Shown here piece after piece: positions 1 to 64,000 of a stretch of DNA of 64,000 bases. Origin of the DNA: a virus. Its lineage: Duplodnaviria > Caudoviricetes. The notes beneath the pieces are model-generated. The model was not told where the DNA came from. It saw nothing but the letters and a program-made list of their open reading frames with translations, and made no database searches. How positions within the stretch are numbered: the first letter of the stretch is position 1; each line of letters opens with the position of its first letter. The translations under genes and the position numbers were made by a program. Location: positions 23,418 through 87,417 of IMG/VR virus record IMGVR_UViG_3300037312_000268; one strand, given 5' to 3'.

Positions 1-183
1 TTGTGCTTTCAATTCACGCTTATCCCAGTTGATAAAAGTACCGAAATGGAAGCTGTCGTGGAACAGCACACCTTTCAGGAATTGCTTCGTAGCTTTGTTA
101 GTTGCGGTACGACGTTGGCGATAAGCTTCATACGACTCGCCATCTCCACGAGCAAGAGTGCTGTGAGTAGTTTGTTCAGTCAT
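1..183 (-). CDS. Hypothetical protein, truncated at window edge (MTEQTTHSTLARGDGESYEAY...)
   Basis: Manually translated; ATG at 183 with GGAG RBS, open to position 1. Confidence 0.65.
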   Translation of the reverse strand, partial: MTEQTTHSTLARGDGESYEAYRQRRTATNKATKQFLKGVLFHDSFHFGTFINWDKRELKAQ

Positions 184-212
184 TCAAATTCTCCTTAGTT
201 GTATTATTATTA

Positions 213-395
213 TTATGCAAAAACCTGCACACGATGCTTCCCATCTTCGCCAGTGTACGAAGCCCACAGCTTACCCTTACCGACATACGCACAAGCGTGG
301 AACTCTGCGTTGATGTAACGAGCAACCTTCTCTTTCGATGCACCAGTGCGCAGGATGTTGTTAACACGGTCAGCGATTTGTTTTACGATGGTCAT
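213..395 (-). CDS. Small hypothetical protein
   Basis: 60 aa ORF with AGGAG RBS, downstream of a promoter. Confidence 0.65.
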   Translation of the reverse strand: MTIVKQIADRVNNILRTGASKEKVARYINAEFHACAYVGKGKLWASYTGEDGKHRVQVFA

Positions 396-442
396 TCAAT
401 TTCTCCTTAAATTTGTTTGTGTCGTTTGCTGCGACAGGAAGA

Positions 443-471
443 ATCTTACGCTTGTTGCTGCTTCCTGTCAA
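443..471 (-). promoter_or_regulatory. Sigma70-type promoter
   Basis: TTGACA-17 nt-TAAGAT on minus strand. Confidence 0.75.
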
Positions 472-484
472 CAGGTTTCTTAAA

Positions 485-727
485 TTATTTCAGTGCTTCC
501 CACTGTTCGTCGGTAAGCTTGGTAAGACCTTTGTACCCATCTTTCACAACTAGCTCATCACCGTAGTAAATTTGAGGTAAAGAACGGTGGCCTTTCTCTA
601 GAAGGAAATCCCTTGCGCCCGGAGTGTTCTCAATTTTAACTACGGAGAATGGCACACCTTTTTGCTCCAACAGCGCAATAGCCTTGCTGCATTCAGGACA
701 GTTATTTTTAGAGTACACATTAATCAT
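485..727 (-). CDS. Glutaredoxin (RNR reductant)
   Basis: CPEC motif, 'SLPQIY' cis-Pro motif, directly after nrdB. Confidence 0.93.
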   Translation of the reverse strand: MINVYSKNNCPECSKAIALLEQKGVPFSVVKIENTPGARDFLLEKGHRSLPQIYYGDELVVKDGYKGLTKLTDEQWEALK

Positions 728-1815
728 CGATAGCTCCATTCAATGATCTTGTCTCCAAGATCGTCAACAATAATATTCAGGCGATAGTTGGCTTGGTCGC
801 CCTCTTGGTTGGCATTCTGGGTCTTGTTCAAGTCAAGCCAGTTCTCCATGTACTTCAGCGGATTCTTCTCGATCTTACGAGGCGGCTCAAAGCCAACTAC
901 CTCATACACTTCTTGTGCGTTGTAGTCAATCCAATCAACGCCAAGTTGATGCGAGAAGCCCGTCACCTTGCGTCCATTGCTGTGCAGATGGTCGTTCCAG
1001 CGATACTCTGAATACCTCACCTCTTCAAGAATGGTGCGAACAGACATCTCATTCTTTGCAAACCATTCCTTGCCTCGTGGTGTTGCCAGTTCCGTCTTGA
1101 TAGCGTACTTACCAACCTCAGCGTGGATGTAACGCTCGTCCTGCATAATCTTCTGCACCAGCTTGCCAATACCTTGGAAGTATCCAGATTCCACAACACC
1201 GAACGTGGCAGCGAATGACACCATGAACTGAAGTCGCTCAAGGCAGTACAATGCAACAACAGCGCGCATCACAGCATCGTAGGCATTGTGTTCTTCAATC
1301 ATCCCGAGTTTAAATAGCGCACCTGCACTGCTCAAATCACTGAAGGCGTTCGCCACAGTCTCCATGCGGCCTGTAATCGCATCGTTCTTCATGATACGCT
1401 CAAAGATGTCCTTCGGATTCTCCATGCAGACGCGGACAATCTCGGAATACGTAAGAGCGTGCAATACTTCAATCTCGCTAATCTTCAGCAGCGCTGCCCA
1501 GTATTCGCTGTTGGTGACGAACGGTGCGAACAGCGGCGCAATGCTTCGTGCGGCTATCGAATCAGCTTCCCACTGGAGCGCAAGATTCTCCACCATGATT
1601 TCGCGGCTCTCAGCAGGGCAAGTAATCATATCGATACGGGATTGCTCCAGATCGATTTCATCCTCGCTCCAGTCAGCTTGCTTCTGCTCCTTGTACTTCT
1701 TAAACAGGGTGGGGTGCGTTACGTTGATACTGTCATGCAGCCCAGGTGCTTGCCCGAGAAACAGACTATACTTGCCAGTTTTCCACTCATCATTCTGTTG
1801 ATTAAACACGCTCAT
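724..1815 (-). CDS. nrdB: Ribonucleotide reductase class I beta subunit
   Basis: Di-iron motifs EVLHALTY, LERLQF, DERYIH; follows nrdA. Confidence 0.95.
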   Translation of the reverse strand: MSVFNQQNDEWKTGKYSLFLGQAPGLHDSINVTHPTLFKKYKEQKQADWSEDEIDLEQSRIDMITCPAESREIMVENLALQWEADSIAARSIAPLFAPFVTNSEYWAALLKISEIEVLHALTYSEIVRVCMENPKDIFERIMKNDAITGRMETVANAFSDLSSAGALFKLGMIEEHNAYDAVMRAVVALYCLERLQFMVSFAATFGVVESGYFQGIGKLVQKIMQDERYIHAEVGKYAIKTELATPRGKEWFAKNEMSVRTILEEVRYSEYRWNDHLHSNGRKVTGFSHQLGVDWIDYNAQEVYEVVGFEPPRKIEKNPLKYMENWLDLNKTQNANQEGDQANYRLNIIVDDLGDKIIEWSYR

Positions 1816-4049
1816 AGCTTGCAAGCCTCACAATCTTCTTCACTCTCTTCCAAAGTCAATCCAGCCTTCGTGTTGGAATAATATCCACTCTTGAGTCCGC
1901 AGATAATCCGATATAACCAATCTTCAAACATCTCCGTCGCACTGATCTTAGGCGTTACTCCTGCTGGGAATGCCCGATACTTGTCTGCGCTAATCGCCTG
2001 CCCACAAAACTTTTGGAAGATGCCGTACATGTCTGTAATGTCTTTAGCCGGAACCGTCCAAGCGAGTTGATAGCGACCTTTCAACATCTCAAGATCAGGT
2101 GCGAGGAACACATTCTTGTTGGTGCCACTAGTCTTAACAACAACAAGTTCACGCACGGGATAAATACTGTTTGTCGTGTTGCCAGCAATGCTGCTCGACT
2201 CAACAGGCATATAAGCCTCAAGAACGCTGTTGCGCATGCCGTGCTCAGCAATCTCCTTGCGAAGCCCTTCCCAATCACACAGCAAAGGCTGATCCGTCAC
2301 ATTATCGATGTGTTTGCAGTAGGTGTCAATAGGCAACCAACCATCTGCGTACTTCGTCTTGTGGAACCAATCACATTTGCCACGTTCCTTAGCAAGCCGT
2401 ACAGAAGCCTTATGCAGCCAGTACGAATGCATCTCAGCCAGTCGGTGCATGTAAGCCTTTCCTTCTGCTGTGTCGTATCGCAACCCTTTAACCGCCATAT
2501 CATGTGCAAGATTCGTAATACCGATACCAGCGGAACGACGAGCCTGTGCAGTGTACTTCAAATGAGGGAACGGGTAGTCCATGATACTGATGACATTATC
2601 TACCATCTTCAATGCACGATACGCCACTTCCTCATACGTCTCAGGCGTTACACGTCCAGCAACGATTGCAGCAAGATTACATAGGCCAATCTCACCTTGC
2701 ACATCGTCGTCCATCCGGTATAGTTCAGTGACATCTTTGTACCCTTGCGTGGGCAAGCCAATTTCCTGGCACAAGTTACTGCTATAAATCGGGTCTTTGA
2801 ACGGTGTGTGGCGATTCATCTCATACGTGTTGTGCTCGTACATCCGTCCAGTTTCTTCTTGCATACGAAGAAATTCCAGTGCCAGCTTCCGGGCAGAAAC
2901 AAGCTTCTTACGCTTGCTACTTTTTTCGTGCTCCTCGTACAACCTCTCAAAGCTTCCATCAGCACGATACATTGCTTCCCACAAACTTGGATTTATTTTG
3001 TAGCTGATGTTCATCCAGTTCTCATTCTTCGCCGCTTTCTCAGCCAGCAGCGGGTGGAAACCAAAACTATAGTCCAGACGACGTTCTGCTTTCGATGCAA
3101 CAGTTGTCGGGTGACGAAGACGTAGTAGCGTTTCAATCTCAGGGTCAAGAGCATTGATGTGCATCGTCTCGGCCCCACCACGGCCACCTTGCAGGTTAGC
3201 ATTCACTGCGCTAGCCTGAGCATTGTAGTACGGCAGCTTGCCGCCATGTCGAATAGTATTCTTACGAACGCCATCGCCTTTACTGCGAGTCATCAGCATG
3301 CCACCAATACCTGCACTGGATGCCGTCATGATGGTTGCAATGTGATCGCCCGCAGCCAAGCTTCCAAGCTCGTCATTGCTCTTGTAAACGCAGCAAGAAG
3401 CATAAGTGCGCTTAGGAGTGCCAAGATTGTTGATGTTCGGCGTAGGGGCATTGATAGCGCCTGTAGCAAAATCCTCGTAATACTTCCGCACTTCCTGCAT
3501 GCGAGTTTCTTTAGGCTCATCCTTGCACACACCAAGCGCCATACGCATCCAAACGAACGCAGGTGACTCTAGGACAATGTTCTTCTCAATGTCCTTGATG
3601 GCATACTTTGTCGTAATCTGATTGATGACAGAGTAGACACTGTTCAGGTCACGTTCGTGGTTGATAAACCGTTGCGCCCAGAACAACTCTAATTCGCTGT
3701 AACCCATTTCCTCCCACAAACCGTCTGCAACCATGTCGTGATACATTTTAAACACAGTCGGAACGTGTTCATGCCCACCAAACGCTTGCTTGTACACATC
3801 ACCAATCAACAGACGGCCAGCCATCAGCATATGCGGAGTATCTTCATAATCCATACAAGCTTGAATCATCGCCTGTTGCAACTCTTTCGTCGTGCAAGTC
3901 TCAGGAAGCTTCTGATACGTGTCCGCAACAATACCAAACCAATCTACACCAATGTTGCCAGCCCACTTGGCCCAGCGAGTAAGCTTCTCAGGATCAAACG
4001 GGACAACGGAGCCATCCCGCTTAGTTACCATAATATGCTTCTCAGTCAT
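1812..4049 (-). CDS. nrdA: Ribonucleotide reductase class I alpha subunit with N-terminal ATP cone
   Basis: VTKRDG ATP cone, ASCC, SSNLCQEI, GIGITN motifs, C-terminal CEAC. Confidence 0.96.
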   Translation of the reverse strand: MTEKHIMVTKRDGSVVPFDPEKLTRWAKWAGNIGVDWFGIVADTYQKLPETCTTKELQQAMIQACMDYEDTPHMLMAGRLLIGDVYKQAFGGHEHVPTVFKMYHDMVADGLWEEMGYSELELFWAQRFINHERDLNSVYSVINQITTKYAIKDIEKNIVLESPAFVWMRMALGVCKDEPKETRMQEVRKYYEDFATGAINAPTPNINNLGTPKRTYASCCVYKSNDELGSLAAGDHIATIMTASSAGIGGMLMTRSKGDGVRKNTIRHGGKLPYYNAQASAVNANLQGGRGGAETMHINALDPEIETLLRLRHPTTVASKAERRLDYSFGFHPLLAEKAAKNENWMNISYKINPSLWEAMYRADGSFERLYEEHEKSSKRKKLVSARKLALEFLRMQEETGRMYEHNTYEMNRHTPFKDPIYSSNLCQEIGLPTQGYKDVTELYRMDDDVQGEIGLCNLAAIVAGRVTPETYEEVAYRALKMVDNVISIMDYPFPHLKYTAQARRSAGIGITNLAHDMAVKGLRYDTAEGKAYMHRLAEMHSYWLHKASVRLAKERGKCDWFHKTKYADGWLPIDTYCKHIDNVTDQPLLCDWEGLRKEIAEHGMRNSVLEAYMPVESSSIAGNTTNSIYPVRELVVVKTSGTNKNVFLAPDLEMLKGRYQLAWTVPAKDITDMYGIFQKFCGQAISADKYRAFPAGVTPKISATEMFEDWLYRIICGLKSGYYSNTKAGLTLEESEEDCEACKL

Positions 4050-4623
4050 TAACACTCCCTTCTTTATCTTTACGCTTGTGTTTCTTGCGACGCTTCTCAG
4101 CAGGTTTAGGATTTTTGTAATCTTCTAGGCTCTTGTACGAACCATCAGGATTCGTTTGATCTCCACGAATATGAAACAGAATATCTTCTAGTTGCTGAAT
4201 CTGTTTTGCAATCTTACGTTCTTCTGCTGCGTATTCATCGTCATAGCGGACAGGGACGTTTTCATCTAGAGCATGATTTGAACCATATCCAGAGCAGCGA
4301 GAGTTCATCGCATACAGTTCTTCGTACAAGCTCTTATCTTGCGCTTGGGCAGCAAGCATAACATCCTCAAGCGTGCTATACGGCCCTTTGATGTGCTTTC
4401 GTGAAAAGTTGTGTTCGCCTGCAAACACGTAGCCAATCTTCACTTCATTCGTCAATGTGCGGTGTTGTGCTGCATAAATATGTACCGCCTTGTTTGTATC
4501 AAATCCTAGTTCGGCAAGAACGCTGTAAACCTTATCCGCATTATCCATATGACAAATATCAAAGATATTCATACCTTGCAACGGCTCTGCTACCAACAGA
4601 TCATAACCACTAATCACCTTCAT
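4042..4623 (-). CDS. Hypothetical protein with basic C-terminal tail
   Basis: About 193 aa ORF tightly packed in operon. Confidence 0.75.
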   Translation of the reverse strand: MKVISGYDLLVAEPLQGMNIFDICHMDNADKVYSVLAELGFDTNKAVHIYAAQHRTLTNEVKIGYVFAGEHNFSRKHIKGPYSTLEDVMLAAQAQDKSLYEELYAMNSRCSGYGSNHALDENVPVRYDDEYAAEERKIAKQIQQLEDILFHIRGDQTNPDGSYKSLEDYKNPKPAEKRRKKHKRKDKEGSVND

Positions 4624-5299
4624 TGTCACCTCCAACGTTTTCGTAAGATTCAGGCCGGATTGCTCCCCGGTACTTCAATTCTAGTTCTTCTCGTTTTGCA
4701 ATCGCATCTATAAGATTATCAAATACACCGCCATACTCGTGAATACCATTTGTTGAAATTTCAACAGAGTATTTCTCTTGAGCAGCAAGATAACTTACCC
4801 CTGTTCTGCCAGTTGTATTAGCTTTTGATTTTCGCTTGTTTTGCGCCTGTTCTTCCGCCGAAGCCCATCTACAGTTTTCTTTGTAATACCCTTGATTACA
4901 GTCTCTACGATCTAAGGATTTACCTTCGGGACGTTCTCCCATGTCTTTTAAGAAAGTTTCATAATTGTGCCATTCTTCGCAAACCATGATTCCTCTACCG
5001 CCGTAATTTTTATAGGCTTTGACGTTAGGGTTGTTACACCTCGACATCATACCCCTCCAGATTCGGTAGGTCTTGGTGTTAGACTTGCCGTGGGTTCTAG
5101 ATGGGCAATTGATGTCGTGAAGGCATCCACACGACGACGTATGACCCCTTACCACCAAATCTTTGGAAAGTGCTTTTTCATTTCCACAGTCGCATACAAA
5201 TAAATAATAGATTCTACTGCCTTTATTTTCTACACGACTGTAAACAGTAAGTTTGCCGTATTTATCTCCGGTTTTCAGGGGCTTGCTTTCTTTCCCCAT
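4610..5299 (-). CDS. Free-standing HNH homing endonuclease with AP2-like C-terminus
   Basis: CDCG, SCGC, YGGRGI, SLDRRD..GY..ENCRWA motifs. Confidence 0.88.
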   Translation of the reverse strand: MGKESKPLKTGDKYGKLTVYSRVENKGSRIYYLFVCDCGNEKALSKDLVVRGHTSSCGCLHDINCPSRTHGKSNTKTYRIWRGMMSRCNNPNVKAYKNYGGRGIMVCEEWHNYETFLKDMGERPEGKSLDRRDCNQGYYKENCRWASAEEQAQNKRKSKANTTGRTGVSYLAAQEKYSVEISTNGIHEYGGVFDNLIDAIAKREELELKYRGAIRPESYENVGGDNEGD

Positions 5300-5715
5300 T
5301 AATAAGCCTTTCCGCCCGCAGCTTCACGGTTTTCCTTCTTGTGATCAGGACGAATAGCATTGAATGCAAGCTTCTCTTCAATAGCCCCGCCAAGATCAAG
5401 ATTAAGTGCACCACAAAGGTCCGCGATACGAATTACGGCATCGGCCAGTTCAACTTCCAGCATACTGCGATGTGGCAGCTTGTCGTCCATAAGATTCTTA
5501 CGGTGGCCTTCCATACCTTCGCTAACTTCACTGTGGGTGAGGCAAAGTTTCTGTGCAACGAGTGCACCTGCCAGCAGTGCTTGGAAGTCGTCAAGCGGTT
5601 GATTAATCATTTGCTTAAGGTCCATGCCCGTCTTACTGTGATGCCACCAACCAGCATTGTAGGATGCGCCATGGCAGACATCAACTAGATTGTTTACTTC
5701 ATTTTTAATATTCAT
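5299..5715 (-). CDS. MazG-like NTP pyrophosphohydrolase
   Basis: HSEVSEGMEG...EVELADAVIRIAD ExxE/ExxD pattern. Confidence 0.85.
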   Translation of the reverse strand: MNIKNEVNNLVDVCHGASYNAGWWHHSKTGMDLKQMINQPLDDFQALLAGALVAQKLCLTHSEVSEGMEGHRKNLMDDKLPHRSMLEVELADAVIRIADLCGALNLDLGGAIEEKLAFNAIRPDHKKENREAAGGKAY

Positions 5716-5906
5716 TTGTTCTCCCAAACCACTTGTTCATACTTTGCCCAATTGCCATCCATGACATACTGAATAGCATCTTCTAACTTCTCAAAATGCA
5801 CTGCGCATTCGTCAAAGGTTCCCCAATCGTACATGAAGTGCCAAAAGAACCAACTCTTGTATTGTGGGTAGTAATATTTTCCACATTTATAGATACGAGT
5901 CTTCAT

Positions 5907-6854
5907 TTACTTCCCCGTATTCGTAAGGCTGTTATCTTTGTTGTGTATAGAATTGTTACTGCGCGACCTATTCATTTTACCACAATCAACGCACTTGTGG
6001 ATGTCGAATTCGGAAACGCTCGTGTAGTACTTCTTATCAATCACGGTGAGGTGTTCACTGCCGCAACACACACAACGCAGTTTTCCAGATGGCTCGTACA
6101 GTGCTACGTTTGGATGTGTCTTGCTCCAATGACGCAGGCGCATATACACCTCTTCCAACACCACAACATCTTGAATATTGTACGTCAGCATCTCTTCAAA
6201 TGCCTCGTCATCCATCGCCATACAGCGAGTCCACAGTTCAAATCCGCTATGGCTGGCCTTGCGGTGCAGACCGAGATATGCAGCAATGCTATCAAGACTG
6301 TTACTAGGGAAGCGGAACTCTGCCTTAGCAATCTTAAGCGTGTCAACAATCTTACTAGGTGCAGGTGGAGTCATACCAAGGGCAACCATGCGTGTTTTGA
6401 TGAGCGGAATGTCAAATTTCTGAGCGTTATGTGCAACACACAGGTCTGCTTGGCTCATCAGGTCGGCAAGCTCTTGCACCAACACTTCATCATTCCGTGC
6501 CTCGTAAATTCGATTTGAGATGATTGTAGGCTCACCAAGCCATTTAGCAGAATAAGTCAGCAGATAACCCTCGTGCACAACCTGCTTTTGGCTAACATTG
6601 TTGTCCCAACGGCCCCAAACGTATGCCGTGGTGGGCGCACACTCAATGTCAAGAAGAAGAATCTTTGCTGTGGTGGGAACGTTACCCTCAACAGGATCGA
6701 CATCAACTTTCTTAAATTTAAAATACTTACGCAAGTAGTCACTCACAGTCGATTTGGCAACACCAATCTGACGGCTGATTTCACGCCACGACATATCGGG
6801 GTTGTCGTTTGCCATCTTCACTGCTGCAACGGTCCACTCTTCTTGTTCAATCAT
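5907..6854 (-). CDS. DEDD/RNase H-like 3'-5' exonuclease with N-terminal HTH and C-terminal Zn ribbon
   Basis: LLDIEC, AHNAQKFD, YNIQDV motifs; C-terminal CxxC..CxxC. Confidence 0.85.
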   Translation of the reverse strand: MIEQEEWTVAAVKMANDNPDMSWREISRQIGVAKSTVSDYLRKYFKFKKVDVDPVEGNVPTTAKILLLDIECAPTTAYVWGRWDNNVSQKQVVHEGYLLTYSAKWLGEPTIISNRIYEARNDEVLVQELADLMSQADLCVAHNAQKFDIPLIKTRMVALGMTPPAPSKIVDTLKIAKAEFRFPSNSLDSIAAYLGLHRKASHSGFELWTRCMAMDDEAFEEMLTYNIQDVVVLEEVYMRLRHWSKTHPNVALYEPSGKLRCVCCGSEHLTVIDKKYYTSVSEFDIHKCVDCGKMNRSRSNNSIHNKDNSLTNTGK

Positions 6855-7816
6855 TCGTATTCCTTCACAACTTCGTCTTCAAGTTTAACAGGTGCCCTGT
6901 CACACGCCTCAAGCATTCTAATAAGATTGCCTTTGATGTCTTCCATAAGCTCCCAACCACTGGCACAAGCAGGCACCCACCCTTCTAGAACACCCTCTTT
7001 ATTGTAGTAACACTCAACGATGTCGTAACAATCTTCGTCAACGTTGACAGCAATACGATAGTTCCAACTCATGCCATCTCCTCAATTTTCTTCAGCAAAT
7101 CTGCCTTCGTGGCCTCGTAATTCGCCACAAGACGTTTGTAGTGCTCAATCGACTGTTCATTCAGCTTGATAGCTTGCTCAAGCTGAGCGACACGTTCTTT
7201 GAAATCGTTCAGTTGGCGTTGTTGTTCGGCCGTGAGTACACGCTTTGTTTGAATAGTCCATATCCCGTCGTTGAGATATTTCTTAATACCTTTTTCAGTG
7301 TAATGCATGTCACTAAGCGACAAACCACTATCAAAATCGAACGCAAACCAGATTTCTCCTATCTTGCGCATTTTCCAATGTCCGCCAGAGTACGTATTCG
7401 TGGCAACAAACTCGCCCGGCAATTCGTTTTGTTTAGGAGGTTCGTCCGCAACAATCCACGCACCCATCTCAACCAAACCTCGTACATCACATTCATCAAA
7501 CACTACACGAGGGATTTCACGAATCTTGTTAGGATACCCTCGTGCCCACTTCACCTCATAATACCCATGACCGTTCTTGGAACTCGTATGTGTAAAGCCG
7601 GGATATTCTTCAATACGGAATTGAAATTTGTCAGACAGCTTCATCATTTTCCTCCACGATATGTGTACGTTTGTTATCAATCATATTTTTCATCTCGTCC
7701 TTCGGGAACGCTGCTACATATTCACCTTCGCAATATACTTTATACAAACCGTCTACTAGTGTTGCCTTGTAGAGCGACCGGAAGCCTTGATAGTGGAAAT
7801 TGAATTCGTTGGTCAT
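6851..7816 (-). CDS. Three consecutive hypothetical genes (6851-7072, 7069-7680, 7631-7816)
   Basis: Overlapping start/stop codons. Confidence 0.65.
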
Positions 7817-7880
7817 TGTTGGTTCTCCTTAAGAATGTTGTAGAACGTATTCTACATGGGTTGTTGTGCTGATGCAAGCC

Positions 7881-8414
7881 TTATTTTACAGAGCGCAGAA
7901 TTTGCTCTACAGCCATTCTGCGTTTATCGGGATTGCTCAATTGTGCATCAGTATAGCCGTAGTCATAACAGAAACGCTTCACGTCACTGACTTTACCTTT
8001 ACAGATGGCGATGGCTTCTTTCTGCAACTTTGCTTCTTCTTTAGTGTACCCGTGCTTGTCCATTAATGTTTTACAATCATGACACTCATGACACAACACT
8101 TGCAAACCCTCAGGGCCGCAGAACAGACGCTCTACAAAGTCGGCAATGTCATCCTTGCAGTTCAGGGCGCCCGCAGGAATTTTATGGTCCACTGCCACTT
8201 GTTTGCTTTCAAAAAGCATGTCGCATTCTGCACAGACGTAACTCCATTTGCGTCGCTTGTTGTCGCCCTTGTATGGCACTTTCGCTTTGTCTAGGGCTTC
8301 GTAGATGGCAGACCATCGGCGCGACAGCTTTCTTAAACCTGAACGCAACCATACATAGAAATCGACAGGCTTCTTGTCTTTCTTGGCAGGGGATTTCTTA
8401 ATACCAGTAGGCAT
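7881..8414 (-). CDS. HNH endonuclease, probably a core replication-module nuclease
   Basis: CAEC...VAVDHKIP...LQVLCHECHDCK. Confidence 0.85.
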   Translation of the reverse strand: MPTGIKKSPAKKDKKPVDFYVWLRSGLRKLSRRWSAIYEALDKAKVPYKGDNKRRKWSYVCAECDMLFESKQVAVDHKIPAGALNCKDDIADFVERLFCGPEGLQVLCHECHDCKTLMDKHGYTKEEAKLQKEAIAICKGKVSDVKRFCYDYGYTDAQLSNPDKRRMAVEQILRSVK

Positions 8415-8802
8415 ACCCCTCCTTAAGATTCATAAACCTTGCACGCTCATGAGCACGAAGATGGCCCCACCCGTCAAAATCCAAGAAACGCTTGACAGTT
8501 TTGAAGTGCTCGGTAAGCGTGTCAAGAATTTTGTAACCATACCATGTATTGACAACCATGTAGCGGACAGGTTCCGCAAAGACGATTCCCTTAGTCATCT
8601 CGCGCCACCACATCTGCTAAGTAAGTTGGAAGATACGTTTGTTCCCCTAGCCATTCATGATCGCACGTAATATACTCTGGGATAATATCTAGTGCCAGTA
8701 AGACCTCATACACACTAAGATTATGTGCTTGCAAGGCAATCTTACCATCAATGTACAAACCTTCCCAGTCGTCTTCGTTCGATACGATGGTAATTTTCTT
8801 AG

Positions 8803-9807
8803 TCATACCTTCAATCCAAATTTATCAAGTTCTTCATCAAGGATAAACTTGTAGTCCTCACTTGTCATCATGCGGCTCATAATACAGTTTTCGTTCAGCA
8901 CATACTTCCAATCTACCTCAAACTGATTACCACGCCATCCTGTGATAACACGAGGTTCAGGGTAGAGCTTCTTATACACTTTGATAACGGCTTCCCACGC
9001 TTCTTTCTCGTTGGCGCAATCCTTCAGTGCCTTATACGCACTCTTCTCTCCCCACCGCTTCTCAGGGCATGCAGAGTTTGCCCAGTACTCGTCGGAATCA
9101 TCACCGCTGCACACTTGCATAAGCCACCAGATGTAGCCGTAGCCTTTTACAGCGTCCTTACCGTTGATGTACAACTTACCAAAGCCATCAATCTTGAAAG
9201 GTTCTTCCATGTCGCCATGAATGTAGAACTTAAGATTGTTACCAAAGTAATCCTTGTCAACTCCCGCAAGAATCAGATCAGGATCGTTGGTACAATCAAT
9301 CACACAATGGTCATCTGCCTCAAGACCGCGTTTGATAATACCTTTGTGTGTTGTGATAAGGTACTTCTCAACTTCCTCAAGATGCACAGGTTTCACAAGA
9401 CTGCTACGGCTTCCTTTGTACTTGACAATCGTGGAGGCTTCGACGCGCCAACTGTCACCCTTACCGATGTACCCATAGTACTCGTCAACACCAAGCTTCT
9501 CAACCATATTGTTGATATGATTCTTAACGGACGACAGAATGAATTCTAAAGGCTCCGCTTGTTGCTTGTCTACAAATTCAAACTCTTCTAGGGTGAACGG
9601 GGGTTTGCCATCCTGCATGCGGGACAAGTTTGTTTCTGCCAGCCAACCCCCATTCTTTTTCTTCCAGTGGCCGTAAAACGATGTACGATTGTCAAAATTC
9701 TTAATACGCCCAGTAGGTTTATGAATCACATCAACCGTACGTTTTTCCCCTGCCGCTCCAATTTGGTACTTAATGTAGTCCATGTCAATTAGCAATCTTT
9801 TTGCCAT
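8803..9807 (-). CDS. 5'-3' exonuclease (T7 gp6/RNase H-like)
   Basis: LLIDMD, LEADD, GVDKD, GDDSD acidic motifs. Confidence 0.85.
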   Translation of the reverse strand: MAKRLLIDMDYIKYQIGAAGEKRTVDVIHKPTGRIKNFDNRTSFYGHWKKKNGGWLAETNLSRMQDGKPPFTLEEFEFVDKQQAEPLEFILSSVKNHINNMVEKLGVDEYYGYIGKGDSWRVEASTIVKYKGSRSSLVKPVHLEEVEKYLITTHKGIIKRGLEADDHCVIDCTNDPDLILAGVDKDYFGNNLKFYIHGDMEEPFKIDGFGKLYINGKDAVKGYGYIWWLMQVCSGDDSDEYWANSACPEKRWGEKSAYKALKDCANEKEAWEAVIKVYKKLYPEPRVITGWRGNQFEVDWKYVLNENCIMSRMMTSEDYKFILDEELDKFGLKV

Positions 9808-9810
9808 ATA

Positions 9811-10428
9811 CTACATCTCCTCTCGATAATCGGACGGAAGGCTGTAGACACTCAAAGCATGCAAGACGCGCTCATCTACCGTAAATTCACCAGTCATAAG
9901 CGAATTAAGCCATCGGCGAGCCTCTTGCTCTTTAGCCACCTTATACGCAGTGTAAGCCTCGTCCGGACTTTCAAAGTATCCTAGGTGCGTATTCTTTCCT
10001 CCTATGCAAACTTTGGCACATAATTTACCGACAACGCTGTTATAGTGAACACCCCTTGGAAACTCCCCTCTGCTGCTTCGCTTATCAGTAAGAAATTTAT
10101 TCAATGCTTGTGGCAGATACACGCAAAAATCTTCACAGTAAATCTTGTTATTTTTACACAACAAATCCTTATCTAATTGATACCCGTCTTTCCCACCACC
10201 CGGTTGTTTTGTGGACCACTCAATGAAGTTGTCTGGATTGCTGAACTGTTCGCTCATCGTGCAGCCCACGTATGTGGGGTACTTACTTTGCCACTTGCCA
10301 CCTAACTTGCACCTCTGTCTCATGTCACACCACACTTTGTAAGACCTTGTGAAAAACTGTCTCCCTCCCTCTCTATAAGAGCGAACCCATTCACCTTTTA
10401 GTTTGAAATCTTCAACAATAGTTCCCAT
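9811..10428 (-). CDS. Free-standing HNH-type homing endonuclease with AP2-like domain
   Basis: YQLDKDLL..NNKIY...C.YLP..LN, HLGYF motif. Confidence 0.82.
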   Translation of the reverse strand: MGTIVEDFKLKGEWVRSYREGGRQFFTRSYKVWCDMRQRCKLGGKWQSKYPTYVGCTMSEQFSNPDNFIEWSTKQPGGGKDGYQLDKDLLCKNNKIYCEDFCVYLPQALNKFLTDKRSSRGEFPRGVHYNSVVGKLCAKVCIGGKNTHLGYFESPDEAYTAYKVAKEQEARRWLNSLMTGEFTVDERVLHALSVYSLPSDYREEM

Positions 10429-10489
10429 TCTACCCCTCAGGCAAAAATGCCCCACACCCTTTCGGATGCAGGGCAACGCTACTTACAAC

Positions 10490-11125
10490 TTAAAAAGGTG
10501 CTTCGCTCAGGTTTTCTTCCTCGATTTCAGGTTCAGGCTGCTTAGCCTTACTAGCTCGCGCCTTCGTTGCAGATTCTTTGGCCGCTTCCTTTTTAACAGT
10601 CTTGGAACCAAACTCATCCCCTGCTTGACCACCAGTAGACACGTACTCTTTAAAGCCGTCTTCCGTCATAAGAACGTTATTCAGCTTAGCGAACGTACCG
10701 AAGTCGTTGGTGGAGATTCGGTAACTAATCTTACCAAACGAGCCATTAGCAATAAGTCGACTTTCAGTGATGTCAACACGATCACCGTTATCATAGTCCA
10801 CAAACACACGCGGACGATGCTCCGGGTAGAATGGTTCGCCATCTTTCGTAGCGTCTTTCTTTAGTTTGATTTCGTACACGTTCTTCTCACCCTTCAGATT
10901 ATCAGGCAGAGCAACTTTGTATTTACCTTCAAACTCACTAGCTTTGATCTTCTTGGCGGGTTGTTTCTTAAAAGTCGAATCCCAGTTGTCAGCAGTATCT
11001 TCATCGACAATGATGCTAATCGTGTATTCAAAGTCTTTCGATTGATACTTCTGCGACGGTTCTGCGATTTTTGCAAAAACAAACATACCTTCAACAACAC
11101 CAAAGTTAGATTTCTTATCAGCCAT
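10490..11125 (-). CDS. Single-stranded DNA-binding protein (T7 gp2.5-like)
   Basis: Replication-module position, IANGS motif, acidic C-terminus ending in F. Confidence 0.72.
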   Translation of the reverse strand: MADKKSNFGVVEGMFVFAKIAEPSQKYQSKDFEYTISIIVDEDTADNWDSTFKKQPAKKIKASEFEGKYKVALPDNLKGEKNVYEIKLKKDATKDGEPFYPEHRPRVFVDYDNGDRVDITESRLIANGSFGKISYRISTNDFGTFAKLNNVLMTEDGFKEYVSTGGQAGDEFGSKTVKKEAAKESATKARASKAKQPEPEIEEENLSEAPF

Positions 11126-11230
11126 TTTGTTTCCTTTTCACTTGATTAATAAATTTACAGCACTTGCGGAATGCCACTTGGCGATTCCTCCTATTCACTC
11201 TTGAGAATGCAAGAGTGCACATTTCTTACA

Positions 11231-11371
11231 TCACTTGCCCTTCTTATACCGCTCGTAAGCAGTCTTGCCAGAGCGATTCTTACCAGTGCGCTCAAAGCAA
11301 TTCTGGTGCGAACAACACGCACCGCCCATCGCCTTCTTGTCTGCTTCAGTCATAAAATCTTTACGCTGCAT
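11231..11371 (-). CDS. 46 aa basic protein (MQRKDFMTEADKKAMGGACCSHQNC...)
   Basis: Manually translated, AGGAG RBS; below ORF-track cutoff. Confidence 0.6.
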   Translation of the reverse strand: MQRKDFMTEADKKAMGGACCSHQNCFERTGKNRSGKTAYERYKKGK

Positions 11372-11393
11372 ATTTATTTCTCCTTAATTAAAT

Positions 11394-12318
11394 TTAGAAC
11401 AGCTTCTTACTAAAAAACTTACTCTTGTTTGCGATGTAAACCAACGCTGCAAGAGTTGTCACAACATTGAGAACAGGGCACAGTGCAAACAGTACAAACC
11501 AGAATGCATGTGCAACCGTGACATCCTCTTTATCAGATTTAACAACATAGCAGCATAGGGCAAACACAACAAGACTAAACACAAGATACACAATCACCGG
11601 CGTCATTGCTCGCCTCCCACTTCTTGTGCAGCCGCTTTAAAAGCTAGATAAAACACACCTAGAATAAACAATGTGTTAACAACTGGCACTACTGACAGGG
11701 CAATGCCCATTACGAGCTTACTGCCTGTAAGTTTCTCCGCTTTGTCTGAGAAGTGTTGATTACAAAGAATCAATATCATGCACAACAAAGCGGAGATTAG
11801 GTAGAAAATTGTCATGCACCACCTCCTTCATCATAAAGCTTCAAAATTTCTTCTTCAATCAATGCCATCGTCGTACCGCCACATAGCCGTGTAATGTCAT
11901 AATCATCAACAAACACAGCTTCGATAATCACCTCTTCTGGACTCTCAGGCTCATCTGCTGTAGCAGGAATAGCTTGGTAGAATCGAAACTCCACTTCTAC
12001 TAACAACCCCTTGATAATTAACTTGCGGACGAAGAAATTATTTTTGTCGGAATAGCTCAAGAATGTCCTCCCATACAATCAATAAGCCAATCTTAACAAT
12101 CATCCAGCGGTAGGCTAGCTCATTCATTTTGGAGTCACGTTGTAGTGTGCACACACAAATTCGACAACCTCACGAATATCAGAATCGTGAATACCTGATG
12201 TGTTGCTCCAAACAAAATTACTAATCTCGTCAATCAAAGATTGACTAGTTTCCCACCCTATTGCATCAGCTTCTCGCTCAAAGATTGAGCCATCATCAGT
12301 TTGCCACACTTGTTTCAT
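11394..12318 (-). CDS. Four small hypothetical genes; the first two are predicted membrane proteins
   Basis: ORFs 11394-11606, 11603-11815, 11812-12078, 12124-12318; hydrophobic segments in first two. Confidence 0.65.
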
Positions 12319-12458
12319 TCTGCCTCCAGTTGTTCCATCTTGTCCAATATTCCGAACAATTTATTAATCTCGTATTGCATCATACGATTCTCTTCTTCGT
12401 TGGCATTCATTTCGTCTTCTAGAAGATCAATACGATTTTCAATTTCTTGTTTAGTCAT
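12315..12458 (-). CDS. 47 aa coiled-coil mini-protein (MTKQEIENRIDLLEDE...)
   Basis: Manually translated; overlaps neighbours. Confidence 0.65.
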   Translation of the reverse strand: MTKQEIENRIDLLEDEMNANEEENRMMQYEINKLFGILDKMEQLEAE

Positions 12459-12585
12459 ACGATGTTCTCAATTCGCTCTCAAGATTAATAATTTCGTCGT
12501 TAATGTCATAAATTTGATATTGCAGCATCTCGCGCTCTCTACTCAAATTATCTAGACGTTCATAAATCTCTTCTTTCGTCATCAT
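12451..12585 (-). CDS. 44 aa coiled-coil mini-protein (MMTKEEIYERLDNL...), likely paralog of 12315-12458
   Basis: Manually translated; similar N-terminus and MxQY motif. Confidence 0.65.
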   Translation of the reverse strand: MMTKEEIYERLDNLSREREMLQYQIYDINDEIINLESELRTSYD

Positions 12586-13395
12586 CCTTCCTTAATTTCA
12601 GATGTAGAATTGTACTCCACTTTTTCCTCTGTGTCAACAACAATATCAAAATTCTGTGAGATTTTTGCTCCTTTTAAGAATTCTTGCTCAGGTGTTGCGA
12701 GAAGCCTATCAACCTCGCCCCACATGTTCACCACTGTGCGCATGCTCTTGACGATGGCTTTAGCGTCTTGCGACAGATGGCCATGCTTGTTAAGCCAGTT
12801 AGCAATCTTGAACGTCTTAGCACGATACCAGTTGTATTGACTGTCACGCTTGGCCAAGACCCCTTTTGGGAAGTCTTCAGCCAATACGACGAAATACGGC
12901 AGCTTGATTACAATATCTCGGCGCTTATCAACAATTGCCGAGACAACGTGTTGAGCTAGGATTGCATAATCATCTGCTGTCGCAGCATGTGTAGCTGCTC
13001 GCTGCTCTCGTGTTGGCTTATGGCGAGATACCATTACAGCATTACAGCCTTTGTAATGTACCCACAATCCTCAGCACTCTCTTCATCACTTGTCCATTCA
13101 TCATAAATATTGTGGTCAAGAGATTCTACAAAAATCTCCGAAGGCACGCTCACTTTCTCAGGCGACTGTCCATGATCACAATAGCCGTACACTTCAAGAT
13201 TACCATCAAAGTTCTTTAGGTGTGCAATTAGTTCTTTGACCTTCATTTCATCTCCACATCGTATAAATTGCCCTCAAGCCCCTCTGCAATTTCTTGCAAC
13301 TTCTGCTTCACCCAAATCATAGTAATGCCGTAAACGTCGTCTGAGAAATAGTGCTCAGGAATGTTGTGAATTTGTACGTGAAAGGTTAATTCCAT
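12582..13395 (-). CDS. Three hypothetical genes (12582-13067, 13034-13246, 13243-13395)
   Basis: Tightly packed ORFs. Confidence 0.6.
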
Positions 13396-13958
13396 TATTG
13401 CTCCTGTTTACGATTTGGCTTCAGTCCATGTTCTTCAGAATACCCCGCTCCCTCTGAATTTAACCTGCAAATGGCAGAATACCTTGTGCCACATGTCAAC
13501 AAAAATGCTACAGTGTCGCCATATTTAGATACAGCAAAGCTTTCTACACTTCTTGTTCCGTCCGCCTCTGTCCAGTATGCTAACCAATAAAATTCACCTC
13601 TATTCTTTTCATCTAAGGAAACTCCCGGCACGCCACTCCTATTCGTACAATTCCTCTTACTATTCCTTAAATTGATTATCCAAGGCACTTCTCTTAAATT
13701 GGATGCTTTGTTATTATAACTATCTCCGTCGATATGGTCTATCACATTCCCGTCAGCGATCTTCACACGGTTAACCATCTCATAAACAATCCTGTGAACC
13801 GGGTAAGTTTTGCCGTTGACTGTAACGTACCAGTAATCTCTCGGATGTTTAGTCCCTGTAACAGCATCTTTAGGAGCTTTTACACCACGTTTTACTTTGT
13901 TGCGTAAACCACTAGGACTAGTTTCATCGTACTCAAAATAATAGCTCCAATCCATCAA
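13395..13958 (-). CDS. Free-standing HNH homing endonuclease
   Basis: VHRIVY...IDHIDGD..NNK.SNLR. Confidence 0.9.
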   Translation of the reverse strand: MMDWSYYFEYDETSPSGLRNKVKRGVKAPKDAVTGTKHPRDYWYVTVNGKTYPVHRIVYEMVNRVKIADGNVIDHIDGDSYNNKASNLREVPWIINLRNSKRNCTNRSGVPGVSLDEKNRGEFYWLAYWTEADGTRSVESFAVSKYGDTVAFLLTCGTRYSAICRLNSEGAGYSEEHGLKPNRKQEQ

Positions 13959-13973
13959 ATCTCCATAAAATAT

Positions 13974-14177
13974 TTATTCGGGATCACTTGATACGTATCC
14001 CCGTTGAATGCCACGTCTCGCGTACTTGCGCGTGTGTTCCAAGGCGATTTCGTCGTCCTCCGCTGCATCGAAGCCTTGCTGCCATTCTGCATATTGCTCT
14101 GTACCTTCATCGTATGGGTTGTTCGTTTTGCCGAAAGCATAGTGCTGATAGCCCTCATAATAAATCTTACTGCGCAT
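13974..14177 (-). CDS. RMF/CrpP-fold-like small protein, copy 1
   Basis: EGYQHY..G...NPY.......W..GF pattern; TAATG-coupled to the polymerase stop. Confidence 0.55.
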   Translation of the reverse strand: MRSKIYYEGYQHYAFGKTNNPYDEGTEQYAEWQQGFDAAEDDEIALEHTRKYARRGIQRGYVSSDPE

Positions 14178-16291
14178 TAGTGTGTTCCCATCCAATTCGT
14201 TGCCACCTTGTATTCGCCATCCAATTCTACATTCATTTTAAGATACTTACCAGCCTTTTTAATACACTCAACAAACACTTGTCCAACCTCCTCTGCTACT
14301 TCTGGTGATGTCTCCGCCTGCAATTCGTCATGTTGGTAGAGTACGCGCTTCACGACACATCCCTTGTAGGAATAATATGGCCTGCCTTTTTCGTCCAGTA
14401 TAAACCCTCCCATAGCATTGTCAAAATACACAAGCGCTAAGTCTGTCGCGATTGCACCAGCACTTTGACACAGTTGATTCACGAGGCTGTGAGGTGAACG
14501 GGTCCGCAGAATTCGTCCATCAATTGCTGGTAAGAACTGCGACTTGCCGGTTGTCTTCCAGTAGTTTGTAACGGCGTCACGAAAATCTCTCAGTGCTGGG
14601 TTAGCGTTCCAAAATGCCTCAAACGCCTGTTTACCTTTTCTATCTGGGATACCCAATGTTTGTGCTAGCTTCGCAGCCTGCCCACCATACAACAAACAAT
14701 AAAGACCATTTTTAGCCTTACCTCTCCATTTCTTAAACTTGGGATGATCCTTGTCGTGATCTGGTGAGGATGGGTCAAATCCTTTCGTTTCCTCTGGGAA
14801 GAAGGCAACTGCATTATAACTGTGCGAATCTCCGTTAAGAATAATATCTGCGTAAGCTCCGTTATCGTACTTGAAAGTGTAAGAGGCGGTGACACGGTTC
14901 TCCAACGCAGCACTGTCCCCACCAACGAATGCCATACCCTCTTCGGCCTTGAACAGTGAGCGCATCTCTTCACCGAGCATGCTGCCAACTTTAGCCACGT
15001 TGCACACGCAAACGTGTTTCTGCCTGTGCGTAGAGGTAATGCCACTACTGCTTGCACTCAGTCTTCCATCCCACGCCAAACGCGGGTTTGCCAACCAACC
15101 TTCCAACACACCAAGACGGTTTTTGATGCTCAGGTAACGCACAATCTCCTTGATAATCGGGTTGTCCATCGCTTCAAGATTAGGGCACAGCTTCCCGCCT
15201 TCCTGAAGCTTTGGCGAAGTTTTAATAGCCTGTTTCCGTTCATCACGCATGACCTTACCATTTGCATCTTTTTGCAGGTTGTGCATTGTCGGCACCCAAC
15301 CTTCTGCAATCAGAAAGTTTTTGAAGTCGTCTTGGTCTTTCAATTCCATCGGAAGTTTGATGTCTAGAAGCTTCTGCCCTTCGACCTTGTAAACTTTACC
15401 GTAGAACTCTACATCTCCGGACTCCAACACTTTGCCACTGTGCTTTTCAATAAAGTTGAGCATGTGGCTACTGAACGTGCCGTCTTTTTTATAGGGCTTC
15501 GCGGGCATAGTGTACTCTTTCTCTTCACCCTTTTTCAAAGGACGTAGAGGAAGTTTTGGCAACACTTCCGCCTTAATTTCATCAACCATCACAACAATAC
15601 GTTCGCGTAGTTTTGTCGCAGCTTCAATGTCAAAACTGACACCTGTGAATGCTTGTGCATTCATCAGGAAGAAAGCTTTCTGTCCCATGCGAAAAGATGG
15701 TACAAGCCATTCACCCTTGTACAACTCTTTCATCCCTTGGACTAACCTAAAGAACACTCCGATGTTCGCATCAACGTCGGCATCGCAGTAATCATCAGTC
15801 TGAGGATAACTGTACAGTTTAAATTCAGCACCTTTAGGTGCAGCTTTATCTAGCACGCCTGCATCAATCAGGCTCTGACGATAATCTATCTTCTCAGTGC
15901 TACTTCCTCGTGCGAGATACTCCAGAGAGTGGCTTGCCGCATCCGGCTCGTAAAATTGCGAGAGATATAAGGTGTCCACAAACTGTACGTGTTTATCTTC
16001 GATGTAATCTTTGCCGTTCCTACCCACAGTTGGCACAATATCGAACAGTTTCCACAACACCCATTCATCGTACCCCAAAATGTTGTGACCTATGACAAGT
16101 GCACCATCATCGAAGCTGTTCACCCACTCCATGAACTGTGAGTAAACTTCTTGCTTTGTCATACGAAATGGATATAGTTTGGCAGAGCGTGCACCATCCA
16201 ACGACTTGAGACGAATGTACCAGACTTTTGTACAGCCTAGATACAAATCGTCACCTTCGATGTCATAGCACCAGCCATACAAGTCTTTCAC
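14177..16291 (-). CDS. Family A DNA polymerase with 3'-5' exonuclease (T7 gp5-like)
   Basis: YDIE exo motif; GDSAALENR (A), RGKAKNGLYCLLYG (B), QHDE (C). Confidence 0.95.
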   Translation of the reverse strand: MKDLYGWCYDIEGDDLYLGCTKVWYIRLKSLDGARSAKLYPFRMTKQEVYSQFMEWVNSFDDGALVIGHNILGYDEWVLWKLFDIVPTVGRNGKDYIEDKHVQFVDTLYLSQFYEPDAASHSLEYLARGSSTEKIDYRQSLIDAGVLDKAAPKGAEFKLYSYPQTDDYCDADVDANIGVFFRLVQGMKELYKGEWLVPSFRMGQKAFFLMNAQAFTGVSFDIEAATKLRERIVVMVDEIKAEVLPKLPLRPLKKGEEKEYTMPAKPYKKDGTFSSHMLNFIEKHSGKVLESGDVEFYGKVYKVEGQKLLDIKLPMELKDQDDFKNFLIAEGWVPTMHNLQKDANGKVMRDERKQAIKTSPKLQEGGKLCPNLEAMDNPIIKEIVRYLSIKNRLGVLEGWLANPRLAWDGRLSASSSGITSTHRQKHVCVCNVAKVGSMLGEEMRSLFKAEEGMAFVGGDSAALENRVTASYTFKYDNGAYADIILNGDSHSYNAVAFFPEETKGFDPSSPDHDKDHPKFKKWRGKAKNGLYCLLYGGQAAKLAQTLGIPDRKGKQAFEAFWNANPALRDFRDAVTNYWKTTGKSQFLPAIDGRILRTRSPHSLVNQLCQSAGAIATDLALVYFDNAMGGFILDEKGRPYYSYKGCVVKRVLYQHDELQAETSPEVAEEVGQVFVECIKKAGKYLKMNVELDGEYKVATNWMGTH

Positions 16292-16300
16292 ACATCCTCC

Positions 16301-16983
16301 TTATTTATTCTTCACAACACTCTTATCGCACCCCAAAGCTGCCCTAGCAATCATATCAATCACAATTTCAGCGGCATATTCATTTGCCGTATCACGATCA
16401 CTCACGGTGCAATAGTCCTCTTTAACAGACAACTTCTTGCCATGAAAGTCAAAATCGTACTGATACTGGTAAGTTGCATCATGCTCACAGCCCATGTAAC
16501 GCAATCCTAGCACTTGAGCAACATCCCACTTGCTAATCTGTACACTTGCCATCACCCCTCCAAATCGTCAAGGAACTTCTGCACAACAGTAGGCTCAACA
16601 AACCCTTCCTCCGCAGCAATCCGAGCCTGTTCTAGCCAGAACGCATCTTCTTCAGCGTTCCACGATTCCATAGCTTGCTCATCCTTCAATTCCTGCTTCA
16701 GCGCCTTCTGCACCTGCTCGATAGCTTTAATACGCTTGGCAAACTTGTTGATATATGGGGTGAACACAGCGGCTTGCTCGCGATGTGCTTCAGCCTTGAC
16801 GTGTTGTTCATCTGCTTTATCAAATTGCAATGTTTGAGAAAAAGAACAGCACATCTCGTCAAACTCATCAGCCTTCTCGTTATACATCTTACGACTCTTG
16901 CGCAGATTGTTGTACTCTTCATAAAGCCCTGTAAGAGCCTGCGCATTCAGGCCAATTTGGGTTTGGATAAAACTTGCTTTCAT
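16301..16983 (-). CDS. Two hypothetical genes (16301-16555; coiled-coil 16552-16983)
   Basis: ORF track, overlapping ends. Confidence 0.65.
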
Positions 16984-17387
16984 TCTACAACCTCCTTACG
17001 TCCATTTGTCAAAGTAACTTCCCTTCCCTCTTTTGGAAGCCATTCTTTCCACGTCTTCACCCAAGGACCACGGAATGACAACACCCATGTGCGCTTTGCC
17101 ATGCCGTACACTTTGTGCATTCTATCTCGTGCCGTGTAGATAGGTTTGATAGAAGGTTTAATTCTGCTTTGTGTAAAGCCAAAAATGTTGTCAGCCTTTA
17201 CCCGCTCAACAAGAAGACCCTTCAACACCCACGACACAGCATTGAATGCATGCGAATGATATGCCTCCCGGCTACCTTCATCAAAGCGCAGCAAAACGAT
17301 TGAACCAAAACGTTTAGATTCAAACAACCAGTATCCTGTGACATTGGATTCTTGTCCACCATCTTTACCTTTGAAGAGTAATTTCAT
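16980..17387 (-). CDS. Cupin-like protein
   Basis: YHSHAF..SWVLKG and MHKV cupin-type motifs. Confidence 0.55.
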   Translation of the reverse strand: MKLLFKGKDGGQESNVTGYWLFESKRFGSIVLLRFDEGSREAYHSHAFNAVSWVLKGLLVERVKADNIFGFTQSRIKPSIKPIYTARDRMHKVYGMAKRTWVLSFRGPWVKTWKEWLPKEGREVTLTNGRKEVVE

Positions 17388-17753
17388 TTGCACTCCACTT
17401 CTCGCAGCCAATACCAAGAATACTCACATTCTTTTCTGCCGCCACCAGCGAGTACATAATCGGCAGATTCCTCGTTCTCATCAATTATCTTCATAATTTG
17501 TTCACGAGTAGGTTTTGTCAGGAAAACCGCCTCAAAGTACTCGCCAGATTGATCATAGTCGTTGTACTCGGAAGTAAGAATCCAAACTTTCATTTCCCAC
17601 CCTCTTCACGTTCGAGTTGCATGTACATGTCTGCCACTTGATCCCAAGTGAATCCACCATCCATAAGACCAATATTTAGCACTGCAAGGCTCTCTTGTAC
17701 ACTAAAGCCCATAGCCCAGTATTCCCGTACAAGTTCTTTCGTCTCAACAGCCA

Positions 17754-18668
17754 TCACACACTCCCCTTCTCAAACACATATTTGTAAGCATCTTCCCACG
17801 TACTGAAGAATTCATAGTCAGGAAACTTAGCCTTGATCTTCTGAACATATTTGTGCTCGTCGCTGTACAGCTTGTTGGTCTGCACAACAACCTTGTGCTT
17901 CTCACAGATCTTGAAATCTTTGTCCAGAGAAATCATACCATGTTTGTACCAAGCCTTGCAAATACTAAGCGGGAACTGTGGAACCACTGTGTCTTGTGTT
18001 TTATACTTCATGAACATAAGCTGCACGTTTACACCATCAACAACCGCAGAAAACACACAGTTAAGGTCAGGATTCAGCTTGTACCACTCTGGCAAATCTT
18101 CTCCAGCACGCCCTTCATCCATAAGATTGATGCCTACATGGCGAAGCATCTCTGCAACAATCGTAAGCTGATCAACACTCGTATAAAAGAAAATGTCAAG
18201 ATCGGCAGCAGGCTTTCCAAAATGCCAATCACGAGGTGCACCGCCAGCGCAAATTGCAAATGGATCAATCGGAAACAATTTGTCAAGCACTTTGTCTGCG
18301 ATGGCTTGTTGTTTGGTGATAAGTTGTTCATCATCAACAGCATCGTGAGCAGTATACAAGTCGACGTTTTGTTGCTGATCTTCACACACAAAGCATTTGC
18401 ACTGAGTCTCAGGCTGCACAAAATACGTACTCGCCTTCTTCAACTCATCACCTACAAGCACATATTCTTCATTCGGATGACTTTTGAAGTACTCCATGTC
18501 ATCCGTCTTCATAATGATGCCGTTGTCATAAGTGAAGAACGCCTTAGCGTTATTATAAACTGCGGCATCACCAACGAATTGATAACCTAGATTGTGCAGC
18601 ACGTTAGCAATATGTGTGCGATTACCGAACGGATCGGATAAGGCGATTTTCATCTTCTGGTAAGTCAT
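17754..18668 (-). CDS. Nucleotidyltransferase, CCA-adding/poly(A) polymerase-head-like
   Basis: AGGAPRDWHFGKPAADLDIF (GG-xRD...DxD). Confidence 0.8.
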   Translation of the reverse strand: MTYQKMKIALSDPFGNRTHIANVLHNLGYQFVGDAAVYNNAKAFFTYDNGIIMKTDDMEYFKSHPNEEYVLVGDELKKASTYFVQPETQCKCFVCEDQQQNVDLYTAHDAVDDEQLITKQQAIADKVLDKLFPIDPFAICAGGAPRDWHFGKPAADLDIFFYTSVDQLTIVAEMLRHVGINLMDEGRAGEDLPEWYKLNPDLNCVFSAVVDGVNVQLMFMKYKTQDTVVPQFPLSICKAWYKHGMISLDKDFKICEKHKVVVQTNKLYSDEHKYVQKIKAKFPDYEFFSTWEDAYKYVFEKGSV

Positions 18669-18728
18669 CTTCCCTCCTTAGAATGTTAGAGCGTAAGAAT
18701 TATAGCAAACTTTTTACGCCCGTGTCAA

Positions 18729-20420
18729 TTAGAAACTGTGACCTGTGTTGCTGATCGCAGCATAGTCTGCAAGACGTTCAACACTGCTCTCCAAGAACCC
18801 CTCTGGTGGCTCAAGATAATTGCCCGTCTCTTGGTCGTAGTACACTTTGAAATAGCCACTACGCCCATACTTGCGATCTTCAAGCAGAACAATTGTAGAA
18901 GTGTTACGCTCTTTAGGGCTAATGTCAGGGTCTTTGTTACGTTCAATGCCCCACATGTAGTAGGTGCTTCGCATCATAGCACGAGAGCCTGTAAACTGGT
19001 GGCTCAACACTTTTCCACCTCGCTCGTGTGCAGGGCCGCTTTCTGGAGCCTTCAAGTGACAAAAGCAGTAGTAGATGAATCCGAGGTCTTTGGCCATCTT
19101 ACTAAGCTCGTCAGCGAAACGCTCAAGCTCTGTGTTTGCTTCCGCTGCTGTCAAACCTTGCACCATCCTAGAAATCGGGTCAAGAACGATATCAGTCACA
19201 CCTTCCACAAGAACAGCATGGCGGATAGCGCCCTTAACAACGCTCCACGAACATGCACCATAGTTGTTGTAGTAGATGACAGAATCGCCAACCTCATTCA
19301 CGGCTTTGGTGAGGGTTTCTTGATCGAAATAGCCTCGCGAAGTGTCGTAGATGTCATTGCCGTAGATGTCCCGTAGCACACCATCATCACCAACGAAGAT
19401 AACTTTCTCAGGATTCGTAAAATCCTTGCCGTACATCTTACCTGCAATCTTCTTACAAGTGATTTCTGGCTCCTCTTCAAACTTAAAGAGAGCGATCTTG
19501 CTTTTCTCTACCTTGATAACATACTCGGAAAGCTGGTTGACGAACTCACTCTTACCAATCTTAACACCTGCGCCGATGTAGTGCCCTTCGCCAAGACGAC
19601 GACCAAGACTAAGTTTAGTCATTGAAGGCCACGGCCACGGCTTACCAAGTTGAGGCAGTTCTGATGCTTTAGATGCGAAGCTTTCAAACTTAACAAAACC
19701 ATCTGGCGTATAATTCTTAGGCTTCATAACGCACCAGTACAACTGATCAGCCATTCCGTCGCGGATCATGTCAACAGGATCGTAGTCATCAGGTAAGTCT
19801 GCAACAAGAATATCCGGCATAAGGCTGTACACTGCCGCCGTAGCATCCTTACCCTTCATGATCTTTTGCTTTTCGCGCTCCTCTTGTGTGGCCTTATCTG
19901 CGTCAAATGCTGTAATACGCTCAGAAAATTTGGACAGCCAAGATTGGTTCTGCTTCTGTCCAAGATTCTGAACAGCGTTAGCGGTCCCTGCTGCAATGCT
20001 AACAACATTAGGATTTGCTTGAGGATACTTCTCCTTCATCACAGTCCAAGTTGCAGCAGCGTCATACTCACCTTCAGTGATGACAACCTTCTTGCCACCA
20101 GTTTTGTTAGCACAATGCATGCCGAACAAGTCGCACTTAGGGGATTGGAATCCCACAACAGAAAAGTGCCCTGTTACCATCTTAGGGACAGTTAGATCGC
20201 GCTTTTTGTACCCAACCAACTCACCATCGTAATGATATGGAAAGTAGTGTGCGATAGGTGTCTTACCATCTTTCGGACTAAGGGCTGTTTTGATGCCGAA
20301 GTGCTCGGCTGCTGCCTTAGAAATGAATCGCTCAGGAATAGCGAGAACAGGATAATTCGCCACGTCCACCATCGCCTCTTGTGGTTCGTATCGACTGCCT
20401 GTACTCTTAGTTGCTGCCAT
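18729..20420 (-). CDS. Primase-helicase (TOPRIM + DnaB-type), no evident N-terminal Zn ribbon
   Basis: ITEGEYDA, AFDAD, GKS Walker A, LDPIS, CHL, GS helicase motifs. Confidence 0.92.
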   Translation of the reverse strand: MAATKSTGSRYEPQEAMVDVANYPVLAIPERFISKAAAEHFGIKTALSPKDGKTPIAHYFPYHYDGELVGYKKRDLTVPKMVTGHFSVVGFQSPKCDLFGMHCANKTGGKKVVITEGEYDAAATWTVMKEKYPQANPNVVSIAAGTANAVQNLGQKQNQSWLSKFSERITAFDADKATQEEREKQKIMKGKDATAAVYSLMPDILVADLPDDYDPVDMIRDGMADQLYWCVMKPKNYTPDGFVKFESFASKASELPQLGKPWPWPSMTKLSLGRRLGEGHYIGAGVKIGKSEFVNQLSEYVIKVEKSKIALFKFEEEPEITCKKIAGKMYGKDFTNPEKVIFVGDDGVLRDIYGNDIYDTSRGYFDQETLTKAVNEVGDSVIYYNNYGACSWSVVKGAIRHAVLVEGVTDIVLDPISRMVQGLTAAEANTELERFADELSKMAKDLGFIYYCFCHLKAPESGPAHERGGKVLSHQFTGSRAMMRSTYYMWGIERNKDPDISPKERNTSTIVLLEDRKYGRSGYFKVYYDQETGNYLEPPEGFLESSVERLADYAAISNTGHSF

Positions 20421-20842
20421 ATTCTTCTCTCCTTTCCAATAGCCCATCAATCCTCCTCAATCTCAACATCCGCACCTGTACTAAGAAGCAAATCATACAT
20501 CTCTTGTGCGTCATCTCTCTGATCACTAGAAATGGAGTCAAAATAAAACGCCTGAACGGAATCATCTTTAATCAGGCACACAGTGATAACGCCATCTTCG
20601 ATATGAATCTTATATTTGTTCATACATCCTCCTTGTATTTATCACCACAAGAAACGTGACTTTCACGATTGCATCCCACAACATCCATGTCCTGATACCG
20701 AAACACAGTCATGTTAAGCTTCTTATCCAACTCAGTGATTTCTTTGTAACCTAAGAATAGGTATTTCGGCACTCTGCCAGTCTCAACTATATACCCAACT
20801 CGCTGAGATTCGATACGATCTAGGATACCCATTGCAATTTCC

Positions 20843-22045
20843 TCATGAATTCTCCCTACTGTCAAAAATCAATTTATCTACAAAATCTACTACCTCTTGG
20901 TAATACTCGTAGTAAGTCGCTTCCGTTTTAAACCCCTCAATGTCTTGTGGATTGCAGGGAAATCGCTTTTTGACTACCTGCTCAATATTCCACGCTTGTT
21001 GACCTGTAACATAGAATATTTGTGTTGCGCCTATTTTAAGGCCAGCACGTTTAAGATTTCGTGCGTGAGTGTGCAGTCGACGGTCAGGTGTGTTTGAAAC
21101 ACCAAAACCAATAAAACTGTGGCGGCCCTCCACTTTCAGTATGTAAAAACCAGCGTCAACCCCTTTCTTATACCCTGACGTGGCACAATCAGGACACCTA
21201 TTTCCTACAGCCAGGAACGCGTGGATGTTAACAGGCCAGTTACCATGAACATCACAGTTTAGTACTATCTTACTGCCAACATTCTTGTAATTGTCCTCCC
21301 ACCCTACGAAGTTATACTTGAATCCCTCATATTCTAGAGTAGATTTTACTTGAAACTCTCGCTGTTGTGCCGTCCATCTATACGCCCTTGAACACCTGCA
21401 AGACTTCTTACCCACAGATAGGTTAGCATAGCTGGAATTAAACAGTCCACTACACAGCCCATTCTTTACAAAGATATCGTCACTACAAACACCGCAACGA
21501 TATTTCCACTTATTACCCCTAGATTTACATCTACCGAAAATTGTGCCAGAAGGAAACTTGCCCACCTCAAAAAATTTCTCTACGCAATGTTCGTCTGTGT
21601 ATCCATTCTTCTCCGAGATAGTATTATTTGCACACACCCTGCATCCCACTTTGGAGGTGAGTAAAGCACTTGCCCGTAAATTAGACCACTCATTTCCGTC
21701 TAAATTACAACGTAATTTTATCTTAGTTGAATTACCTGCGAAATCCTCAACAAATCCAAGAAACGTATAATTTCTTTTTGAGCATTCCCGTTCAACTCTC
21801 ACTTTACACTGAGCCAGTGTCCATCTGTACACTCTACTTTCGCAAGCACAGGGCGTTGAACCTCTTGTCAGGCTGGATTTAGCAATAAGAAACTGGCCAT
21901 CTCCAAACAATTCTGGATCAAGATTGCAGATGTGGCAAACAACTCTGTAGACCTTATCGTGTCCGCTGGACGTAACACCATCTTGACATATGACTTCTAT
22001 TTGGTTGCTTTTACCAAACCTTCGCCCAATAAAAGAGTCTGTCAC
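20843..22045 (-). CDS. Free-standing endonuclease with Cys-rich repeats and C-terminal GIY-YIG-like domain
   Basis: Repeated C..H/CxxC modules; FYILK..IGFGVS...RL..H. Confidence 0.75.
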   Translation of the reverse strand: MTDSFIGRRFGKSNQIEVICQDGVTSSGHDKVYRVVCHICNLDPELFGDGQFLIAKSSLTRGSTPCACESRVYRWTLAQCKVRVERECSKRNYTFLGFVEDFAGNSTKIKLRCNLDGNEWSNLRASALLTSKVGCRVCANNTISEKNGYTDEHCVEKFFEVGKFPSGTIFGRCKSRGNKWKYRCGVCSDDIFVKNGLCSGLFNSSYANLSVGKKSCRCSRAYRWTAQQREFQVKSTLEYEGFKYNFVGWEDNYKNVGSKIVLNCDVHGNWPVNIHAFLAVGNRCPDCATSGYKKGVDAGFYILKVEGRHSFIGFGVSNTPDRRLHTHARNLKRAGLKIGATQIFYVTGQQAWNIEQVVKKRFPCNPQDIEGFKTEATYYEYYQEVVDFVDKLIFDSRENS

Positions 22046-22233
22046 ATAGCCTCCAGTCGAGCTTTAAGCCTCCGCTTGCTGACAATCTTACGGGCCATTT
22101 GAATCTTCTCAACCATGTCGCCCCTACCTTTATTTCGGTAGTATGCTAGCATGGTTGAAATCACTGGTGCTTTAGTCACTTCGATGTGATCTGCAAGTTC
22201 ATCAATTGAACATTCTTGATAATTAAAATTCAT
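22042..22233 (-). CDS. Small helical protein coupled to the endonuclease (paralog of 30169-30357)
   Basis: Direct sequence similarity; 4 nt overlap with endonuclease start. Confidence 0.75.
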   Translation of the reverse strand: MNFNYQECSIDELADHIEVTKAPVISTMLAYYRNKGRGDMVEKIQMARKIVSKRRLKARLEAM

Positions 22234-22261
22234 AGTAAGATTCCTTTCGTCAGAAACCTTA

Positions 22262-22290
22262 ATTATAACATCTTAATACAATCTTGTCAA
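22262..22290 (-). promoter_or_regulatory. Consensus sigma70 promoter
   Basis: TTGACA-17-TATAAT. Confidence 0.85.
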
Positions 22291-22306
22291 TTTATAAGTT
22301 TTCGGG

Positions 22307-23361
22307 TCACACTGCGCCTCGATTAGCCAAGAAGCTGGCAAGCCGAGTCATCAGCTTGTGCTCTCCATAACCTTCTTTCTTCGTCTTCTCGATAACATTA
22401 GGCAGAACATCCAACAAATCGTGCACGGCGTTGATTTCAGCTTGGTATTCTTGCTGATTCTTATAGTAATGATCTTTCATGTCATTTGCCTGCTTGAGTT
22501 TAGATGCCAGATCAATTGCTTGTTTGTCAAGCTCTGCAATTTGACGCTTCAGCGATGTAACATTTTCTTTCTTAACAACCATAAATCCTCCTTAATTAAT
22601 ATGCGTTTCAAACTCATCAGCAAATGCCCTGATTTCCTGCCAAAGTGCACTTGGGTCAAACGCATCCGTTCCATCTTCGGCCTCGTAGTAGAAATGCTCT
22701 GATTGCAGCTTGAGGAACAAAATTAGGTCTTCAAAGACTTCTTTCATACTAGCACCCGATATCCACGATAAGCTTACCAAAGCCGCCACAGAATGCCATA
22801 AACACCATAATCATTTCAGTAGCAAATCGGCTATCATTAGACCACAGCGAAATGTCAAAGCCAACATTGTAGAATGCGCCCATCAAGAAACCAATAAGAG
22901 CGCCTAAGATTGCTAAGAGAGTTGCTTTCATTGTTTTACCCCAGCAGACTCGTCAGAGGACGTGACCACCTCTGGGAAGAATTGTCCATATGTCCACATA
23001 TGGAAACAGAACCAAATCTTGTTGTACGCGCCATCTATATCAATATGATATTTGTACCAAGTATCCGAAGTATAAACTTCTTCGATACGCCTTTTGACAT
23101 GAGTGTGTACGAGATGGATGCGAAAACCTACAACAAGCCACCAAACAAGTAATACAATCGGCGCATAAATATAAATCATACAGCCTCCAGTTCAGATTCA
23201 TGCATTATCTGCCACATACCATCATTGTCGACGTACCAAGCGTATTTAGCCGATCCGTACGACCAACTAAGTTTCACAAGAGTGTTTAAAGCATACTCGT
23301 GATCTTCGTTTTCAACGATTACACGATGTGTGGGAATAAACCCCAATGTGGGCGTGAACAT
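22307..23361 (-). CDS. Cluster of about five small hypothetical/membrane genes
   Basis: ORFs 22307-22582, 22592-22747, 22749-22931, 22928-23179, 23176-23361. Confidence 0.6.
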
Positions 23362-23586
23362 CACTTTTTCCCAACAGGGCACTGAAACTCGTCTGCAACA
23401 ACTACGATAGGAACAACAATAGTTTCGCTGAACACAATAGCAAGAAACGTATTCCATCCGGACAGCTTGTACTCAAGGTCAGGCTTCTTATCTTGCAGCA
23501 CACCGATGCATTCGCCGTATTCGGTTTTAGTTGTGCAACCTGCTGCGAGAATTGCGAACAGTGCACACAAAATAATACTCTTTCAT
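23361..23586 (-). CDS. Predicted lipoprotein; the RBS-linked ATG is one base out of frame
   Basis: Lipobox LAAG-C; ATG 23586 followed by 13 nt before the in-frame TTG. Confidence 0.6.
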
Positions 23587-23595
23587 AGCCTCTCC

Positions 23596-23835
23596 TCAGT
23601 TTTGAATACCAAACACAGGTTGTTTCTTACTCACCTGTGCATCCATTTGATTCATCGTTTCGTAATACCAGACATTCCCTTTAGAGTCCTTTGCAACGAA
23701 GCGATACGAACTCACTTCGTACACATCCTGCGTACCGACTTCTCGCACAACACTGTCTCGGCACAGTGTATGATCATAGCTGGAGCAACCAGACAAGGTG
23801 AATGCCAGTGCAGCAAAACCAATAATTTTCTTCAT
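23596..23835 (-). CDS. Predicted lipoprotein
   Basis: MKKIIGFAALAFTLSG-C lipobox. Confidence 0.75.
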   Translation of the reverse strand: MKKIIGFAALAFTLSGCSSYDHTLCRDSVVREVGTQDVYEVSSYRFVAKDSKGNVWYYETMNQMDAQVSKKQPVFGIQN

Positions 23836-23848
23836 AGCTTCTCCTGAA

Positions 23849-24187
23849 TTAAAGCGCTTTCCAATTCTTCCGAATAACTTTCGCAATTTCTGGGAATGTC
23901 ATACCTCCATCATTCATGATTGCCAGATTTTCACCATTAGCAATAACTCCAGCATCACTGTCCATACCTGCCCAAATCATCACTTCTTCCGGCAACACAC
24001 CTGACTCGCCGAGGTAAAACCCTTTGCGTTTCTGTGTTGCGGCTACTTCAGGATGCGCCTGTGCGTGCATGTTGCAAAGGACTCCGAGGCAGCACCACTT
24101 ATCCCTGTTACGAAGGCGATGGAATCCTTGCTTGTACTCGCCACTGTCCAATGCAGCAGCCCACTTACGTGCCACACTACGTTTCAT
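23849..24187 (-). CDS. Conserved phage hypothetical protein
   Basis: W..AL.SGEY.QG...L......CCLGVLC...ND.G..F.EIA pattern. Confidence 0.7.
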   Translation of the reverse strand: MKRSVARKWAAALDSGEYKQGFHRLRNRDKWCCLGVLCNMHAQAHPEVAATQKRKGFYLGESGVLPEEVMIWAGMDSDAGVIANGENLAIMNDGGMTFPEIAKVIRKNWKAL

Positions 24188-24238
24188 ATTCCCTCCTTGT
24201 TCATTAATTATAAACGTTCACGTCCGCGAAACAGCGCG

Positions 24239-24266
24239 AAAAATGAACAGAAGGGCTTTCGCCCTC
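24239..24266 (-). terminator. Rho-independent terminator
   Basis: GAGGGC-GAAA-GCCCTT then U-rich tail on minus strand. Confidence 0.65.
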
Positions 24267-24276
24267 CCTCTACAAA

Positions 24277-24648
24277 TTACAGACCCGGCTCTTTGACAGC
24301 CTTCTTACGACGAGCCAGCTTCGACACACCAACCAGACTCACCAAACCGAAGCCCAGACCAGCCATTGCGAACGAATCACTATCGTCTTCCTTCTTAACG
24401 TATTGCGGAGCAGAGACAGGCACACCGCAGCAATTCATAGTGCCAACACTAGCGGCAACTTGAGGGGCACTAACAGGGATGCCACAGCAATCGCTCAGCG
24501 TAGGAGCAGGACGACGGCCATCTTTTGCGTCAGATGCCAGTACAGGCGCCGAAACATCATCTGCCACAGCCGAAGCAGAGACAGCGATTTGTGCGAAAGC
24601 CGACGTTGCAGCGATCGACAGGATGATAGCGGAGATAGTTTTCTTCAT
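24277..24648 (-). CDS. Secreted protein with CCG-x-PVSAPQ repeats and PEP-CTERM-like TM/basic tail
   Basis: Sec signal (AFA), two repeats, FAMAGLGFGLVSLVG...ARRKK. Confidence 0.7.
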   Translation of the reverse strand: MKKTISAIILSIAATSAFAQIAVSASAVADDVSAPVLASDAKDGRRPAPTLSDCCGIPVSAPQVAASVGTMNCCGVPVSAPQYVKKEDDSDSFAMAGLGFGLVSLVGVSKLARRKKAVKEPGL

Positions 24649-24704
24649 GTTGTTTCCTTTATTTGTGTTGTGAATTTTGTACCCCGTTGTAGAGCACAGA
24701 ACAG

Positions 24705-24733
24705 AGTATGCCTGAGATTGGAAGGCTTGTCAA
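24705..24733 (-). promoter_or_regulatory. Sigma70-type promoter for 24277-24648
   Basis: TTGACA-17-CATACT. Confidence 0.7.
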
Positions 24734-25118
24734 CAACTATTTTACCAAGTAGAAGTTCGAGTGACGATGCCATCAAAATCATAGAAGCCAGCGGGCTCTG
24801 GATAAGGCTCAGTTTTGTACCTGATGCGGGAAGCAATCAACTGCTCGTCGTCTCGACTAACAAACCCAGAACAGAACACGTGTGTGAACACATACCCTGC
24901 CACATTAGGCCAAACGTCTTGTCCAGCGTCGAAGAAGTGGACTTTGCCGCCACACTCACTGATGTACTGGCGAGTGTGCAACTTTAACAAACCAGAACCA
25001 ATCCAGTCTTTGCAATCGTTAAGATTCTGGTGGATACGAATGTCAAACACGGCTACAACAGCATTAGGGTCATTGTCTGCAATGCTTACAGCTTTTTGCA
25101 ACACTTGTTCAAATGTTT

Positions 25119-25868
25119 TCATTTTGATTCCAGTTCAAAAGCTTTAACACTCTCTGGGAACTTCTCTTCAAGAATAGCACGCAGCTTACAACCAAATTCC
25201 TGCGCAGCACCTTGCGCATGACTATCAACACGCTGCTTTACAACGCGCAGGAATGCCATCAGACTTCCACTCCAAATCCAGTGCGTCATTGAGTTTAGAG
25301 GAAGAACAATACGTGCCTCTTCGCCTGCCACACCCGCTTCAAGAAGGTTGTAATAGGTTTCGACAGAAGACTCACTTGACTTTTGAATAGCCTCTAGTGC
25401 AGTACAGTGGTTGTCGTCCATGCAGCGAATGTGGTGATAAGTGTGAACTTCTTTACTAGCACCTTGCTTAGCATTCTCAGGTTTCTTGTGCACTACTTGT
25501 GGAAGCCACAGGGCCACATCTTCTGTGATATACCTGCGGCTCTCCTCGTTAATCACAAGGCCAACAGTATGCTTGTGGAGTTGGCGTGCAAGGAAAATTG
25601 GCACAGCAACACGCACTGTTAGGAAGCAGTGTCCGAACGGGGTCCAGTGGGTACTAGCCTTAGCACGCTTCTCCCAATCATCACGTTCACTGCTTGGCAA
25701 ACCTGTTGCAAGGTATGAAAGCAATCCTTTCTGCTTGTCATTAATCTCTACAGACTCGTCATCCCACTTATTGAAACTCACCTTCGCAACATTGGACACG
25801 CGAAGATCACTGCCCATGTAATCAATCAGTTCTACGCCAATTTCCTCGTATTTAATTTCTCGGCTCAA
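25119..25868 (-). CDS. thyX: Flavin-dependent thymidylate synthase
   Basis: HWTPFGH, ARQLHKH...NEESRRY, ARIVLP, R....AQ motifs. Confidence 0.92.
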   Translation of the reverse strand: MSREIKYEEIGVELIDYMGSDLRVSNVAKVSFNKWDDESVEINDKQKGLLSYLATGLPSSERDDWEKRAKASTHWTPFGHCFLTVRVAVPIFLARQLHKHTVGLVINEESRRYITEDVALWLPQVVHKKPENAKQGASKEVHTYHHIRCMDDNHCTALEAIQKSSESSVETYYNLLEAGVAGEEARIVLPLNSMTHWIWSGSLMAFLRVVKQRVDSHAQGAAQEFGCKLRAILEEKFPESVKAFELESK

Positions 25869-26968
25869 TCTACAATCTCCGTTTCAACATCGCTCCACTT
25901 GTCATCCCAAACAACATACACAGTTTTGCCTTCTTTCTCATGAAACGGTGCAGTTCGTACGCTGGCAGTTTTACCAAGACCTTCTACGAAATCTGTATCA
26001 TATTCTGCAATCTGCTGTGCAGCAAATTTGAACAACTCTGCGTATTTCTCTTCCAACGTATCACCTTCCAGTACAAACATATATGATTCAAACTCTTTGA
26101 TATACTCTGGTGTAAGAATACTATCCTTCAGTTCGATTTCGTACTCTTTTGTGATTTGTACTCGGGCAGTTTTCTTCATTTCTCACCAATCATATGTAAA
26201 AGAGTAAAGATTCTTAGAAAGCACATCTTCTTTGAACGCTACAATGTCAATACCGGCAGGATCAACATCGCAGTCTTCAATTTCGCCAAGAATATCAAGA
26301 ATAAATTCCATATCAACAGTTTGATGTCGTTCGGCATAAACAGGGCCGTCGTATCCAATAAACTCTTCCGGAAGACCTTCGAACCGTTCGAACCACGGAC
26401 TTGTTCCACGCAAATTGGCAGGTACTTTCATAAACACTTCCCACCGAACCTCTAGAGGAATGTTTTTGTCCTTGATATAAGCTACAAACTCTTCCTTGAT
26501 GTCTGCGATTTGTTTGTTGAGGGCTTCTACACGTTCTTTGAAGGTTGTCATTTCTTCTCCACATCCACAACATCGCTAAACTGCTTAAGAATTCCGACAA
26601 TAAACTCAGCCTTTTGTACAGCATCTTCGTCGTTCTCTGCCATCACACCTACTTTGAATTCCATATCAAACCTGTGCAGCTTAGGATTGTTATCTTTTTT
26701 GTCTTTCATTCGTTCTTCAAAATTCTTCATCAGATTATCGTTCATGTCAGCCCTTATCAATGTTTTCGTAAATAGAATCATCTTCTTCAGAAGATTCTTC
26801 CTCCATATATTCTTCGTCAGTGCACTCTACATCAATAAGTCCTGCATCGCTTACGTAAACCTCGTCATTGAGCATCAACGCAGTTTCGATACGGGTAGCT
26901 TTTCGATGAGCATCTTCCCAGTTGTCGGCTTCAAACACAGCCCAAAGTGATACGCTAAATGTTGGCAT
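25865..26968 (-). CDS. Four small acidic hypothetical genes
   Basis: 25865-26179, 26183-26551, 26548-26781, 26747-26968. Confidence 0.6.
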
Positions 26969-26973
26969 TATTC

Positions 26974-27876
26974 TTACTCTTTCTTATGCGGCTTGACGAT
27001 TCCATTCTCAAGCCCTTGTTCAAATTTCTTAACAAACTCGTCGCTGTACATCGCTTGGATGTCGTAGTAGTTTTCCCATACAAACTCACGGAACCACCCA
27101 GAAGAAATCGAAGAAGCCAACTTTGCGTGTGCCAGATCGAAAGCTTTCTTAACGTCAGGCCACTTGTCACGATGAGGCACCAACGCACGCTCAATGCATA
27201 ATACACAGATTTCCTCGTACGCAGCGTTCAGCTTAATCTGCATCGGAAGATTGTCCCACATTGCCTTACTCACCATCACTTCGCTGTCTTCAGGTTTGAA
27301 CTCAAGATATGCAGGGCGTTCACCAATCGCAACAGCTACATGAATAGTATCATGATCGTACGTGTAGATGTCGTCACGGAAGAAGCCTTCTTTGCTCTGG
27401 TTCAGTTTCGGTAGAGTGTTTGTGTACGTCTCCTTCTCCCGTTGCTTGAAGAACTCTTCGTGCTCAGGGCGAATCTTAGCGCCAAGATTTCTCATATAAT
27501 GAATATCGCCCATAGTCTTGAGAAAATGCGGCGAATCTTTTTTGTAACGATGGCTCATCTTCAACAAATACAACACATCCAAGCTTGGCACAAGCGTACC
27601 ACTCGCCATAACAATGTTGTCATCCTGCGCTTCCACAAATTTGACCAGCCGCTCAGCCATGCTATCAGGCCATGCAACCTCTGCTTCCACGATGGCACCG
27701 CCCACACGACGCATGTAGATGGATTTTCCGCTGTTAATAGGGTAACACACCTTCGCGTTGATGTTTTTACGGTGCGCCATAATCTCGTCGTAGGTTCCTA
27801 CCAAATCAACATCAACAGTAGGGCGCACAAGGTGTGTTACGTGCGTCTGAAGGGCCAAGCTGCCAATCAAAATCAT
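26974..27876 (-). CDS. Conserved phage protein with N-terminal nucleotidyltransferase-like GS...DxD motif
   Basis: LIGSLAL...TVDVDLV; KMSHRY; YDHDTIH; SGWFREF. Confidence 0.65.
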   Translation of the reverse strand: MILIGSLALQTHVTHLVRPTVDVDLVGTYDEIMAHRKNINAKVCYPINSGKSIYMRRVGGAIVEAEVAWPDSMAERLVKFVEAQDDNIVMASGTLVPSLDVLYLLKMSHRYKKDSPHFLKTMGDIHYMRNLGAKIRPEHEEFFKQREKETYTNTLPKLNQSKEGFFRDDIYTYDHDTIHVAVAIGERPAYLEFKPEDSEVMVSKAMWDNLPMQIKLNAAYEEICVLCIERALVPHRDKWPDVKKAFDLAHAKLASSISSGWFREFVWENYYDIQAMYSDEFVKKFEQGLENGIVKPHKKE

Positions 27877-27893
27877 GTCAAGATCCCTTTATC

Positions 27894-28331
27894 TCAGCAA
27901 TACGACGCATTCCAGTCACTCACTTCCGACTCCATACTTTCCAGAAGAAAGTACAGCTTGTTCGTCCTGTCAGTGTCAAACCCAGCATCTTCAAGCTGAT
28001 TGGAGTATGGTGTGCTGTCTGGGTAGTACTCCGCTTGCCGATCATAGTAAGGAATCTCAAACGGAACTCCAGACACATCACTCACAAAAGACGTAGCGGA
28101 AAGAATGTCATGGGCATTTTGTGCCAGATTATCAATCTTGTCCACATCTTCTTCCGAATCAAGCTCAAGCATCTCGTCCAAAACCTTACGTGCAGCAGAG
28201 ATGTTCTCAGCAATAAACTTTGAAGCCCCTTGACGAATTTTTCCACATGCATCTGACATTTCTTTTTGCAGTGCATCGTGCTTGGCCTTCAGCTCGTTCA
28301 GATTGACACCATCAATAATGATTTCTTGCAT
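27894..28331 (-). CDS. W-x-x-S..C-terminus family protein A
   Basis: Ends DWNASYC. Confidence 0.75.
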   Translation of the reverse strand: MQEIIIDGVNLNELKAKHDALQKEMSDACGKIRQGASKFIAENISAARKVLDEMLELDSEEDVDKIDNLAQNAHDILSATSFVSDVSGVPFEIPYYDRQAEYYPDSTPYSNQLEDAGFDTDRTNKLYFLLESMESEVSDWNASYC

Positions 28332-28342
28332 TCTTATTCCCC

Positions 28343-28597
28343 TTAGCAGTTGTAGTACGAGCTTTGCCAATCCGAATTCAGCATACCAATCTCATCAATC
28401 AGACCGGTGAATTCATACTCAAGCCTGACAGTGGCACCAGAGCGCTCACTAACATCTTTAATATCTCGCAGAAGTTGCTTAATCGCTTCCACTTTCTCTG
28501 CAATGATTTTGTTGCCGTCATGGACAGAAATCACTTCCTCACCAGCCTTAGCCAGCAGTTCATCCAGACGTTTATTGCTAATCGTCACCATACTCAT
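28343..28597 (-). CDS. W-x-x-S..C-terminus family protein B
   Basis: Ends DWQSSYYNC. Confidence 0.75.
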   Translation of the reverse strand: MSMVTISNKRLDELLAKAGEEVISVHDGNKIIAEKVEAIKQLLRDIKDVSERSGATVRLEYEFTGLIDEIGMLNSDWQSSYYNC

Positions 28598-28624
28598 GTT
28601 TTCTCCTTTGTGTTAATAAAATGT

Positions 28625-28843
28625 TTAGCAGTTTTGCGACGAAGGGTTCCAGCCGTCGGATTCGTCACCCCATTCGTTAGTCCCACCAACTTGCTCACCA
28701 TCGAAATAGCCACCCATACCGTACGCCGGAGAGAAACTAAAACCAAGTTTGTGTTCCTCTGCAAAAGCCTCTGCTGCACGAAGTGCATCGTAAACTTCTT
28801 GAACCAGTGCAGCCAGTTGTGCGTTCAGTTCTTTAGTGCTCAT
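28625..28843 (-). CDS. W-x-x-S..C-terminus family protein C
   Basis: Ends GWNPSSQNC. Confidence 0.75.
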   Translation of the reverse strand: MSTKELNAQLAALVQEVYDALRAAEAFAEEHKLGFSFSPAYGMGGYFDGEQVGGTNEWGDESDGWNPSSQNC

Positions 28844-28863
28844 AATATTTCTCCTTAGTTAAT

Positions 28864-29178
28864 TTACCAGATTTTGACTGCGTGAATTACACGTGGCTCA
28901 ACGGATTTGAAAATTGCTTTCCATCGCTCATGAGCATCCACAACATGATTGATTAGCGTGTCAGGGCTTTCGCCACCGATTTCAAAGCCAACGAACCAAT
29001 CTTCTCCACTATGGCAATCAAGACACATCGCACACATCCCTAGATGCGTACCACCATCACACATATCTGTAATCTGGTCTTCCGTCAAGTACGTGTTCTC
29101 TGCCAGAAAGTCTACAACTCGCCACTCTTTGCCGAACCGCTTACCGATTCCGAGGAAAGCTTCGTATTCGGTGCTCAT
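28864..29178 (-). CDS. Hypothetical protein
   Basis: 104 aa ORF with RBS. Confidence 0.65.
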   Translation of the reverse strand: MSTEYEAFLGIGKRFGKEWRVVDFLAENTYLTEDQITDMCDGGTHLGMCAMCLDCHSGEDWFVGFEIGGESPDTLINHVVDAHERWKAIFKSVEPRVIHAVKIW

Positions 29179-29189
29179 TCTCTTCTCCT

Positions 29190-29350
29190 TTAGTTATCTC
29201 TACAAAATCTATGCGAATCAACAACCCTGTCACATTTCAACCTACTAGCCCATGCAGGTGCAATGTCCTTGCGGAAGTAATACGTGTACCTGTCATCCAG
29301 TACGTGTAGCATACCTGACTTTTCCCATTGTAGCAAGAACTTTTTATTCC
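29190..29350 (-). pseudogene. Orphan 3' half of a SleB-like cell wall hydrolase
   Basis: Frame reads LLQWEKSGMLHVLDDRYTYYFRKDIAPAWASRLKCDRVVDSHRFCRDN*, which aligns with the C-terminus of 30417-30830. Confidence 0.7.
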
Positions 29351-29359
29351 GTAATATTG

Positions 29360-30172
29360 TTATGAGCACAGGCTGTAGGCAATTTTCTCTTCTACAAAAG
29401 AAATAAGATCATCATAATTATGGTAGCTAGTAGATTCTTCTATAAAACCTTTAACATTAATACCTGACTTGTAGAAATTTTTTCGTATTTCACGCTCCAT
29501 TGACAGTGCCATACTGCCCGTATTAAAATGAAAGAACTCCATTTCAGTCATTACGAAACCTTTTTTCCTGAGAGAACACTTATGTTGACGGATTCGATGG
29601 TCTACGCAACCGCTTATTCCATACCCTGTAAAAGACTCGCCTGTAACGTTGTTTACAGCACGAATTACGTAAAGTGCGCCGGGATTGTTTGCCTTGAAAC
29701 CTGTGGTGGAGCAACATGGACATCCCGCACCGTTCATAAAATTACCTATGGAGATTGTCCACTCGTAGTTTTTTACACATTTCAGCACCATCTTGGAAAG
29801 TGCGCCATGATAACCGTCTCTCCACCTTACGAACTCTACTCCATCACCACGCTCTTTTAGAATTTTATTTATTACGAATTCTCTTTGATCTTTAGTCCAT
29901 CTGAAAGCCTTAGAACAGCGACAAGAAAGTTGGCCTTTTCTAAGCGTAGCCTCTGCGCTCTCAAAAATACCATCACAAAGACCCGCATCTACAAATTCAT
30001 CATTAGAGCATTTGGGGCATTTGTATTTCCAATAATACAACCTTTTAGAGTTTTTCTCTGTGTCACTCGGCCAAAATTCAAAGCCTCCACCTATACTGCC
30101 AGCACGTGTAAACTCCGCTATTTTCCACTTCACCCATTCATCAAAAGAATGCTTAATTGAAGGCCATTTCAT
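29360..30172 (-). CDS. Free-standing GIY-YIG-like endonuclease (paralog of 20843-22045)
   Basis: GCPCC...LYVI..FTGYGIS...RI.QH aligns with the first copy. Confidence 0.75.
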   Translation of the reverse strand: MKWPSIKHSFDEWVKWKIAEFTRAGSIGGGFEFWPSDTEKNSKRLYYWKYKCPKCSNDEFVDAGLCDGIFESAEATLRKGQLSCRCSKAFRWTKDQREFVINKILKERGDGVEFVRWRDGYHGALSKMVLKCVKNYEWTISIGNFMNGAGCPCCSTTGFKANNPGALYVIRAVNNVTGESFTGYGISGCVDHRIRQHKCSLRKKGFVMTEMEFFHFNTGSMALSMEREIRKNFYKSGINVKGFIEESTSYHNYDDLISFVEEKIAYSLCS

Positions 30173-30357
30173 TGCATGGCTTCCAATTGTCGGAGCAATT
30201 TACGTTTCTTGACAATACGTCTTGCCTCCTTGATCTTCTCAACCATCTCTACAACACCCCTGTCACGGTAGTAGATAAGTTGCTGGGTGATCCTAGCAGC
30301 AGGGCTGACCTCCACAAAGTCTGCCAGTTCTTCAACAGTACAAGTCTGATAATTCAT
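30169..30357 (-). CDS. Small helical protein coupled to the endonuclease (paralog of 22042-22233)
   Basis: NYQ.C..ELAD..EV...YYR..G..MVEKI..AR.IV.KR.L...LEAM shared. Confidence 0.75.
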   Translation of the reverse strand: MNYQTCTVEELADFVEVSPAARITQQLIYYRDRGVVEMVEKIKEARRIVKKRKLLRQLEAMQ

Positions 30358-30383
30358 AATATCTCCAATCGTCCAAAGATGTT

Positions 30384-30412
30384 ATCTTACCACGACATTG
30401 AGTTGCTGTCAA
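30384..30412 (-). promoter_or_regulatory. Sigma70-type promoter
   Basis: TTGACA-17-TAAGAT. Confidence 0.75.
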
Positions 30413-30416
30413 GTAT

Positions 30417-30830
30417 TTATGACTTGCTACAAAAGTAGACTAGTTTTCCTATCTTAGAGACCTTAGTCATCTTATCAGCCCATTTGGGTGGCTCAATATC
30501 TGTACTGTAGAAGTGGTCAGCGCAAGGTGGTAGTACAGGGCGCATCCTACGCGATTCCTCATATCGTACCAACCAGTCTGGAGTAGTTTTCATCTTAATA
30601 TTCTTACGCCACCATGAAAATTGCCCTCGCCGAGACACAATCGCCCTACAACTCTTGTGCTGCTTTTGCATCCTGTGCTGCACCACTTCTATAACTCCTT
30701 TCACAGCGCGCAAGCTTTGGTTCTCAGCTTCACGCTTAGCTGTGTATGCTAGGCAGGTGTTGTCTGCCACCTTCGCTTGAGCGCTGCTGGAGAGCGCCAT
30801 CAGGAGCAAGATGGCTGAAGCTGTGCTCAA
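30417..30830 (-). CDS. SleB-like (Hydrolase_2) cell wall hydrolase with N-terminal signal
   Basis: CLAYTAKREAENQ, QFSW, P.WA C-terminal motif. Confidence 0.85.
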   Translation of the reverse strand: MSTASAILLLMALSSSAQAKVADNTCLAYTAKREAENQSLRAVKGVIEVVQHRMQKQHKSCRAIVSRRGQFSWWRKNIKMKTTPDWLVRYEESRRMRPVLPPCADHFYSTDIEPPKWADKMTKVSKIGKLVYFCSKS

Positions 30831-31180
30831 CTAACATCCTTCTCAATCGTCATCATCAGCCCCTCAAAATGTGGATGCATACCCAATCCAGTGTACGGTC
30901 CGAATATCTCCATCAAATTCCAAAGCTGGATTCGCAACGTTTCTCCTGCCACCTTCGTATCGATTTCATACCTGTCAGGAAGATTTAGATTTTTGTAACG
31001 GGCATTATAAATTTGTGCTCCGCCTTGCGTCAGCTTCACTTCTACAGTCTCGTTAAGATTGATTTCAAATTTCATCGCCCTTGATCCTCCATAGGAAAGC
31101 CCAATTCGTCCTTCGCCTTTTGTGTTGGCGTTCTTGTGTCTTCTACACTCATATACCCTCCTAATCAGTTAAGTGCAGCC

Positions 31181-31293
31181 ACTGTACCAGCATTGTTCGA
31201 ACACGTCAACAACAATTTTAGCGAAGCTATCCATTCTTACGCAATGCTATCTCAACATAGTGCTTGACAGCATCCTCCCGTGTGATGTACTCT
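31181..31293. promoter_or_regulatory. Divergent promoter pair at the strand switch
   Basis: Minus TTGACG-17-TACAGT (31181-31209); plus TTGACA-18-TACTCT (31264-31293). Confidence 0.7.
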
Positions 31294-31323
31294 ACAGGCT
31301 CTTAACAAACGTAAGGAGGAAGT

Positions 31324-31962
31324 ATGAAGGATTGTTCCACTAGTGTGAAACGTGTTAAAGTGGTAAAAGCTGAAAAGAACTCCTATTGGTATGCATCGGA
31401 AATCGGAAAGTGCTTCGATGTTGTGGAGATCAACAAATATGGTAGTCAGTACAAGGTTGTTGATAAGGATAAGTATTTTGCGGAGGGAGATGCGGTAGTT
31501 GTTTCTGAGCCACCTAACTTCCCATTCAAGGTGAGGTGTATTAATAATAGCGGCGCAGAAGAAGAACTTTGTGTCGGACATGTGTATGAAGTTTTAAGCA
31601 ATTACTCTATGAACAATTACGTCCTTAAAGGTGTAAGATCATGCTATCACCAAGATCGTTTTGAGATTGTCGAGGAAAACGTTGTGCAAGAGTCAAAGGG
31701 TGCACCTGTACAGAACAAATACATGAGGGAGGTTAAAAAGGGAGTCTGGATAGATGTATATGACGTACTCCGTGCATGGGAGGTGACTGACCCTTGCCTT
31801 CAGCACTTGCTCAAGAAAGCTCTCCAACCCGGCAAGCGTCATCACAAAGACCTTGGCGAAGATTTGAAAGACATTCTTGCAAGTGCGAAGCGGGCTGTAG
31901 AAATGTTTGAAGAGTGGAATCAGGAACCATTTCCGAAGAATGCTTTCGACAAGATTGAGTGA
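31324..31962 (+). CDS. Phage protein with C-terminal DUF3310-like helical domain
   Basis: IDVYDVL...LQHLLKKAL.PGKR.HKD...DL pattern. Confidence 0.65.
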   Translation: MKDCSTSVKRVKVVKAEKNSYWYASEIGKCFDVVEINKYGSQYKVVDKDKYFAEGDAVVVSEPPNFPFKVRCINNSGAEEELCVGHVYEVLSNYSMNNYVLKGVRSCYHQDRFEIVEENVVQESKGAPVQNKYMREVKKGVWIDVYDVLRAWEVTDPCLQHLLKKALQPGKRHHKDLGEDLKDILASAKRAVEMFEEWNQEPFPKNAFDKIE

Positions 31963-32702
31963 CCATCCATTTCATTTCCAAACTGTAGAAACGAATAGAA
32001 CCAAAAATTAGTGCCTGAATGGCGATCATCGAGGCACTGGGATCAACGAGGGTATGTCTAGGATTTCCAGATTTTTGTGAAGTCCTAGCCCTCTTATCAA
32101 TTCACGCTCCTCAAAAACACGTTCTAGAAAACGTGCCCAGCATCGACGATGCTCTCCCTCCAGGCAAAGCTTCGCCATTCAGCCCTGTTAAGGCCGTCAT
32201 TACGATTCTTTTGACGTAGCAATCCCCTTACCCGTTGTTACACAGGTTGTTTCGATGCCGTCAGGTAAAACGCTCCCTACCCTCAGCTATGAGGGATTCT
32301 CTCTACCTGTCATCCTACGCCTGTCTTTTAACGCACTCCCTATCAATTCTGATAGGTTCTCCTCTGCACCTTAGCGTTAGTCAACGTACATAAGATAACC
32401 GGCGCAAGAATTACAATCACGTTACGCCCTTTATTGCAGAATGTACACAAAATGTTGTGATTATTTGGTGAGAATTGTAGGCGGACGCTGACAAGTGCAC
32501 TTACAACAACTGTTTATGCATACAGCAAGCTTGTGAAAAATCACGCTTACCACGTTACGGAACAGAAATCTAGGGGTATATGAAAATTTATGTTGACTCT
32601 GTGTTTTATATGCCTTATGCTTCACTCATCGACGGGCAAGACAGAGAAGGAAAGCAAGGCTGTCGAGGCAGTTAAAGCTGCGAAACCTGTAAGCAGAACA
32701 CA

Positions 32703-32731
32703 ATACGTAAGTAACGTGATACGTAAGTAAC
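32703..32731 (+). repeat. 13 bp direct repeat pair ATACGTAAGTAAC
   Basis: 32703-32715 and 32719-32731, upstream of 32763. Confidence 0.8.
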
Positions 32732-32762
32732 ACTACTTAACTACATATATAGGAGTATCACC

Positions 32763-33410
32763 ATGAAACAAGTTATCGCTCGCATCTATCCCCTCACGAA
32801 CACTCCAGTGATCTTCGACGTGGACTCCCGCGCAGAGGGTAACGGACGCCTCAAAGCGTTCATGAACGGCAAGGATGTTGAAGTGGGCTATGATTTCTAT
32901 ATGCACACGGAGCATCTTCCTGCTGATCAAGCCCTTCAAGTGGCACAGGCATACGCTAAGCATATCAACCTTCCTGAACATGATATCTTGGTTCGTCAAC
33001 GCTTCCCCAAGACGAAGCCCCTGCCGCGTAAGCTGAACGATGCCAACCTTGTACTTGTGCAGAAAGACGAACAAAAGAAGGGTCAGCCGGAATCTCTGCA
33101 ACAGCTTGCGCAAGAAATGCATGACAAGGAAACAAAAAAGCCAGAACAGAAAGCCTCTGCTGACAAGCCTGAAGGCGCTGTTGTAAAGCGTTCGGCAGAA
33201 GAAAAGAAGCGAGCATATAACAAAAAGACAAACAAGCGCTCTGAAGCTGCAATGAAGCGTTATCTCGCCGAGCTTGGTCAAGTGGCTGCTGAGTCGCCCA
33301 CGTTGCTTCAACCTGTTGTGCCGGGTCCGGGTGTGACGCAAGCTGAGATTGATGATGCCACGATGCAACTCGCAATCAAACTTGCAAAGCTGTTGAAGAA
33401 CGTAATGTAG
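32763..33410 (+). CDS. Hypothetical protein (probable early gene)
   Basis: 215 aa, AGGAG RBS, promoter TTGACT-17-TATGCT near 32594. Confidence 0.8.
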   Translation: MKQVIARIYPLTNTPVIFDVDSRAEGNGRLKAFMNGKDVEVGYDFYMHTEHLPADQALQVAQAYAKHINLPEHDILVRQRFPKTKPLPRKLNDANLVLVQKDEQKKGQPESLQQLAQEMHDKETKKPEQKASADKPEGAVVKRSAEEKKRAYNKKTNKRSEAAMKRYLAELGQVAAESPTLLQPVVPGPGVTQAEIDDATMQLAIKLAKLLKNVM

Positions 33411-33439
33411 GAATTATCCCTCCTCGTGAAGCACCTTTG

Positions 33440-33468
33440 CCCCAGCCTCGTGCTGGGGTTTTTCTTTT
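33440..33468 (+). terminator. Rho-independent terminator
   Basis: CCCCAGC-CTCGT-GCTGGGG then T-tract. Confidence 0.85.
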
Positions 33469-33549
33469 GTACGACAGATTTGTGTTGACAGCCATAAGAA
33501 TCTTAGGATACACTAGAAACACCTTAACAAATTTAAGAGGAGGAACAAC

Positions 33550-34584
33550 ATGACTGAACGTGCAATGGCGTCTATCCGCCGCATCTCTGAAATCCGCAAC
33601 CATCCAAACGCTGACAAACTCGACATCGCCATCATCGACGGATGGCAACTTGTGACAGCAAAAGACAACGGCTTCAAAGCTGGCGATATCGTGGTCTACT
33701 GTGAGATTGATTCGTGGATTCCTAGCGAGGTTGCCCCATTCCTGTCGAAAGGAAAAGAACCGCGCGAGTACAACGGTGTGAAGGGTGAACGCCTGAAATC
33801 CATCAAGCTTCGTGGAGAACTTAGTCAAGGGTTGATTCTTCCGTTGAACATTTTAGAGGCTATTCCTGAATATCCCACAGTTTACACGGAAGGGAAAGAT
33901 GTCTCAAACGCTTTGCGCATCCAAAAATGGGAACGCCCAATGAATCCACAGCTTGCAGGACAAGCCAAGGGATATTTCCCGTCGTTCCTGCGCAAGACGG
34001 ATCAAGAGCGTATCCAGAACGAATTTAAACGTATGAAAGCAGAACACTTCGCTGACACGTATGAAGTAACGCTTAAGCTTGACGGCTCCAGCATGACCGT
34101 GTATTACAACAATGGCGAATTTGGTGTATGCTCTCGTAATCTGGAATTGAAGATTAATGAAGAAAATGCAGGCAATGCATTCATCAAAAAGGCTGTTGAA
34201 CTTGGCTTGGAAGAAAAGCTTCGTGCTTATGGAAAGAACATTGCCATTCAAGGAGAGTTGTGGGGGAATGGTATCAACGGCAATCATGAGGGAATTTCAC
34301 ACCATGAGTTCTCTGTGTTTGATATCTTTGATATTGATGAACAGCGTTATCTTGGTGCGGAGGTTCGTCATGGCATCTGCCACAGACTTGGCCTACAACA
34401 CACGCCTGTGATTGAAGGTATTGACTTGCGGAATTTCAAATCTGTGCAAGACTTCCTTGCTTATGCAGAACGCCCAAGCATCAATAATAAGATTGCAGAA
34501 GGTGTTGTCTTTAAGAGCATGAGCAATCCTGAGTATTCGTTTAAATGCATTAACAATCAGTATTTACTGGAGGGCGGAGAATAA
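33550..34584 (+). CDS. RNA ligase (Rnl2-like/DRB0094 family) with N-terminal OB domain
   Basis: HPNADKL, KLDGSS motif I, QGELWG, EGVVFKS, FKCINNQYLL. Confidence 0.9.
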   Translation: MTERAMASIRRISEIRNHPNADKLDIAIIDGWQLVTAKDNGFKAGDIVVYCEIDSWIPSEVAPFLSKGKEPREYNGVKGERLKSIKLRGELSQGLILPLNILEAIPEYPTVYTEGKDVSNALRIQKWERPMNPQLAGQAKGYFPSFLRKTDQERIQNEFKRMKAEHFADTYEVTLKLDGSSMTVYYNNGEFGVCSRNLELKINEENAGNAFIKKAVELGLEEKLRAYGKNIAIQGELWGNGINGNHEGISHHEFSVFDIFDIDEQRYLGAEVRHGICHRLGLQHTPVIEGIDLRNFKSVQDFLAYAERPSINNKIAEGVVFKSMSNPEYSFKCINNQYLLEGGE

Positions 34585-34585
34585 C

Positions 34586-35413
34586 ATGATCATTGACAAG
34601 CTGAACATGGATATTATGAATATTCCGTGCAATATCCCAGCAGGAGCTACAAACCATGCTGTAAAAACTGCATACAAGTTAGGTCATCGTGACGCTCGAC
34701 ACGCTGCTGTGGAAGTGGTGTTGGAGCATAACAAGGCCAGCGGGAGCGGCTGTTCCGTCGCTGCCGGGGCGATCCGCGACCAGATCACGGCGGACGCAAA
34801 TTGCATCCTGCACCTGCTGGACACCGTGGACAAGCTGGTGGGCGGCGCGAGCGGCGCCATGCCCCAAGCTAAGACAAAATAACCATCTTTCACATTGACT
34901 AACAGCCATTTCCAAGATAACATGTTTGCATATAAACAAACAAAGGAAATCGGAATGGCTGAAATGTCTATGTACGAAATCACAATTCTCAGTGCGACAG
35001 ATATAGAGTTGTATGCTTACATCAAACACTTCTCTCTCGATAAAGATTGGCCTTTAGAAATCATGCACAACGGAGTAAAATACACGTACGAGGTTTATTG
35101 GACCCTTCCTACCGAAATGGGAAGTGGATACGTGCAAGCTGCTCGCTATCTTAATGAGGAATGAATGAACACAATTAAACATTTCGCATACACACTCATC
35201 ACCCTTGTCGTGTTTGCTTTCGGATTGACATTCTTAAACCAATCAACGGAGCTTAACAATGCTGCTGTTGTGATGTCTCTTTCAGTTATTACGTTTGCAG
35301 GTTATTTATCGTACGAACTCATCACAACTGAAGATTATAAAATGGTGCCATTTCTTGTATTTGGTGCTGTGATTGCTACTTTGTTTGCTGCAATGTATCG
35401 CTACGGAGGCTGA
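34586..35413 (+). CDS. Three small genes (34586-34882 with GC-rich 3' half; 34895/34919-35164; membrane protein 35165-35413)
   Basis: ORF track. Confidence 0.6.
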
Positions 35414-35551
35414 TGTGAAGAAAACATTCATTGCTGTAGGATTGGCTATTGTGTCAACACTGATGTTTATGGATTGGGCCAATTACGAGCACCACTTGAA
35501 AGAAAAGAGAGAAGCAATTTTGGCGGGAACGTATGATGGGAAATAATGTTT

Positions 35552-35580
35552 AGAGGGCCGCATGGCCCTCTTTTCATTTT
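35552..35580 (+). terminator. Rho-independent terminator
   Basis: AGAGGGCC-GCAT-GGCCCTCT then T-rich. Confidence 0.8.
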
Positions 35581-35958
35581 GGAATCTGAAACGTGTTCAT
35601 ATTCAGAATTTCGTTGATGACTCAGGATCACAACACCCCTGCGATCAACGAGGCCATATAAGATTTTCTGTGTAAATTTAGTCCGGTGCAGGATTTTCTG
35701 AGATTGTGTAAAGATTTCTTAGGTCGATGCTGAAAGGTAGTGTGTTTCTCTAAGATGCTTATCGTGATAACGGACATCGTGATAAGGATTGTCTTCATAT
35801 CGATTGCAGGTTCAACGCCACAGGTACAATGCTATATAGAGAACGTCTAAATCCTCGTGTTTGGTGCTTATGTGGGCTTGTCGGACTAAAAGTGCTTGAC
35901 ACGCTTTTTGTTCTGGTCTAAGATGTACTCATTGCAGCGAAAACCAACGGAGAACATC

Positions 35959-38900
35959 ATGATTGTCAAAGAATTGAGCTACGCATACCCTTCTAGTACG
36001 ATGGCTAAAAAGCTTGGCTTTGCTCGTACAGGTTGCTACTTCGTGACCACTGGTGAAGAGGATGCAGATTACGATATGCGTAAAGTTGTGCAAGGATTTG
36101 ACAAGAAAGAAGATGCGCAAAAATGCATGGACGATATCAATTTTCCTATTGGTTTCTACAGCATAAAATAAAGCTTGACAGCTTCCAGATAAACAAGCAT
36201 ACTAAGCACATCAACAAACATTTAGGAGCAAACCAAATGAACGCACAAGAGAAAGATAACGCATATACGCAAGCTGTTGCACAAGCTAACAGCATCACTG
36301 CAATGGTAGCAGCGCTGGAAGTTGATTATGATCGTCTGGAAGAATTGAAAGATGAGCTTGAAAGTGCTTGCGAAGATCAGGCAGAGGGAAACAGTTTTGA
36401 CGTTTGGGTGGTGAATCAGGCTAACGACGATCAGGCAATGTTCCATGATGCAGCTATTGAATATCATGATTTAGTGGAAGCAGCAAATGGCAACGAATGT
36501 GAAGACGGAGCACGCGAAGCTATCCAGAATGATGCTCTTGACGTGCAAGTGCGCTCCGACTGGCATGCACCGGGTGGTGACAACAAGCCTAGCGAATTTC
36601 AGATTCTGCTGTGCACTGGCGGCCCTGCCGTGCGAATCATTGGCGAACTGGACAATTATAGCGAACCGTGCCGCGCTTGGATCGAATATCAAGATTGGTT
36701 TCAACCGTGGCAAGAGGCTGTCGGTGTTATTGAGCAAGATGTTTTGCTGACGTATTGCCGACAATTCTGGTTTGGGGAGTGATTATGAGTCTTTCTTACC
36801 GACCAGACTTTAAAGCTATCGCTGAGTGCATGGAGGAAGAAATTGCACAAGCCACAGAACGGGCCGCACATAAATATTTAGAAATATTCAGGCAAATGTT
36901 AGGGAAGTACAATTTCAGCCGTCATAAAATAACTCTCTTCTGTGCAATGGGTGTAAGTAATGTGATGGTAGATGACAAATTCTTGCATGAGCGCCCTAAT
37001 TGGAAAGAGAATGCACCGTATAAGCTATTACAAGAAATTGAGGAGTGCATGGACTGGGATTGGGCATATCATCTTGACGGTAAAAGTTTGAATTAAGGAA
37101 TAACATCATGGCTGAAATCATTGGAAACTATCGCGTTTATTCGTCAAACTCCTCACGCAATCAGCGCCCTAGCGTAACTGTCCGTCGTGACGATGGGGCA
37201 ATCGTGGCAAGGATTTATTCTGAAAAGAGTCAACCTTTGCGCTTCCTTCGCAATTGGATTAACTGCACTGAACGCTTGGAGCTAGTGGACCAGCTACGCG
37301 GCAATGGCGTTCCACCGGGCATTATCAAGGAAATCATCTCTGTGAAGGATTGACGATATGCTAACCATCAAATGGCGTTACGAGTCGGACAACTGGCACG
37401 AATACATAACAGAAGATAGTGCCATTGCTGGACAAATTTTCCGCTTGAAGGTGTTGGAACCGAAAATTATGGAAGTGAATCTTTGCAGAGACGATGTTCT
37501 AATCATCCGGTATGTGAAAGAAGATGAGGAAGATTAAAAATGCGACCAATAAAAACTAAATACTACCAAGGGAAACGTTATCACGATCCCGTACAAGTTA
37601 ATAGCGCAAGTGATGCGAATTGGGCTGTTGCTAAATGTGTTGCCCATATGCAAGTGAATCATTATGGAGCAACGAGCGCTGAAGTGTACGACGACAATAC
37701 AGGCGAATTGCACGCTATCGTTACACGAAGCATTAACGGGCGAATTCAGATTGAATACAGGCGTGATCCTGTTAAGTTTGAGACGAGATTAGCTATTGGC
37801 GCATTGTTTGGAAAGGGGAAATGAAATGCCTATGTCATATTGGGAAGGTTATAAGGCGTTCCAAAATGGTAAACCCTATGAAAGTTGCCCTTATCCGTTT
37901 GTTGACGAAGAAGAAAGCGATCATAAATGGTGGGTTAGCGGATGGTATGATGCGAGGAGTGACAGCAAATGAACAAACAACAAGCCCACGAATTGAAGCT
38001 CAAGATGGCCCTGTTCGCTGAAGCGACCGCAATGCTTGCTTTGCTAAAAGATAAAGAGCAATCTAAATGGGATTTAGCTCTGTCAGCACGAGACAGAGCA
38101 CGAGAGGAACTATATACGTTTATTGATGAATTGACGGAGGAATAAATGAGCTACACAAAAGAAGAATGGAAAGTTGAAGGCACAACGGTTTATGCCGAGT
38201 GCCCTAGTAACGCCAATCAGTGCCGTTTTTGGGCAGAGTGTTATTCATCAACGGATGCTACAAAAGAGGAATTGGTTGCAAATGCGCGTTTAATGGCAGC
38301 ATCGCCGTTATTGTTGGAAGCTTTGCAAGCAGTAACACAAACTCTTTCATGGCAATACTTCGGAGAGTGTAGAGGTTTTGACGAAGGGTTGCTTGCACCA
38401 AAGGATGCAGTAGATAAAGCACTAGCAGCAATCAAGAAAGCTTTGGGAGAATGAAATGAACAAGCCACATAAACACAAAAGTTTGATTGTTGCATGGTCT
38501 GACGGTGCTATCATCCAATACTGGAACACATATGCCACTGTCCCACATTGGGTGGACGTTGTAGACAATAAGCCTGAATGGGATGAAGGCACAGAATACC
38601 GCATCAAGCCAGAAAAGGAATATCCGAAAAGCACTCTTGATTATGACGATTTGTGCAAGCTTGTGAATCGTGCTGCACAAGAACACCGAAAAGAGGGGAC
38701 ACATCAAGGTATTCAAACTTTCATAGCTAGGATTGTTGCTGATGCTGCGGTTAAGCGTTACATTCAGGAGAACGAAAAATGACTTGGATTCTTTTTGTTT
38801 GGATTATCGGCTACCACGACAACCAATCACAAATCACACAAGAATTTGTCAGCAAAGAGCGTTGCGTATCTGCTGCTGATGAATGGCGTAAAAGGGTAGA

Positions 38901-41900
38901 TAACACTAGATCATATAGTGATTTTCAAGTCAGGGTGTTGTGTGTTCCTAAATGAGGAGAATCAGTAATGAGCCGAGACATATACACAAGAGTGTGCAAT
39001 GGTGAGCTAATCAACGATGTCGACCTTGCACAAGCAATCAAGGACTACAAAGCCGCAGAGGCAGCATTGTTTAAGCTTGGTCCTTCGTTTGAGATTGCAC
39101 GGAAAGCTGTGACGATGACATTGATTACCCTTGAAGGGTTTGAACAAGCTAGGCGTAAGATGTAAATAGTGCTTGACTTGCTTGTATAAGGCACTGTACA
39201 CTAGCTCTACAGTCTCGCCAGAGACACACAATGAACGAAGGAAGGAAACTATGAACATCACTTGCACAAACAGAGAGTTGACATACGCCCAAATCCGGCA
39301 TATCGTGTTGGAAGAGGCAGCGCAAGCTATCCTTGACGATACTGTTGTTGTACAAGGTGAGGAATGTTACAGAATGAATGCACAGTATTTCGCAAACAAA
39401 CTTCGTCAAATGCGCCATGAGGGGACAAAATGAAAACGCTTAAAGCTATCGTTGCACATATGTTTGAAAGCCCGTGGACCTACAGCGACCATTGTAATGT
39501 CCGCACAAACAAAGTTACAGGTAAAGTGGAATACTGGCACGTCGATCCGTGGGGAGGCTGGTATGATGATGAGCCACAGTTTGCGGGGTGAGAAATGAAC
39601 AACACTAACAGAATCTACAGCACAGAAAACAATTATCTCTGTTGTCTTGTCAAAAGCGCATGGGGATATGACATTGTATTCCCTCCGGAAGAGACGCTTA
39701 AAAGCAAACATGTTAAACGTCTGGACGATGCTTATTGGTGGCTTGATTATTACTTTGGCTTGGGTGAATGGGTGCTGAAATGAACAAACAAGAGTTATCT
39801 ATTCTTGAACGTGCTTTCATTCTTGAAATTGAGTCAGCGCTCAACAAAGGGCCGTACCTGTTGCAGACAAAGAGTAAGGTAGCGGCTGCATTGGCTCAGG
39901 AAGGCTATCTAGAGGCCACGCAGGAGGTTTTCAAGGGCGTTGTGTTGAAAGGGTACAGGTTGACACATCTTGGGCGTATGACGTATTGTGAGACGTGCGA
40001 GGGGGAGTGATGGCCCGTAGCTCTTGGAATTCATGGCTGCTAACGTTTGAGCTAGGCGAAAGACGCTACGTTGACACAACGTTAGAACGCTACGCATCGG
40101 ACATGAGGACAATCAACACCCCAAAGAGTAGACGGCCTGATATCATGATTGGCCTAGAGTTTGAGACAACGTTGTTTACTGCCGTCTCTGCGAGCAAAGC
40201 GGGTGATGTAAGGTATTTAATTGCGGTGGAAAGGGTGGCTTAACATGGGATACCTAGTACAAGGATTCAACATAGATACACAACAGTGGGAAAGCTTGCC
40301 ATATCAGACGGAAGACTTTCAAACACATTATGTGTGGCCTGTTGAACATATGGCAATTGAAGGAATGAAAACGTAAGCTCAACTTTGGCCGGGGGAATAC
40401 CGTGTGATTCCGGCAAACAAATCTTGACATGCACCAGCACACAGCTTTTGTTCATGTGACGCATCACGAGAATAAATCTTAGAATGTGCTTGACATGCTT
40501 GTTTGTCTTTGCTATAGTTCTTACATCAGCAGCGCAAACACACTAAGGAGCTAAAAAAATGTTACTCTCTAAAATCGAAGTCACCGTTGATCGCTTCACC
40601 AAAATGTTCAACAATGGCTTGCTTGACCTGAACGGTGGTAAAGCTGTCTCGTGGTGGATTGGTCAAGATGGTAACTTTTGGGTGGAACACTACTTTCCTA
40701 GCACGTATCAGCGCCTTGCAAACCCTTCCTACAAGGTGAAACAATGAACTTTAACTGGAATCAAATGCCGTTCAAGCATTACCCCGGTGTTCGGTCGCTG
40801 GGGTTTTCCTTGCAACAGCTAGACAATGCATACGCACAAGGAAGCATCACAGAACGTGAATACCGCTGGCCGTGTTGTTCCGAAAGGGGCAGCACGGCTT
40901 TTGTTTGTGTGGGGCAATGTTAGGGGATAATGCTGTATTAGCTGCGCAGCTAATATAAAATAGTGCTTGCAATGCTTTCTTAAGTGCGCTATGATTCTTC
41001 TGTCGCTTCACTAAGAAGACATGGCAGCACAACACAACAGGAGAAGATTATGTTCAAAGTCAAGACAAACTATTCTGCGACCGGAGAACGTGGCGGATAT
41101 GTTCTGCAATGGCAAGGCCCAAACAAACCAACACACATTGTTGGAAATAACAACACTTGCTGCTGGTACAAGTATAAGCACGAGGCAGAGAAAGCTTGCG
41201 GAGAGCAGAACAGAGCATTAATTGAAAAGCTTAGCATGTCTGAATTAGAGGAACATTTCATTAGCTCGCTGTCTGACAATCAATGGAAATTTCTGCTTGG
41301 AGTTGAAGCTTGACAACCCTTGAGGATTTGCTAAACAATTTCAGACATGCGGCGCTAGACGCTAATGCTTGCGGGAATGACTTTGGTACAGGACAAGCAT
41401 TAGCTGATGCGGAAGATGCTATATTAAAATTATTTAAAACTGAGGTGGGTGTCATGAATATTAAAGTTGAAGCTATACAACAACACGTTGATATCGCCAT
41501 TGACAACAACGGGGAAGGTGCCACATGGAAAAGTTTTAGTTTGTTCCTGAACGAAGATCAAGCTAAAGACCTTATGCAGCAGTTAAGCGAAGCAGTCGTT
41601 AAAGTGGCAGAATACAAGGGTAGAGGTACGGGCGATACTATCTATGGTGAGGTACACGAGTAATGACTATTCATGTAGACAGGTGCCAAGACATGATAGA
41701 GGTAATCGCAAGAGATGCACTGAGAGGTGAAATCAGCTTGCTACTTACTGTCGATGATCTGACGAGCTTGATTGATGATTTGCAGAATGCTCGTTATGCT
41801 GCTTTGAAGTGGCTTTCTGATAGAGATAAGCGGAACAATCATAATGTGCAAGGGTGGGAGGTGTGATGCAAATATTTATAACTCGGCTAGACCTGATGAT

Positions 41901-42507
41901 ACAATATTGCAGGTTCAAGCCTAACACGAAAGTAAAGATAGCTTGCAATAGTGGGGAACAACTAAGCCAGATGGCAGATGTCATGCACACAAAGCTTGAG
42001 CAAGGCGATAAATTCTCCTGGGCAGAGGGTTATATAAGGTTTGCTAATGGAAGCAAGATTGAATGCGCTATCGGTGGCAACGGGTTATCGTGCGAGTCAA
42101 TGTGGTTCGATGAGGCCGTATCATGAAATACTCTAAACTTAAAGTGGGGCAGGCTTTCCAGTTTGAGCCTAACGGTGCTGTGTTCGTTCGTTGCCGTGGT
42201 GGGTATCGCTTGGGCACTGGAGGACGGCTGTTTATTGCTAGAGGAACTGAGGAAGTGTTTCTGTGGGGGCTGTGACATGTACAGCAAAAAGAACCTACAG
42301 AAGCGCAGGGACATCGTTGCTCAGCTAAGGCAAGAGTTTCCCGATGATATGCTGCGCAAGATGACGTATGAGGAACGCTATAACGTCAGGATGGTGAGGG
42401 CTGAGCAGCTATGCAAAGAGGCCAGGAAGCAGGGATATAGGCTGTCTAGGAGTCAAGGTAGTCATGACTTCAATGCGGCGCTTACTGTGGTGTTTGAAAG
42501 TGACTGA
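35959..42507 (+). CDS. Run of about 20 small early/host-takeover hypothetical genes
   Basis: Dense plus-strand ORFs with RBS and overlapping ends, e.g. 38146-38454 (ANARLMAASP family), 38456-38782. Confidence 0.65.
36237..36782 (+). CDS. Conserved phage hypothetical protein
   Basis: ILLCTGGPAVRIIGEL...YQDWFQPW. Confidence 0.75.
   Translation: MNAQEKDNAYTQAVAQANSITAMVAALEVDYDRLEELKDELESACEDQAEGNSFDVWVVNQANDDQAMFHDAAIEYHDLVEAANGNECEDGAREAIQNDALDVQVRSDWHAPGGDNKPSEFQILLCTGGPAVRIIGELDNYSEPCRAWIEYQDWFQPWQEAVGVIEQDVLLTYCRQFWFGE
37826..37972 (+). CDS. RMF/CrpP-fold-like protein, copy 2 (missed by ORF track)
   Basis: MPMSYWEGYKAFQNGKPYESCPY...WWVSGWYDARSDSK*; ATGA-coupled to the next gene 37969-38145. 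Confidence 0.7.
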   Translation: MPMSYWEGYKAFQNGKPYESCPYPFVDEEESDHKWWVSGWYDARSDSK

Positions 42508-42745
42508 GGATGGACAGCTAAGGGGGTGTAAGGACTATAACAAAATTCTTATAATTGGTATTACTACAACCTACTGTTCAGACTGCACGACAGGTGCTAC
42601 AATGTGTTCATTAAGTAGTGCGGGGAGTGAGTCAAAACGGCTGAAAGCCAGTATCCATGCGGGTTCTGGCTGTTTTTCGTTGGATTCTTGTGCTATTATA
42701 CGGAGAGATTCTAGTATGCTGTGAGAGACTGTAGGGAGATGAGCA

Positions 42746-44008
42746 TTGAAGATAGAGATTACACAAGATGGCGTAGTGAGAGAGAGTAGGACATACTCAA
42801 TCAACAACAGAACACTATCATTGAATATTGAGATTCTAGATCGTATCAAGAACAAGACTAGAAGCTGGAAGACAAACAAGAAGCTTGTAATCAATGTTGT
42901 GTTAATGAACATGATTGCATGCTCAAGTAAGAACATACGCTTATTCTATTCTAGGGATAAGAATGCTAGAACTAAGAGCATTTACAACACTAGAGGAATC
43001 AATGGGTATGATGTAATCAAAGCAATTGATATGCTAGAGGAAAAAGGATATCTAGTCAATCACATTGCACCAAGACAGTATGGAACATCGGGAGATAAAA
43101 TGTCTAGTTGGATCGAGCCTACAGATTTCTTTAAGTCTGAGTTTATGACGCAGGAAGAACTATTAATGCGTGCTGACATGGCATATTGTGCAGCATGGCT
43201 ACCAATCATCATGCGCAATGAGAAGAAAGAGCCTGTTGATTACAGAGCAGACGAAAACACGTTCGCTATTGAAGCTGTAATCAATCGCTTGAATGAAACA
43301 AACGCCAAGTTCAAGTTTACGGACGAGCATGGGGAAGAGTTTCAAAACTGGTATAGTCGTATCTTCAACAATAGCAACTTTCAAGAGGGGGGAAGATTTT
43401 ACAAAGCTAGTGTGTTGAATATTCCTAACAAAGAAAAGAATCGGCTACGAATCAAGATTGACAATGAACCTGTCGTAGAAGTGGACTACACAGCATTACA
43501 CATCTTCATGCTAGCTGAGAAGTTAAAATGTGCTGACCAGTTGGGCGATGATCCATACATGCTGGTTGAGAATATAGATAGAACAGCCGTAAAGCTAGCA
43601 GTAAACATCATGTTCAATTGCACAAGCCGACTACAAGCTGTTCAGAGTATCAATAGCAAGATGCAAGAGATTGGTTACAAGGCGCATTCAGGTAGTCAGA
43701 TTGTTACAGCCATCTTCAAAGCTTTCCCACAATTGAAGGATGAGTTTTGTAATAAGAATTGCACTGGTCTTAAGCTACAGAATCAAGATAGTTGGATGAC
43801 TCACTACGTTGCTAACGTAATGTCAACGTTAGGAAAGCCATTCTTGCCAGTGCATGACAGTGGTGTTGTGCGCGCGCAGGACGAAGCATTACTTATTCAG
43901 TTGATGTGTGAAGCTTACAATCATACACTTAAAACTGATAGCATCGTGCACATGAAACTATCAAAGATTGTTGATGGGCAAGTGGTGAAAATCGATGTCT
44001 CTTGCTAG
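42746..44008 (+). CDS. Minimal PolA/T7-RNAP-superfamily polymerase (TV-Pol-like) with N-terminal wHTH-like region
   Basis: GGRFY, EVDYTALH (A), RTAVKLAVNIMFN (B), PVHDS (C); TTG start with GGAG RBS. Confidence 0.72.
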   Translation: MKIEITQDGVVRESRTYSINNRTLSLNIEILDRIKNKTRSWKTNKKLVINVVLMNMIACSSKNIRLFYSRDKNARTKSIYNTRGINGYDVIKAIDMLEEKGYLVNHIAPRQYGTSGDKMSSWIEPTDFFKSEFMTQEELLMRADMAYCAAWLPIIMRNEKKEPVDYRADENTFAIEAVINRLNETNAKFKFTDEHGEEFQNWYSRIFNNSNFQEGGRFYKASVLNIPNKEKNRLRIKIDNEPVVEVDYTALHIFMLAEKLKCADQLGDDPYMLVENIDRTAVKLAVNIMFNCTSRLQAVQSINSKMQEIGYKAHSGSQIVTAIFKAFPQLKDEFCNKNCTGLKLQNQDSWMTHYVANVMSTLGKPFLPVHDSGVVRAQDEALLIQLMCEAYNHTLKTDSIVHMKLSKIVDGQVVKIDVSC

Positions 44009-44411
44009 GGGGCGCTATGGGCAACGAACAGATAGAAACACTAGAGGACGCCTACGACATTGTACAGAGTCTGCTAAGGGCTGGAATAGTGGTTGACAGT
44101 GATCTTTATGAGTGTATGCGGGTGCTATCTGCTGTGTTAGAGATAAACACACAACAATCACAAGAATCATAAGAAGTTCTTGACTTAGCCTGCCAAGTGT
44201 TTTACACTGGTTTCACGGTACAACAAACAGCCGATAGGCAAACAGAGAGGACATCATGAAAGCTACTATCCTAACTATCGATGACAAGCTTGTAACAGGA
44301 ATGTGCTTCAAAGCTGTAGTAGGTGAAGAAGCTACAGTGTTGGTAAATAACAATGATGTCATCAAATCTTACACAGGAACTGTAGTTGAAATTAACTAAG
44401 GAGAATCTAAG

Positions 44412-47280
44412 ATGTACGGCTACGACATGAACACTGGCAAGGGTAGGCTGCAAGCAATGGCACATGCCGCAGCAGAGGATTACGGATATACATATAATGG
44501 CCGTATTGATGAATTTCATGTTTTCGAGAAAGATACGTCACATGGGACTGTTGTGCTTAAGTGTACAGATTGGGATATCAGGGATTCTCTACTGCCAATA
44601 ATGTTACAGCAACAATTTACAAGATAACATTGGTGGAGATAATTATGACGGCGCACGCAATTGCAGAAATTAAACGTGCATTCAGTAACATGCACAAATC
44701 CCTTTTCTTCGACCTCATTCTTGTTGTCGCTATTGTTGTGTCTGCCCCTTGGTCTGCTATTCTTGGTTGAAAGGAAAGGTGATGAACACAATCGATGTAA
44801 CTCATCAAAATGCAGCTAGCCTTCTTGTCCTAGAAGCAATGTGTGAAAAAGTTGGTGATGGAGACATACTAGAAGTTTTTAAAGTTGGCACTGATGCAAA
44901 AGTAGAAGTAAAGATGTTTGTCAATGATGTTGAAGTCGATGTCGTGCAAGCACTGAATGAAGCATGGGAAAGATTGGAAGCTGTGTACGAAAAGAACCTT
45001 TTAGAGAAAGCTAAAGAGCTTGTCAGTATGACTAAGTTTGAAGACCTGAGCCATAAGCTAGAACGTGCTGCATGGGATATCGAGCAGGCGTTAGAGGCAG
45101 CTTTGAAGCAGAAATAAACACTAATAGGAGACTCCCATGTGCAACGCCTACATTGTCGGCTACAACGCCCATCGTTTCGGATATGCCAAGCTTACACAAT
45201 GTCCGTATTTGAAAGGCAGCTATAATGCTGTACAATGGGCAGAAGGCTGGAAAGCTTGTAAAGGAGGAGGATATGACGAACACTAATCAAAATAACAACG
45301 AATTGGCAGACTTACACAACAAAGTTGTAGAACTTCTTAATCACTTGGAAGATGTGCTCGACGATGAGAACTTCGACAAGATAGATTGTAGCTTGTGGAA
45401 TGCTGTTTCTATGTATATGGTGATTCGAAAAAATAATATGTACGCAATTCAATGGTATGACGATCATAACAACACGTGGTTACTGTGCAGCACGAAAGGA
45501 CAGCTTGAAATTTATCACGAGTTTCACAGAGCACATGAAAGCTGTGAAAAATGGTGTCAGAGCAGCAAAAACAATGGTTGCACAGATCAATATAGAATTG
45601 TTACTGTGATTGTAAAGGAGGAAACACAACATGGCTAAGAAAGACAGCGTCGAAATGCTTGAGGCAAAGATTGAAGTGTTGACGAGGGCTAGGAAGAATA
45701 TTGAAACAGGAAAGTACCGTGGTATTTGTGCTGCAATCTATTTCTCTTGGGATTGGTGCTGTTCGAAAGAATTTATTACTGCTTCGAATACTCTCCGTAA
45801 TTACATTAGTAATATACTTGGGTGTAATAGACTTGTGTATTATAGATACCTTGATAATTGGTTAGAGGAGAAGAGGCCTAAGCTAAACCGTAGTGACAAG
45901 AGTATGAAGCAATATAGGCTGCAATGGATTGATTGGATGCTGTCATGTCTGCAAGAGGACTTAGGAGAAAAGAAAGCTAAGAAAAAGTAAGAATCTTGTT
46001 GACGTGCTTAGAGTGCTTGTGTAGTATGAAGTATGTTGCACATCCTTCCTTACTAACCAGATCGGTATAATCATGAAACAGGCTAAAATCAAAAATCTTA
46101 ACAGGGTTAGAATTAATGGTGAGTTGTATGAGTGGAATGATTTTACACAGAGCTATTGGTCTGTTCTTGGCAAAGCCAGAGAGTTGCAAAAAGAGGATGT
46201 TGCAGACGTAGATTTAGAATCATTGGAACTTGGCAAGTTTGAGGATAAAGAATAACATGCTCAACCCCTACAAACTCATTGCAACATGCATAACAGCCCT
46301 AGCAATCATGGCTGTCTCTGTGCAAGCCACACAAGCCGAAGAGAAAGCCAATCCACTCAGTGGCCTGCACATAAAAACAACATATTGCCTCAACATTCTA
46401 GGTTATGACAGAGGATGTTACACAGAGAATGCTATGGGGAAACATGGTGTTCGTAAAGCTATTGTCAAACGAGTGCTAGAGCATATATGCTTCCATGAGG
46501 ATGATGTAGAATGTTTGTTGTTGAGGAGCCATAAAGGATTGCTCATTGTGATGTCTGATGAGGCATTGAATACGAAGACAGATGTTACTGTGTGGCAAAA
46601 GAAAGCTAATACAATGCCGATGATTGAGATTGGGGAGGAGAAATGAATAAGTGCGAAATTATTGCGAGGGCGAATGGTTTTGAAGTTGATTTGTACGGCT
46701 TTCTTGGTATAAGGTATTATTGGTTTAAAGGTATTGAAGAAAGCGTTTGATGTTGTGTTAGAAGGTGGTTATTTATATACGACAGAGCCTTATTGTGTTT
46801 GGTTGGAAGACGGAGGATTTATCTGCTCAAGATGGCCTCATAGCTTTAAGCCTACACATTTCTGTTTGTTGTCGGAAGAGAGAGGGAATGATATGAAAGT
46901 AGTAAAGAAATCGGACGTGTTGGTAGTCCTAGATGACAATAAGACAGAGCATCAATTTACATTAAATCCTTCAGGACAACACAGCATTCACAAGATAACG
47001 TATTCAGATGGATGTAGTAGCGAACATATCATGACGCCAACTGTAAAAATGCTAGTAAGGTTGTTGTTAGATGGAAAGGATGAATAACATGTTGACACAA
47101 GAGCAAGCTAAACAAATTCTCGTGCTGGCTTCTAGCTATGCGTCTATTGCTGGGATGAATGAGGCTGTAGCAGCATATGGGTGTGTGGACAATAAATCAG
47201 CAGAACGGGAGAAACAAGCTTGGGAAAAGCTTGATGGGTATGTGAGAGGGTTGGTAGAAAAAGCTGATGTTAGTGCTTAA
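44412..47280 (+). CDS. Further small early hypothetical genes, including secreted protein 46257-46646
   Basis: ORF track; AQA-type signal peptide in 46257. Confidence 0.6.
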
Positions 47281-47366
47281 ACAGCTTGACATGCTGTGTG
47301 GCGGGTGTAGAATGATGTTCATGGCAGGACAACAGCCGTAAGGCAAACCCACTAGGAGCAATCAAC

Positions 47367-47633
47367 ATGAGCATCAATGAAATCGACTGGGATGCAATCT
47401 ACAACGAAGGCTACCGTGCACAACGTGATGGCCTGTACTTTAAAGATTGCCCTTACGAGAAAGGTACTGCCGAAGCTGGTCAATGGCTCATGGGATATCA
47501 GTATGCAGAGGAAGGCTCTGTAGACGAGGATAATAGCGGAGAGTATTCTAATCGGTTCGGGGCGCTTTTTCTTTTGTGTAGAGTGCTTTTGCATGGCTGT
47601 ACATCTGTGCAGTATATTGAACGTGTATTATAG
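47367..47633 (+). CDS. RMF/CrpP-fold-like protein, copy 3
   Basis: EGYRAQRDG...DCPY......QWLMGY; own promoter at 47286. Confidence 0.7.
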   Translation: MSINEIDWDAIYNEGYRAQRDGLYFKDCPYEKGTAEAGQWLMGYQYAEEGSVDEDNSGEYSNRFGALFLLCRVLLHGCTSVQYIERVL

Positions 47634-48342
47634 GTCACGTGTATTGTTTGGCAAAACTTCGATCACAAGTGAAAATCGTACAACCCTTGTCATCAACGAG
47701 GGGTATTCCGTGACGAGCACTATTCATAACCAACGAGTTATGTATTGCCAAAGTGCTATCTACAGCAGTGTGTACGCACAGACAGGCGTGTTATGTACGT
47801 GAGAGGGCATCCCGCAGCAGCAGGACGGCGCACACAGAGGGCATGGCGCAGCGAACAGGGAATAGAGAGGCTAGAAGGGGCGCAGAGAGGGAGTGTGTTG
47901 CGAACTACATTCGATGCGAGATAAGGCCGTGGCGGGGCTGTATTCGCGTCAGAGGGGGATTCGTGAGGGTGTGATCGTGTGCAGATTGCACAGGCGTGCG
48001 ACGTGGGGATGCGGGAGAGGGTAGGCTATTGGGCCGTCAGTTATAAACGACTCTTGAACAACGGCTTTTTAGAAGGCCTGTTTTGCCATATTTCTGGTAG
48101 TAGACCCCGCCCAGCGACCCTTCGGCGGGCACTGTTAGACCACGGAGACAAGGGTGTCTCGATTTAAGATGGAAGGGTTGACCTATTAAGAAACCTGCCG
48201 AAAAATTAAAAATCGGCCAAAAGGGATATTGTTGATATATTTACAACAAGTCGATGATGGTATGTGACTAATAGGCGACTTCAAATTTTAAAATTTTAGA
48301 AAATTCTCTTGCAAAGTCGCCTACATATGAAGTACAATATGT

Positions 48343-49482
48343 CTATTGAAGCTGCTGTCCACGAGCCTTCAAAACACTCTGGAATTGCTCTGATTTACTG
48401 TAGATTTCCCACTCGTCAGGGTGAGTAGCGGATTTACTGTTATTGCAAAACTGACATAACCATTGAAGATTCCAGATGTAGTTAGTACCGCCAAGAGCCA
48501 GAGGGTAGATATGATCGAGATGCTTATTAGAGGTTGTCAAGGCGATGCCGCAACAATTACATTTATGTCCTTGCTCCTCCAACAATCTGTTTGTTTCCTC
48601 AAGAGTATGATTTCCTTCTGCTCCATTGCGCCTAGCACGACGGTTCTGATTGTTAACTCTGGCCCTATCTAGATTTAACTTTTGATATTCACACGCCCGC
48701 TTAATTGCATGTTCTCGATTCTCTTGATACCACTTTGCTGCTCTAGCTTTATCAAACTTTGCTTTAAGAACGAAGTAGTCCTCTCGTTTCTTATCACCCA
48801 CGGATTTCTTTCTGATTAAGTTTTCTGAATAGTTGTATTCGTTTCCAGATTCAAGATACTTGACAACCCATTGACTTGTTCCATCTACTCTGTCAACAAC
48901 CTTAAATTCCATTTCAAGCAAGTCTTTGTGAACTGTTTCGATGAACACCTCACCTTTTGAATCAAGAGTTCTTTGCACAGACTTGATTGCGGCTCTAGCT
49001 GCTTCTCGTTCTGCCTTTGCTGCCTCTTTCGCAAGCCTATTGGATTCCTCAATGGCAGCTTTCTCTGCTCGCCTTGTCTCAGCTATAATACGTTTTTCTT
49101 CTGCACGTAGTTCAGAATTTTTCTGCTCCTGAATGGCTATAGCAAGTTTATCAGTGATATAACCTGCAAGGATTGCACTCTTTTGAACAACAACACGATT
49201 ACCTGTGTTTACAAATTCTACAGTAACCTCTTTGGAGTTTGTGATTTTGATTACCTTAACTTGCCCGTAGTTATTCGTGTTGTATAGACCATTCAACTTC
49301 AGAGCGTACTTCGGACTTTTGTAATCTACGACACCATTGGCTATGATTGTCTTGATTGAAGGGTGCTCTACATTGCCAGTGTCCTCAAAGACGATCCAAG
49401 CATGGTCGCCGTCCATCTTTCCAACCTTATACCGTCCGAAGTTATTGCTTGTAGCCAAGTACCCTACATAAATCTCAGTCAT
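48343..49482 (-). CDS. HNH endonuclease with three N-terminal repeats and a coiled coil
   Basis: CNCC...HLDHIYPLALGGTN...NLQWLCQFCNNSK. Confidence 0.85.
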   Translation of the reverse strand: MTEIYVGYLATSNNFGRYKVGKMDGDHAWIVFEDTGNVEHPSIKTIIANGVVDYKSPKYALKLNGLYNTNNYGQVKVIKITNSKEVTVEFVNTGNRVVVQKSAILAGYITDKLAIAIQEQKNSELRAEEKRIIAETRRAEKAAIEESNRLAKEAAKAEREAARAAIKSVQRTLDSKGEVFIETVHKDLLEMEFKVVDRVDGTSQWVVKYLESGNEYNYSENLIRKKSVGDKKREDYFVLKAKFDKARAAKWYQENREHAIKRACEYQKLNLDRARVNNQNRRARRNGAEGNHTLEETNRLLEEQGHKCNCCGIALTTSNKHLDHIYPLALGGTNYIWNLQWLCQFCNNSKSATHPDEWEIYSKSEQFQSVLKARGQQLQ

Positions 49483-49697
49483 AGCGCCCTCACTTTCTCA
49501 AGGGCTTCTTCTAGAATAGCGATTGCTTTCAGCTTTGTCGCATCTACATCAACACCAGCCCCGCGCTCCACACCTTTCAAGTTTTTGACGCACCAATGGA
49601 CACTACAGCCAAGTATGTCAGAGATACTTTGGTTAGAGTGTCCTTGTAGGCGAAGTTGAGTCGCCTGTTCTACGCTAAATTTTTGTTTGTTTGCCAT
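49479..49697 (-). CDS. Small HTH protein coupled to the HNH gene
   Basis: GHSNQSISDILGCSVHWC HTH pattern; promoter TTGACA-17-TATAAT at 49726-49754. Confidence 0.65.
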   Translation of the reverse strand: MANKQKFSVEQATQLRLQGHSNQSISDILGCSVHWCVKNLKGVERGAGVDVDATKLKAIAILEEALEKVRAL

Positions 49698-49750
49698 AAG
49701 TACCTTTCATTACGTTTATGAAAGTATTATACTACGGCAACAGCATCTTG

Positions 49751-50440
49751 TCAACTTAGTTGAAGTCTGTCAATGATATTCTTAACGGTTGTAGGATACC
49801 ATTTCCCACCTCGTTGTGTTGGGGTCTTATACTTATTTAACCTTGCAGCCATTTGACTTAGGGTGAGATTGAGTGCCTTGTAGTCGGTGATAGTCTCTCT
49901 CATGAACTCCGCAAACTCGTCAGCCTCCTTTTTGTTTACCATGACGCTGCGCTCAATTGCCTTAGACCTCGCATCAGCCACCTTCTCAAGATGCATTCCC
50001 ATAGGTTCTCCTCGAACCTTTTTCGCAGCGAATGCGGCTTTTGTCCTGTCACCGATCTTCCTACGCTCCTCCTCCGCGAATGCAGCGCGTAGAGAAATTT
50101 CTAACGGAGAGCACTCCAAGCCTGTTTCAGCCGTAATGAAATTTACGTTGGTGGCTACCAACTTGTTAATGAAAAGCTGCGACCTCGAAAGCCTGTCGAT
50201 TTTTGATGTCAGCACAGAGCATCCTTTAATCTTTGCCGCATCCTCAAAAGCTTGACGCAGTATGGGGCGACGGTCTAAATCATGCTTACCGCTCACAACC
50301 TCCCTACGAATGTCGATGATTTCCAATCCGTTCCTTTGTGCGAACCGTTGCATGTCTTCAATTTGGGCCTCAATACCCAAGGAGCTCTTAAACTGCTCTG
50401 AGGTACTGCATCGTGCGTAGCAAATAACTTTGTGGCTCAT
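49751..50440 (-). CDS. Serine recombinase (resolvase domain + short DNA-binding domain)
   Basis: YARCS (Ser12), DRLSR, C-terminal ARLN...T.RGGKW.PTTV. Confidence 0.9.
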   Translation of the reverse strand: MSHKVICYARCSTSEQFKSSLGIEAQIEDMQRFAQRNGLEIIDIRREVVSGKHDLDRRPILRQAFEDAAKIKGCSVLTSKIDRLSRSQLFINKLVATNVNFITAETGLECSPLEISLRAAFAEEERRKIGDRTKAAFAAKKVRGEPMGMHLEKVADARSKAIERSVMVNKKEADEFAEFMRETITDYKALNLTLSQMAARLNKYKTPTQRGGKWYPTTVKNIIDRLQLS

Positions 50441-50518
50441 ACGTCCTCCTTGTTTTGGTCAACAACAGCATTTTATAAAGAGCGGATGAGGTTGTCAACA
50501 TGTTTTTGAACGGCACAC

Positions 50519-50555
50519 AAACAAAAAGCCCGCCAACAATTGCTGTCAGCGAGCC
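50519..50555 (-). terminator. Rho-independent terminator upstream of the recombinase promoter
   Basis: GC-rich hairpin with AATT loop then TTTTT on minus strand. Confidence 0.75.
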
Positions 50556-50955
50556 TGTGTCAATTTTCGTAAGAGGCTCTTACATCCTCAAAATACCTGC
50601 ATTCCTGCAACTCAAATTTTAAATCATCAATCTCAGCCTTCAACTTCTCAACAATCGCAAGATGATCTTCGTACTCAACAAACTTACCCTCAGAGTCATG
50701 TTCCATTCTTAACCAACCGTCAAGAATTTCATCCCCATAAGAATTTTCTGTTGGAAGGTTGTATCGTTTGATTTTGTTAGTCATATCTTCCTCCTTTGCT
50801 ATCAATCAAAGAATACCTGTCCAAGCAATAACCAACATCAAAGAACCACTCACTCCTGCTGCTACCAACATAAGCGCAGTATGTCTGACAATGAATCTTA
50901 CGCCAAATGTGTTGTAGTTGTGTAGGTCGCTCAGGATCAATCTTTTCTCTATAAG

Positions 50956-51510
50956 TCAATTTCCCCTACCCTCCATAATCTTCTTAATCTCTTCCCATGC
51001 AATAGGCGTGTAATCAATCCTCTCTACACTGGCACAGAAATATCGCTCATCATCTTCCATGTGTTGACCATACCATGAACCATCTGACACTTCCTTTTGC
51101 ACACATTCATTGTGCATATGCCCATGAATATTTCCCTTGAACCTGTAAAGCTGATTCTCGTGCACAGGAATGTGCGTAAGAATGTATTCATCATGTTGCT
51201 TACAACCAAGGATGTCCTTGAAATATGGTGTGTACTCTTCCAGACGGAACACATCGTGATTACCCTTGACAAGAATCTTCGTGCCATTCAGACGTGCAAG
51301 AGTTGGCAGAGCACGACGATTGATTACAACATCTCCAAGATGAATCACTTTGTCTTTAGGACGCACCACTTTGTTCCAGTTTGCTACAAGCGCTTCGTCC
51401 ATTTCTTCGATGTTGTCCCAAGGACGCATTTTCTCACCTGAGTGTGTCAGGAATTTCACTGCACCGTGATGCCCGAAGTGGGTGTCGCTTACGACGAATG
51501 TGTTGCTCAT
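50956..51510 (-). CDS. Calcineurin-like metallophosphoesterase
   Basis: SDTHFGH, HLGD, GNHD, THIP, GHMH. Confidence 0.92.
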   Translation of the reverse strand: MSNTFVVSDTHFGHHGAVKFLTHSGEKMRPWDNIEEMDEALVANWNKVVRPKDKVIHLGDVVINRRALPTLARLNGTKILVKGNHDVFRLEEYTPYFKDILGCKQHDEYILTHIPVHENQLYRFKGNIHGHMHNECVQKEVSDGSWYGQHMEDDERYFCASVERIDYTPIAWEEIKKIMEGRGN

Positions 51511-51728
51511 TAAATCTCCCCAAACGCTTCAATACGATCTCCAAGAATCTCGCTATATTCGTACATTACATCATATTGCCTGCACAACCGCTTTTGCTCT
51601 TTAAAACTAAGAGTCCAAAAGATAGGAGACTTCTCAATAAACTCATCAAGCTTACCAATCTTGCCATCCAACTCCACTTTCTCATCCACCACACGCTGTT
51701 GGTGCGGCATCATATCTTCGTATTTCAT
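51510..51728 (-). CDS. Helical hairpin protein, T4 DenB.1/crAss001_48-like
   Basis: HQQRVVDEK.EL..KI.KL..F...EQ..L..Q...M..Y..IL..RI..F. Confidence 0.7.
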   Translation of the reverse strand: MKYEDMMPHQQRVVDEKVELDGKIGKLDEFIEKSPIFWTLSFKEQKRLCRQYDVMYEYSEILGDRIEAFGEI

Positions 51729-51805
51729 ACACCCTCCTTAACAATACCAATAAATAACCATCTGCCCAACAATCAACCCGAGCAAGAATCCTGCTACGTA
51801 GATAT

Positions 51806-52150
51806 TCACAAATATTCCTTCCACTCTTCCGGTAAATAACAATTTTGTGGAGCCTTCCTGAACATCGGTGCGATTTGCCAATCCTTATATCCCGCCAACC
51901 CACAACCGATTCTAGTAACTTCAAACTTAAGATCAGGAGAATTCTCCGCATAGAATAAGAAATCTTCTACGTAAGTTTTGATGGTTTCTAGCGGCAATGT
52001 CCTGATTCTTTCGTCCTTTGTCGGGATAGCGTAGCTGTTTCCTTGTGGACCAGCGCCCTGTCCGTAGATAGCACCATGATGTTGTCTTGCGTACAACGCA
52101 GCACCTTTTCCATGCCTACCTGCTAGGTTGCTTCCGAATACAAAAATCAC
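51806..52150 (-). CDS. Macrodomain-like phage protein (A1S_2505-type)
   Basis: IFVFGSNLAGRHGKGAA, SYAIPTK, TRIGCGLAG. Confidence 0.7.
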   Translation of the reverse strand: MIFVFGSNLAGRHGKGAALYARQHHGAIYGQGAGPQGNSYAIPTKDERIRTLPLETIKTYVEDFLFYAENSPDLKFEVTRIGCGLAGYKDWQIAPMFRKAPQNCYLPEEWKEYL

Positions 52151-52250
52151 ACATCCCCCATATCAGGAATAATCCCAAGATCAACAAGAATCATAACAAC
52201 CAGCAGCATTGCTCCGTAGTAGACATCGACAACAAATTCTTTAAGCATGT

Positions 52251-52769
52251 TCATTTCGTAAGCTCCTTAAACCTTCTCATGAAGTAAATATAACTCATAT
52301 GGCTGTCCCATGCAATGATCTTGTTACGATAGGGTTCATAACCCTCATAACAAACTTCCTTAACACAGGGCTGCATATCCCTACGCTCAGCAAGAAAGAC
52401 ACGAATATCAGCTTCCTTGATGCTTGGATGGAAGGGGAATTTCATGCCAAATCTCTTGCACATGTCAGCTTCAGCCCGTTTCTCTAGCTCTACATAACCG
52501 GGAAGCATGCGTTTAAGAGGGCTAGGCACATCACAGAGGAAAGCCTCTGTACCATCGTGAAGAAGTCCTTCTAGTGCATGTTCTGGAGGAACGAGCTTGC
52601 TCACTAGGACACTGTGTTGTGCCACGGTGTAAACACGATTGGTTTGCCCTGAGAAGCGTGCTGTGTGTGACAGTCCACGAGCAATGTCTTCGATACTGTA
52701 GCGGCTGCGCTCAGGGGCTTCGTAGTCGAAGAAGCCTCCGTTGAGAAGGCTGATGGATGTTGAGTTCAT
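52251..52769 (-). CDS. HD-domain phosphohydrolase (YfbR/5'-deoxynucleotidase-like)
   Basis: VAQHS, LLHD, DVPSPLK, AD. Confidence 0.85.
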   Translation of the reverse strand: MNSTSISLLNGGFFDYEAPERSRYSIEDIARGLSHTARFSGQTNRVYTVAQHSVLVSKLVPPEHALEGLLHDGTEAFLCDVPSPLKRMLPGYVELEKRAEADMCKRFGMKFPFHPSIKEADIRVFLAERRDMQPCVKEVCYEGYEPYRNKIIAWDSHMSYIYFMRRFKELTK

Positions 52770-53118
52770 TCAGACTCCTTGTCATCTAACCACGCATATA
52801 ATTCAAGCATCTTAGTGCGAAATTCAGCAAGTTCATCGATTAGGGTGTTCAGCTTATGCAGATTGTTTTCTCGATTTTCTTCCAAGCTTCCAGAGAAGTC
52901 TAGGGAAATTTTACGGTTGCAATCGGTGATGCTGAAGTAGGAACTTATATATTTTTCACCGTCTGTTTCATACTGGCTCCCTTCTATGTCTGCTTCAAAA
53001 GCTGCCATGCCAGAGCCTTTGTTGAGGAACCCTCGCTTGTAGTGTTTCATATTCCCTCCTAAATTTGTTGACAGACCTATAGTAGCTCAGCTTTCGTAAG
53101 AATGCAAGCGCTTTCTAC

Positions 53119-53147
53119 AAATAAAAATGCCCCGCACTAGGCGAGGC
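53119..53147 (-). terminator. Rho-independent terminator
   Basis: GCCTCGC-CTAGT-GCGGGGC then T-rich. Confidence 0.7.
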
Positions 53148-53152
53148 GATGT

Positions 53153-53803
53153 TCATTCTACAGGTTGTTCTTGGACAGGCGCTTCAACTTTGATACGTTT
53201 AGTGCGCGGCTTCTTGGCAGGCTTCAGCTTCTCAGCGATGGCCTGCTTGATAGCATCGTCACGCTTTGCAAACCTGTCCATCGCTTCTTCTGCTGTAAGA
53301 TAAAATTCCTTACCATCCAGCACACGTACAATCTCGTTAGGAGTGAGGAAGTCCGCGTACACTTCACCAACAAGACGATGGATTGCTTTGGTGCTGTGAG
53401 ACACGTTAGCATCCATGTTGCCAGAGTGACCATAGAATCCGTAAGATGCCGTATGAATCATAATCGTAGTGTAAGGGTTAACATACACTTCATGAGCAAG
53501 CATCATAAGAATGGTGCCAGCGGAAGCCGTATCGGATTCCACATGCATGGCAATATAGGCATCAGTGTTGCGCATAGCTTCGATGAGGGGGATGATGGCG
53601 TGTAGTGCACCTCCGTTGGTTGACAACCTGATGTGTGCAATATCACCTTCTTGTGCATTGTCCAGATAGTCAACCAGTTGTGCAAATTGGCTAACTTCAG
53701 TGAAGTCATCATTGATGGTGCACTTGTAGCACTGGTTGAGGGGTACAGCCATAACTTCAAACGGTTCAACATCACGTTTGAAGAGTTTCATAATATCAGA
53801 CAT
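53153..53803 (-). CDS. ClpP-like protease subunit
   Basis: STNGG, ASAGT, MIHT motifs. Confidence 0.85.
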   Translation of the reverse strand: MSDIMKLFKRDVEPFEVMAVPLNQCYKCTINDDFTEVSQFAQLVDYLDNAQEGDIAHIRLSTNGGALHAIIPLIEAMRNTDAYIAMHVESDTASAGTILMMLAHEVYVNPYTTIMIHTASYGFYGHSGNMDANVSHSTKAIHRLVGEVYADFLTPNEIVRVLDGKEFYLTAEEAMDRFAKRDDAIKQAIAEKLKPAKKPRTKRIKVEAPVQEQPVE

Positions 53804-53812
53804 CTTTCCTCC

Positions 53813-54592
53813 TTAGTTATAGTAATACATCTTGACGAATGCTCGGCACAGACCAGACCTTACAACATCCTCTGGTGTAAACTCTACCACACCAATGTTC
53901 TGCGTCATGCAGTGAATGTCTTCGTCAATAAGATAGTCGGGCATCTTGCCAAGAGCATTGTCAATTAGTCCAATAGTCTCCATCAGCCCGCTCTTACCCT
54001 TCAGGTCATTCTGCTTTTGGTCGCCTGTCAGAACAAGCTGGCACCCATCTCCAATGCGGGTAAGAATGGCTTCAAGTTCTTCTTTCGTAAGATTCTGACT
54101 TTCCTCCACGATCACAAGAGCGTTCTCAATACTCATGCCACGAATGTGCTCCACACTCAGCATTTCCACTTTCTTACTCGTCAGGCAATAGCCGAGGAAT
54201 CCTTTGCCCATGAACTTGCCAAGATGTTCAAGAGTTTGTTTGAAGAATGGAAGCAGCTTTTCTTCCAGAGTGCCGGGAAGGGCACCATTGCTCTTGCCTG
54301 TAGAAACATTGGCGCGAACAAGAAAAATCTTATCAATCTTCTTGTTTCGCAATTGTTCAGAACCGTGATAGGCAGCAAGGAAAGACTTGCCTGTGCCAGC
54401 AGAGCCAATAGCAAAAACAACTTGCCTACCTTCTTGCAGGTATTGCAGAAGTGTTTTCTGTCGAGGATTAGCAGGTTTGATAGTAAGTTGTTTTTGTTGC
54501 AAAGGAACAACAACCTCACCAGCAACCACTTCTACAACAGGTTGCTCACCAGTTTTCTGCTTACGTGTAAGACGCTTAGCATTGTTGGACAT
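53813..54592 (-). CDS. phoH: PhoH-like ATPase
   Basis: GSAGTGKS, IRGMSI, EESQN, TRIG, GD.KQ.D. Confidence 0.93.
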   Translation of the reverse strand: MSNNAKRLTRKQKTGEQPVVEVVAGEVVVPLQQKQLTIKPANPRQKTLLQYLQEGRQVVFAIGSAGTGKSFLAAYHGSEQLRNKKIDKIFLVRANVSTGKSNGALPGTLEEKLLPFFKQTLEHLGKFMGKGFLGYCLTSKKVEMLSVEHIRGMSIENALVIVEESQNLTKEELEAILTRIGDGCQLVLTGDQKQNDLKGKSGLMETIGLIDNALGKMPDYLIDEDIHCMTQNIGVVEFTPEDVVRSGLCRAFVKMYYYN

Positions 54593-55840
54593 TAGTTATC
54601 CTCATAAACGTTAATAGGAATGCCCAACATATTTGTCAGACATTCCAATCTTATACTACGAATTGCTATCTGTCAATCATGAGATTCCAGCCATGTAACA
54701 TCACTAGAGTAGACCCGTTCCTGAATTTCTGCGCAAGTGATGTATAAAGTTGCAATAAATTCGTTGTCTAAAATGTCAACACAAGCGATATCTTTGATGT
54801 GATAAAAGTGGTAATCGTATTTAATAACAGTACCTTGTCGAAGCTTCCAAACGTCTACTTCAGCATTACTGAACTGCACCTTCATCCGTGTCCTCCTTGT
54901 CCTTGTTGATTTTCTTAGCTTTACGAGCATTAGCCATAATTTCCTGACGCTTCTCTTTGGTGATAGGTTCACGAGCACCTTCACCACCTTCCAAATTGGC
55001 CTTAGCGGCAGCTACAGTAGCTGCTGTACGAATCATGTGTACTTCATATAGAAAGAAGTTGTAGAACGGGGGGCGAGTTTTATCGCGCACCCAGCCATAC
55101 GCTGCATACTTGATCGCTTCGTCCATGATTTCTTCAAAGTTGGGTGTGACAAAGCTTTTGTGTTCTACAGCAGCTTCTTTGGAGTTGGTTTCAGTGATTT
55201 CGCTCATTTAGTTTCCTTCTGTTGGTTAATAATCTTACGTGTTTTGCGAACTGGAGTGTTGTCATCCACATAAATCTCTGCAAATCTCAGGTCTTCAAAG
55301 TCTGCAATGTTTCGTTCTTGGCGGGAGGCTTCCTCTACAATGTCCTCTAGTAGAGTCATCCAGCGCCCCGCTGCACCACTGCCATAATCGCCCTACGGGC
55401 TGGTGCACGGAACACTTGTGTGCGAACAATGGAAATGGCGTCACTGTAAGACTCTACGTGGTTTACATTGTATTTCACGAGTTTTCCTTCTTCGTGGAAG
55501 TACACTTTCACATTATTCAGCATCATAATCCTCTTGTTTGAGTTGTTGCATCTTTGCAACATACATGTTTGGTTTACTCTTTGGTGCGAAACGGCCACAT
55601 AATGGCGTGCCATCCTCGTCTACAACAATGAAGCTCTCACGAGTACGTTGCAGAGAGCTAGTGTCAACAATCTTACCGTTATGTCCGAATACGATCATTT
55701 TCTTCTCCTTGAAATCCTTGCAAAACAGCAAGTGAAGTGGATAGTACACCGAGTATGATCTGCTGTCAAGCCCTAAAATTGACAAGAATGGGGACCACTG
55801 ATACAATTCTTATCAGTTAAGAATATAAGGAGGTGTTCAC

Positions 55841-56212
55841 ATGGGTGAACTTGTACCAACAAAGCAACAAGCTATTTTTAAGAAGGATCATGAACTTAAG
55901 AAGCTTGTAAGCAGCTTGAAGAAGATTAGTAAGAAGGCTATCGAGACACTAGAGAAGGGTTTGGACAGCCAAGATGAGCGCGTGCGTATGATTGCAGCGG
56001 AGAAGTTGCTGAAGTTTTATGTAGATACGGCTAACGAGGTTAATGCCGACGAGTTGAAGCGTTTGCTTCTAGAGGTGAAGGCAAGTGGTCTGATTGGCGC
56101 TGGCTCTACAGCCCAGAATGACGATGATATACCAGCGTTGGATTTTGACAACATTTCTGAAGAATTCAGGGATGCTCCTGTAATCGACATGGGCACGGTA
56201 AATAGTATTTAG
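55841..56212 (+). CDS. Probable terminase small subunit
   Basis: Helical 123 aa protein at the start of the late block, upstream of terL; promoter at 55779. Confidence 0.45.
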   Translation: MGELVPTKQQAIFKKDHELKKLVSSLKKISKKAIETLEKGLDSQDERVRMIAAEKLLKFYVDTANEVNADELKRLLLEVKASGLIGAGSTAQNDDDIPALDFDNISEEFRDAPVIDMGTVNSI

Positions 56213-56540
56213 TTGCTTCGCATCTAAGAGTTGACAAGAATCTTGTCTTATGCCATAATACGTTTGTTGAGGAAATCACGCATCGGCCTACGACTTAACC
56301 GGGTGCAGATTGTCAACGAAAAACAGGTGAGTCACTACCTTTAAGTGTGGACTTGAAATAGCCTCCCCTAGAATACGTACTGTGCTTTTAGACTTGTGGG
56401 CTTCTTAGAGTATGCCTTTAACTCTTACAGAATTGGCAATCGCTTCTCACGAGGCGGTTTTAGAAGGTGTTCTCCTATGATGACGCTGCCCCTCCTCGGA
56501 AGATTCGGTGGATTGAGCACCTCCTAAAATTAAAGTTTCC

Positions 56541-56623
56541 GCCCCTTTCCCATAGCGGTCGATTGGACTTGACTTGTAATCAAGCTGCGAGAGCACACGT
56601 AGGTTCAAATCCTACAGGGGGCA
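56541..56623 (+). tRNA. tRNA-Thr(UGU) with long variable arm; no encoded CCA
   Basis: Cloverleaf folded by hand: GCCCCTT/AGGGGGC, loop CTTGTAA, T arm GTAGG-TTCAAAT-CCTAC, 14 nt variable region. Confidence 0.8.
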
Positions 56624-56778
56624 TAGTACAAAGGCCTTCCTCCGTAGAACAGCGAAAGCTCGGCTGGAAGGTTATTTATAGAAATGGGAAGACGTTCCCT
56701 CAAGTCTTCGGAGGGCAACCCTCTGCCGCAGATGCTCCAAAGGTGCTGCGATCAAGGTTGACACGGAGCACGAACAAT

Positions 56779-56851
56779 AGCGGGGTAGTGTAACGGCAGC
56801 ACGTCAGCCTCATAAGCTGACAGTCCAGTTCGATTCTGGCGACCGCAACCA
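56779..56851 (+). tRNA. tRNA with CAU anticodon (Met or Ile2), CCA encoded
   Basis: TCAGC-CTCATAA-GCTGA, TTCGATT T loop; acceptor-stem mismatches. Confidence 0.75.
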
Positions 56852-56856
56852 AACAT

Positions 56857-56930
56857 GCGGGCTTGGTATAGTGGCTGTGCCATAGCCTTCCAAGCTATTG
56901 AGGCGGGATCATTCCCCGCAGCCCGCTCCA
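56857..56930 (+). tRNA. tRNA-Gly(UCC), CCA encoded
   Basis: GCGGGCT/AGCCCGC, loop CTTCCAA, U73; atypical T loop ATCATTC. Confidence 0.85.
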
Positions 56931-57031
56931 TTCTCTACTACCTTAGAGACTGTTAGCCTTGCGGCTGACGAGGCTTCTACGAGAAGCTAAGAGGGCGTGG
57001 AATTCGCCCCACATGAACACAAGGAGAAAAT

Positions 57032-57223
57032 ATGTCTGATGATACAAAAACATTCTATGCTGACGCCGGTAAGGGCGATAGGCCACGCGGAACAGGTTGG
57101 AAGAATTATTACGATAATTTTGATAACATCTTCGGTAAGAAAGATGAGTCTGTAAAAGAAGAAGCTGGTTGCGGTACTACTGTCGAGGTTGTCAACGATG
57201 TTTCCAAAGCCGACGAGGGCTGA
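57032..57223 (+). CDS. Small hypothetical protein in the tRNA cluster
   Basis: AGGAG RBS; GKG.RPR...Y.DNFD.IF pattern. Confidence 0.65.
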   Translation: MSDDTKTFYADAGKGDRPRGTGWKNYYDNFDNIFGKKDESVKEEAGCGTTVEVVNDVSKADEG

Positions 57224-57440
57224 CATCGGTTGGGAAACCAACTAATTCTCGTAACGAAAGATGTGGCAGATAGGTGACTCCACGTTAAAAACATAAGCGC
57301 CTGAAGTTAGAAGGTTTTGCTCAAGGGACTAGCTCCGACGAGCATACTCCGCGAAAGCGGATTAGTGGAGAGGGGTGCGTACTGGCATCTGAAGATCACA
57401 GGCGGGCAGGGTAGCGCTGTGGCACCGAATACTAAAGGGA

Positions 57441-57478
57441 GGCTGCACGGCAGGAATGCTGTGTGGCTTTTTGTTGTT
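57441..57478 (+). terminator. Rho-independent terminator ending the tRNA/ncRNA unit
   Basis: 12 bp hairpin with GGAA loop then T-tract. Confidence 0.8.
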
Positions 57479-57556
57479 TACAAAACCCAGTGAGATTATC
57501 ATATTTGGAAGTGCTCAAATTTGACAAGAATCTTATCTGCTGCTATAATGTAATTT

Positions 57557-58303
57557 TTGGCGGAGGTAAGAATGGGTAAGAAATCAAATTTGACGGGATT
57601 GAAATTTGGCAGACTGACTGGTATTTCAGAAGCGGGCAAGAACGACAAGGGTGCAACTCTCTGGCGATTTGCTTGTGATTGTGGAGCAGAGGTGGTTGCA
57701 ATTGGAGCTTCTGTCAAATATGGAAATACTTCAAGCTGCGGTTGTTTAAAGGCCGAGGTCACCGCTTTGAGAAACACAACTCATGCAATGAGTAAGCACC
57801 CTGCCTACGAAAATTGGAAGAGTATGTTTAAGCGCTGCTATAACAAGAATGACAAGCGTTACGAATACTATGGCGCAAGAGGCATCGGAGTTGACCCGCA
57901 TTTCAACTACTTCCCAAATTTCTTAGCTGAGATTGGAGAAAAACCCAGCGAGGACACGACGTGGACGGTGGGTAGGAAAGACAATAATCTAGGCTACCAG
58001 CCGGGAAATATCAGATGGGAAACGACCGCCGAGCAAGCCCGTAATCATTCTATGCAAAAGAATAACACGAGCGGTATTGTTGGAGTAAAGTTGGAAATTA
58101 AGATAAACAAGCACGGTAGGTATGGAAGTTGGGTTGCATATTATAAAGATCATACTGGAAGGTCTGTGACCAAGAATTTTAGTATCAACAAATACGGATA
58201 CGAAGAGGCCAAAAGGCTTGCAGTACAAGCACGTGAGGAGGGTTTGAGGCGATTAGAAGAACAAGGAATCGTTTATGCAGAGACTCACGGCGCCCCTAAA
58301 TAA
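57557..58303 (+). CDS. Free-standing HNH-AP2 homing endonuclease (paralog of 4610-5299)
   Basis: CDCG, SCGC, YYGARGI, GY.PGNIRW; promoter TTGACA-17-TATAAT at 57521. Confidence 0.88.
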   Translation: MAEVRMGKKSNLTGLKFGRLTGISEAGKNDKGATLWRFACDCGAEVVAIGASVKYGNTSSCGCLKAEVTALRNTTHAMSKHPAYENWKSMFKRCYNKNDKRYEYYGARGIGVDPHFNYFPNFLAEIGEKPSEDTTWTVGRKDNNLGYQPGNIRWETTAEQARNHSMQKNNTSGIVGVKLEIKINKHGRYGSWVAYYKDHTGRSVTKNFSINKYGYEEAKRLAVQAREEGLRRLEEQGIVYAETHGAPK

Positions 58304-58312
58304 AGGAGAATT

Positions 58313-59976
58313 ATGAATAAAAAACAGAAGACAGTGCTGGGTCCAGACAGCCCTACGCACAAAGCCTTCCTTGATTGTACAAGTGACTACATTATTTTTG
58401 GTGGTAAACTGTCTGCCTCCAAGTAAAAACATCTCTCTAATTCAGGGAAACTCTCAACGAGACAATCCTGAGCGAAGCCTATAAATAGGAACGTGCAACG
58501 ACTAGCTGAAAAGCGTAGGGCTAAGCGGCCCGAAACGGGAGACTCCGAAAGGATGAAGATATAGTCTGAACATTGCAGCGATGCAGTGCAGCCAAATCGG
58601 CGGGACGAGGTTAGCGCCCTCGTCTGAACACAATGGGCGCAGGCTGCGGAAAATCTCACCAAGCACTACTCAAGGTACTTAAGTACAAAGACGATCCAAA
58701 CTTCCGCGCAGTTTTTATCCGCGAAACAAGCACTCAGCTTTCTCAAGCAGGTGGATTGTATCAAGAAGCTGAGAAGATGTGGAAGCAATTTGGTGCTAGA
58801 TTTAAGACGCACCCTCAAATGACCGCTGTGTTCCCATCTGGTGCACAAGTGCAGTTTAAAGTTTGTGGTGCAGACCGTGATATCTCCAACTACGACGGTG
58901 GTCAGTTCTCTCTAGTGGTATTTGACGAGGCTCAGAACCACACAGACGTGCAGATTCGATATCTTGAGTCTCGTATTCGTTCTCAGGCTAAAGGTCCGCA
59001 CCAACTTATCGCAACATGCAACCCTAGGCGTGATAGCCATCTTATGCCTTTCGTGAATTGGTATCTGGATCAAGACACAGGTATTCCTATTCCTGAACGT
59101 TCTGGTGTTGAGCGTTATTACGCTTCGTACAACGGCACGATGGTGTTTGCTGACACTAAAGAAGAACTCATCGAAACCTATCCCGGCGTACGTCCACAGT
59201 CCTACACTTTCATCAGTGCCACTATTCGGGATAACCCGAGGATGAAAGTGCTGAATCCCGGCTACGTGGCCCGTCTGGAGAACCTTAAGCGAGTTGAGCG
59301 CGAACGTCTTCTGCTTGGCTCTTGGTTTGCTAAGGAAGAATCTTCCGGTTATTTCAAACGAGATTGGTGTGAGATTGTTGACAAGGTTCCTGCACAGATT
59401 GTAAATCGTGCACGCGGAATGGACTTAGCCAGTACACTTCGGTCTGAGAGCAATCCCAACCCTGACTGGACTGCATCCACTCGTATCTCCAAGGGAAAAG
59501 ACGGATTCTACTACGTTGAGCATGTAGAGCGATATAGAAAGCTTACCCACGGAGTTCTTGAAGAAATTGCCAAGTGCGCTATCAAAGACCGTGACGAACT
59601 GGGACAACAAGTTCCAGTGTTTATTCCGAAAGACCCCGGCGCTGGTGGTGCAGCAGCTAATATGTTCTTCATTAAAACTCTAGTGGAGAATGGTGTAGAT
59701 GCTCGCACAGAGGTTGTTACAGGGCATTCCGGTAAACTTACTAGAATGCAACCTTTTCTGTCTCTTGCGGAAGCTGGACTTGTCCGGGTAGTTAGGGGCG
59801 AATGGAACGAAATGTGGTTCAACGAGCTAGAAGATTATATTGATGGCAACAGAAACCAGAAGGACGACATGTGGGATAGCACTGCTACGGCTTGTAAGGC
59901 TGTTATGAAACAGATTACTATTCCGTCGTTTACTTTGTCTGTGAATACACAGCCGTCGCCTATTCCCTCTCTATAA
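58313..59976 (+). CDS. terL: Terminase large subunit, spliced: exon 1 58313-58405, exon 2 58636-59976
   Basis: Splicing restores Walker A FGG|GAGCGKS; FDEAQ Walker B; DLAS and KDDMWD nuclease motifs. Confidence 0.93.
58406..58635 (+). mobile_element. Group I intron, 230 nt, no internal ORF
   Basis: P AATTCAGGGAA, Q AATCCTGAGC, R GTGCAACGACTA, S AAGATATAGTC; U-G pair in P1; terminal G. Confidence 0.92.
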
Positions 59977-60052
59977 TACCATAAGGTTGCACAATGTTGA
60001 CAAGAATCAGTTGCAATGGTACAATTCGTGCTAGTAAAGAAAAGGAGCAATA

Positions 60053-61534
60053 ATGGCCGCTAAAAAGAAGCCACAAGACAATACGGCTGCTCTAGCGGCT
60101 GATGAAGGCATGCCTGTCCCTCGGATTTCTTTGGGTGAAACGGGTTTTGTTGGAACTCGCACAGTTTGGGGACGAGTAATCGATGACCCGCAGCGTGCAT
60201 TCCACTGGCCTAATTTTTACCGTACAGTCCGGGAAATGATGAATGACGCAGTTATTGCGTCTGCATTCAATACCTACCGCATGCTCCTGTCCCGCGTAAA
60301 GTGGTCAGTTGAGCCTCCTGAGAATCCTACGGAAGAAGACAAAGCCCGCGCCAAGTTCGTGCAATCCTGCATGGACGACATGGAAGAGAGTTGGGCAACC
60401 TTCCTGTCAGATACTATCACATATCTGCAATATGGATTTGCTGTAGAAGAGAAGGTGTACCGTCGCCGCCTGTATAAGAATGGTAGCAAATTTAATGACG
60501 GTCTTGTCGGACTTCGTAAACTTTCTCCTCGTGGACAAGACACTATTGTACGGTGGACTTTTACGGAAGATGGTCGTGAATTGATAGGTTGTGAACAATC
60601 TATTTACAATCTTGAGCATGGTGCCATGTTTATGGACCAGACTAACGAACACGGTCTTATCCCAATCAAACGTGAAAAATTTATGCTGTTTAGGGCAGAC
60701 CCAACAAAAGGCGACCCTACGGGCAACTCCGTACTGAAAAACGTGTACAAAGCGTGGAAGCAAATGGACATGTTGCGTGACCAAGAATTACTTGGAATTG
60801 CTAAAGAGTCCAACGGGCTTCCGCTTATTAAGTTGCCACCTGAATTTATGGCAGCAGATGCACCTGACGATATGAAGATGGTGTACCAGACATGCCAAAA
60901 GTTGCTAGATACAATTCAAGCAGGTACTAACAAGGGTATTATTTTCCCTCGCAGGTTAGATGAAAAAGGTAACGACCTTTTCGATATCAGCCTCATGGAG
61001 AAAAAGGGCGTCAACGGTGTAAACATTGACAATGTTATTAAGCGATATCACACCGAAGTCTACTCTGCTCTTGGTATTGATATTCTTAAAGAAGTTGACC
61101 AAATTGGTTCGTTCTCTCTCGCTGACTCTAATACGAATCTTGTGTCGCTTGCAATGAGCCATCGTCTGAATGAGATTGCCGACGTGCTGAATAGTGATTT
61201 GGTGGTGCAATTATTCCAGTTGAATGGTTGGTCATTGGAAAGACTCCCTAAGTTTGTTTACGGCGACATCTCTGAAATGAGTGCAGATGAACTCGGAAAA
61301 TTGGCACAAAGAACAGGCAGTATCGGTCTAGTTCCTAAGAGTGTTGATGTTGTTAATCGTATTCTGCGTGCTATGGGTGTTACGGAACTTCCTGAAGATA
61401 CCAACATTGATGATGTTGAATTCACGATGGAGTCCAGTAATGCGGGCGAAGGCATGACTACACCGTACTCTGGAACCGCCAAGAAACCTACTAAGAAGGA
61501 TTCCAGTGCTAGTAATAATGAGAATGCGGCATAA
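60053..61534 (+). CDS. Portal protein
   Basis: 493 aa directly after terL; YLQYGFAVEEKVY, GSFSLAD patterns. Confidence 0.88.
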   Translation: MAAKKKPQDNTAALAADEGMPVPRISLGETGFVGTRTVWGRVIDDPQRAFHWPNFYRTVREMMNDAVIASAFNTYRMLLSRVKWSVEPPENPTEEDKARAKFVQSCMDDMEESWATFLSDTITYLQYGFAVEEKVYRRRLYKNGSKFNDGLVGLRKLSPRGQDTIVRWTFTEDGRELIGCEQSIYNLEHGAMFMDQTNEHGLIPIKREKFMLFRADPTKGDPTGNSVLKNVYKAWKQMDMLRDQELLGIAKESNGLPLIKLPPEFMAADAPDDMKMVYQTCQKLLDTIQAGTNKGIIFPRRLDEKGNDLFDISLMEKKGVNGVNIDNVIKRYHTEVYSALGIDILKEVDQIGSFSLADSNTNLVSLAMSHRLNEIADVLNSDLVVQLFQLNGWSLERLPKFVYGDISEMSADELGKLAQRTGSIGLVPKSVDVVNRILRAMGVTELPEDTNIDDVEFTMESSNAGEGMTTPYSGTAKKPTKKDSSASNNENAA

Positions 61535-61543
61535 GGAGAACTG

Positions 61544-62284
61544 ATGGCAGAAGTTTATTGGATTAGAACCAAAGAAATGACTGATATGTTTTCCGAGGGT
61601 TACATCGGATTCACCAGTAAAACTACAGAAGAACGATGGAAAGGTCATCTTAAGGAGGCTCGTGCTTCCCGTACTAAGAATTATCCAATCTACAATAACA
61701 TTCGTAAGTACGGCGATCAAATTGTTGTTTCCACGGTTGTTGTAGGCGGCGACGATTACTGTCTTGAGATTGAGCGAAAACTTCGTCCTGTAGTTAAGAT
61801 TGGTTGGAATCTACAAGCTGGTGGAAACAAGGGTTGCGATCCTACGTATTTTACTGAAGAAGTTAGAGCTAAGATTTCTGAGAAAGGTAAAGGCAGAGTT
61901 TTCTCTGAGGGGCATAAAGCTAAGATTGCTCTGGCGAACAAAAACCGCATCGTTTCTGAAGAGACTAAAGACCTTATGTCTGAACAAAGGCTAGGTAAGC
62001 CTAGACCTATTGGATCGTCGGATAAACAATCTGCAACTTTACAAGCCGAGCCGTGGCGGAATAGATCGGTTGTTGATAAAACAGTTTGGCTAATGGCTGA
62101 TAAAATTCACGAGTATTTCACAACTAACAATGTTGGCGAAAGGGCGCTTGCCAAGATTTTTGGTATTGACTCCGTTGGGAAGCTGCACACAATTGTTAAA
62201 AAGTTAAAGCAGGGCTGGAATCCTATGTTAGACGACAAGTGGCTCCTGTTCAAAGAAACCTATTCGGGAGGCTCTAATGTCTAA
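61544..62284 (+). CDS. GIY-YIG homing endonuclease with NUMOD3-like repeats
   Basis: VYWI...YIGFT..RW..H, GWNL..GG, SEETK.LMS. Confidence 0.85.
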   Translation: MAEVYWIRTKEMTDMFSEGYIGFTSKTTEERWKGHLKEARASRTKNYPIYNNIRKYGDQIVVSTVVVGGDDYCLEIERKLRPVVKIGWNLQAGGNKGCDPTYFTEEVRAKISEKGKGRVFSEGHKAKIALANKNRIVSEETKDLMSEQRLGKPRPIGSSDKQSATLQAEPWRNRSVVDKTVWLMADKIHEYFTTNNVGERALAKIFGIDSVGKLHTIVKKLKQGWNPMLDDKWLLFKETYSGGSNV

Positions 62285-63131
62285 AAAACAAAATAAGATT
62301 CTGCGCTACACAGAGATGTTATACAGCAAGCCACATCTTGTGAGTGAAGACTCATTTAGGGTTATTACAGAATACCTTGATAACCGAAACAATTTCAAGT
62401 TGATGCAAATAGACGCTCCAACAGCCCCAGATATTGACGATGATGGCGGGGTCAATTACGACGAGATGTCCGGTGTTGGTGTTATTGATATCAGCGGAAC
62501 TCTGACAAATGAGCCAGTAGTTACCATGTGCGGCGTTGTGGGCACAAGTTACGAAAGTATCCTAGAGCAAGCAGAAGAGATGATCGAAGCTGGTGTTAAG
62601 AAGATTGTTCTTGACATTGACTCTGGAGGCGGCGAAGCGTTCAACTGTTTTACAAGCGTAGATCAGTTTCGCAAGATGTGTGATGAAGCGGGCGTGCGTG
62701 TTTACACCTACGTGGATGGCATGGCAGCTTCTGCCGCCTACGCTTGGGCTTGTGCCGCCGATGAAGTCATTGCCCCTGTAGATGCAGAAGTGGGCAGCAT
62801 CGGCGTTTTGATTGCCCTCGCTAACATGAATAAGTATTACGAGAATCAGGGCATCACTCGCACATGGGTTTCTGCTGGCGCAGATAAAATTCCGTTTGAT
62901 GAAAATGGAGATTTCAAAGACTCGTTCTTGAGCGATCTTCAATATAAGGTAGATACTCTCTACTCTATGTTTGTGCAGCACGTCTCAAAATACACAGGGC
63001 TTTCCGCTGATGAAATTAAGGCGACGGAAGCTAAAACTTTCCTCTCCAACGATGCAATCAAAATTGGACTTGTTAACAAGGTCATGAATAAGTTTGATTT
63101 TGTCAACTATGTTCTCGGCAAAAAGGATTAA
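62277..63131 (+). CDS. Prohead protease, peptidase S49 family
   Basis: DSGGGE, AASAAY, VGSIGV motifs. Confidence 0.88.
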   Translation: MSKKQNKILRYTEMLYSKPHLVSEDSFRVITEYLDNRNNFKLMQIDAPTAPDIDDDGGVNYDEMSGVGVIDISGTLTNEPVVTMCGVVGTSYESILEQAEEMIEAGVKKIVLDIDSGGGEAFNCFTSVDQFRKMCDEAGVRVYTYVDGMAASAAYAWACAADEVIAPVDAEVGSIGVLIALANMNKYYENQGITRTWVSAGADKIPFDENGDFKDSFLSDLQYKVDTLYSMFVQHVSKYTGLSADEIKATEAKTFLSNDAIKIGLVNKVMNKFDFVNYVLGKKD

Positions 63132-63133
63132 TA

Positions 63134-63703
63134 ATGCTTGATTTTTTCAAGAAAAAGAAGTTGGGCGTAACGCCTGTAACCACGGAGGCTTCGCAAGAAG
63201 TCACAACTACAGGCGATCTGCCTGAACAAGAAAAGGAAGAAACGATGAGTGTAGAAGACAAGGCTCAAACTATCGAGCTTGCTGCGCACGAAGCCGTTCT
63301 GGCTCAACTGGCTACGCTGACTGCCGAGATGGATTCGGTTAAGGCTGCTACTGAAGCTATGAAAGCTGAGTACGAAGAAAAGCTGTCGGCATATGCTGCT
63401 GCTGAAGAGAAAGCTAAAACTGATGCTCTGGCTGCTAAAGCAAAAGCCCGTCAAGAAAAAGCTGAAGCCAAGATGGGCACTGAAAAAGCTGCTGAGTTTA
63501 TGGCTGCTACTGAAGACATGAGCGATGAGAAATTTGATTCTTTCCTCGCAATTTTCGCTACAAATGCTGATGCCGAAGCTAATAGCGAGTTGTTCAATGA
63601 AGTCGGCGTGGAAACCAAGGCAGACGCCAAAGTCGACGAGCCGAAGGTTGAACATTTTAATAAATATCTCCCTAAGAAAACTGCTAAGAAGGAAACGAAA
63701 TAA
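63134..63703 (+). CDS. Probable scaffolding protein
   Basis: Ala/Glu/Lys-rich coiled coil between protease and head genes. Confidence 0.6.
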   Translation: MLDFFKKKKLGVTPVTTEASQEVTTTGDLPEQEKEETMSVEDKAQTIELAAHEAVLAQLATLTAEMDSVKAATEAMKAEYEEKLSAYAAAEEKAKTDALAAKAKARQEKAEAKMGTEKAAEFMAATEDMSDEKFDSFLAIFATNADAEANSELFNEVGVETKADAKVDEPKVEHFNKYLPKKTAKKETK

Positions 63704-64000
63704 TGACGAAGCTTGCCTCGCGTTCCAATAAACTCTCTGGTGTACTGGCTTTTGAAGAAATGCCGGATAAAGGCGTCTGCCGCCGCGCCGTCACCGTCAC
63801 AATTCAAGCTGGCATGGATGTCGGCGCTGTCCTGCAATATGACGGCACCAGCAAATATAAATGGGTTGCTAATGCTGACGTTGCAACGCTGAATGCTGAC
63901 GTTGTTGTGCTGATTGACACCGTTGTGGATGTCCCGTCGCTGACTCCGGGCGACTATACGCTGACTGTCCTGCGCGTCGGTCATGCTGGTGTGGTGGATC
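63703..64000 (+). CDS. Probable head decoration protein, truncated at window edge (MTKLASRSNKLSGVLAFEE...)
   Basis: Manually translated; TAATG coupling; expected position before the major capsid gene. Confidence 0.65.
   Translation, partial: MTKLASRSNKLSGVLAFEEMPDKGVCRRAVTVTIQAGMDVGAVLQYDGTSKYKWVANADVATLNADVVVLIDTVVDVPSLTPGDYTLTVLRVGHAGVVD

Follow-up and report, generated by a model that had tools for sequence, protein, structure and literature searches.

Results

Genes at the hydrolase locus

The window, a 64,000-nucleotide stretch of a metagenomic virus record, contains a gene for a secreted SleB/CwlJ-like cell-wall hydrolase (30417-30830) on its minus strand, where all of the other features described here also lie. 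An 82-amino-acid (aa) gene (30827..31075) is located directly upstream and overlaps the hydrolase start. Behind the hydrolase is a cassette with a predicted promoter (30384..30412), a 62-aa open reading frame (ORF; 30169..30357), and a gene for a 270-aa putative endonuclease (29360..30172), the start of which overlaps the stop of the 62-aa ORF. The hydrolase, the small ORF, and the endonuclease are as the initial annotation of this DNA had described them. A right junction of 14 nucleotides (nt) (29346..29359) separates the endonuclease stop from the first codon of an orphan hydrolase tail (29190..29345), composed of a 51-residue frame (29193-29345) and a stop codon (29190-29192). A 104-aa gene (28864..29178), the usual direct follower of the hydrolase, comes next.

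Related loci are identified here by L numbers and their hydrolase proteins by P numbers. The 82-aa gene is 90% identical in nucleotide sequence to its counterpart in L002 and 87.6% identical to that in L008, and the 104-aa gene is 70% identical to its L002 homologue. In the cassette-free relatives L002-L005 and L018, the 104-aa gene starts 9 to 11 nt past the hydrolase stop; in the window, its ribosome-binding site, GGAG (29185-29188), adjoins the stop of the orphan. The gene order in L018 is the same: 82-aa gene, hydrolase, 104-aa gene.

The intact hydrolase is a three-part mosaic

Profile searches matched the window's hydrolase to Pfam Hydrolase_2 (PF07486) at 25.2 bits, against a gathering cut-off of 27 (E = 2.6e-5; positions 7-100 of 100 in the profile), and to the endolysin family phrog_938 (7.5e-10). 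A precomputed PF07486 match is present in 12 of 12 relatives. At least three hydrolase clades occupy this locus; they are 35-41% identical mutually, and each is flanked by a cassette in some genome. Types A and B of the hydrolase are ~35-39% identical to each other. At that distance, an enzyme adapted to type A 3' ends would be unlikely to target type B, which is a point against the origin proposed in the Discussion. The window's hydrolase retains the residue at every column that is invariant, or nearly so, in types A and B (C26, E34, R53, G69-Q70-F71-S72, L87, V99, L100, P115, W117, and C134), including E34, which we take to be the catalytic residue of the family.

The initial annotation had anticipated a breakpoint within the intact gene, and one is indeed present: over codons 1-24, identity is 90.5% to type B and 74% to type A, whereas from codon 25 onward it is 85% to type A and 41% to type B. 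The first segment (30757..30830), which holds the TTG start and signal-peptide codons 1-24, is identical at 67 of 74 nt to L008 (type B), compared with 74.3% identity to L002 (type A), and 23 of 25 residues match the type B protein P0007 versus 18 of 25 for P0002 (type A). The second segment (30511..30756), codons 25-107, is a type A body that contains the invariant Glu34; its nucleotide identity is 84-85% to L002, L006, and L009 versus 41.5% to L008, and 55 of 60 residues between positions 26 and 85 match P0002. The switch between the two types falls in a near-identical patch that comprises the ~20 nt leading up to the Cys26 codon.

The third segment (30417..30510), the final 30 codons and the stop, adjoins the cassette and is highly divergent, with just 51-54% nucleotide identity to every relative and 13 to 16 of 29 residues identical. 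It clusters with type A (100/100) yet is sister to all of the remaining type A members. Hydrolase 3' ends are unusually divergent in both of the alleles that have a cassette downstream, those of the window and L007; in L007, identity is 60-66% at the 3' end versus 74-81% elsewhere in the gene. The cassette-bearing alleles end in S-K-S or S-S-A, while the empty alleles end in S-x-D-N. The divergent final 30 codons may protect the carrier from its own enzyme; for the cleavage-resistant hydrolase and self-repaired target proposed in the initial annotation, this divergence is correlative support.

The cassette encodes a putative CapR-type homing endonuclease

The predicted cassette promoter contains TTGACA, a 17-nt spacer, and TAAGAT, with a TG before the -10 box, and scored 10 of 12 matches in a promoter scan. 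ACTTGACAnnAACTCAATGT and the -10 box are common to four of the five cassette copies compared, and the first 17 nt past the hydrolase stop share 89.5% identity with the L007 cassette. A second copy in the same phage (20843..22290, minus strand) comprises a divergent TTGACA/TATAAT promoter, a 63-aa ORF, and a 400-aa endonuclease. The conserved first gene of the cassette, the 62-aa ORF, is 76-84% identical among four aligned copies and 55% identical to that of the window's second copy; it has no family in Pfam or PHROG. We considered the 62-aa ORF as a resident landing-pad gene and dropped this idea because it is unrelated to the other 60- to 65-aa ORFs found near the hydrolase in cassette-free genomes.

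The 270-aa protein contains CapR zinc-finger DNA-binding repeats (Pfam PF21817; two stretches, E = 6.9e-22), which are present in all four paralogues, and a predicted GIY-YIG-like C-terminal domain. It also matched the endonuclease family phrog_681 (5.4e-42). When residues 160-270 of the structural model were compared in an all-against-all structure aligner, GIY-YIG nucleases gave the best fits, with modest Z scores (At-HIGLE, 6.8; Slx1, 5.9/5.8; UvrC, 4.1; I-TevI, 4.0). With the whole model as query, Foldseek returned no clear match from the PDB, and a profile of the paralogues found nothing among PDB sequences. The T5orf172 model (PF10544) matched one of the four paralogues (E = 0.041) and left the window's protein unmatched. 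Residues Y168, G183, G185, S187, R193, H197, and E226 are invariant among the paralogues. Domain content and modeled fold suggest that this protein is a homing endonuclease of the CapR-domain type with a GIY-YIG-like fold and putative activity.

Compared with the 404- and 407-aa paralogues of L007, the 270-aa protein is without approximately the first 135 residues, which contain N-terminal DNA-binding repeats. Its cutting of a type B gene is putative, and the shortened DNA-binding region likewise counts against the origin proposed in the Discussion. A protein search with the 270-aa sequence returned itself alone at E ≤ 1e-10, and therefore no donor was identified. This negative result is a further point on that side.

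Empty and filled sites among relatives

Among colinear genomes, the cassette is absent or present at a fixed site. The site is empty in L002-L005, L006, L008, L016, L017, and L018 and filled in the window and L007, and empty sites are available for both alleles (type A, L002-L005; type B, L008 and L018). In L007, a cassette of this kind occupies the corresponding position, inside the final hydrolase codons, and no orphan follows it. The left junction is shared with the window, and the endonuclease stop coincides with the place where the original hydrolase stop and ribosome-binding site would lie. The case of L007 indicates that the orphan is a by-product of a single event and not a built-in feature of the element.

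The arrangement in the window is known from a single metagenomic assembly, and the protein cluster consists of two contigs (JGI/IMG). A search of IMG/VR for related loci, run with each of the two hydrolase types as query, found none, and exact searches of metagenome contigs for the right junction and for the left end of the cassette gave zero matches and hence no independent copy. GenBank phages searched with the region (megablast and blastn) and with the hydrolase (tblastn) yielded nothing useful; the sole match was a short endonuclease stretch in Vibrio phage P018-4 and RaK2-like phages.

The orphan corresponds to the 3' end of a type B hydrolase

The orphan corresponds to type B hydrolase codons 87-137 and the stop. 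BLASTP aligned it with residues 87-137 of P0009, a 137-aa Hydrolase_2 protein from the cassette-free relative L018, at 51 of 51 identical residues (2e-39), and 45 of 49 compared columns are identical to the type B protein P0007 of L008. These matches bear out the expectation of the initial annotation that the orphan would resemble the hydrolase 3' end of cassette-free relatives. In a tree, the orphan was placed within type B with 100/100 support. The exact orphan string is absent from IMG/VR, and the 59-aa ORF that holds the orphan has no hydrolase match in Pfam or PHROGs.

The initial annotation had also aligned the orphan with the C terminus of the intact hydrolase upstream. The frame is real and hydrolase derived, and the register of that alignment is right; the direct match, however, is insignificant, and significance is reached via type B relatives only. 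Direct BLASTP between the orphan and the window's intact hydrolase gave no alignment at E ≤ 100, and a multiple alignment contained 12 identities in 49 columns. We rejected a recent internal duplication of the window's hydrolase as the source of the orphan because direct BLASTP gave no alignment. Judged by its sequence, the orphan is the 3' end of a second hydrolase clade, type B, and did not arise as a copy of the upstream gene that later diverged.

At the DNA level, the orphan differs from L018 at 12 nt, and 12 of 12 differences are synonymous; with 29.7 synonymous (S) and 123.3 nonsynonymous (N) sites, P is ~3e-9 under neutral evolution. Because every difference is synonymous, the stranding is very recent relative to the divergence of the orphan and L018. 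Homology with L018 is unbroken from 29347 to 29119, a stretch that takes in the orphan and the ribosome-binding site and reaches the beginning of the 104-aa gene; since it runs past the orphan into the downstream gene, the orphan is in its native genomic context. On the cassette side, clean type B homology begins at 29347 (L018) or 29343 (L008), at an 8-nt A-rich run, and sequence upstream of 29347 can be aligned to type B with indels only. Two separate events could account for the left and right breakpoints, which also speaks against the single event proposed in the Discussion. The coordinates imply that the orphan is out of frame with the endonuclease, and inspection of the sequence revealed no Shine-Dalgarno motif ahead of the orphan's first start codon.

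Discussion

We propose, with a probability of roughly three in four, that this locus was left by a single recombination event between phages with very different hydrolase alleles, in which a type B phage received copies of the cassette and a type A body. The alignments with relatives show the mosaic structure, the origin of the pieces, the empty and filled sites, and the recent date. The donor would have been a phage with a free-standing homing-endonuclease cassette inside the last codons of a type A hydrolase, and the recipient would have had an 82-aa gene, a type B hydrolase, and a 104-aa gene in an L018-like order. The left crossover would have been homologous, in the conserved patch that closes the signal-peptide region at approximately codon 25, and the right join illegitimate, linking a point 14 nt beyond the endonuclease stop, without homology, to type B codon 86/87. 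Such an event would produce a complete chimeric hydrolase with a type B signal peptide and a type A mature domain. Type B codons 25-86 would have been lost, and codons 87-137 would have been stranded and left untranslated while keeping their native stop and the ribosome-binding site for the 104-aa gene. The trigger was probably a cut made in the recipient by the endonuclease, as in one-sided homing, and not ordinary recombination between coinfecting phages.

The initial annotation had the cassette entering mid-gene with a replacement 3' half. A native end was indeed stranded, but this was not a simple insertion: the foreign piece spans codons 25-137, nearly the whole mature domain, and the absence of type B codons 25-86 indicates replacement with deletion. 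It is unlikely, for the same reason, that the element is built for mid-gene insertion with its own replacement 3' half and that the orphan is the exact displaced counterpart, in the style of fungal mitochondrial mobile ORFs. That explanation would account for the position of the hydrolase's most divergent 30 codons beside the cassette, the same trend in cassette-bearing L007, and the different C termini of alleles with and without a cassette, and it has a mitochondrial precedent (PMC3630166). However, the 51-codon type B orphan is not the counterpart of the type A-like, 30-codon divergent piece, and in L007 this site is filled by the cassette with no orphan behind it. We regard as highly improbable an assembly chimera, in which a metagenome assembler wrongly joined a strain with type A and the cassette to a co-occurring type B strain. 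The source is a metagenomic virus record, the arrangement is found on its own record(s) only, and related strains with both alleles occur in nature; a de Bruijn misjoin, though, requires a shared k-mer, and none links the cassette end to the middle of the type B gene. The joined product retains one complete reading frame, properly spaced genes, and the native ribosome-binding site, and the record is rated 100% complete.

The intact frame of the orphan and the 0 of 12 nonsynonymous differences from a functional gene could also mean that the orphan is selected and translated, for example, by reinitiation at a GTG start at 29369, 7 nt before the endonuclease stop and overlapping that stop, or that it is kept as a signal for the 104-aa gene, given a weak promoter-like site inside it (29206-29233). 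Yet the synonymous pattern is accounted for just as well by a recent origin, and the orphan encodes the last 51 residues of a domain of ~110 residues, without the signal peptide and without the conserved Glu34. The GTG is not preceded by a Shine-Dalgarno motif, and such a piece is absent from every other cassette copy. Selective retention thus seems to us most improbable. A bolder version, which we consider very unlikely, holds that the orphan is kept on purpose, translated by reinitiation, and of service to the element or the phage, and, separately, that the 74-nt type B 5' arm and the orphan flank the type A body and cassette as a portable block that could enter any type B phage via homologous repair. 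If the portable block were real, the endonuclease would spread a whole foreign hydrolase allele across a gap of 35-39% identity.

The closest parallel to a one-event origin in its product comes from fungal mitochondria. Passages of PMC3630166, citing Paquin et al. 1994, describe mobile endonuclease ORFs that create gene hybrids in atp6 of Allomyces macrogynus and in atp6, atp9, cox2, and nad3 of Glomus. In those passages, as at the phage locus, a gene body with a foreign in-frame C terminus is followed by an endonuclease ORF and a downstream remnant of the native C terminus; the remnant's protein is 100% identical to that of a close relative, its DNA differs by synonymous changes only, and the inserted end has diverged strongly. 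Among the fungal elements, some encode GIY-YIG endonucleases (PMC3630166). The phage locus thus has the mobile-ORF layout of a foreign in-frame C terminus, an endonuclease ORF, and a native remnant that matches a relative. It differs in belonging to a phage and not an organelle, in the CapR repeats, and in having its own promoter and 62-aa gene. Moreover, the foreign piece in the phage is approximately the whole mature domain, from another clade at 35-39% identity, and owing to the deletion of ~60 native codons, the remnant does not correspond exactly to what was replaced.

We know of no free-standing endonuclease of phage T4 that has left a stranded gene fragment. The T4 enzymes SegF, SegG, SegB, and MobE otherwise resemble the enzyme studied here in being intergenic and in occupying a fixed site that is empty in some relatives, and in T4 intronless homing, flanks are coconverted and neighboring genes become mosaics (PMC2988022, PMC2330249, PMC2790892). 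For T4, cleavage and preferential inheritance were demonstrated experimentally, whereas the phage locus is known from its sequence alone. The mechanism we favor has an experimental parallel in the one-sided homing of T4, described in part of PMC2988022 with reference to Parker et al. 1999, in which an illegitimate junction with microhomology forms on the nonhomologous side. There, as proposed here, one side has homology, the other junction has little or none and forms after resection, and the element thereby reaches a site without a proper target. That case involved a group I intron in a plasmid-phage system that had been engineered, while the phage locus is a natural product (PMC2988022).

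The endonuclease itself is reminiscent of those of ICP1-like vibriophages, in which CapR-type homing endonuclease genes are described at the boundaries of genetic exchange (passages of PMC10448857). These CapR-T5orf172 proteins (Barth et al. 2023) share N-terminal CapR zinc-finger repeats with the window's enzyme and have a C-terminal nuclease of the GIY-YIG superfamily, to which its predicted GIY-YIG-like domain would correspond; their repeat number varies via in-frame deletion, and their genes border exchanged segments (passages of PMC10448857 and PMC8096241). They differ in being T5orf172 proteins, a Pfam model that leaves the window's protein unmatched and gives one marginal match among its paralogues. 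The passages searched in those two sources contained no conserved promoter and 62-aa leader gene. At rhs/CDI toxin loci, a new 3' end also displaces an old one that stays downstream as an orphan; the genes there are unrelated, the logic is toxin/immunity diversification, and there is no homing endonuclease, so the likeness is one of layout only (PMC2935791).

The layout and the all-synonymous signature are already known from fungal mitochondria. Our literature search found no report of a stranded remnant in a phage, which is not proof that none exists. A phage example beside the fungal mitochondrial ORFs suggests, by analogy, that the process may be general. On the reading we prefer, the locus would be an unusually clean natural snapshot of a free-standing homing cassette crossing from one phage to another although their target genes have diverged too far for normal homing. 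The crossing would have needed just one homologous arm and one illegitimate join, and the whole foreign allele brought along by the cassette would have rescued the host gene. Orphans of this kind would preserve evidence of the resident allele and of when the event took place, and annotators may find that short open frames behind endonuclease genes are gene remnants. The locus would then represent a concrete route by which phages swap complete, very divergent gene alleles.

The orphan frame is the 3′ end of a different hydrolase allele

The virus record holding the window is 87,417 bp long and rated complete. Its primase-helicase is ~60% identical to counterparts in large Erwinia and Escherichia phages, and the window region has no DNA match among GenBank phages. 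The genes of interest at the hydrolase locus all lie on the minus strand. In order, they are an 82-aa gene (30827-31075), a secreted 137-aa hydrolase (30417-30830; Hydrolase_2, 25.2 bits; phrog_938 endolysin), a 62-aa ORF (30169-30357), a 270-aa endonuclease (29360-30172; CapR, E 6.9e-22; phrog_681, E 5.4e-42), the orphan frame (29190-29345), and a 104-aa gene (28864-29178). The hydrolase begins with TTG (30826-30833), sharing bases with the TGA that ends the 82-aa gene (TTGA); a TTG hydrolase start is also found in the related phage loci L008, L016, L017, and L018.

The 137-aa hydrolases of related phages in the protein database form two clades that are about 35-39% identical: type A, composed of the window's protein and P0002-P0006, and type B, composed of P0007 and P0009-P0014. 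The initial annotation had aligned the orphan with the C terminus of the intact hydrolase. The register was correct, but BLASTP returned no alignment between the two. Instead, the orphan is identical to residues 87-137 of P0009, encoded at L018 (51/51; E 2e-39), and matches the same region of P0007, encoded at L008, at 45 of 49 residues, consistent with the prediction that it would resemble the hydrolase 3′ end of cassette-free relatives. A tree built from the last 51 residues placed the orphan within type B (100/100), identical to P0009, and the C terminus of the intact window hydrolase within type A (100/100), sister to all other members (98/96). As judged from these alignments and this tree, the orphan is a genuine 3′ end of a hydrolase, from an allele class other than that of the upstream gene.

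Gene order is variable at the hydrolase locus

Comparison of loci distinguished filled sites from empty ones. The gene order of L018 (type B) is 82-aa gene, hydrolase, 104-aa gene, which is that of the window minus the insert. The site is likewise empty in L006 (type A) and in L008, L016, and L017 (type B), and in L002-L005 (type A), which have no cassette, the 104-aa gene begins 9 nt past the hydrolase. In L007 (type A), the hydrolase and the 104-aa gene are separated by a 61-aa ORF and a 404-aa CapR endonuclease, with no orphan. In L009, L019, and L021, a cassette of this kind precedes the hydrolase.

On two IMG/VR contigs, this locus encodes a hydrolase of a third clade (L021:4444-4908; L019:8602-9006), with 35% identity to type A and 41% to type B, downstream of a 62-aa ORF and a 251-aa endonuclease. 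Phages that are otherwise related therefore hold at least three deeply divergent alleles at this one position. In L002-L005 and L008, the 82-aa gene and the hydrolase are separated by a DNA ligase gene (297-448 aa), which in L017 sits immediately upstream of the hydrolase (L002:3658-5004; L008:4664-6004; L017:4111-5004). The ligase gene is absent from the window (junction at 30826-30831) and L018, and none is immediately upstream of the hydrolase in L006, L016, L007, or L009. Where the ligase gene is present, its ends overlap the adjoining start and stop codons, which suggests that an entire gene was inserted or deleted at this hotspot.

The cassettes pair a conserved leader with divergent endonucleases

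Every cassette, including a second one in the window (20843-22290), opens with a sigma-70-like promoter. ACTTGACAnnAACTCAATGT and a −10 box are common to four of the five cassette copies compared; the promoter of the window's second cassette diverges (TTGACA/TATAAT). A promoter and 62/63-aa ORF precede each CapR endonuclease compared (window 30169-30412 and 22042-22290; L007:3197-3448 and 5381-5625; L009:3650-3899; L021:3295-3540). The small ORF is 76-84% identical among four aligned copies and 55% identical to the window's second copy; the endonucleases are just 30-37% identical to one another, with 34-37% in the paralogue alignment. The arrangement resembles a conserved leader that can be paired with different nucleases. 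The small protein belongs to no family and weakly matches the DpnI_C winged helix (E 0.024).

The window's 270-aa endonuclease contains two CapR stretches and has a shorter N terminus than its paralogues. Its C-terminal 110 residues are modeled as a beta-beta-alpha-beta-alpha fold that best fits GIY-YIG nucleases, at modest Z values (At-HIGLE, Z 6.8; Slx1, Z 5.9 and 5.8; UvrC, Z 4.1; I-TevI, Z 4.0); the Pfam T5orf172 model matched one paralogue only, marginally. Endonuclease lengths of 251-407 aa depend on which whole CapR/treble-clef repeats are present; the window's enzyme is missing the first one or two (window 29360-30172; L007:5622-6836 and 3450-4673; L009:3901-4995; L021:3542-4297). This variation resembles the in-frame repeat deletions reported in ICP1 gp174. 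CapR plus T5orf172 is a homing-endonuclease family architecture of ICP1-like phages, in which such genes mark the boundaries of exchanged segments (PMC10448857).

The intact hydrolase is a mosaic of two alleles

Two stretches of the window best match type B locus L008: 30841-30760 (L008 5991-6071; 92.7% identity) and 29343-29183 (L008 6261-6420; 90.7%). In place of the 189 bp that separate these matches in L008, the window has 1,416 bp. Window 29347-29119 best matches type B locus L018 (1774-2002; 84.7%, unbroken), and upstream of 29347 there is no alignment to type B without indels. Codons 1-24 of the intact hydrolase are 90.5% identical to L008 versus 74.3% to L002; over codons 25-107, identity is 84-85% to L002/L006/L009 versus 41.5% to L008. 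A breakpoint in the intact gene, as had been proposed, is thus confirmed, with a type B-like start and a type A-like continuation. The switch falls in a ~20-nt patch just before the Cys26 codon, where the two types are nearly identical. The 17 nt that follow the hydrolase stop share 89.5% identity with the left end of the L007 cassette, and between the endonuclease stop and the first orphan codon lie 14 nt.

In L007, the endonuclease gene stops at the original hydrolase stop position, before the ribosome-binding site of the 104-aa gene. Hydrolases end in S-K-S or S-S-A in cassette-bearing alleles versus S-x-D-N in empty ones. These features place the usual insertion site within the last few hydrolase codons, not in mid-gene as originally suggested.

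A single recombination tract probably stranded the orphan

Most simply, one gene-conversion or recombination tract would have carried a donor type A hydrolase and its cassette into a type B genome. Its left end would have been anchored in the conserved patch of the signal-peptide region, and its right end joined without homology. One such tract would account for the survival of a complete hydrolase, the loss of type B codons 25-86, and the position of the orphan, which starts right past the cassette and ends in its native ribosome-binding-site context. In T4, experiments have demonstrated one-sided homing with an illegitimate junction (PMC2988022, citing Parker et al. 1999). The break may have been made by the window's endonuclease. 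In the two alleles that have a cassette downstream, the adjoining 3′ end has diverged far more than the rest of the gene: the final 94 nt of the window hydrolase are just 51-54% identical to any relative, and a comparison of 3′ ends gave 52-54% for the window and 60-66% for L007, versus 74-81% among empty alleles. Such divergence would be expected if the recognition site were there and carriers held immune variants, a correlative argument from two cases. In L009, where the cassette is immediately upstream (L009:4995-5080), the hydrolase signal-peptide region is the most divergent among type A (8/24 identities to the window's), mirroring these 3′ ends.

The initial annotation envisaged a cassette that entered mid-gene carrying a replacement 3′ half. 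This strict model of designed insertion fails, since type B codons 25-86 are missing and L007 is filled without an orphan. An assembly chimera is unlikely, as the cassette end and the middle of the type B gene have no shared k-mer for joining. That the orphan is itself selected and translated is possible but unsupported.

Relative to L018, the orphan has 12 differences in 153 positions, all 12 synonymous, and its frame has no stops or indels. With 29.7 synonymous and 123.3 nonsynonymous sites, this pattern has P ~3e-9 under neutral change. Because synonymous divergence from L018 has reached ~0.58 with no nonsynonymous change seen, we estimate that the pseudogene phase of the orphan covers no more than a few percent of the divergence between the window and L018.

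Relation to known mobile endonucleases

Mobile endonuclease ORFs create gene hybrids in fungal mitochondria, including Allomyces atp6 and Glomus atp6, atp9, cox2, and nad3, with the same layout and all-synonymous signature as the window locus (PMC3630166). Co-conversion of flanks, as proposed here, also accompanies intronless homing in T4. Our literature search found no phage report of a native 3′ end stranded behind a free-standing endonuclease. The principle itself is already known, and the window locus is a confirmed, instructive example of it.

Follow-up and report, generated by a model that had tools for sequence, protein, structure and literature searches.

A gene in the early-gene block of a tailed-phage genome encodes a protein whose predicted fold and conserved catalytic residues support reading it as a much reduced relative of T7 RNA polymerase and DNA polymerase I, joined to a winged helix. 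Its core and the genomic context of its bacterial homologues support assigning it, as a putative phage member, to the TV-Pols, a kind known computationally since its description in 2008 by Iyer, Abhiman and Aravind (PMC2579912). Our preferred reading, to which we give about an even chance, is that the protein is an active, exonuclease-less minimal polymerase that acts as a site-directed primase or prim-pol and so as a replication initiator; here we infer catalysis, de novo priming and, within the priming proposal, the nucleotide sugar and the site of action. The window is the whole 64,000-nucleotide stretch that was analysed, taken from a viral record of 87,417 bp that was judged complete and holds one copy of the gene. 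The coordinates of the features are collected in Table 1.

Table 1. Features of the polymerase-like gene, its leader and the phage primase-helicase, in window coordinates.
Feature	Position	Strand	Detail
CDS, TV-Pol type: winged-helix domain and minimal family-A/T7-RNAP-like polymerase domain	42746-44008	+	420 aa
Shine-Dalgarno AGGGAGA	42733-42739	+	6 nt before TTG start
N-terminal winged-helix domain (predicted)	42794-43150	+	residues ~17-135; YSR motif, S69/R70 invariant in near clade
Thumb, two long antiparallel helices	43154-43303	+	residues 137-150 and 170-186; DSSP of model
Beta-hairpin with invariant G216-R217 (GGRFY)	43355-43402	+	model DSSP and conservation
Motif A strand, invariant E245 and D247	43466-43501	+	H252 at the Pol I steric-gate Glu position; conservation
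Fingers: D269-x-Y271, O-helix R279-x3-K283	43550-43828	+	N287/N291 replacing Phe/Tyr; conserved helix G341/Q345-N346/S349; DSSP and conservation
Motif C hairpin PVHDS, invariant H370 and D371	43844-43873	+	conservation
Non-coding leader	42508-42745	+	238 nt
Extended -10-like box TGCTACAAT	42595-42603	+	conserved in relatives (TATAAT in L128); missed by consensus scan
Conserved 25-nt motif CTGAAAGCCAGTATCCATGCGGGTT	42641-42665	+	hairpin of the first-pass annotation; 80-100 nt upstream of gene in five relatives
Second conserved block CTATTATACGGAGAGATT (consensus CTATATAGGGAGAGATT)	42693-42710	+	single copy in window
gp4-like primase-helicase	18729-20450	-	no Cys in first 100 residues

The open reading frame of 420 codons named in the first-pass annotation is present, and opens with a TTG directly after an in-frame TGA. 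Homologues of 419-424 aa align from residue 1-2, and the gene calls of related contigs are full length. Because of the Shine-Dalgarno sequence before the TTG and the alignment of the homologues from their first residues, a public call of 367 aa, which starts at an internal ATG, is too short. The gene sits in a long run of small plus-strand genes, and its neighbours are conserved among the closest relatives only; for a 51-aa ORF downstream (44017-44172), a sequence comparison of phage loci found no conservation. GC content is slightly lower, at 40-42%, across 42.5 to 47.5 kb of the window.

Sequence searches place the protein in a large family. Scans of the protein and its relatives against Pfam, NCBIfam and PADLOC gave no matches: Pfam, including its DNA_pol_A model, matched neither the protein nor any of 61 homologues, and the PADLOC models of anti-phage defence matched none of the four family members tested. 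Among PHROGs the match is to phrog_4756, of 'unknown function' (E 2e-48). The family counts 3442 clusters (50% identity) at E up to 1e-3 and 1070 at 1e-10. Homologues from cultured phages of Vibrio, Aeromonas, Pseudoalteromonas and Rheinheimera, and from ICP1, are annotated as hypothetical except for one Rheinheimera protein that is called 'DNA polymerase' in the viral structure library. Some phages hold two or three copies, the position in the genome varies, and throughout one clade of 85-93 kb phages the gene is intact with invariant catalytic residues. Neither single-sequence nor family-profile searches of PDB sequences found a polymerase. Alignments by hhalign to single T7 RNA polymerase, T7 DNA polymerase and the window's own PolA were not significant; the best local ones cover IHDSFG of T7 RNA polymerase and motif A of T7 DNA polymerase. 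A megablast of the gene region against phage records gave no match.

A full-length structure model built from 25 homologues (pLDDT 87.8, pTM 0.84) has a right-hand palm-fingers-thumb fold with an RRM-like palm. In a Foldseek search of the PDB the top matches were family-A polymerases only, namely apicoplast Pol, several bacterial Pol I enzymes, Pol theta, KlenTaq and T7 DNA polymerase (probability 1.0, E from 3e-6); over the Foldseek and VIA comparisons together, all top PDB matches were family-A DNA polymerases or single-subunit RNA polymerases. In the viral structure library the family itself came first, followed by the same two groups. Among the structural neighbours in the Atlas, one bears the automatic name 'family A palm domain.' The polymerase palm that had been proposed from the letters alone withstood this comparison of the predicted model. 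Matches to polymerases begin at about residue 145-150 in the VIA alignments and near 145 in Foldseek. The protein leaves no space for an exonuclease domain, in agreement with the earlier claim that none is present, and its N-terminus, described as wHTH-like, is predicted to form a winged-helix domain. At equal Z, the structure-aligned identity is 17-18% to yeast mitochondrial RNA polymerase as against 12-14% to DNA polymerases.

The four motifs on which the polymerase claim had been based were all located, and among 61 diverse homologues of 22-46% identity they are conserved beyond chance. GGRFY spans residues 215-219 (nt 43388-43402), DYTALH residues 247-252 (nt 43484-43501), R279/K283/N287/N291 fall at nt 43580-43618, and VHDS occupies residues 369-372 (nt 43850-43861). 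Invariant in this set are G216, R217, R233, E245, D247, Y271, K283, H370 and D371, and at least 90% conserved are R70, Y219, H252, D269, R279, N291, S349 and S372. On the secondary structure of the model the invariant and conserved residues fall on the Arg hairpin, motif A, the fingers Asp, the RxxxK O-helix and motif C. Both putative catalytic Asp residues, D247 and D371, are thus invariant, and the polymerase reading survives this comparison as well. From the fold match and established motif knowledge, the GGRFY hairpin is probably the equivalent of TGR in Pol I and RGRVY in T7 RNA polymerase. The spelling of the motifs, GR-x-Y, D-x-Y and HDSF, leans toward T7-type RNA polymerases; the Pol I spelling is TGRLSS, DIH and HDE. 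The basis of this comparison is established motif knowledge together with the local hhalign alignments, which were not significant.

The nucleotide pocket is unusual. By a register taken from motif spacing rather than from residue-level superposition, the steric-gate Glu of Pol I is replaced by H252 and the O-helix Phe and Tyr by N287 and N291. The Tyr position corresponds to Y766 in Klenow and Y639 in T7 RNA polymerase, and the Phe position to F762 in Klenow and Met635 in T7 RNA polymerase; ribonucleotide exclusion by Pol I depends on E710 and F762. To our knowledge, Asn at both the Tyr and the Phe position is unprecedented among assayed enzymes, so the activity may differ from simple templated synthesis. 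This His/Asn/Asn set makes sugar selection directly testable. The only assayed TV-Pol relative is CcPol-MP of SCCmec, one of the PolA-SSB primases, which is a primase (PMC7581432, PMC10061031). CcPol uses dNTPs, keeps the dNTP-selecting Glu and Phe of Pol I as E174 and F225, and has terminal transferase activity (PMC7581432). Like CcPol-MP, an enzyme used as a primase, the phage protein has a family-A catalytic domain that lacks an exonuclease and is carried by a mobile element, but it differs in having H252 and N287 at the dNTP-selecting positions. Moreover, CcPol-MP depends on a small OB-fold partner and is encoded in a helicase operon, whereas sequence comparison across the phage loci found neither a conserved partner nor a helicase neighbour for the phage gene.

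The minimal TV-Pol core was defined by a thumb coiled-coil, an Arg beta-hairpin, two Asp residues, a fingers Asp with RxxxK, and the absence of a nuclease (PMC2579912). The DSSP elements of the model together with G216-R217, D247, D269, R279-K283 and D371 provide this core, and the suggestion in the first-pass annotation of a minimal TV-Pol-type group agrees both with the published definition and with the genomic context of the bacterial homologues. These homologues, of about 540 aa, share the N-terminal and the polymerase domains, with an insertion between them. A bacterial scan with one genome per species returned 121 loci, from Desulfobacterota, Rhizobiales, Sphingomonadales, Rhodobacterales, Bacteroidota and others; their taxa and contexts match those of the 2008 paper (PMC2579912). 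In the 79 of these loci that were analysed, genes that recur nearby encode gamma-delta resolvases (24 loci) and tyrosine integrases of two clusters (18 and 17), as well as large serine recombinases and DNA methylases. A resolvase or integrase lies within 8 kb in 45 of the 79, at per-cluster median distances of 0.15, 1.1 and 1.4 kb, and the L042 homologue has a type I R-M system on one side and an integrase on the other. Across the bacterial loci neither a helicase nor any other replication gene is conserved. Since the recombinase is the only other gene conserved there, the protein is the sole candidate for a replication function of these elements, and such a function was proposed for them in 2008 (PMC2579912).

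Like one published subset of TV-Pols, the phage protein combines the minimal core, without a nuclease, with an extra N-terminal globular domain, and its bacterial homologues adjoin resolvases, integrases and R-M islands. Unlike that subset, it is phage-borne, in the early-gene block of 85-93 kb lytic-type phages, and its N-terminal domain is predicted to be a winged helix rather than all-helical. It differs from the other subset in lacking a fused or adjacent D5-like helicase; the window, 36 phage loci and the 79 bacterial loci showed no such neighbour or fusion. With a threshold of E up to 1, the family profile found no match in Microcystis phage Ma-LMM01, which carries one of the members named in 2008. 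Its winged helix, its uncommon nucleotide pocket and its possible link to a mapped phage origin make this phage subfamily worth studying by experiment.

The full PolA that had been reported for this phage is present at 14177-16291 on the minus strand, and the primase-helicase does lack Cys in its first 100 residues, as expected from its description as a Zn-less primase. The phage also encodes ribonucleotide reductase, terminase and portal. Thirteen related phages carry the gene some 4 kb away from a divergent Toprim-DnaB primase-helicase, and in 10 of these 13 that enzyme keeps a CxxC...CxxC Zn ribbon. The suggestion that the protein complements a Zn-less primase is weakened by these 10 phages, and we reject compensation as a general explanation. 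Because this phage and the 13 related phages already have a primase-helicase, a second primase is not obviously needed. No long word recurs more often in the genome than TTGACAAGAAT, a -35-type motif on the plus strand before late genes, which bears out the earlier claim of host-type promoters. A search of the genome for a repeated phage-specific promoter found none, and that the repeated promoters are only of host type speaks against a general role in transcription. Cumulative GC skew reaches its minimum some 10 kb upstream of the gene, at the strand switch near 31-33 kb of the window; as evidence against an origin at the gene this is weak, because skew there follows the direction of transcription. 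GC skew placed no origin at the gene, and no iteron array flanks the gene in the window.

The setting is like that of T7 RNA polymerase, which makes primers at the primary origin of a phage that has a Pol I-type polymerase and a gp4-type primase-helicase. The T7 enzyme has 883 aa, whereas the phage protein has 420, with a polymerase domain from about residue 137, and is without the promoter-binding N-domain, the specificity loop and Tyr639; unlike T7, the phage genome yielded no phage-specific promoter set. The same proposed logic, in which one protein recognises a site and makes the first primer, applies to the origin-specific plasmid primases ColE2 Rep and RSF1010 RepB' with ssiA/ssiB. The catalytic folds of these two (AEP-type) are unrelated to that of the phage protein, and the likeness would be functional only.

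The leader upstream of the gene was said to be non-coding, and it contains no credible ORF. The terminator-like hairpin also described there stands only in part: the arms AGCCAG (42647-52) and CTGGCT (42667-72) and a T-run are present, but the leader is not more structured than its shuffles (z -0.9) and a terminator scan found no plus-strand terminator in it. In 28 instances the hairpin element is conserved as sequence, without covariation, and the hairpin model CTGRRA/TTYCAG is 75% paired, the same as in shuffles. Rfam gave no match within 38000-48000 at E up to 1. In an alignment with five relatives, whose proteins are 60-78% identical, the leader DNA has diverged apart from three conserved parts, namely the -10-like box, the 25-nt motif and the second block.

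A pattern of the 25-nt motif with 20 specified bases occurs in 22 IMG/VR contigs, for a chance expectation that a rough estimate puts well under one; a first, looser pattern scan of viral contigs gave mostly chance matches. Most of the 22 contigs have no relative of the gene and unrelated flanks, and many flanks carry iteron-like repeats. Some hold two copies, which in L253 are on opposite strands, and the orientation of the motif relative to neighbouring genes is not fixed. In at least 8 of the 22 the large neighbours are primase-helicases of the DUF5906/VapE type (D5-like) or the AEP Prim-Pol/PriCT type. The motif also lies in the oriV region, with iterons, an AT-rich stretch and a DnaA box, of Rep_3/MOBQ4 plasmids of about 4 kb, and motif-bearing plasmids of this kind are found in 442 of 5426 complete E. 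coli genomes. In these genomes 496 of its 503 places are on small plasmids, and an origin as a fragment of a host chromosomal gene was rejected. Further occurrences are in an iteron-rich gap of coliphage SKA49, in two Amphritea elements, where TV-Pol-like genes with resolvases lie 2.4-3.4 kb away, and in short intergenic gaps within early operons of temperate Pseudomonas phages, which are not obviously origins. The motif is absent upstream of more distant phage homologues and in ICP1, and a literature search on the motif string and on ssi signals gave no identification. We read it, from its distribution, as a mobile-element-borne and mostly origin-associated DNA motif, which would add weight to a replication role of the locus, short of proof.

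Both alleles of ICP1 ORF100 are homologues of the phage protein (hhalign probabilities 99.6 and 99.8). The two share one locus and are only 28% identical over 240 residues. The ICP1_2011_A allele has drifted, with NGKMY for GGRFY and VYDE for VHDS, and retains both Asp residues. Replication was profiled in strain ICP1_2006_E, in which the gene lies at 58951-60618, and the theta origin of ICP1 was mapped by an early bidirectional replication coverage peak 'near the 60 kb position' (PMC7145576). ORF100 thus appears to coincide in position with the mapped theta origin, as far as a coverage peak in 1-kb bins can place it. There are no clear iterons at ORF100, and the literature on the ICP1 origin yielded no paper naming an initiator.

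In the mechanism that we propose, the winged helix would bring the enzyme to a particular site in the DNA, which plausibly lies at or close to the gene itself; a short primer would then be made de novo by the polymerase domain and extended by the T7-like replisome, made up of PolA and the gp4-like primase-helicase. In this phage, which lacks its own RNA polymerase, the protein would play a part comparable to that of T7 RNA polymerase in priming the T7 origin. We counted for priming the fold and active site, the bacterial elements, the CcPol-MP precedent, the ICP1 position, the occurrence of the leader motif near primase-helicases, iterons and oriV, and the nearness of the gene to a primase-helicase; counted against it were the primase-helicase that the phage already has, the lack of flanking iterons, the GC-skew minimum elsewhere, the motif in Pseudomonas phage gaps that are not obviously origins, its absence from ICP1 and from upstream of the more distant homologues, the coarse 1-kb binning of the ICP1 peak, and the Asn residues at the Tyr and Phe positions.

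Several of the same observations can be read differently. The leaning of the motif spelling toward T7-type enzymes, the higher structure-aligned identity to yeast mitochondrial RNA polymerase, and the replacement by H252 and N287 of the ribonucleotide-excluding E710 and F762 of Pol I, both of which CcPol keeps, would suit a very small single-subunit RNA polymerase whose winged helix recognises a promoter and which transcribes only one or a few particular templates, for instance its own operon or a non-coding RNA, instead of priming replication; a conserved leader block also resembles the T7 promoter start TATAGGGAGA. However, that block is single-copy in the window, the sole repeated promoter-like motif in the genome is of host type, and the N-terminal domain, specificity loop and Tyr639 equivalent of T7-type RNA polymerases are lacking. 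Bacterial homologues, moreover, reside in minimal integrative elements, in which the missing function is replication, and we consider an RNA polymerase unlikely. We think it similarly unlikely that the gene provides the replication of a selfish TV-Pol element that resides in the phage genome and that it would serve the spread of this element instead of phage replication, possibly together with a serine recombinase 5.7 kb downstream. Neighbours that are not conserved beyond the closest relatives, a variable genome position with two or three copies in some phages, the divergent ICP1 alleles at one locus and the slightly lower GC content would all fit such an element, as would resolvase genes that lie 5-6 kb downstream in the window, L127 and L129 and also stand beside bacterial homologues. 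Yet the gene is intact, with invariant catalytic residues, across the clade of 85-93 kb phages, neither element boundaries nor repeats turned up around it, and the window's resolvase belongs to another gene block, on the opposite strand.

An accessory DNA polymerase or terminal transferase, engaged in gap filling, lesion bypass or template-independent tailing, is in our judgment improbable. A family-A fold without a proofreading domain, the terminal transferase activity of CcPol and O-helix Asn residues that could relax template reading are compatible with it, but every member carries a fused winged helix that looks sequence-specific, the mobile-element context suggests initiation rather than repair, and no linked repair genes were found in the phage and bacterial loci. 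Least credible, and very improbable, is a catalytically dead polymerase fold that acts only as a DNA-binding regulator or initiator. It would account for the drift of the ICP1_2011_A allele at several motifs and would have a parallel in some 'Pol' partners of Pol-SSB pairs that are thought to be vestigial; against it, every catalytic residue is invariant in the protein and the 61 diverse homologues, and even the drifted allele still has both Asp residues.

The priming reading can be carried further, to a form that we put forward tentatively and ourselves regard as doubtful: the family may constitute a third kind of tailed-phage replication primase, a 420-aa, winged-helix-guided, T7-RNAP-like enzyme that starts de novo at the origin, possibly with ribonucleotides, with ORF100 as the initiator of the ICP1 theta origin. 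If this is true, the protein would be a phage origin-recognition protein and at the same time the smallest known single-subunit template-dependent RNA or primer polymerase. TV-Pols represent the smallest working core known for the Pol I/T7 RNA polymerase enzyme class, and the family, with thousands of clusters, has no Pfam model and is of 'unknown function' in PHROGs, yet is found in phages as well studied as ICP1. An origin-specific primer maker would explain how replication starts in phages that have a T7-like replisome and no RNA polymerase, and would offer a very small, programmable polymerase for study. In ICP1, the theta origin would gain a named initiator, a target in the arms race between ICP1 and PLE.

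The leader directly upstream of the polymerase-like gene carries a 25-nt motif with the core AGCCAGTATCCATGCGGGTT, which is shared by unrelated phages, plasmids and integrative elements and often takes the form of an imperfect inverted repeat, GAAAsCC-N11-GGGTTTC. Primase-helicase or Rep genes, together with iterons, are the usual neighbors of the motif, and two copies are present in some cases. No Rfam family was matched by the motif and no covariation was detected, nor was a name for it found in the literature searched. In Escherichia phage SKA49, a T7-like RNA polymerase gene adjoins the motif and an iteron-rich 1.3-kb noncoding region. Another conserved block of the leader, with the consensus CTATATAGGGAGAGATT, was observed as one copy only within the window, and TATAGGGAGA is common to this block and the initiation region of the T7 promoter.

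Coordinates of the features discussed (L-numbers denote the other DNA records compared)
Feature	Location	Strand	Remark
25-nt motif	window 42641-42665		
25-nt motif, further instances	L188; L247-L267; L268:1331-1368; L269:4001-4039; L097:5579-5607; L123:4558-4586		
T7-like RNA polymerase gene, SKA49	L269:4819-6933		
Second leader block	window 42693-42710		
51-codon ORF	window 44017-44172	+	own Shine-Dalgarno; begins 9 nt past polymerase gene stop codon
ORF100, ICP1_2011_A	L001:7704-9005		434 aa
ORF100, ICP1_2006_E	L126:6952-8616		555 aa
Serine recombinase/resolvase	window 49751-50440	-	5.7 kb downstream of polymerase-like gene
HNH endonuclease gene	window 48343-49482	-	directly after serine recombinase/resolvase
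gp4-like primase-helicase	window 18729-20450	-	
TTGACAAGAAT(C)	window 51266, 55779, 56231, 57521, 59997	+	

The recorded gene call of 367 aa starts from an internal ATG (window 42905) rather than at 42746, and lacks 53 conserved N-terminal residues. The 51-codon ORF that follows the gene is not conserved among relatives, which makes a fixed partnership unlikely. ICP1 isolates have the polymerase-like gene at a single locus (ORF100) in two strongly diverged alleles that share 28% identity across 240 aa, and the small genes flanking ORF100 also differ between them. Drifted motifs (NGKMY, VYDE) are seen in the ICP1_2011_A allele. The position of this locus matches that of the early replication peak published for ICP1, near 60 kb. 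Two or three paralogs of the gene, located far apart within one genome, were observed in some phages, namely an 88.8-kb viral contig (L008 and L018) and Vibrio phage 249E41-1.

The gp4-like primase-helicase is without a Zn ribbon, since its first 100 residues contain no Cys; CxxC...CxxC is present at that site in most related phages. Resolvase genes were found again in two relatives (L127 and L129), at a similar distance from the polymerase-like gene as in the window, and resolvases are the commonest neighbors of the bacterial homologs.

No other 11-12-mer recurs as often in the genome as TTGACAAGAAT(C), which without exception lies on the + strand ahead of the late/structural genes. It probably forms the -35 portion of a set of late promoters of the host type.
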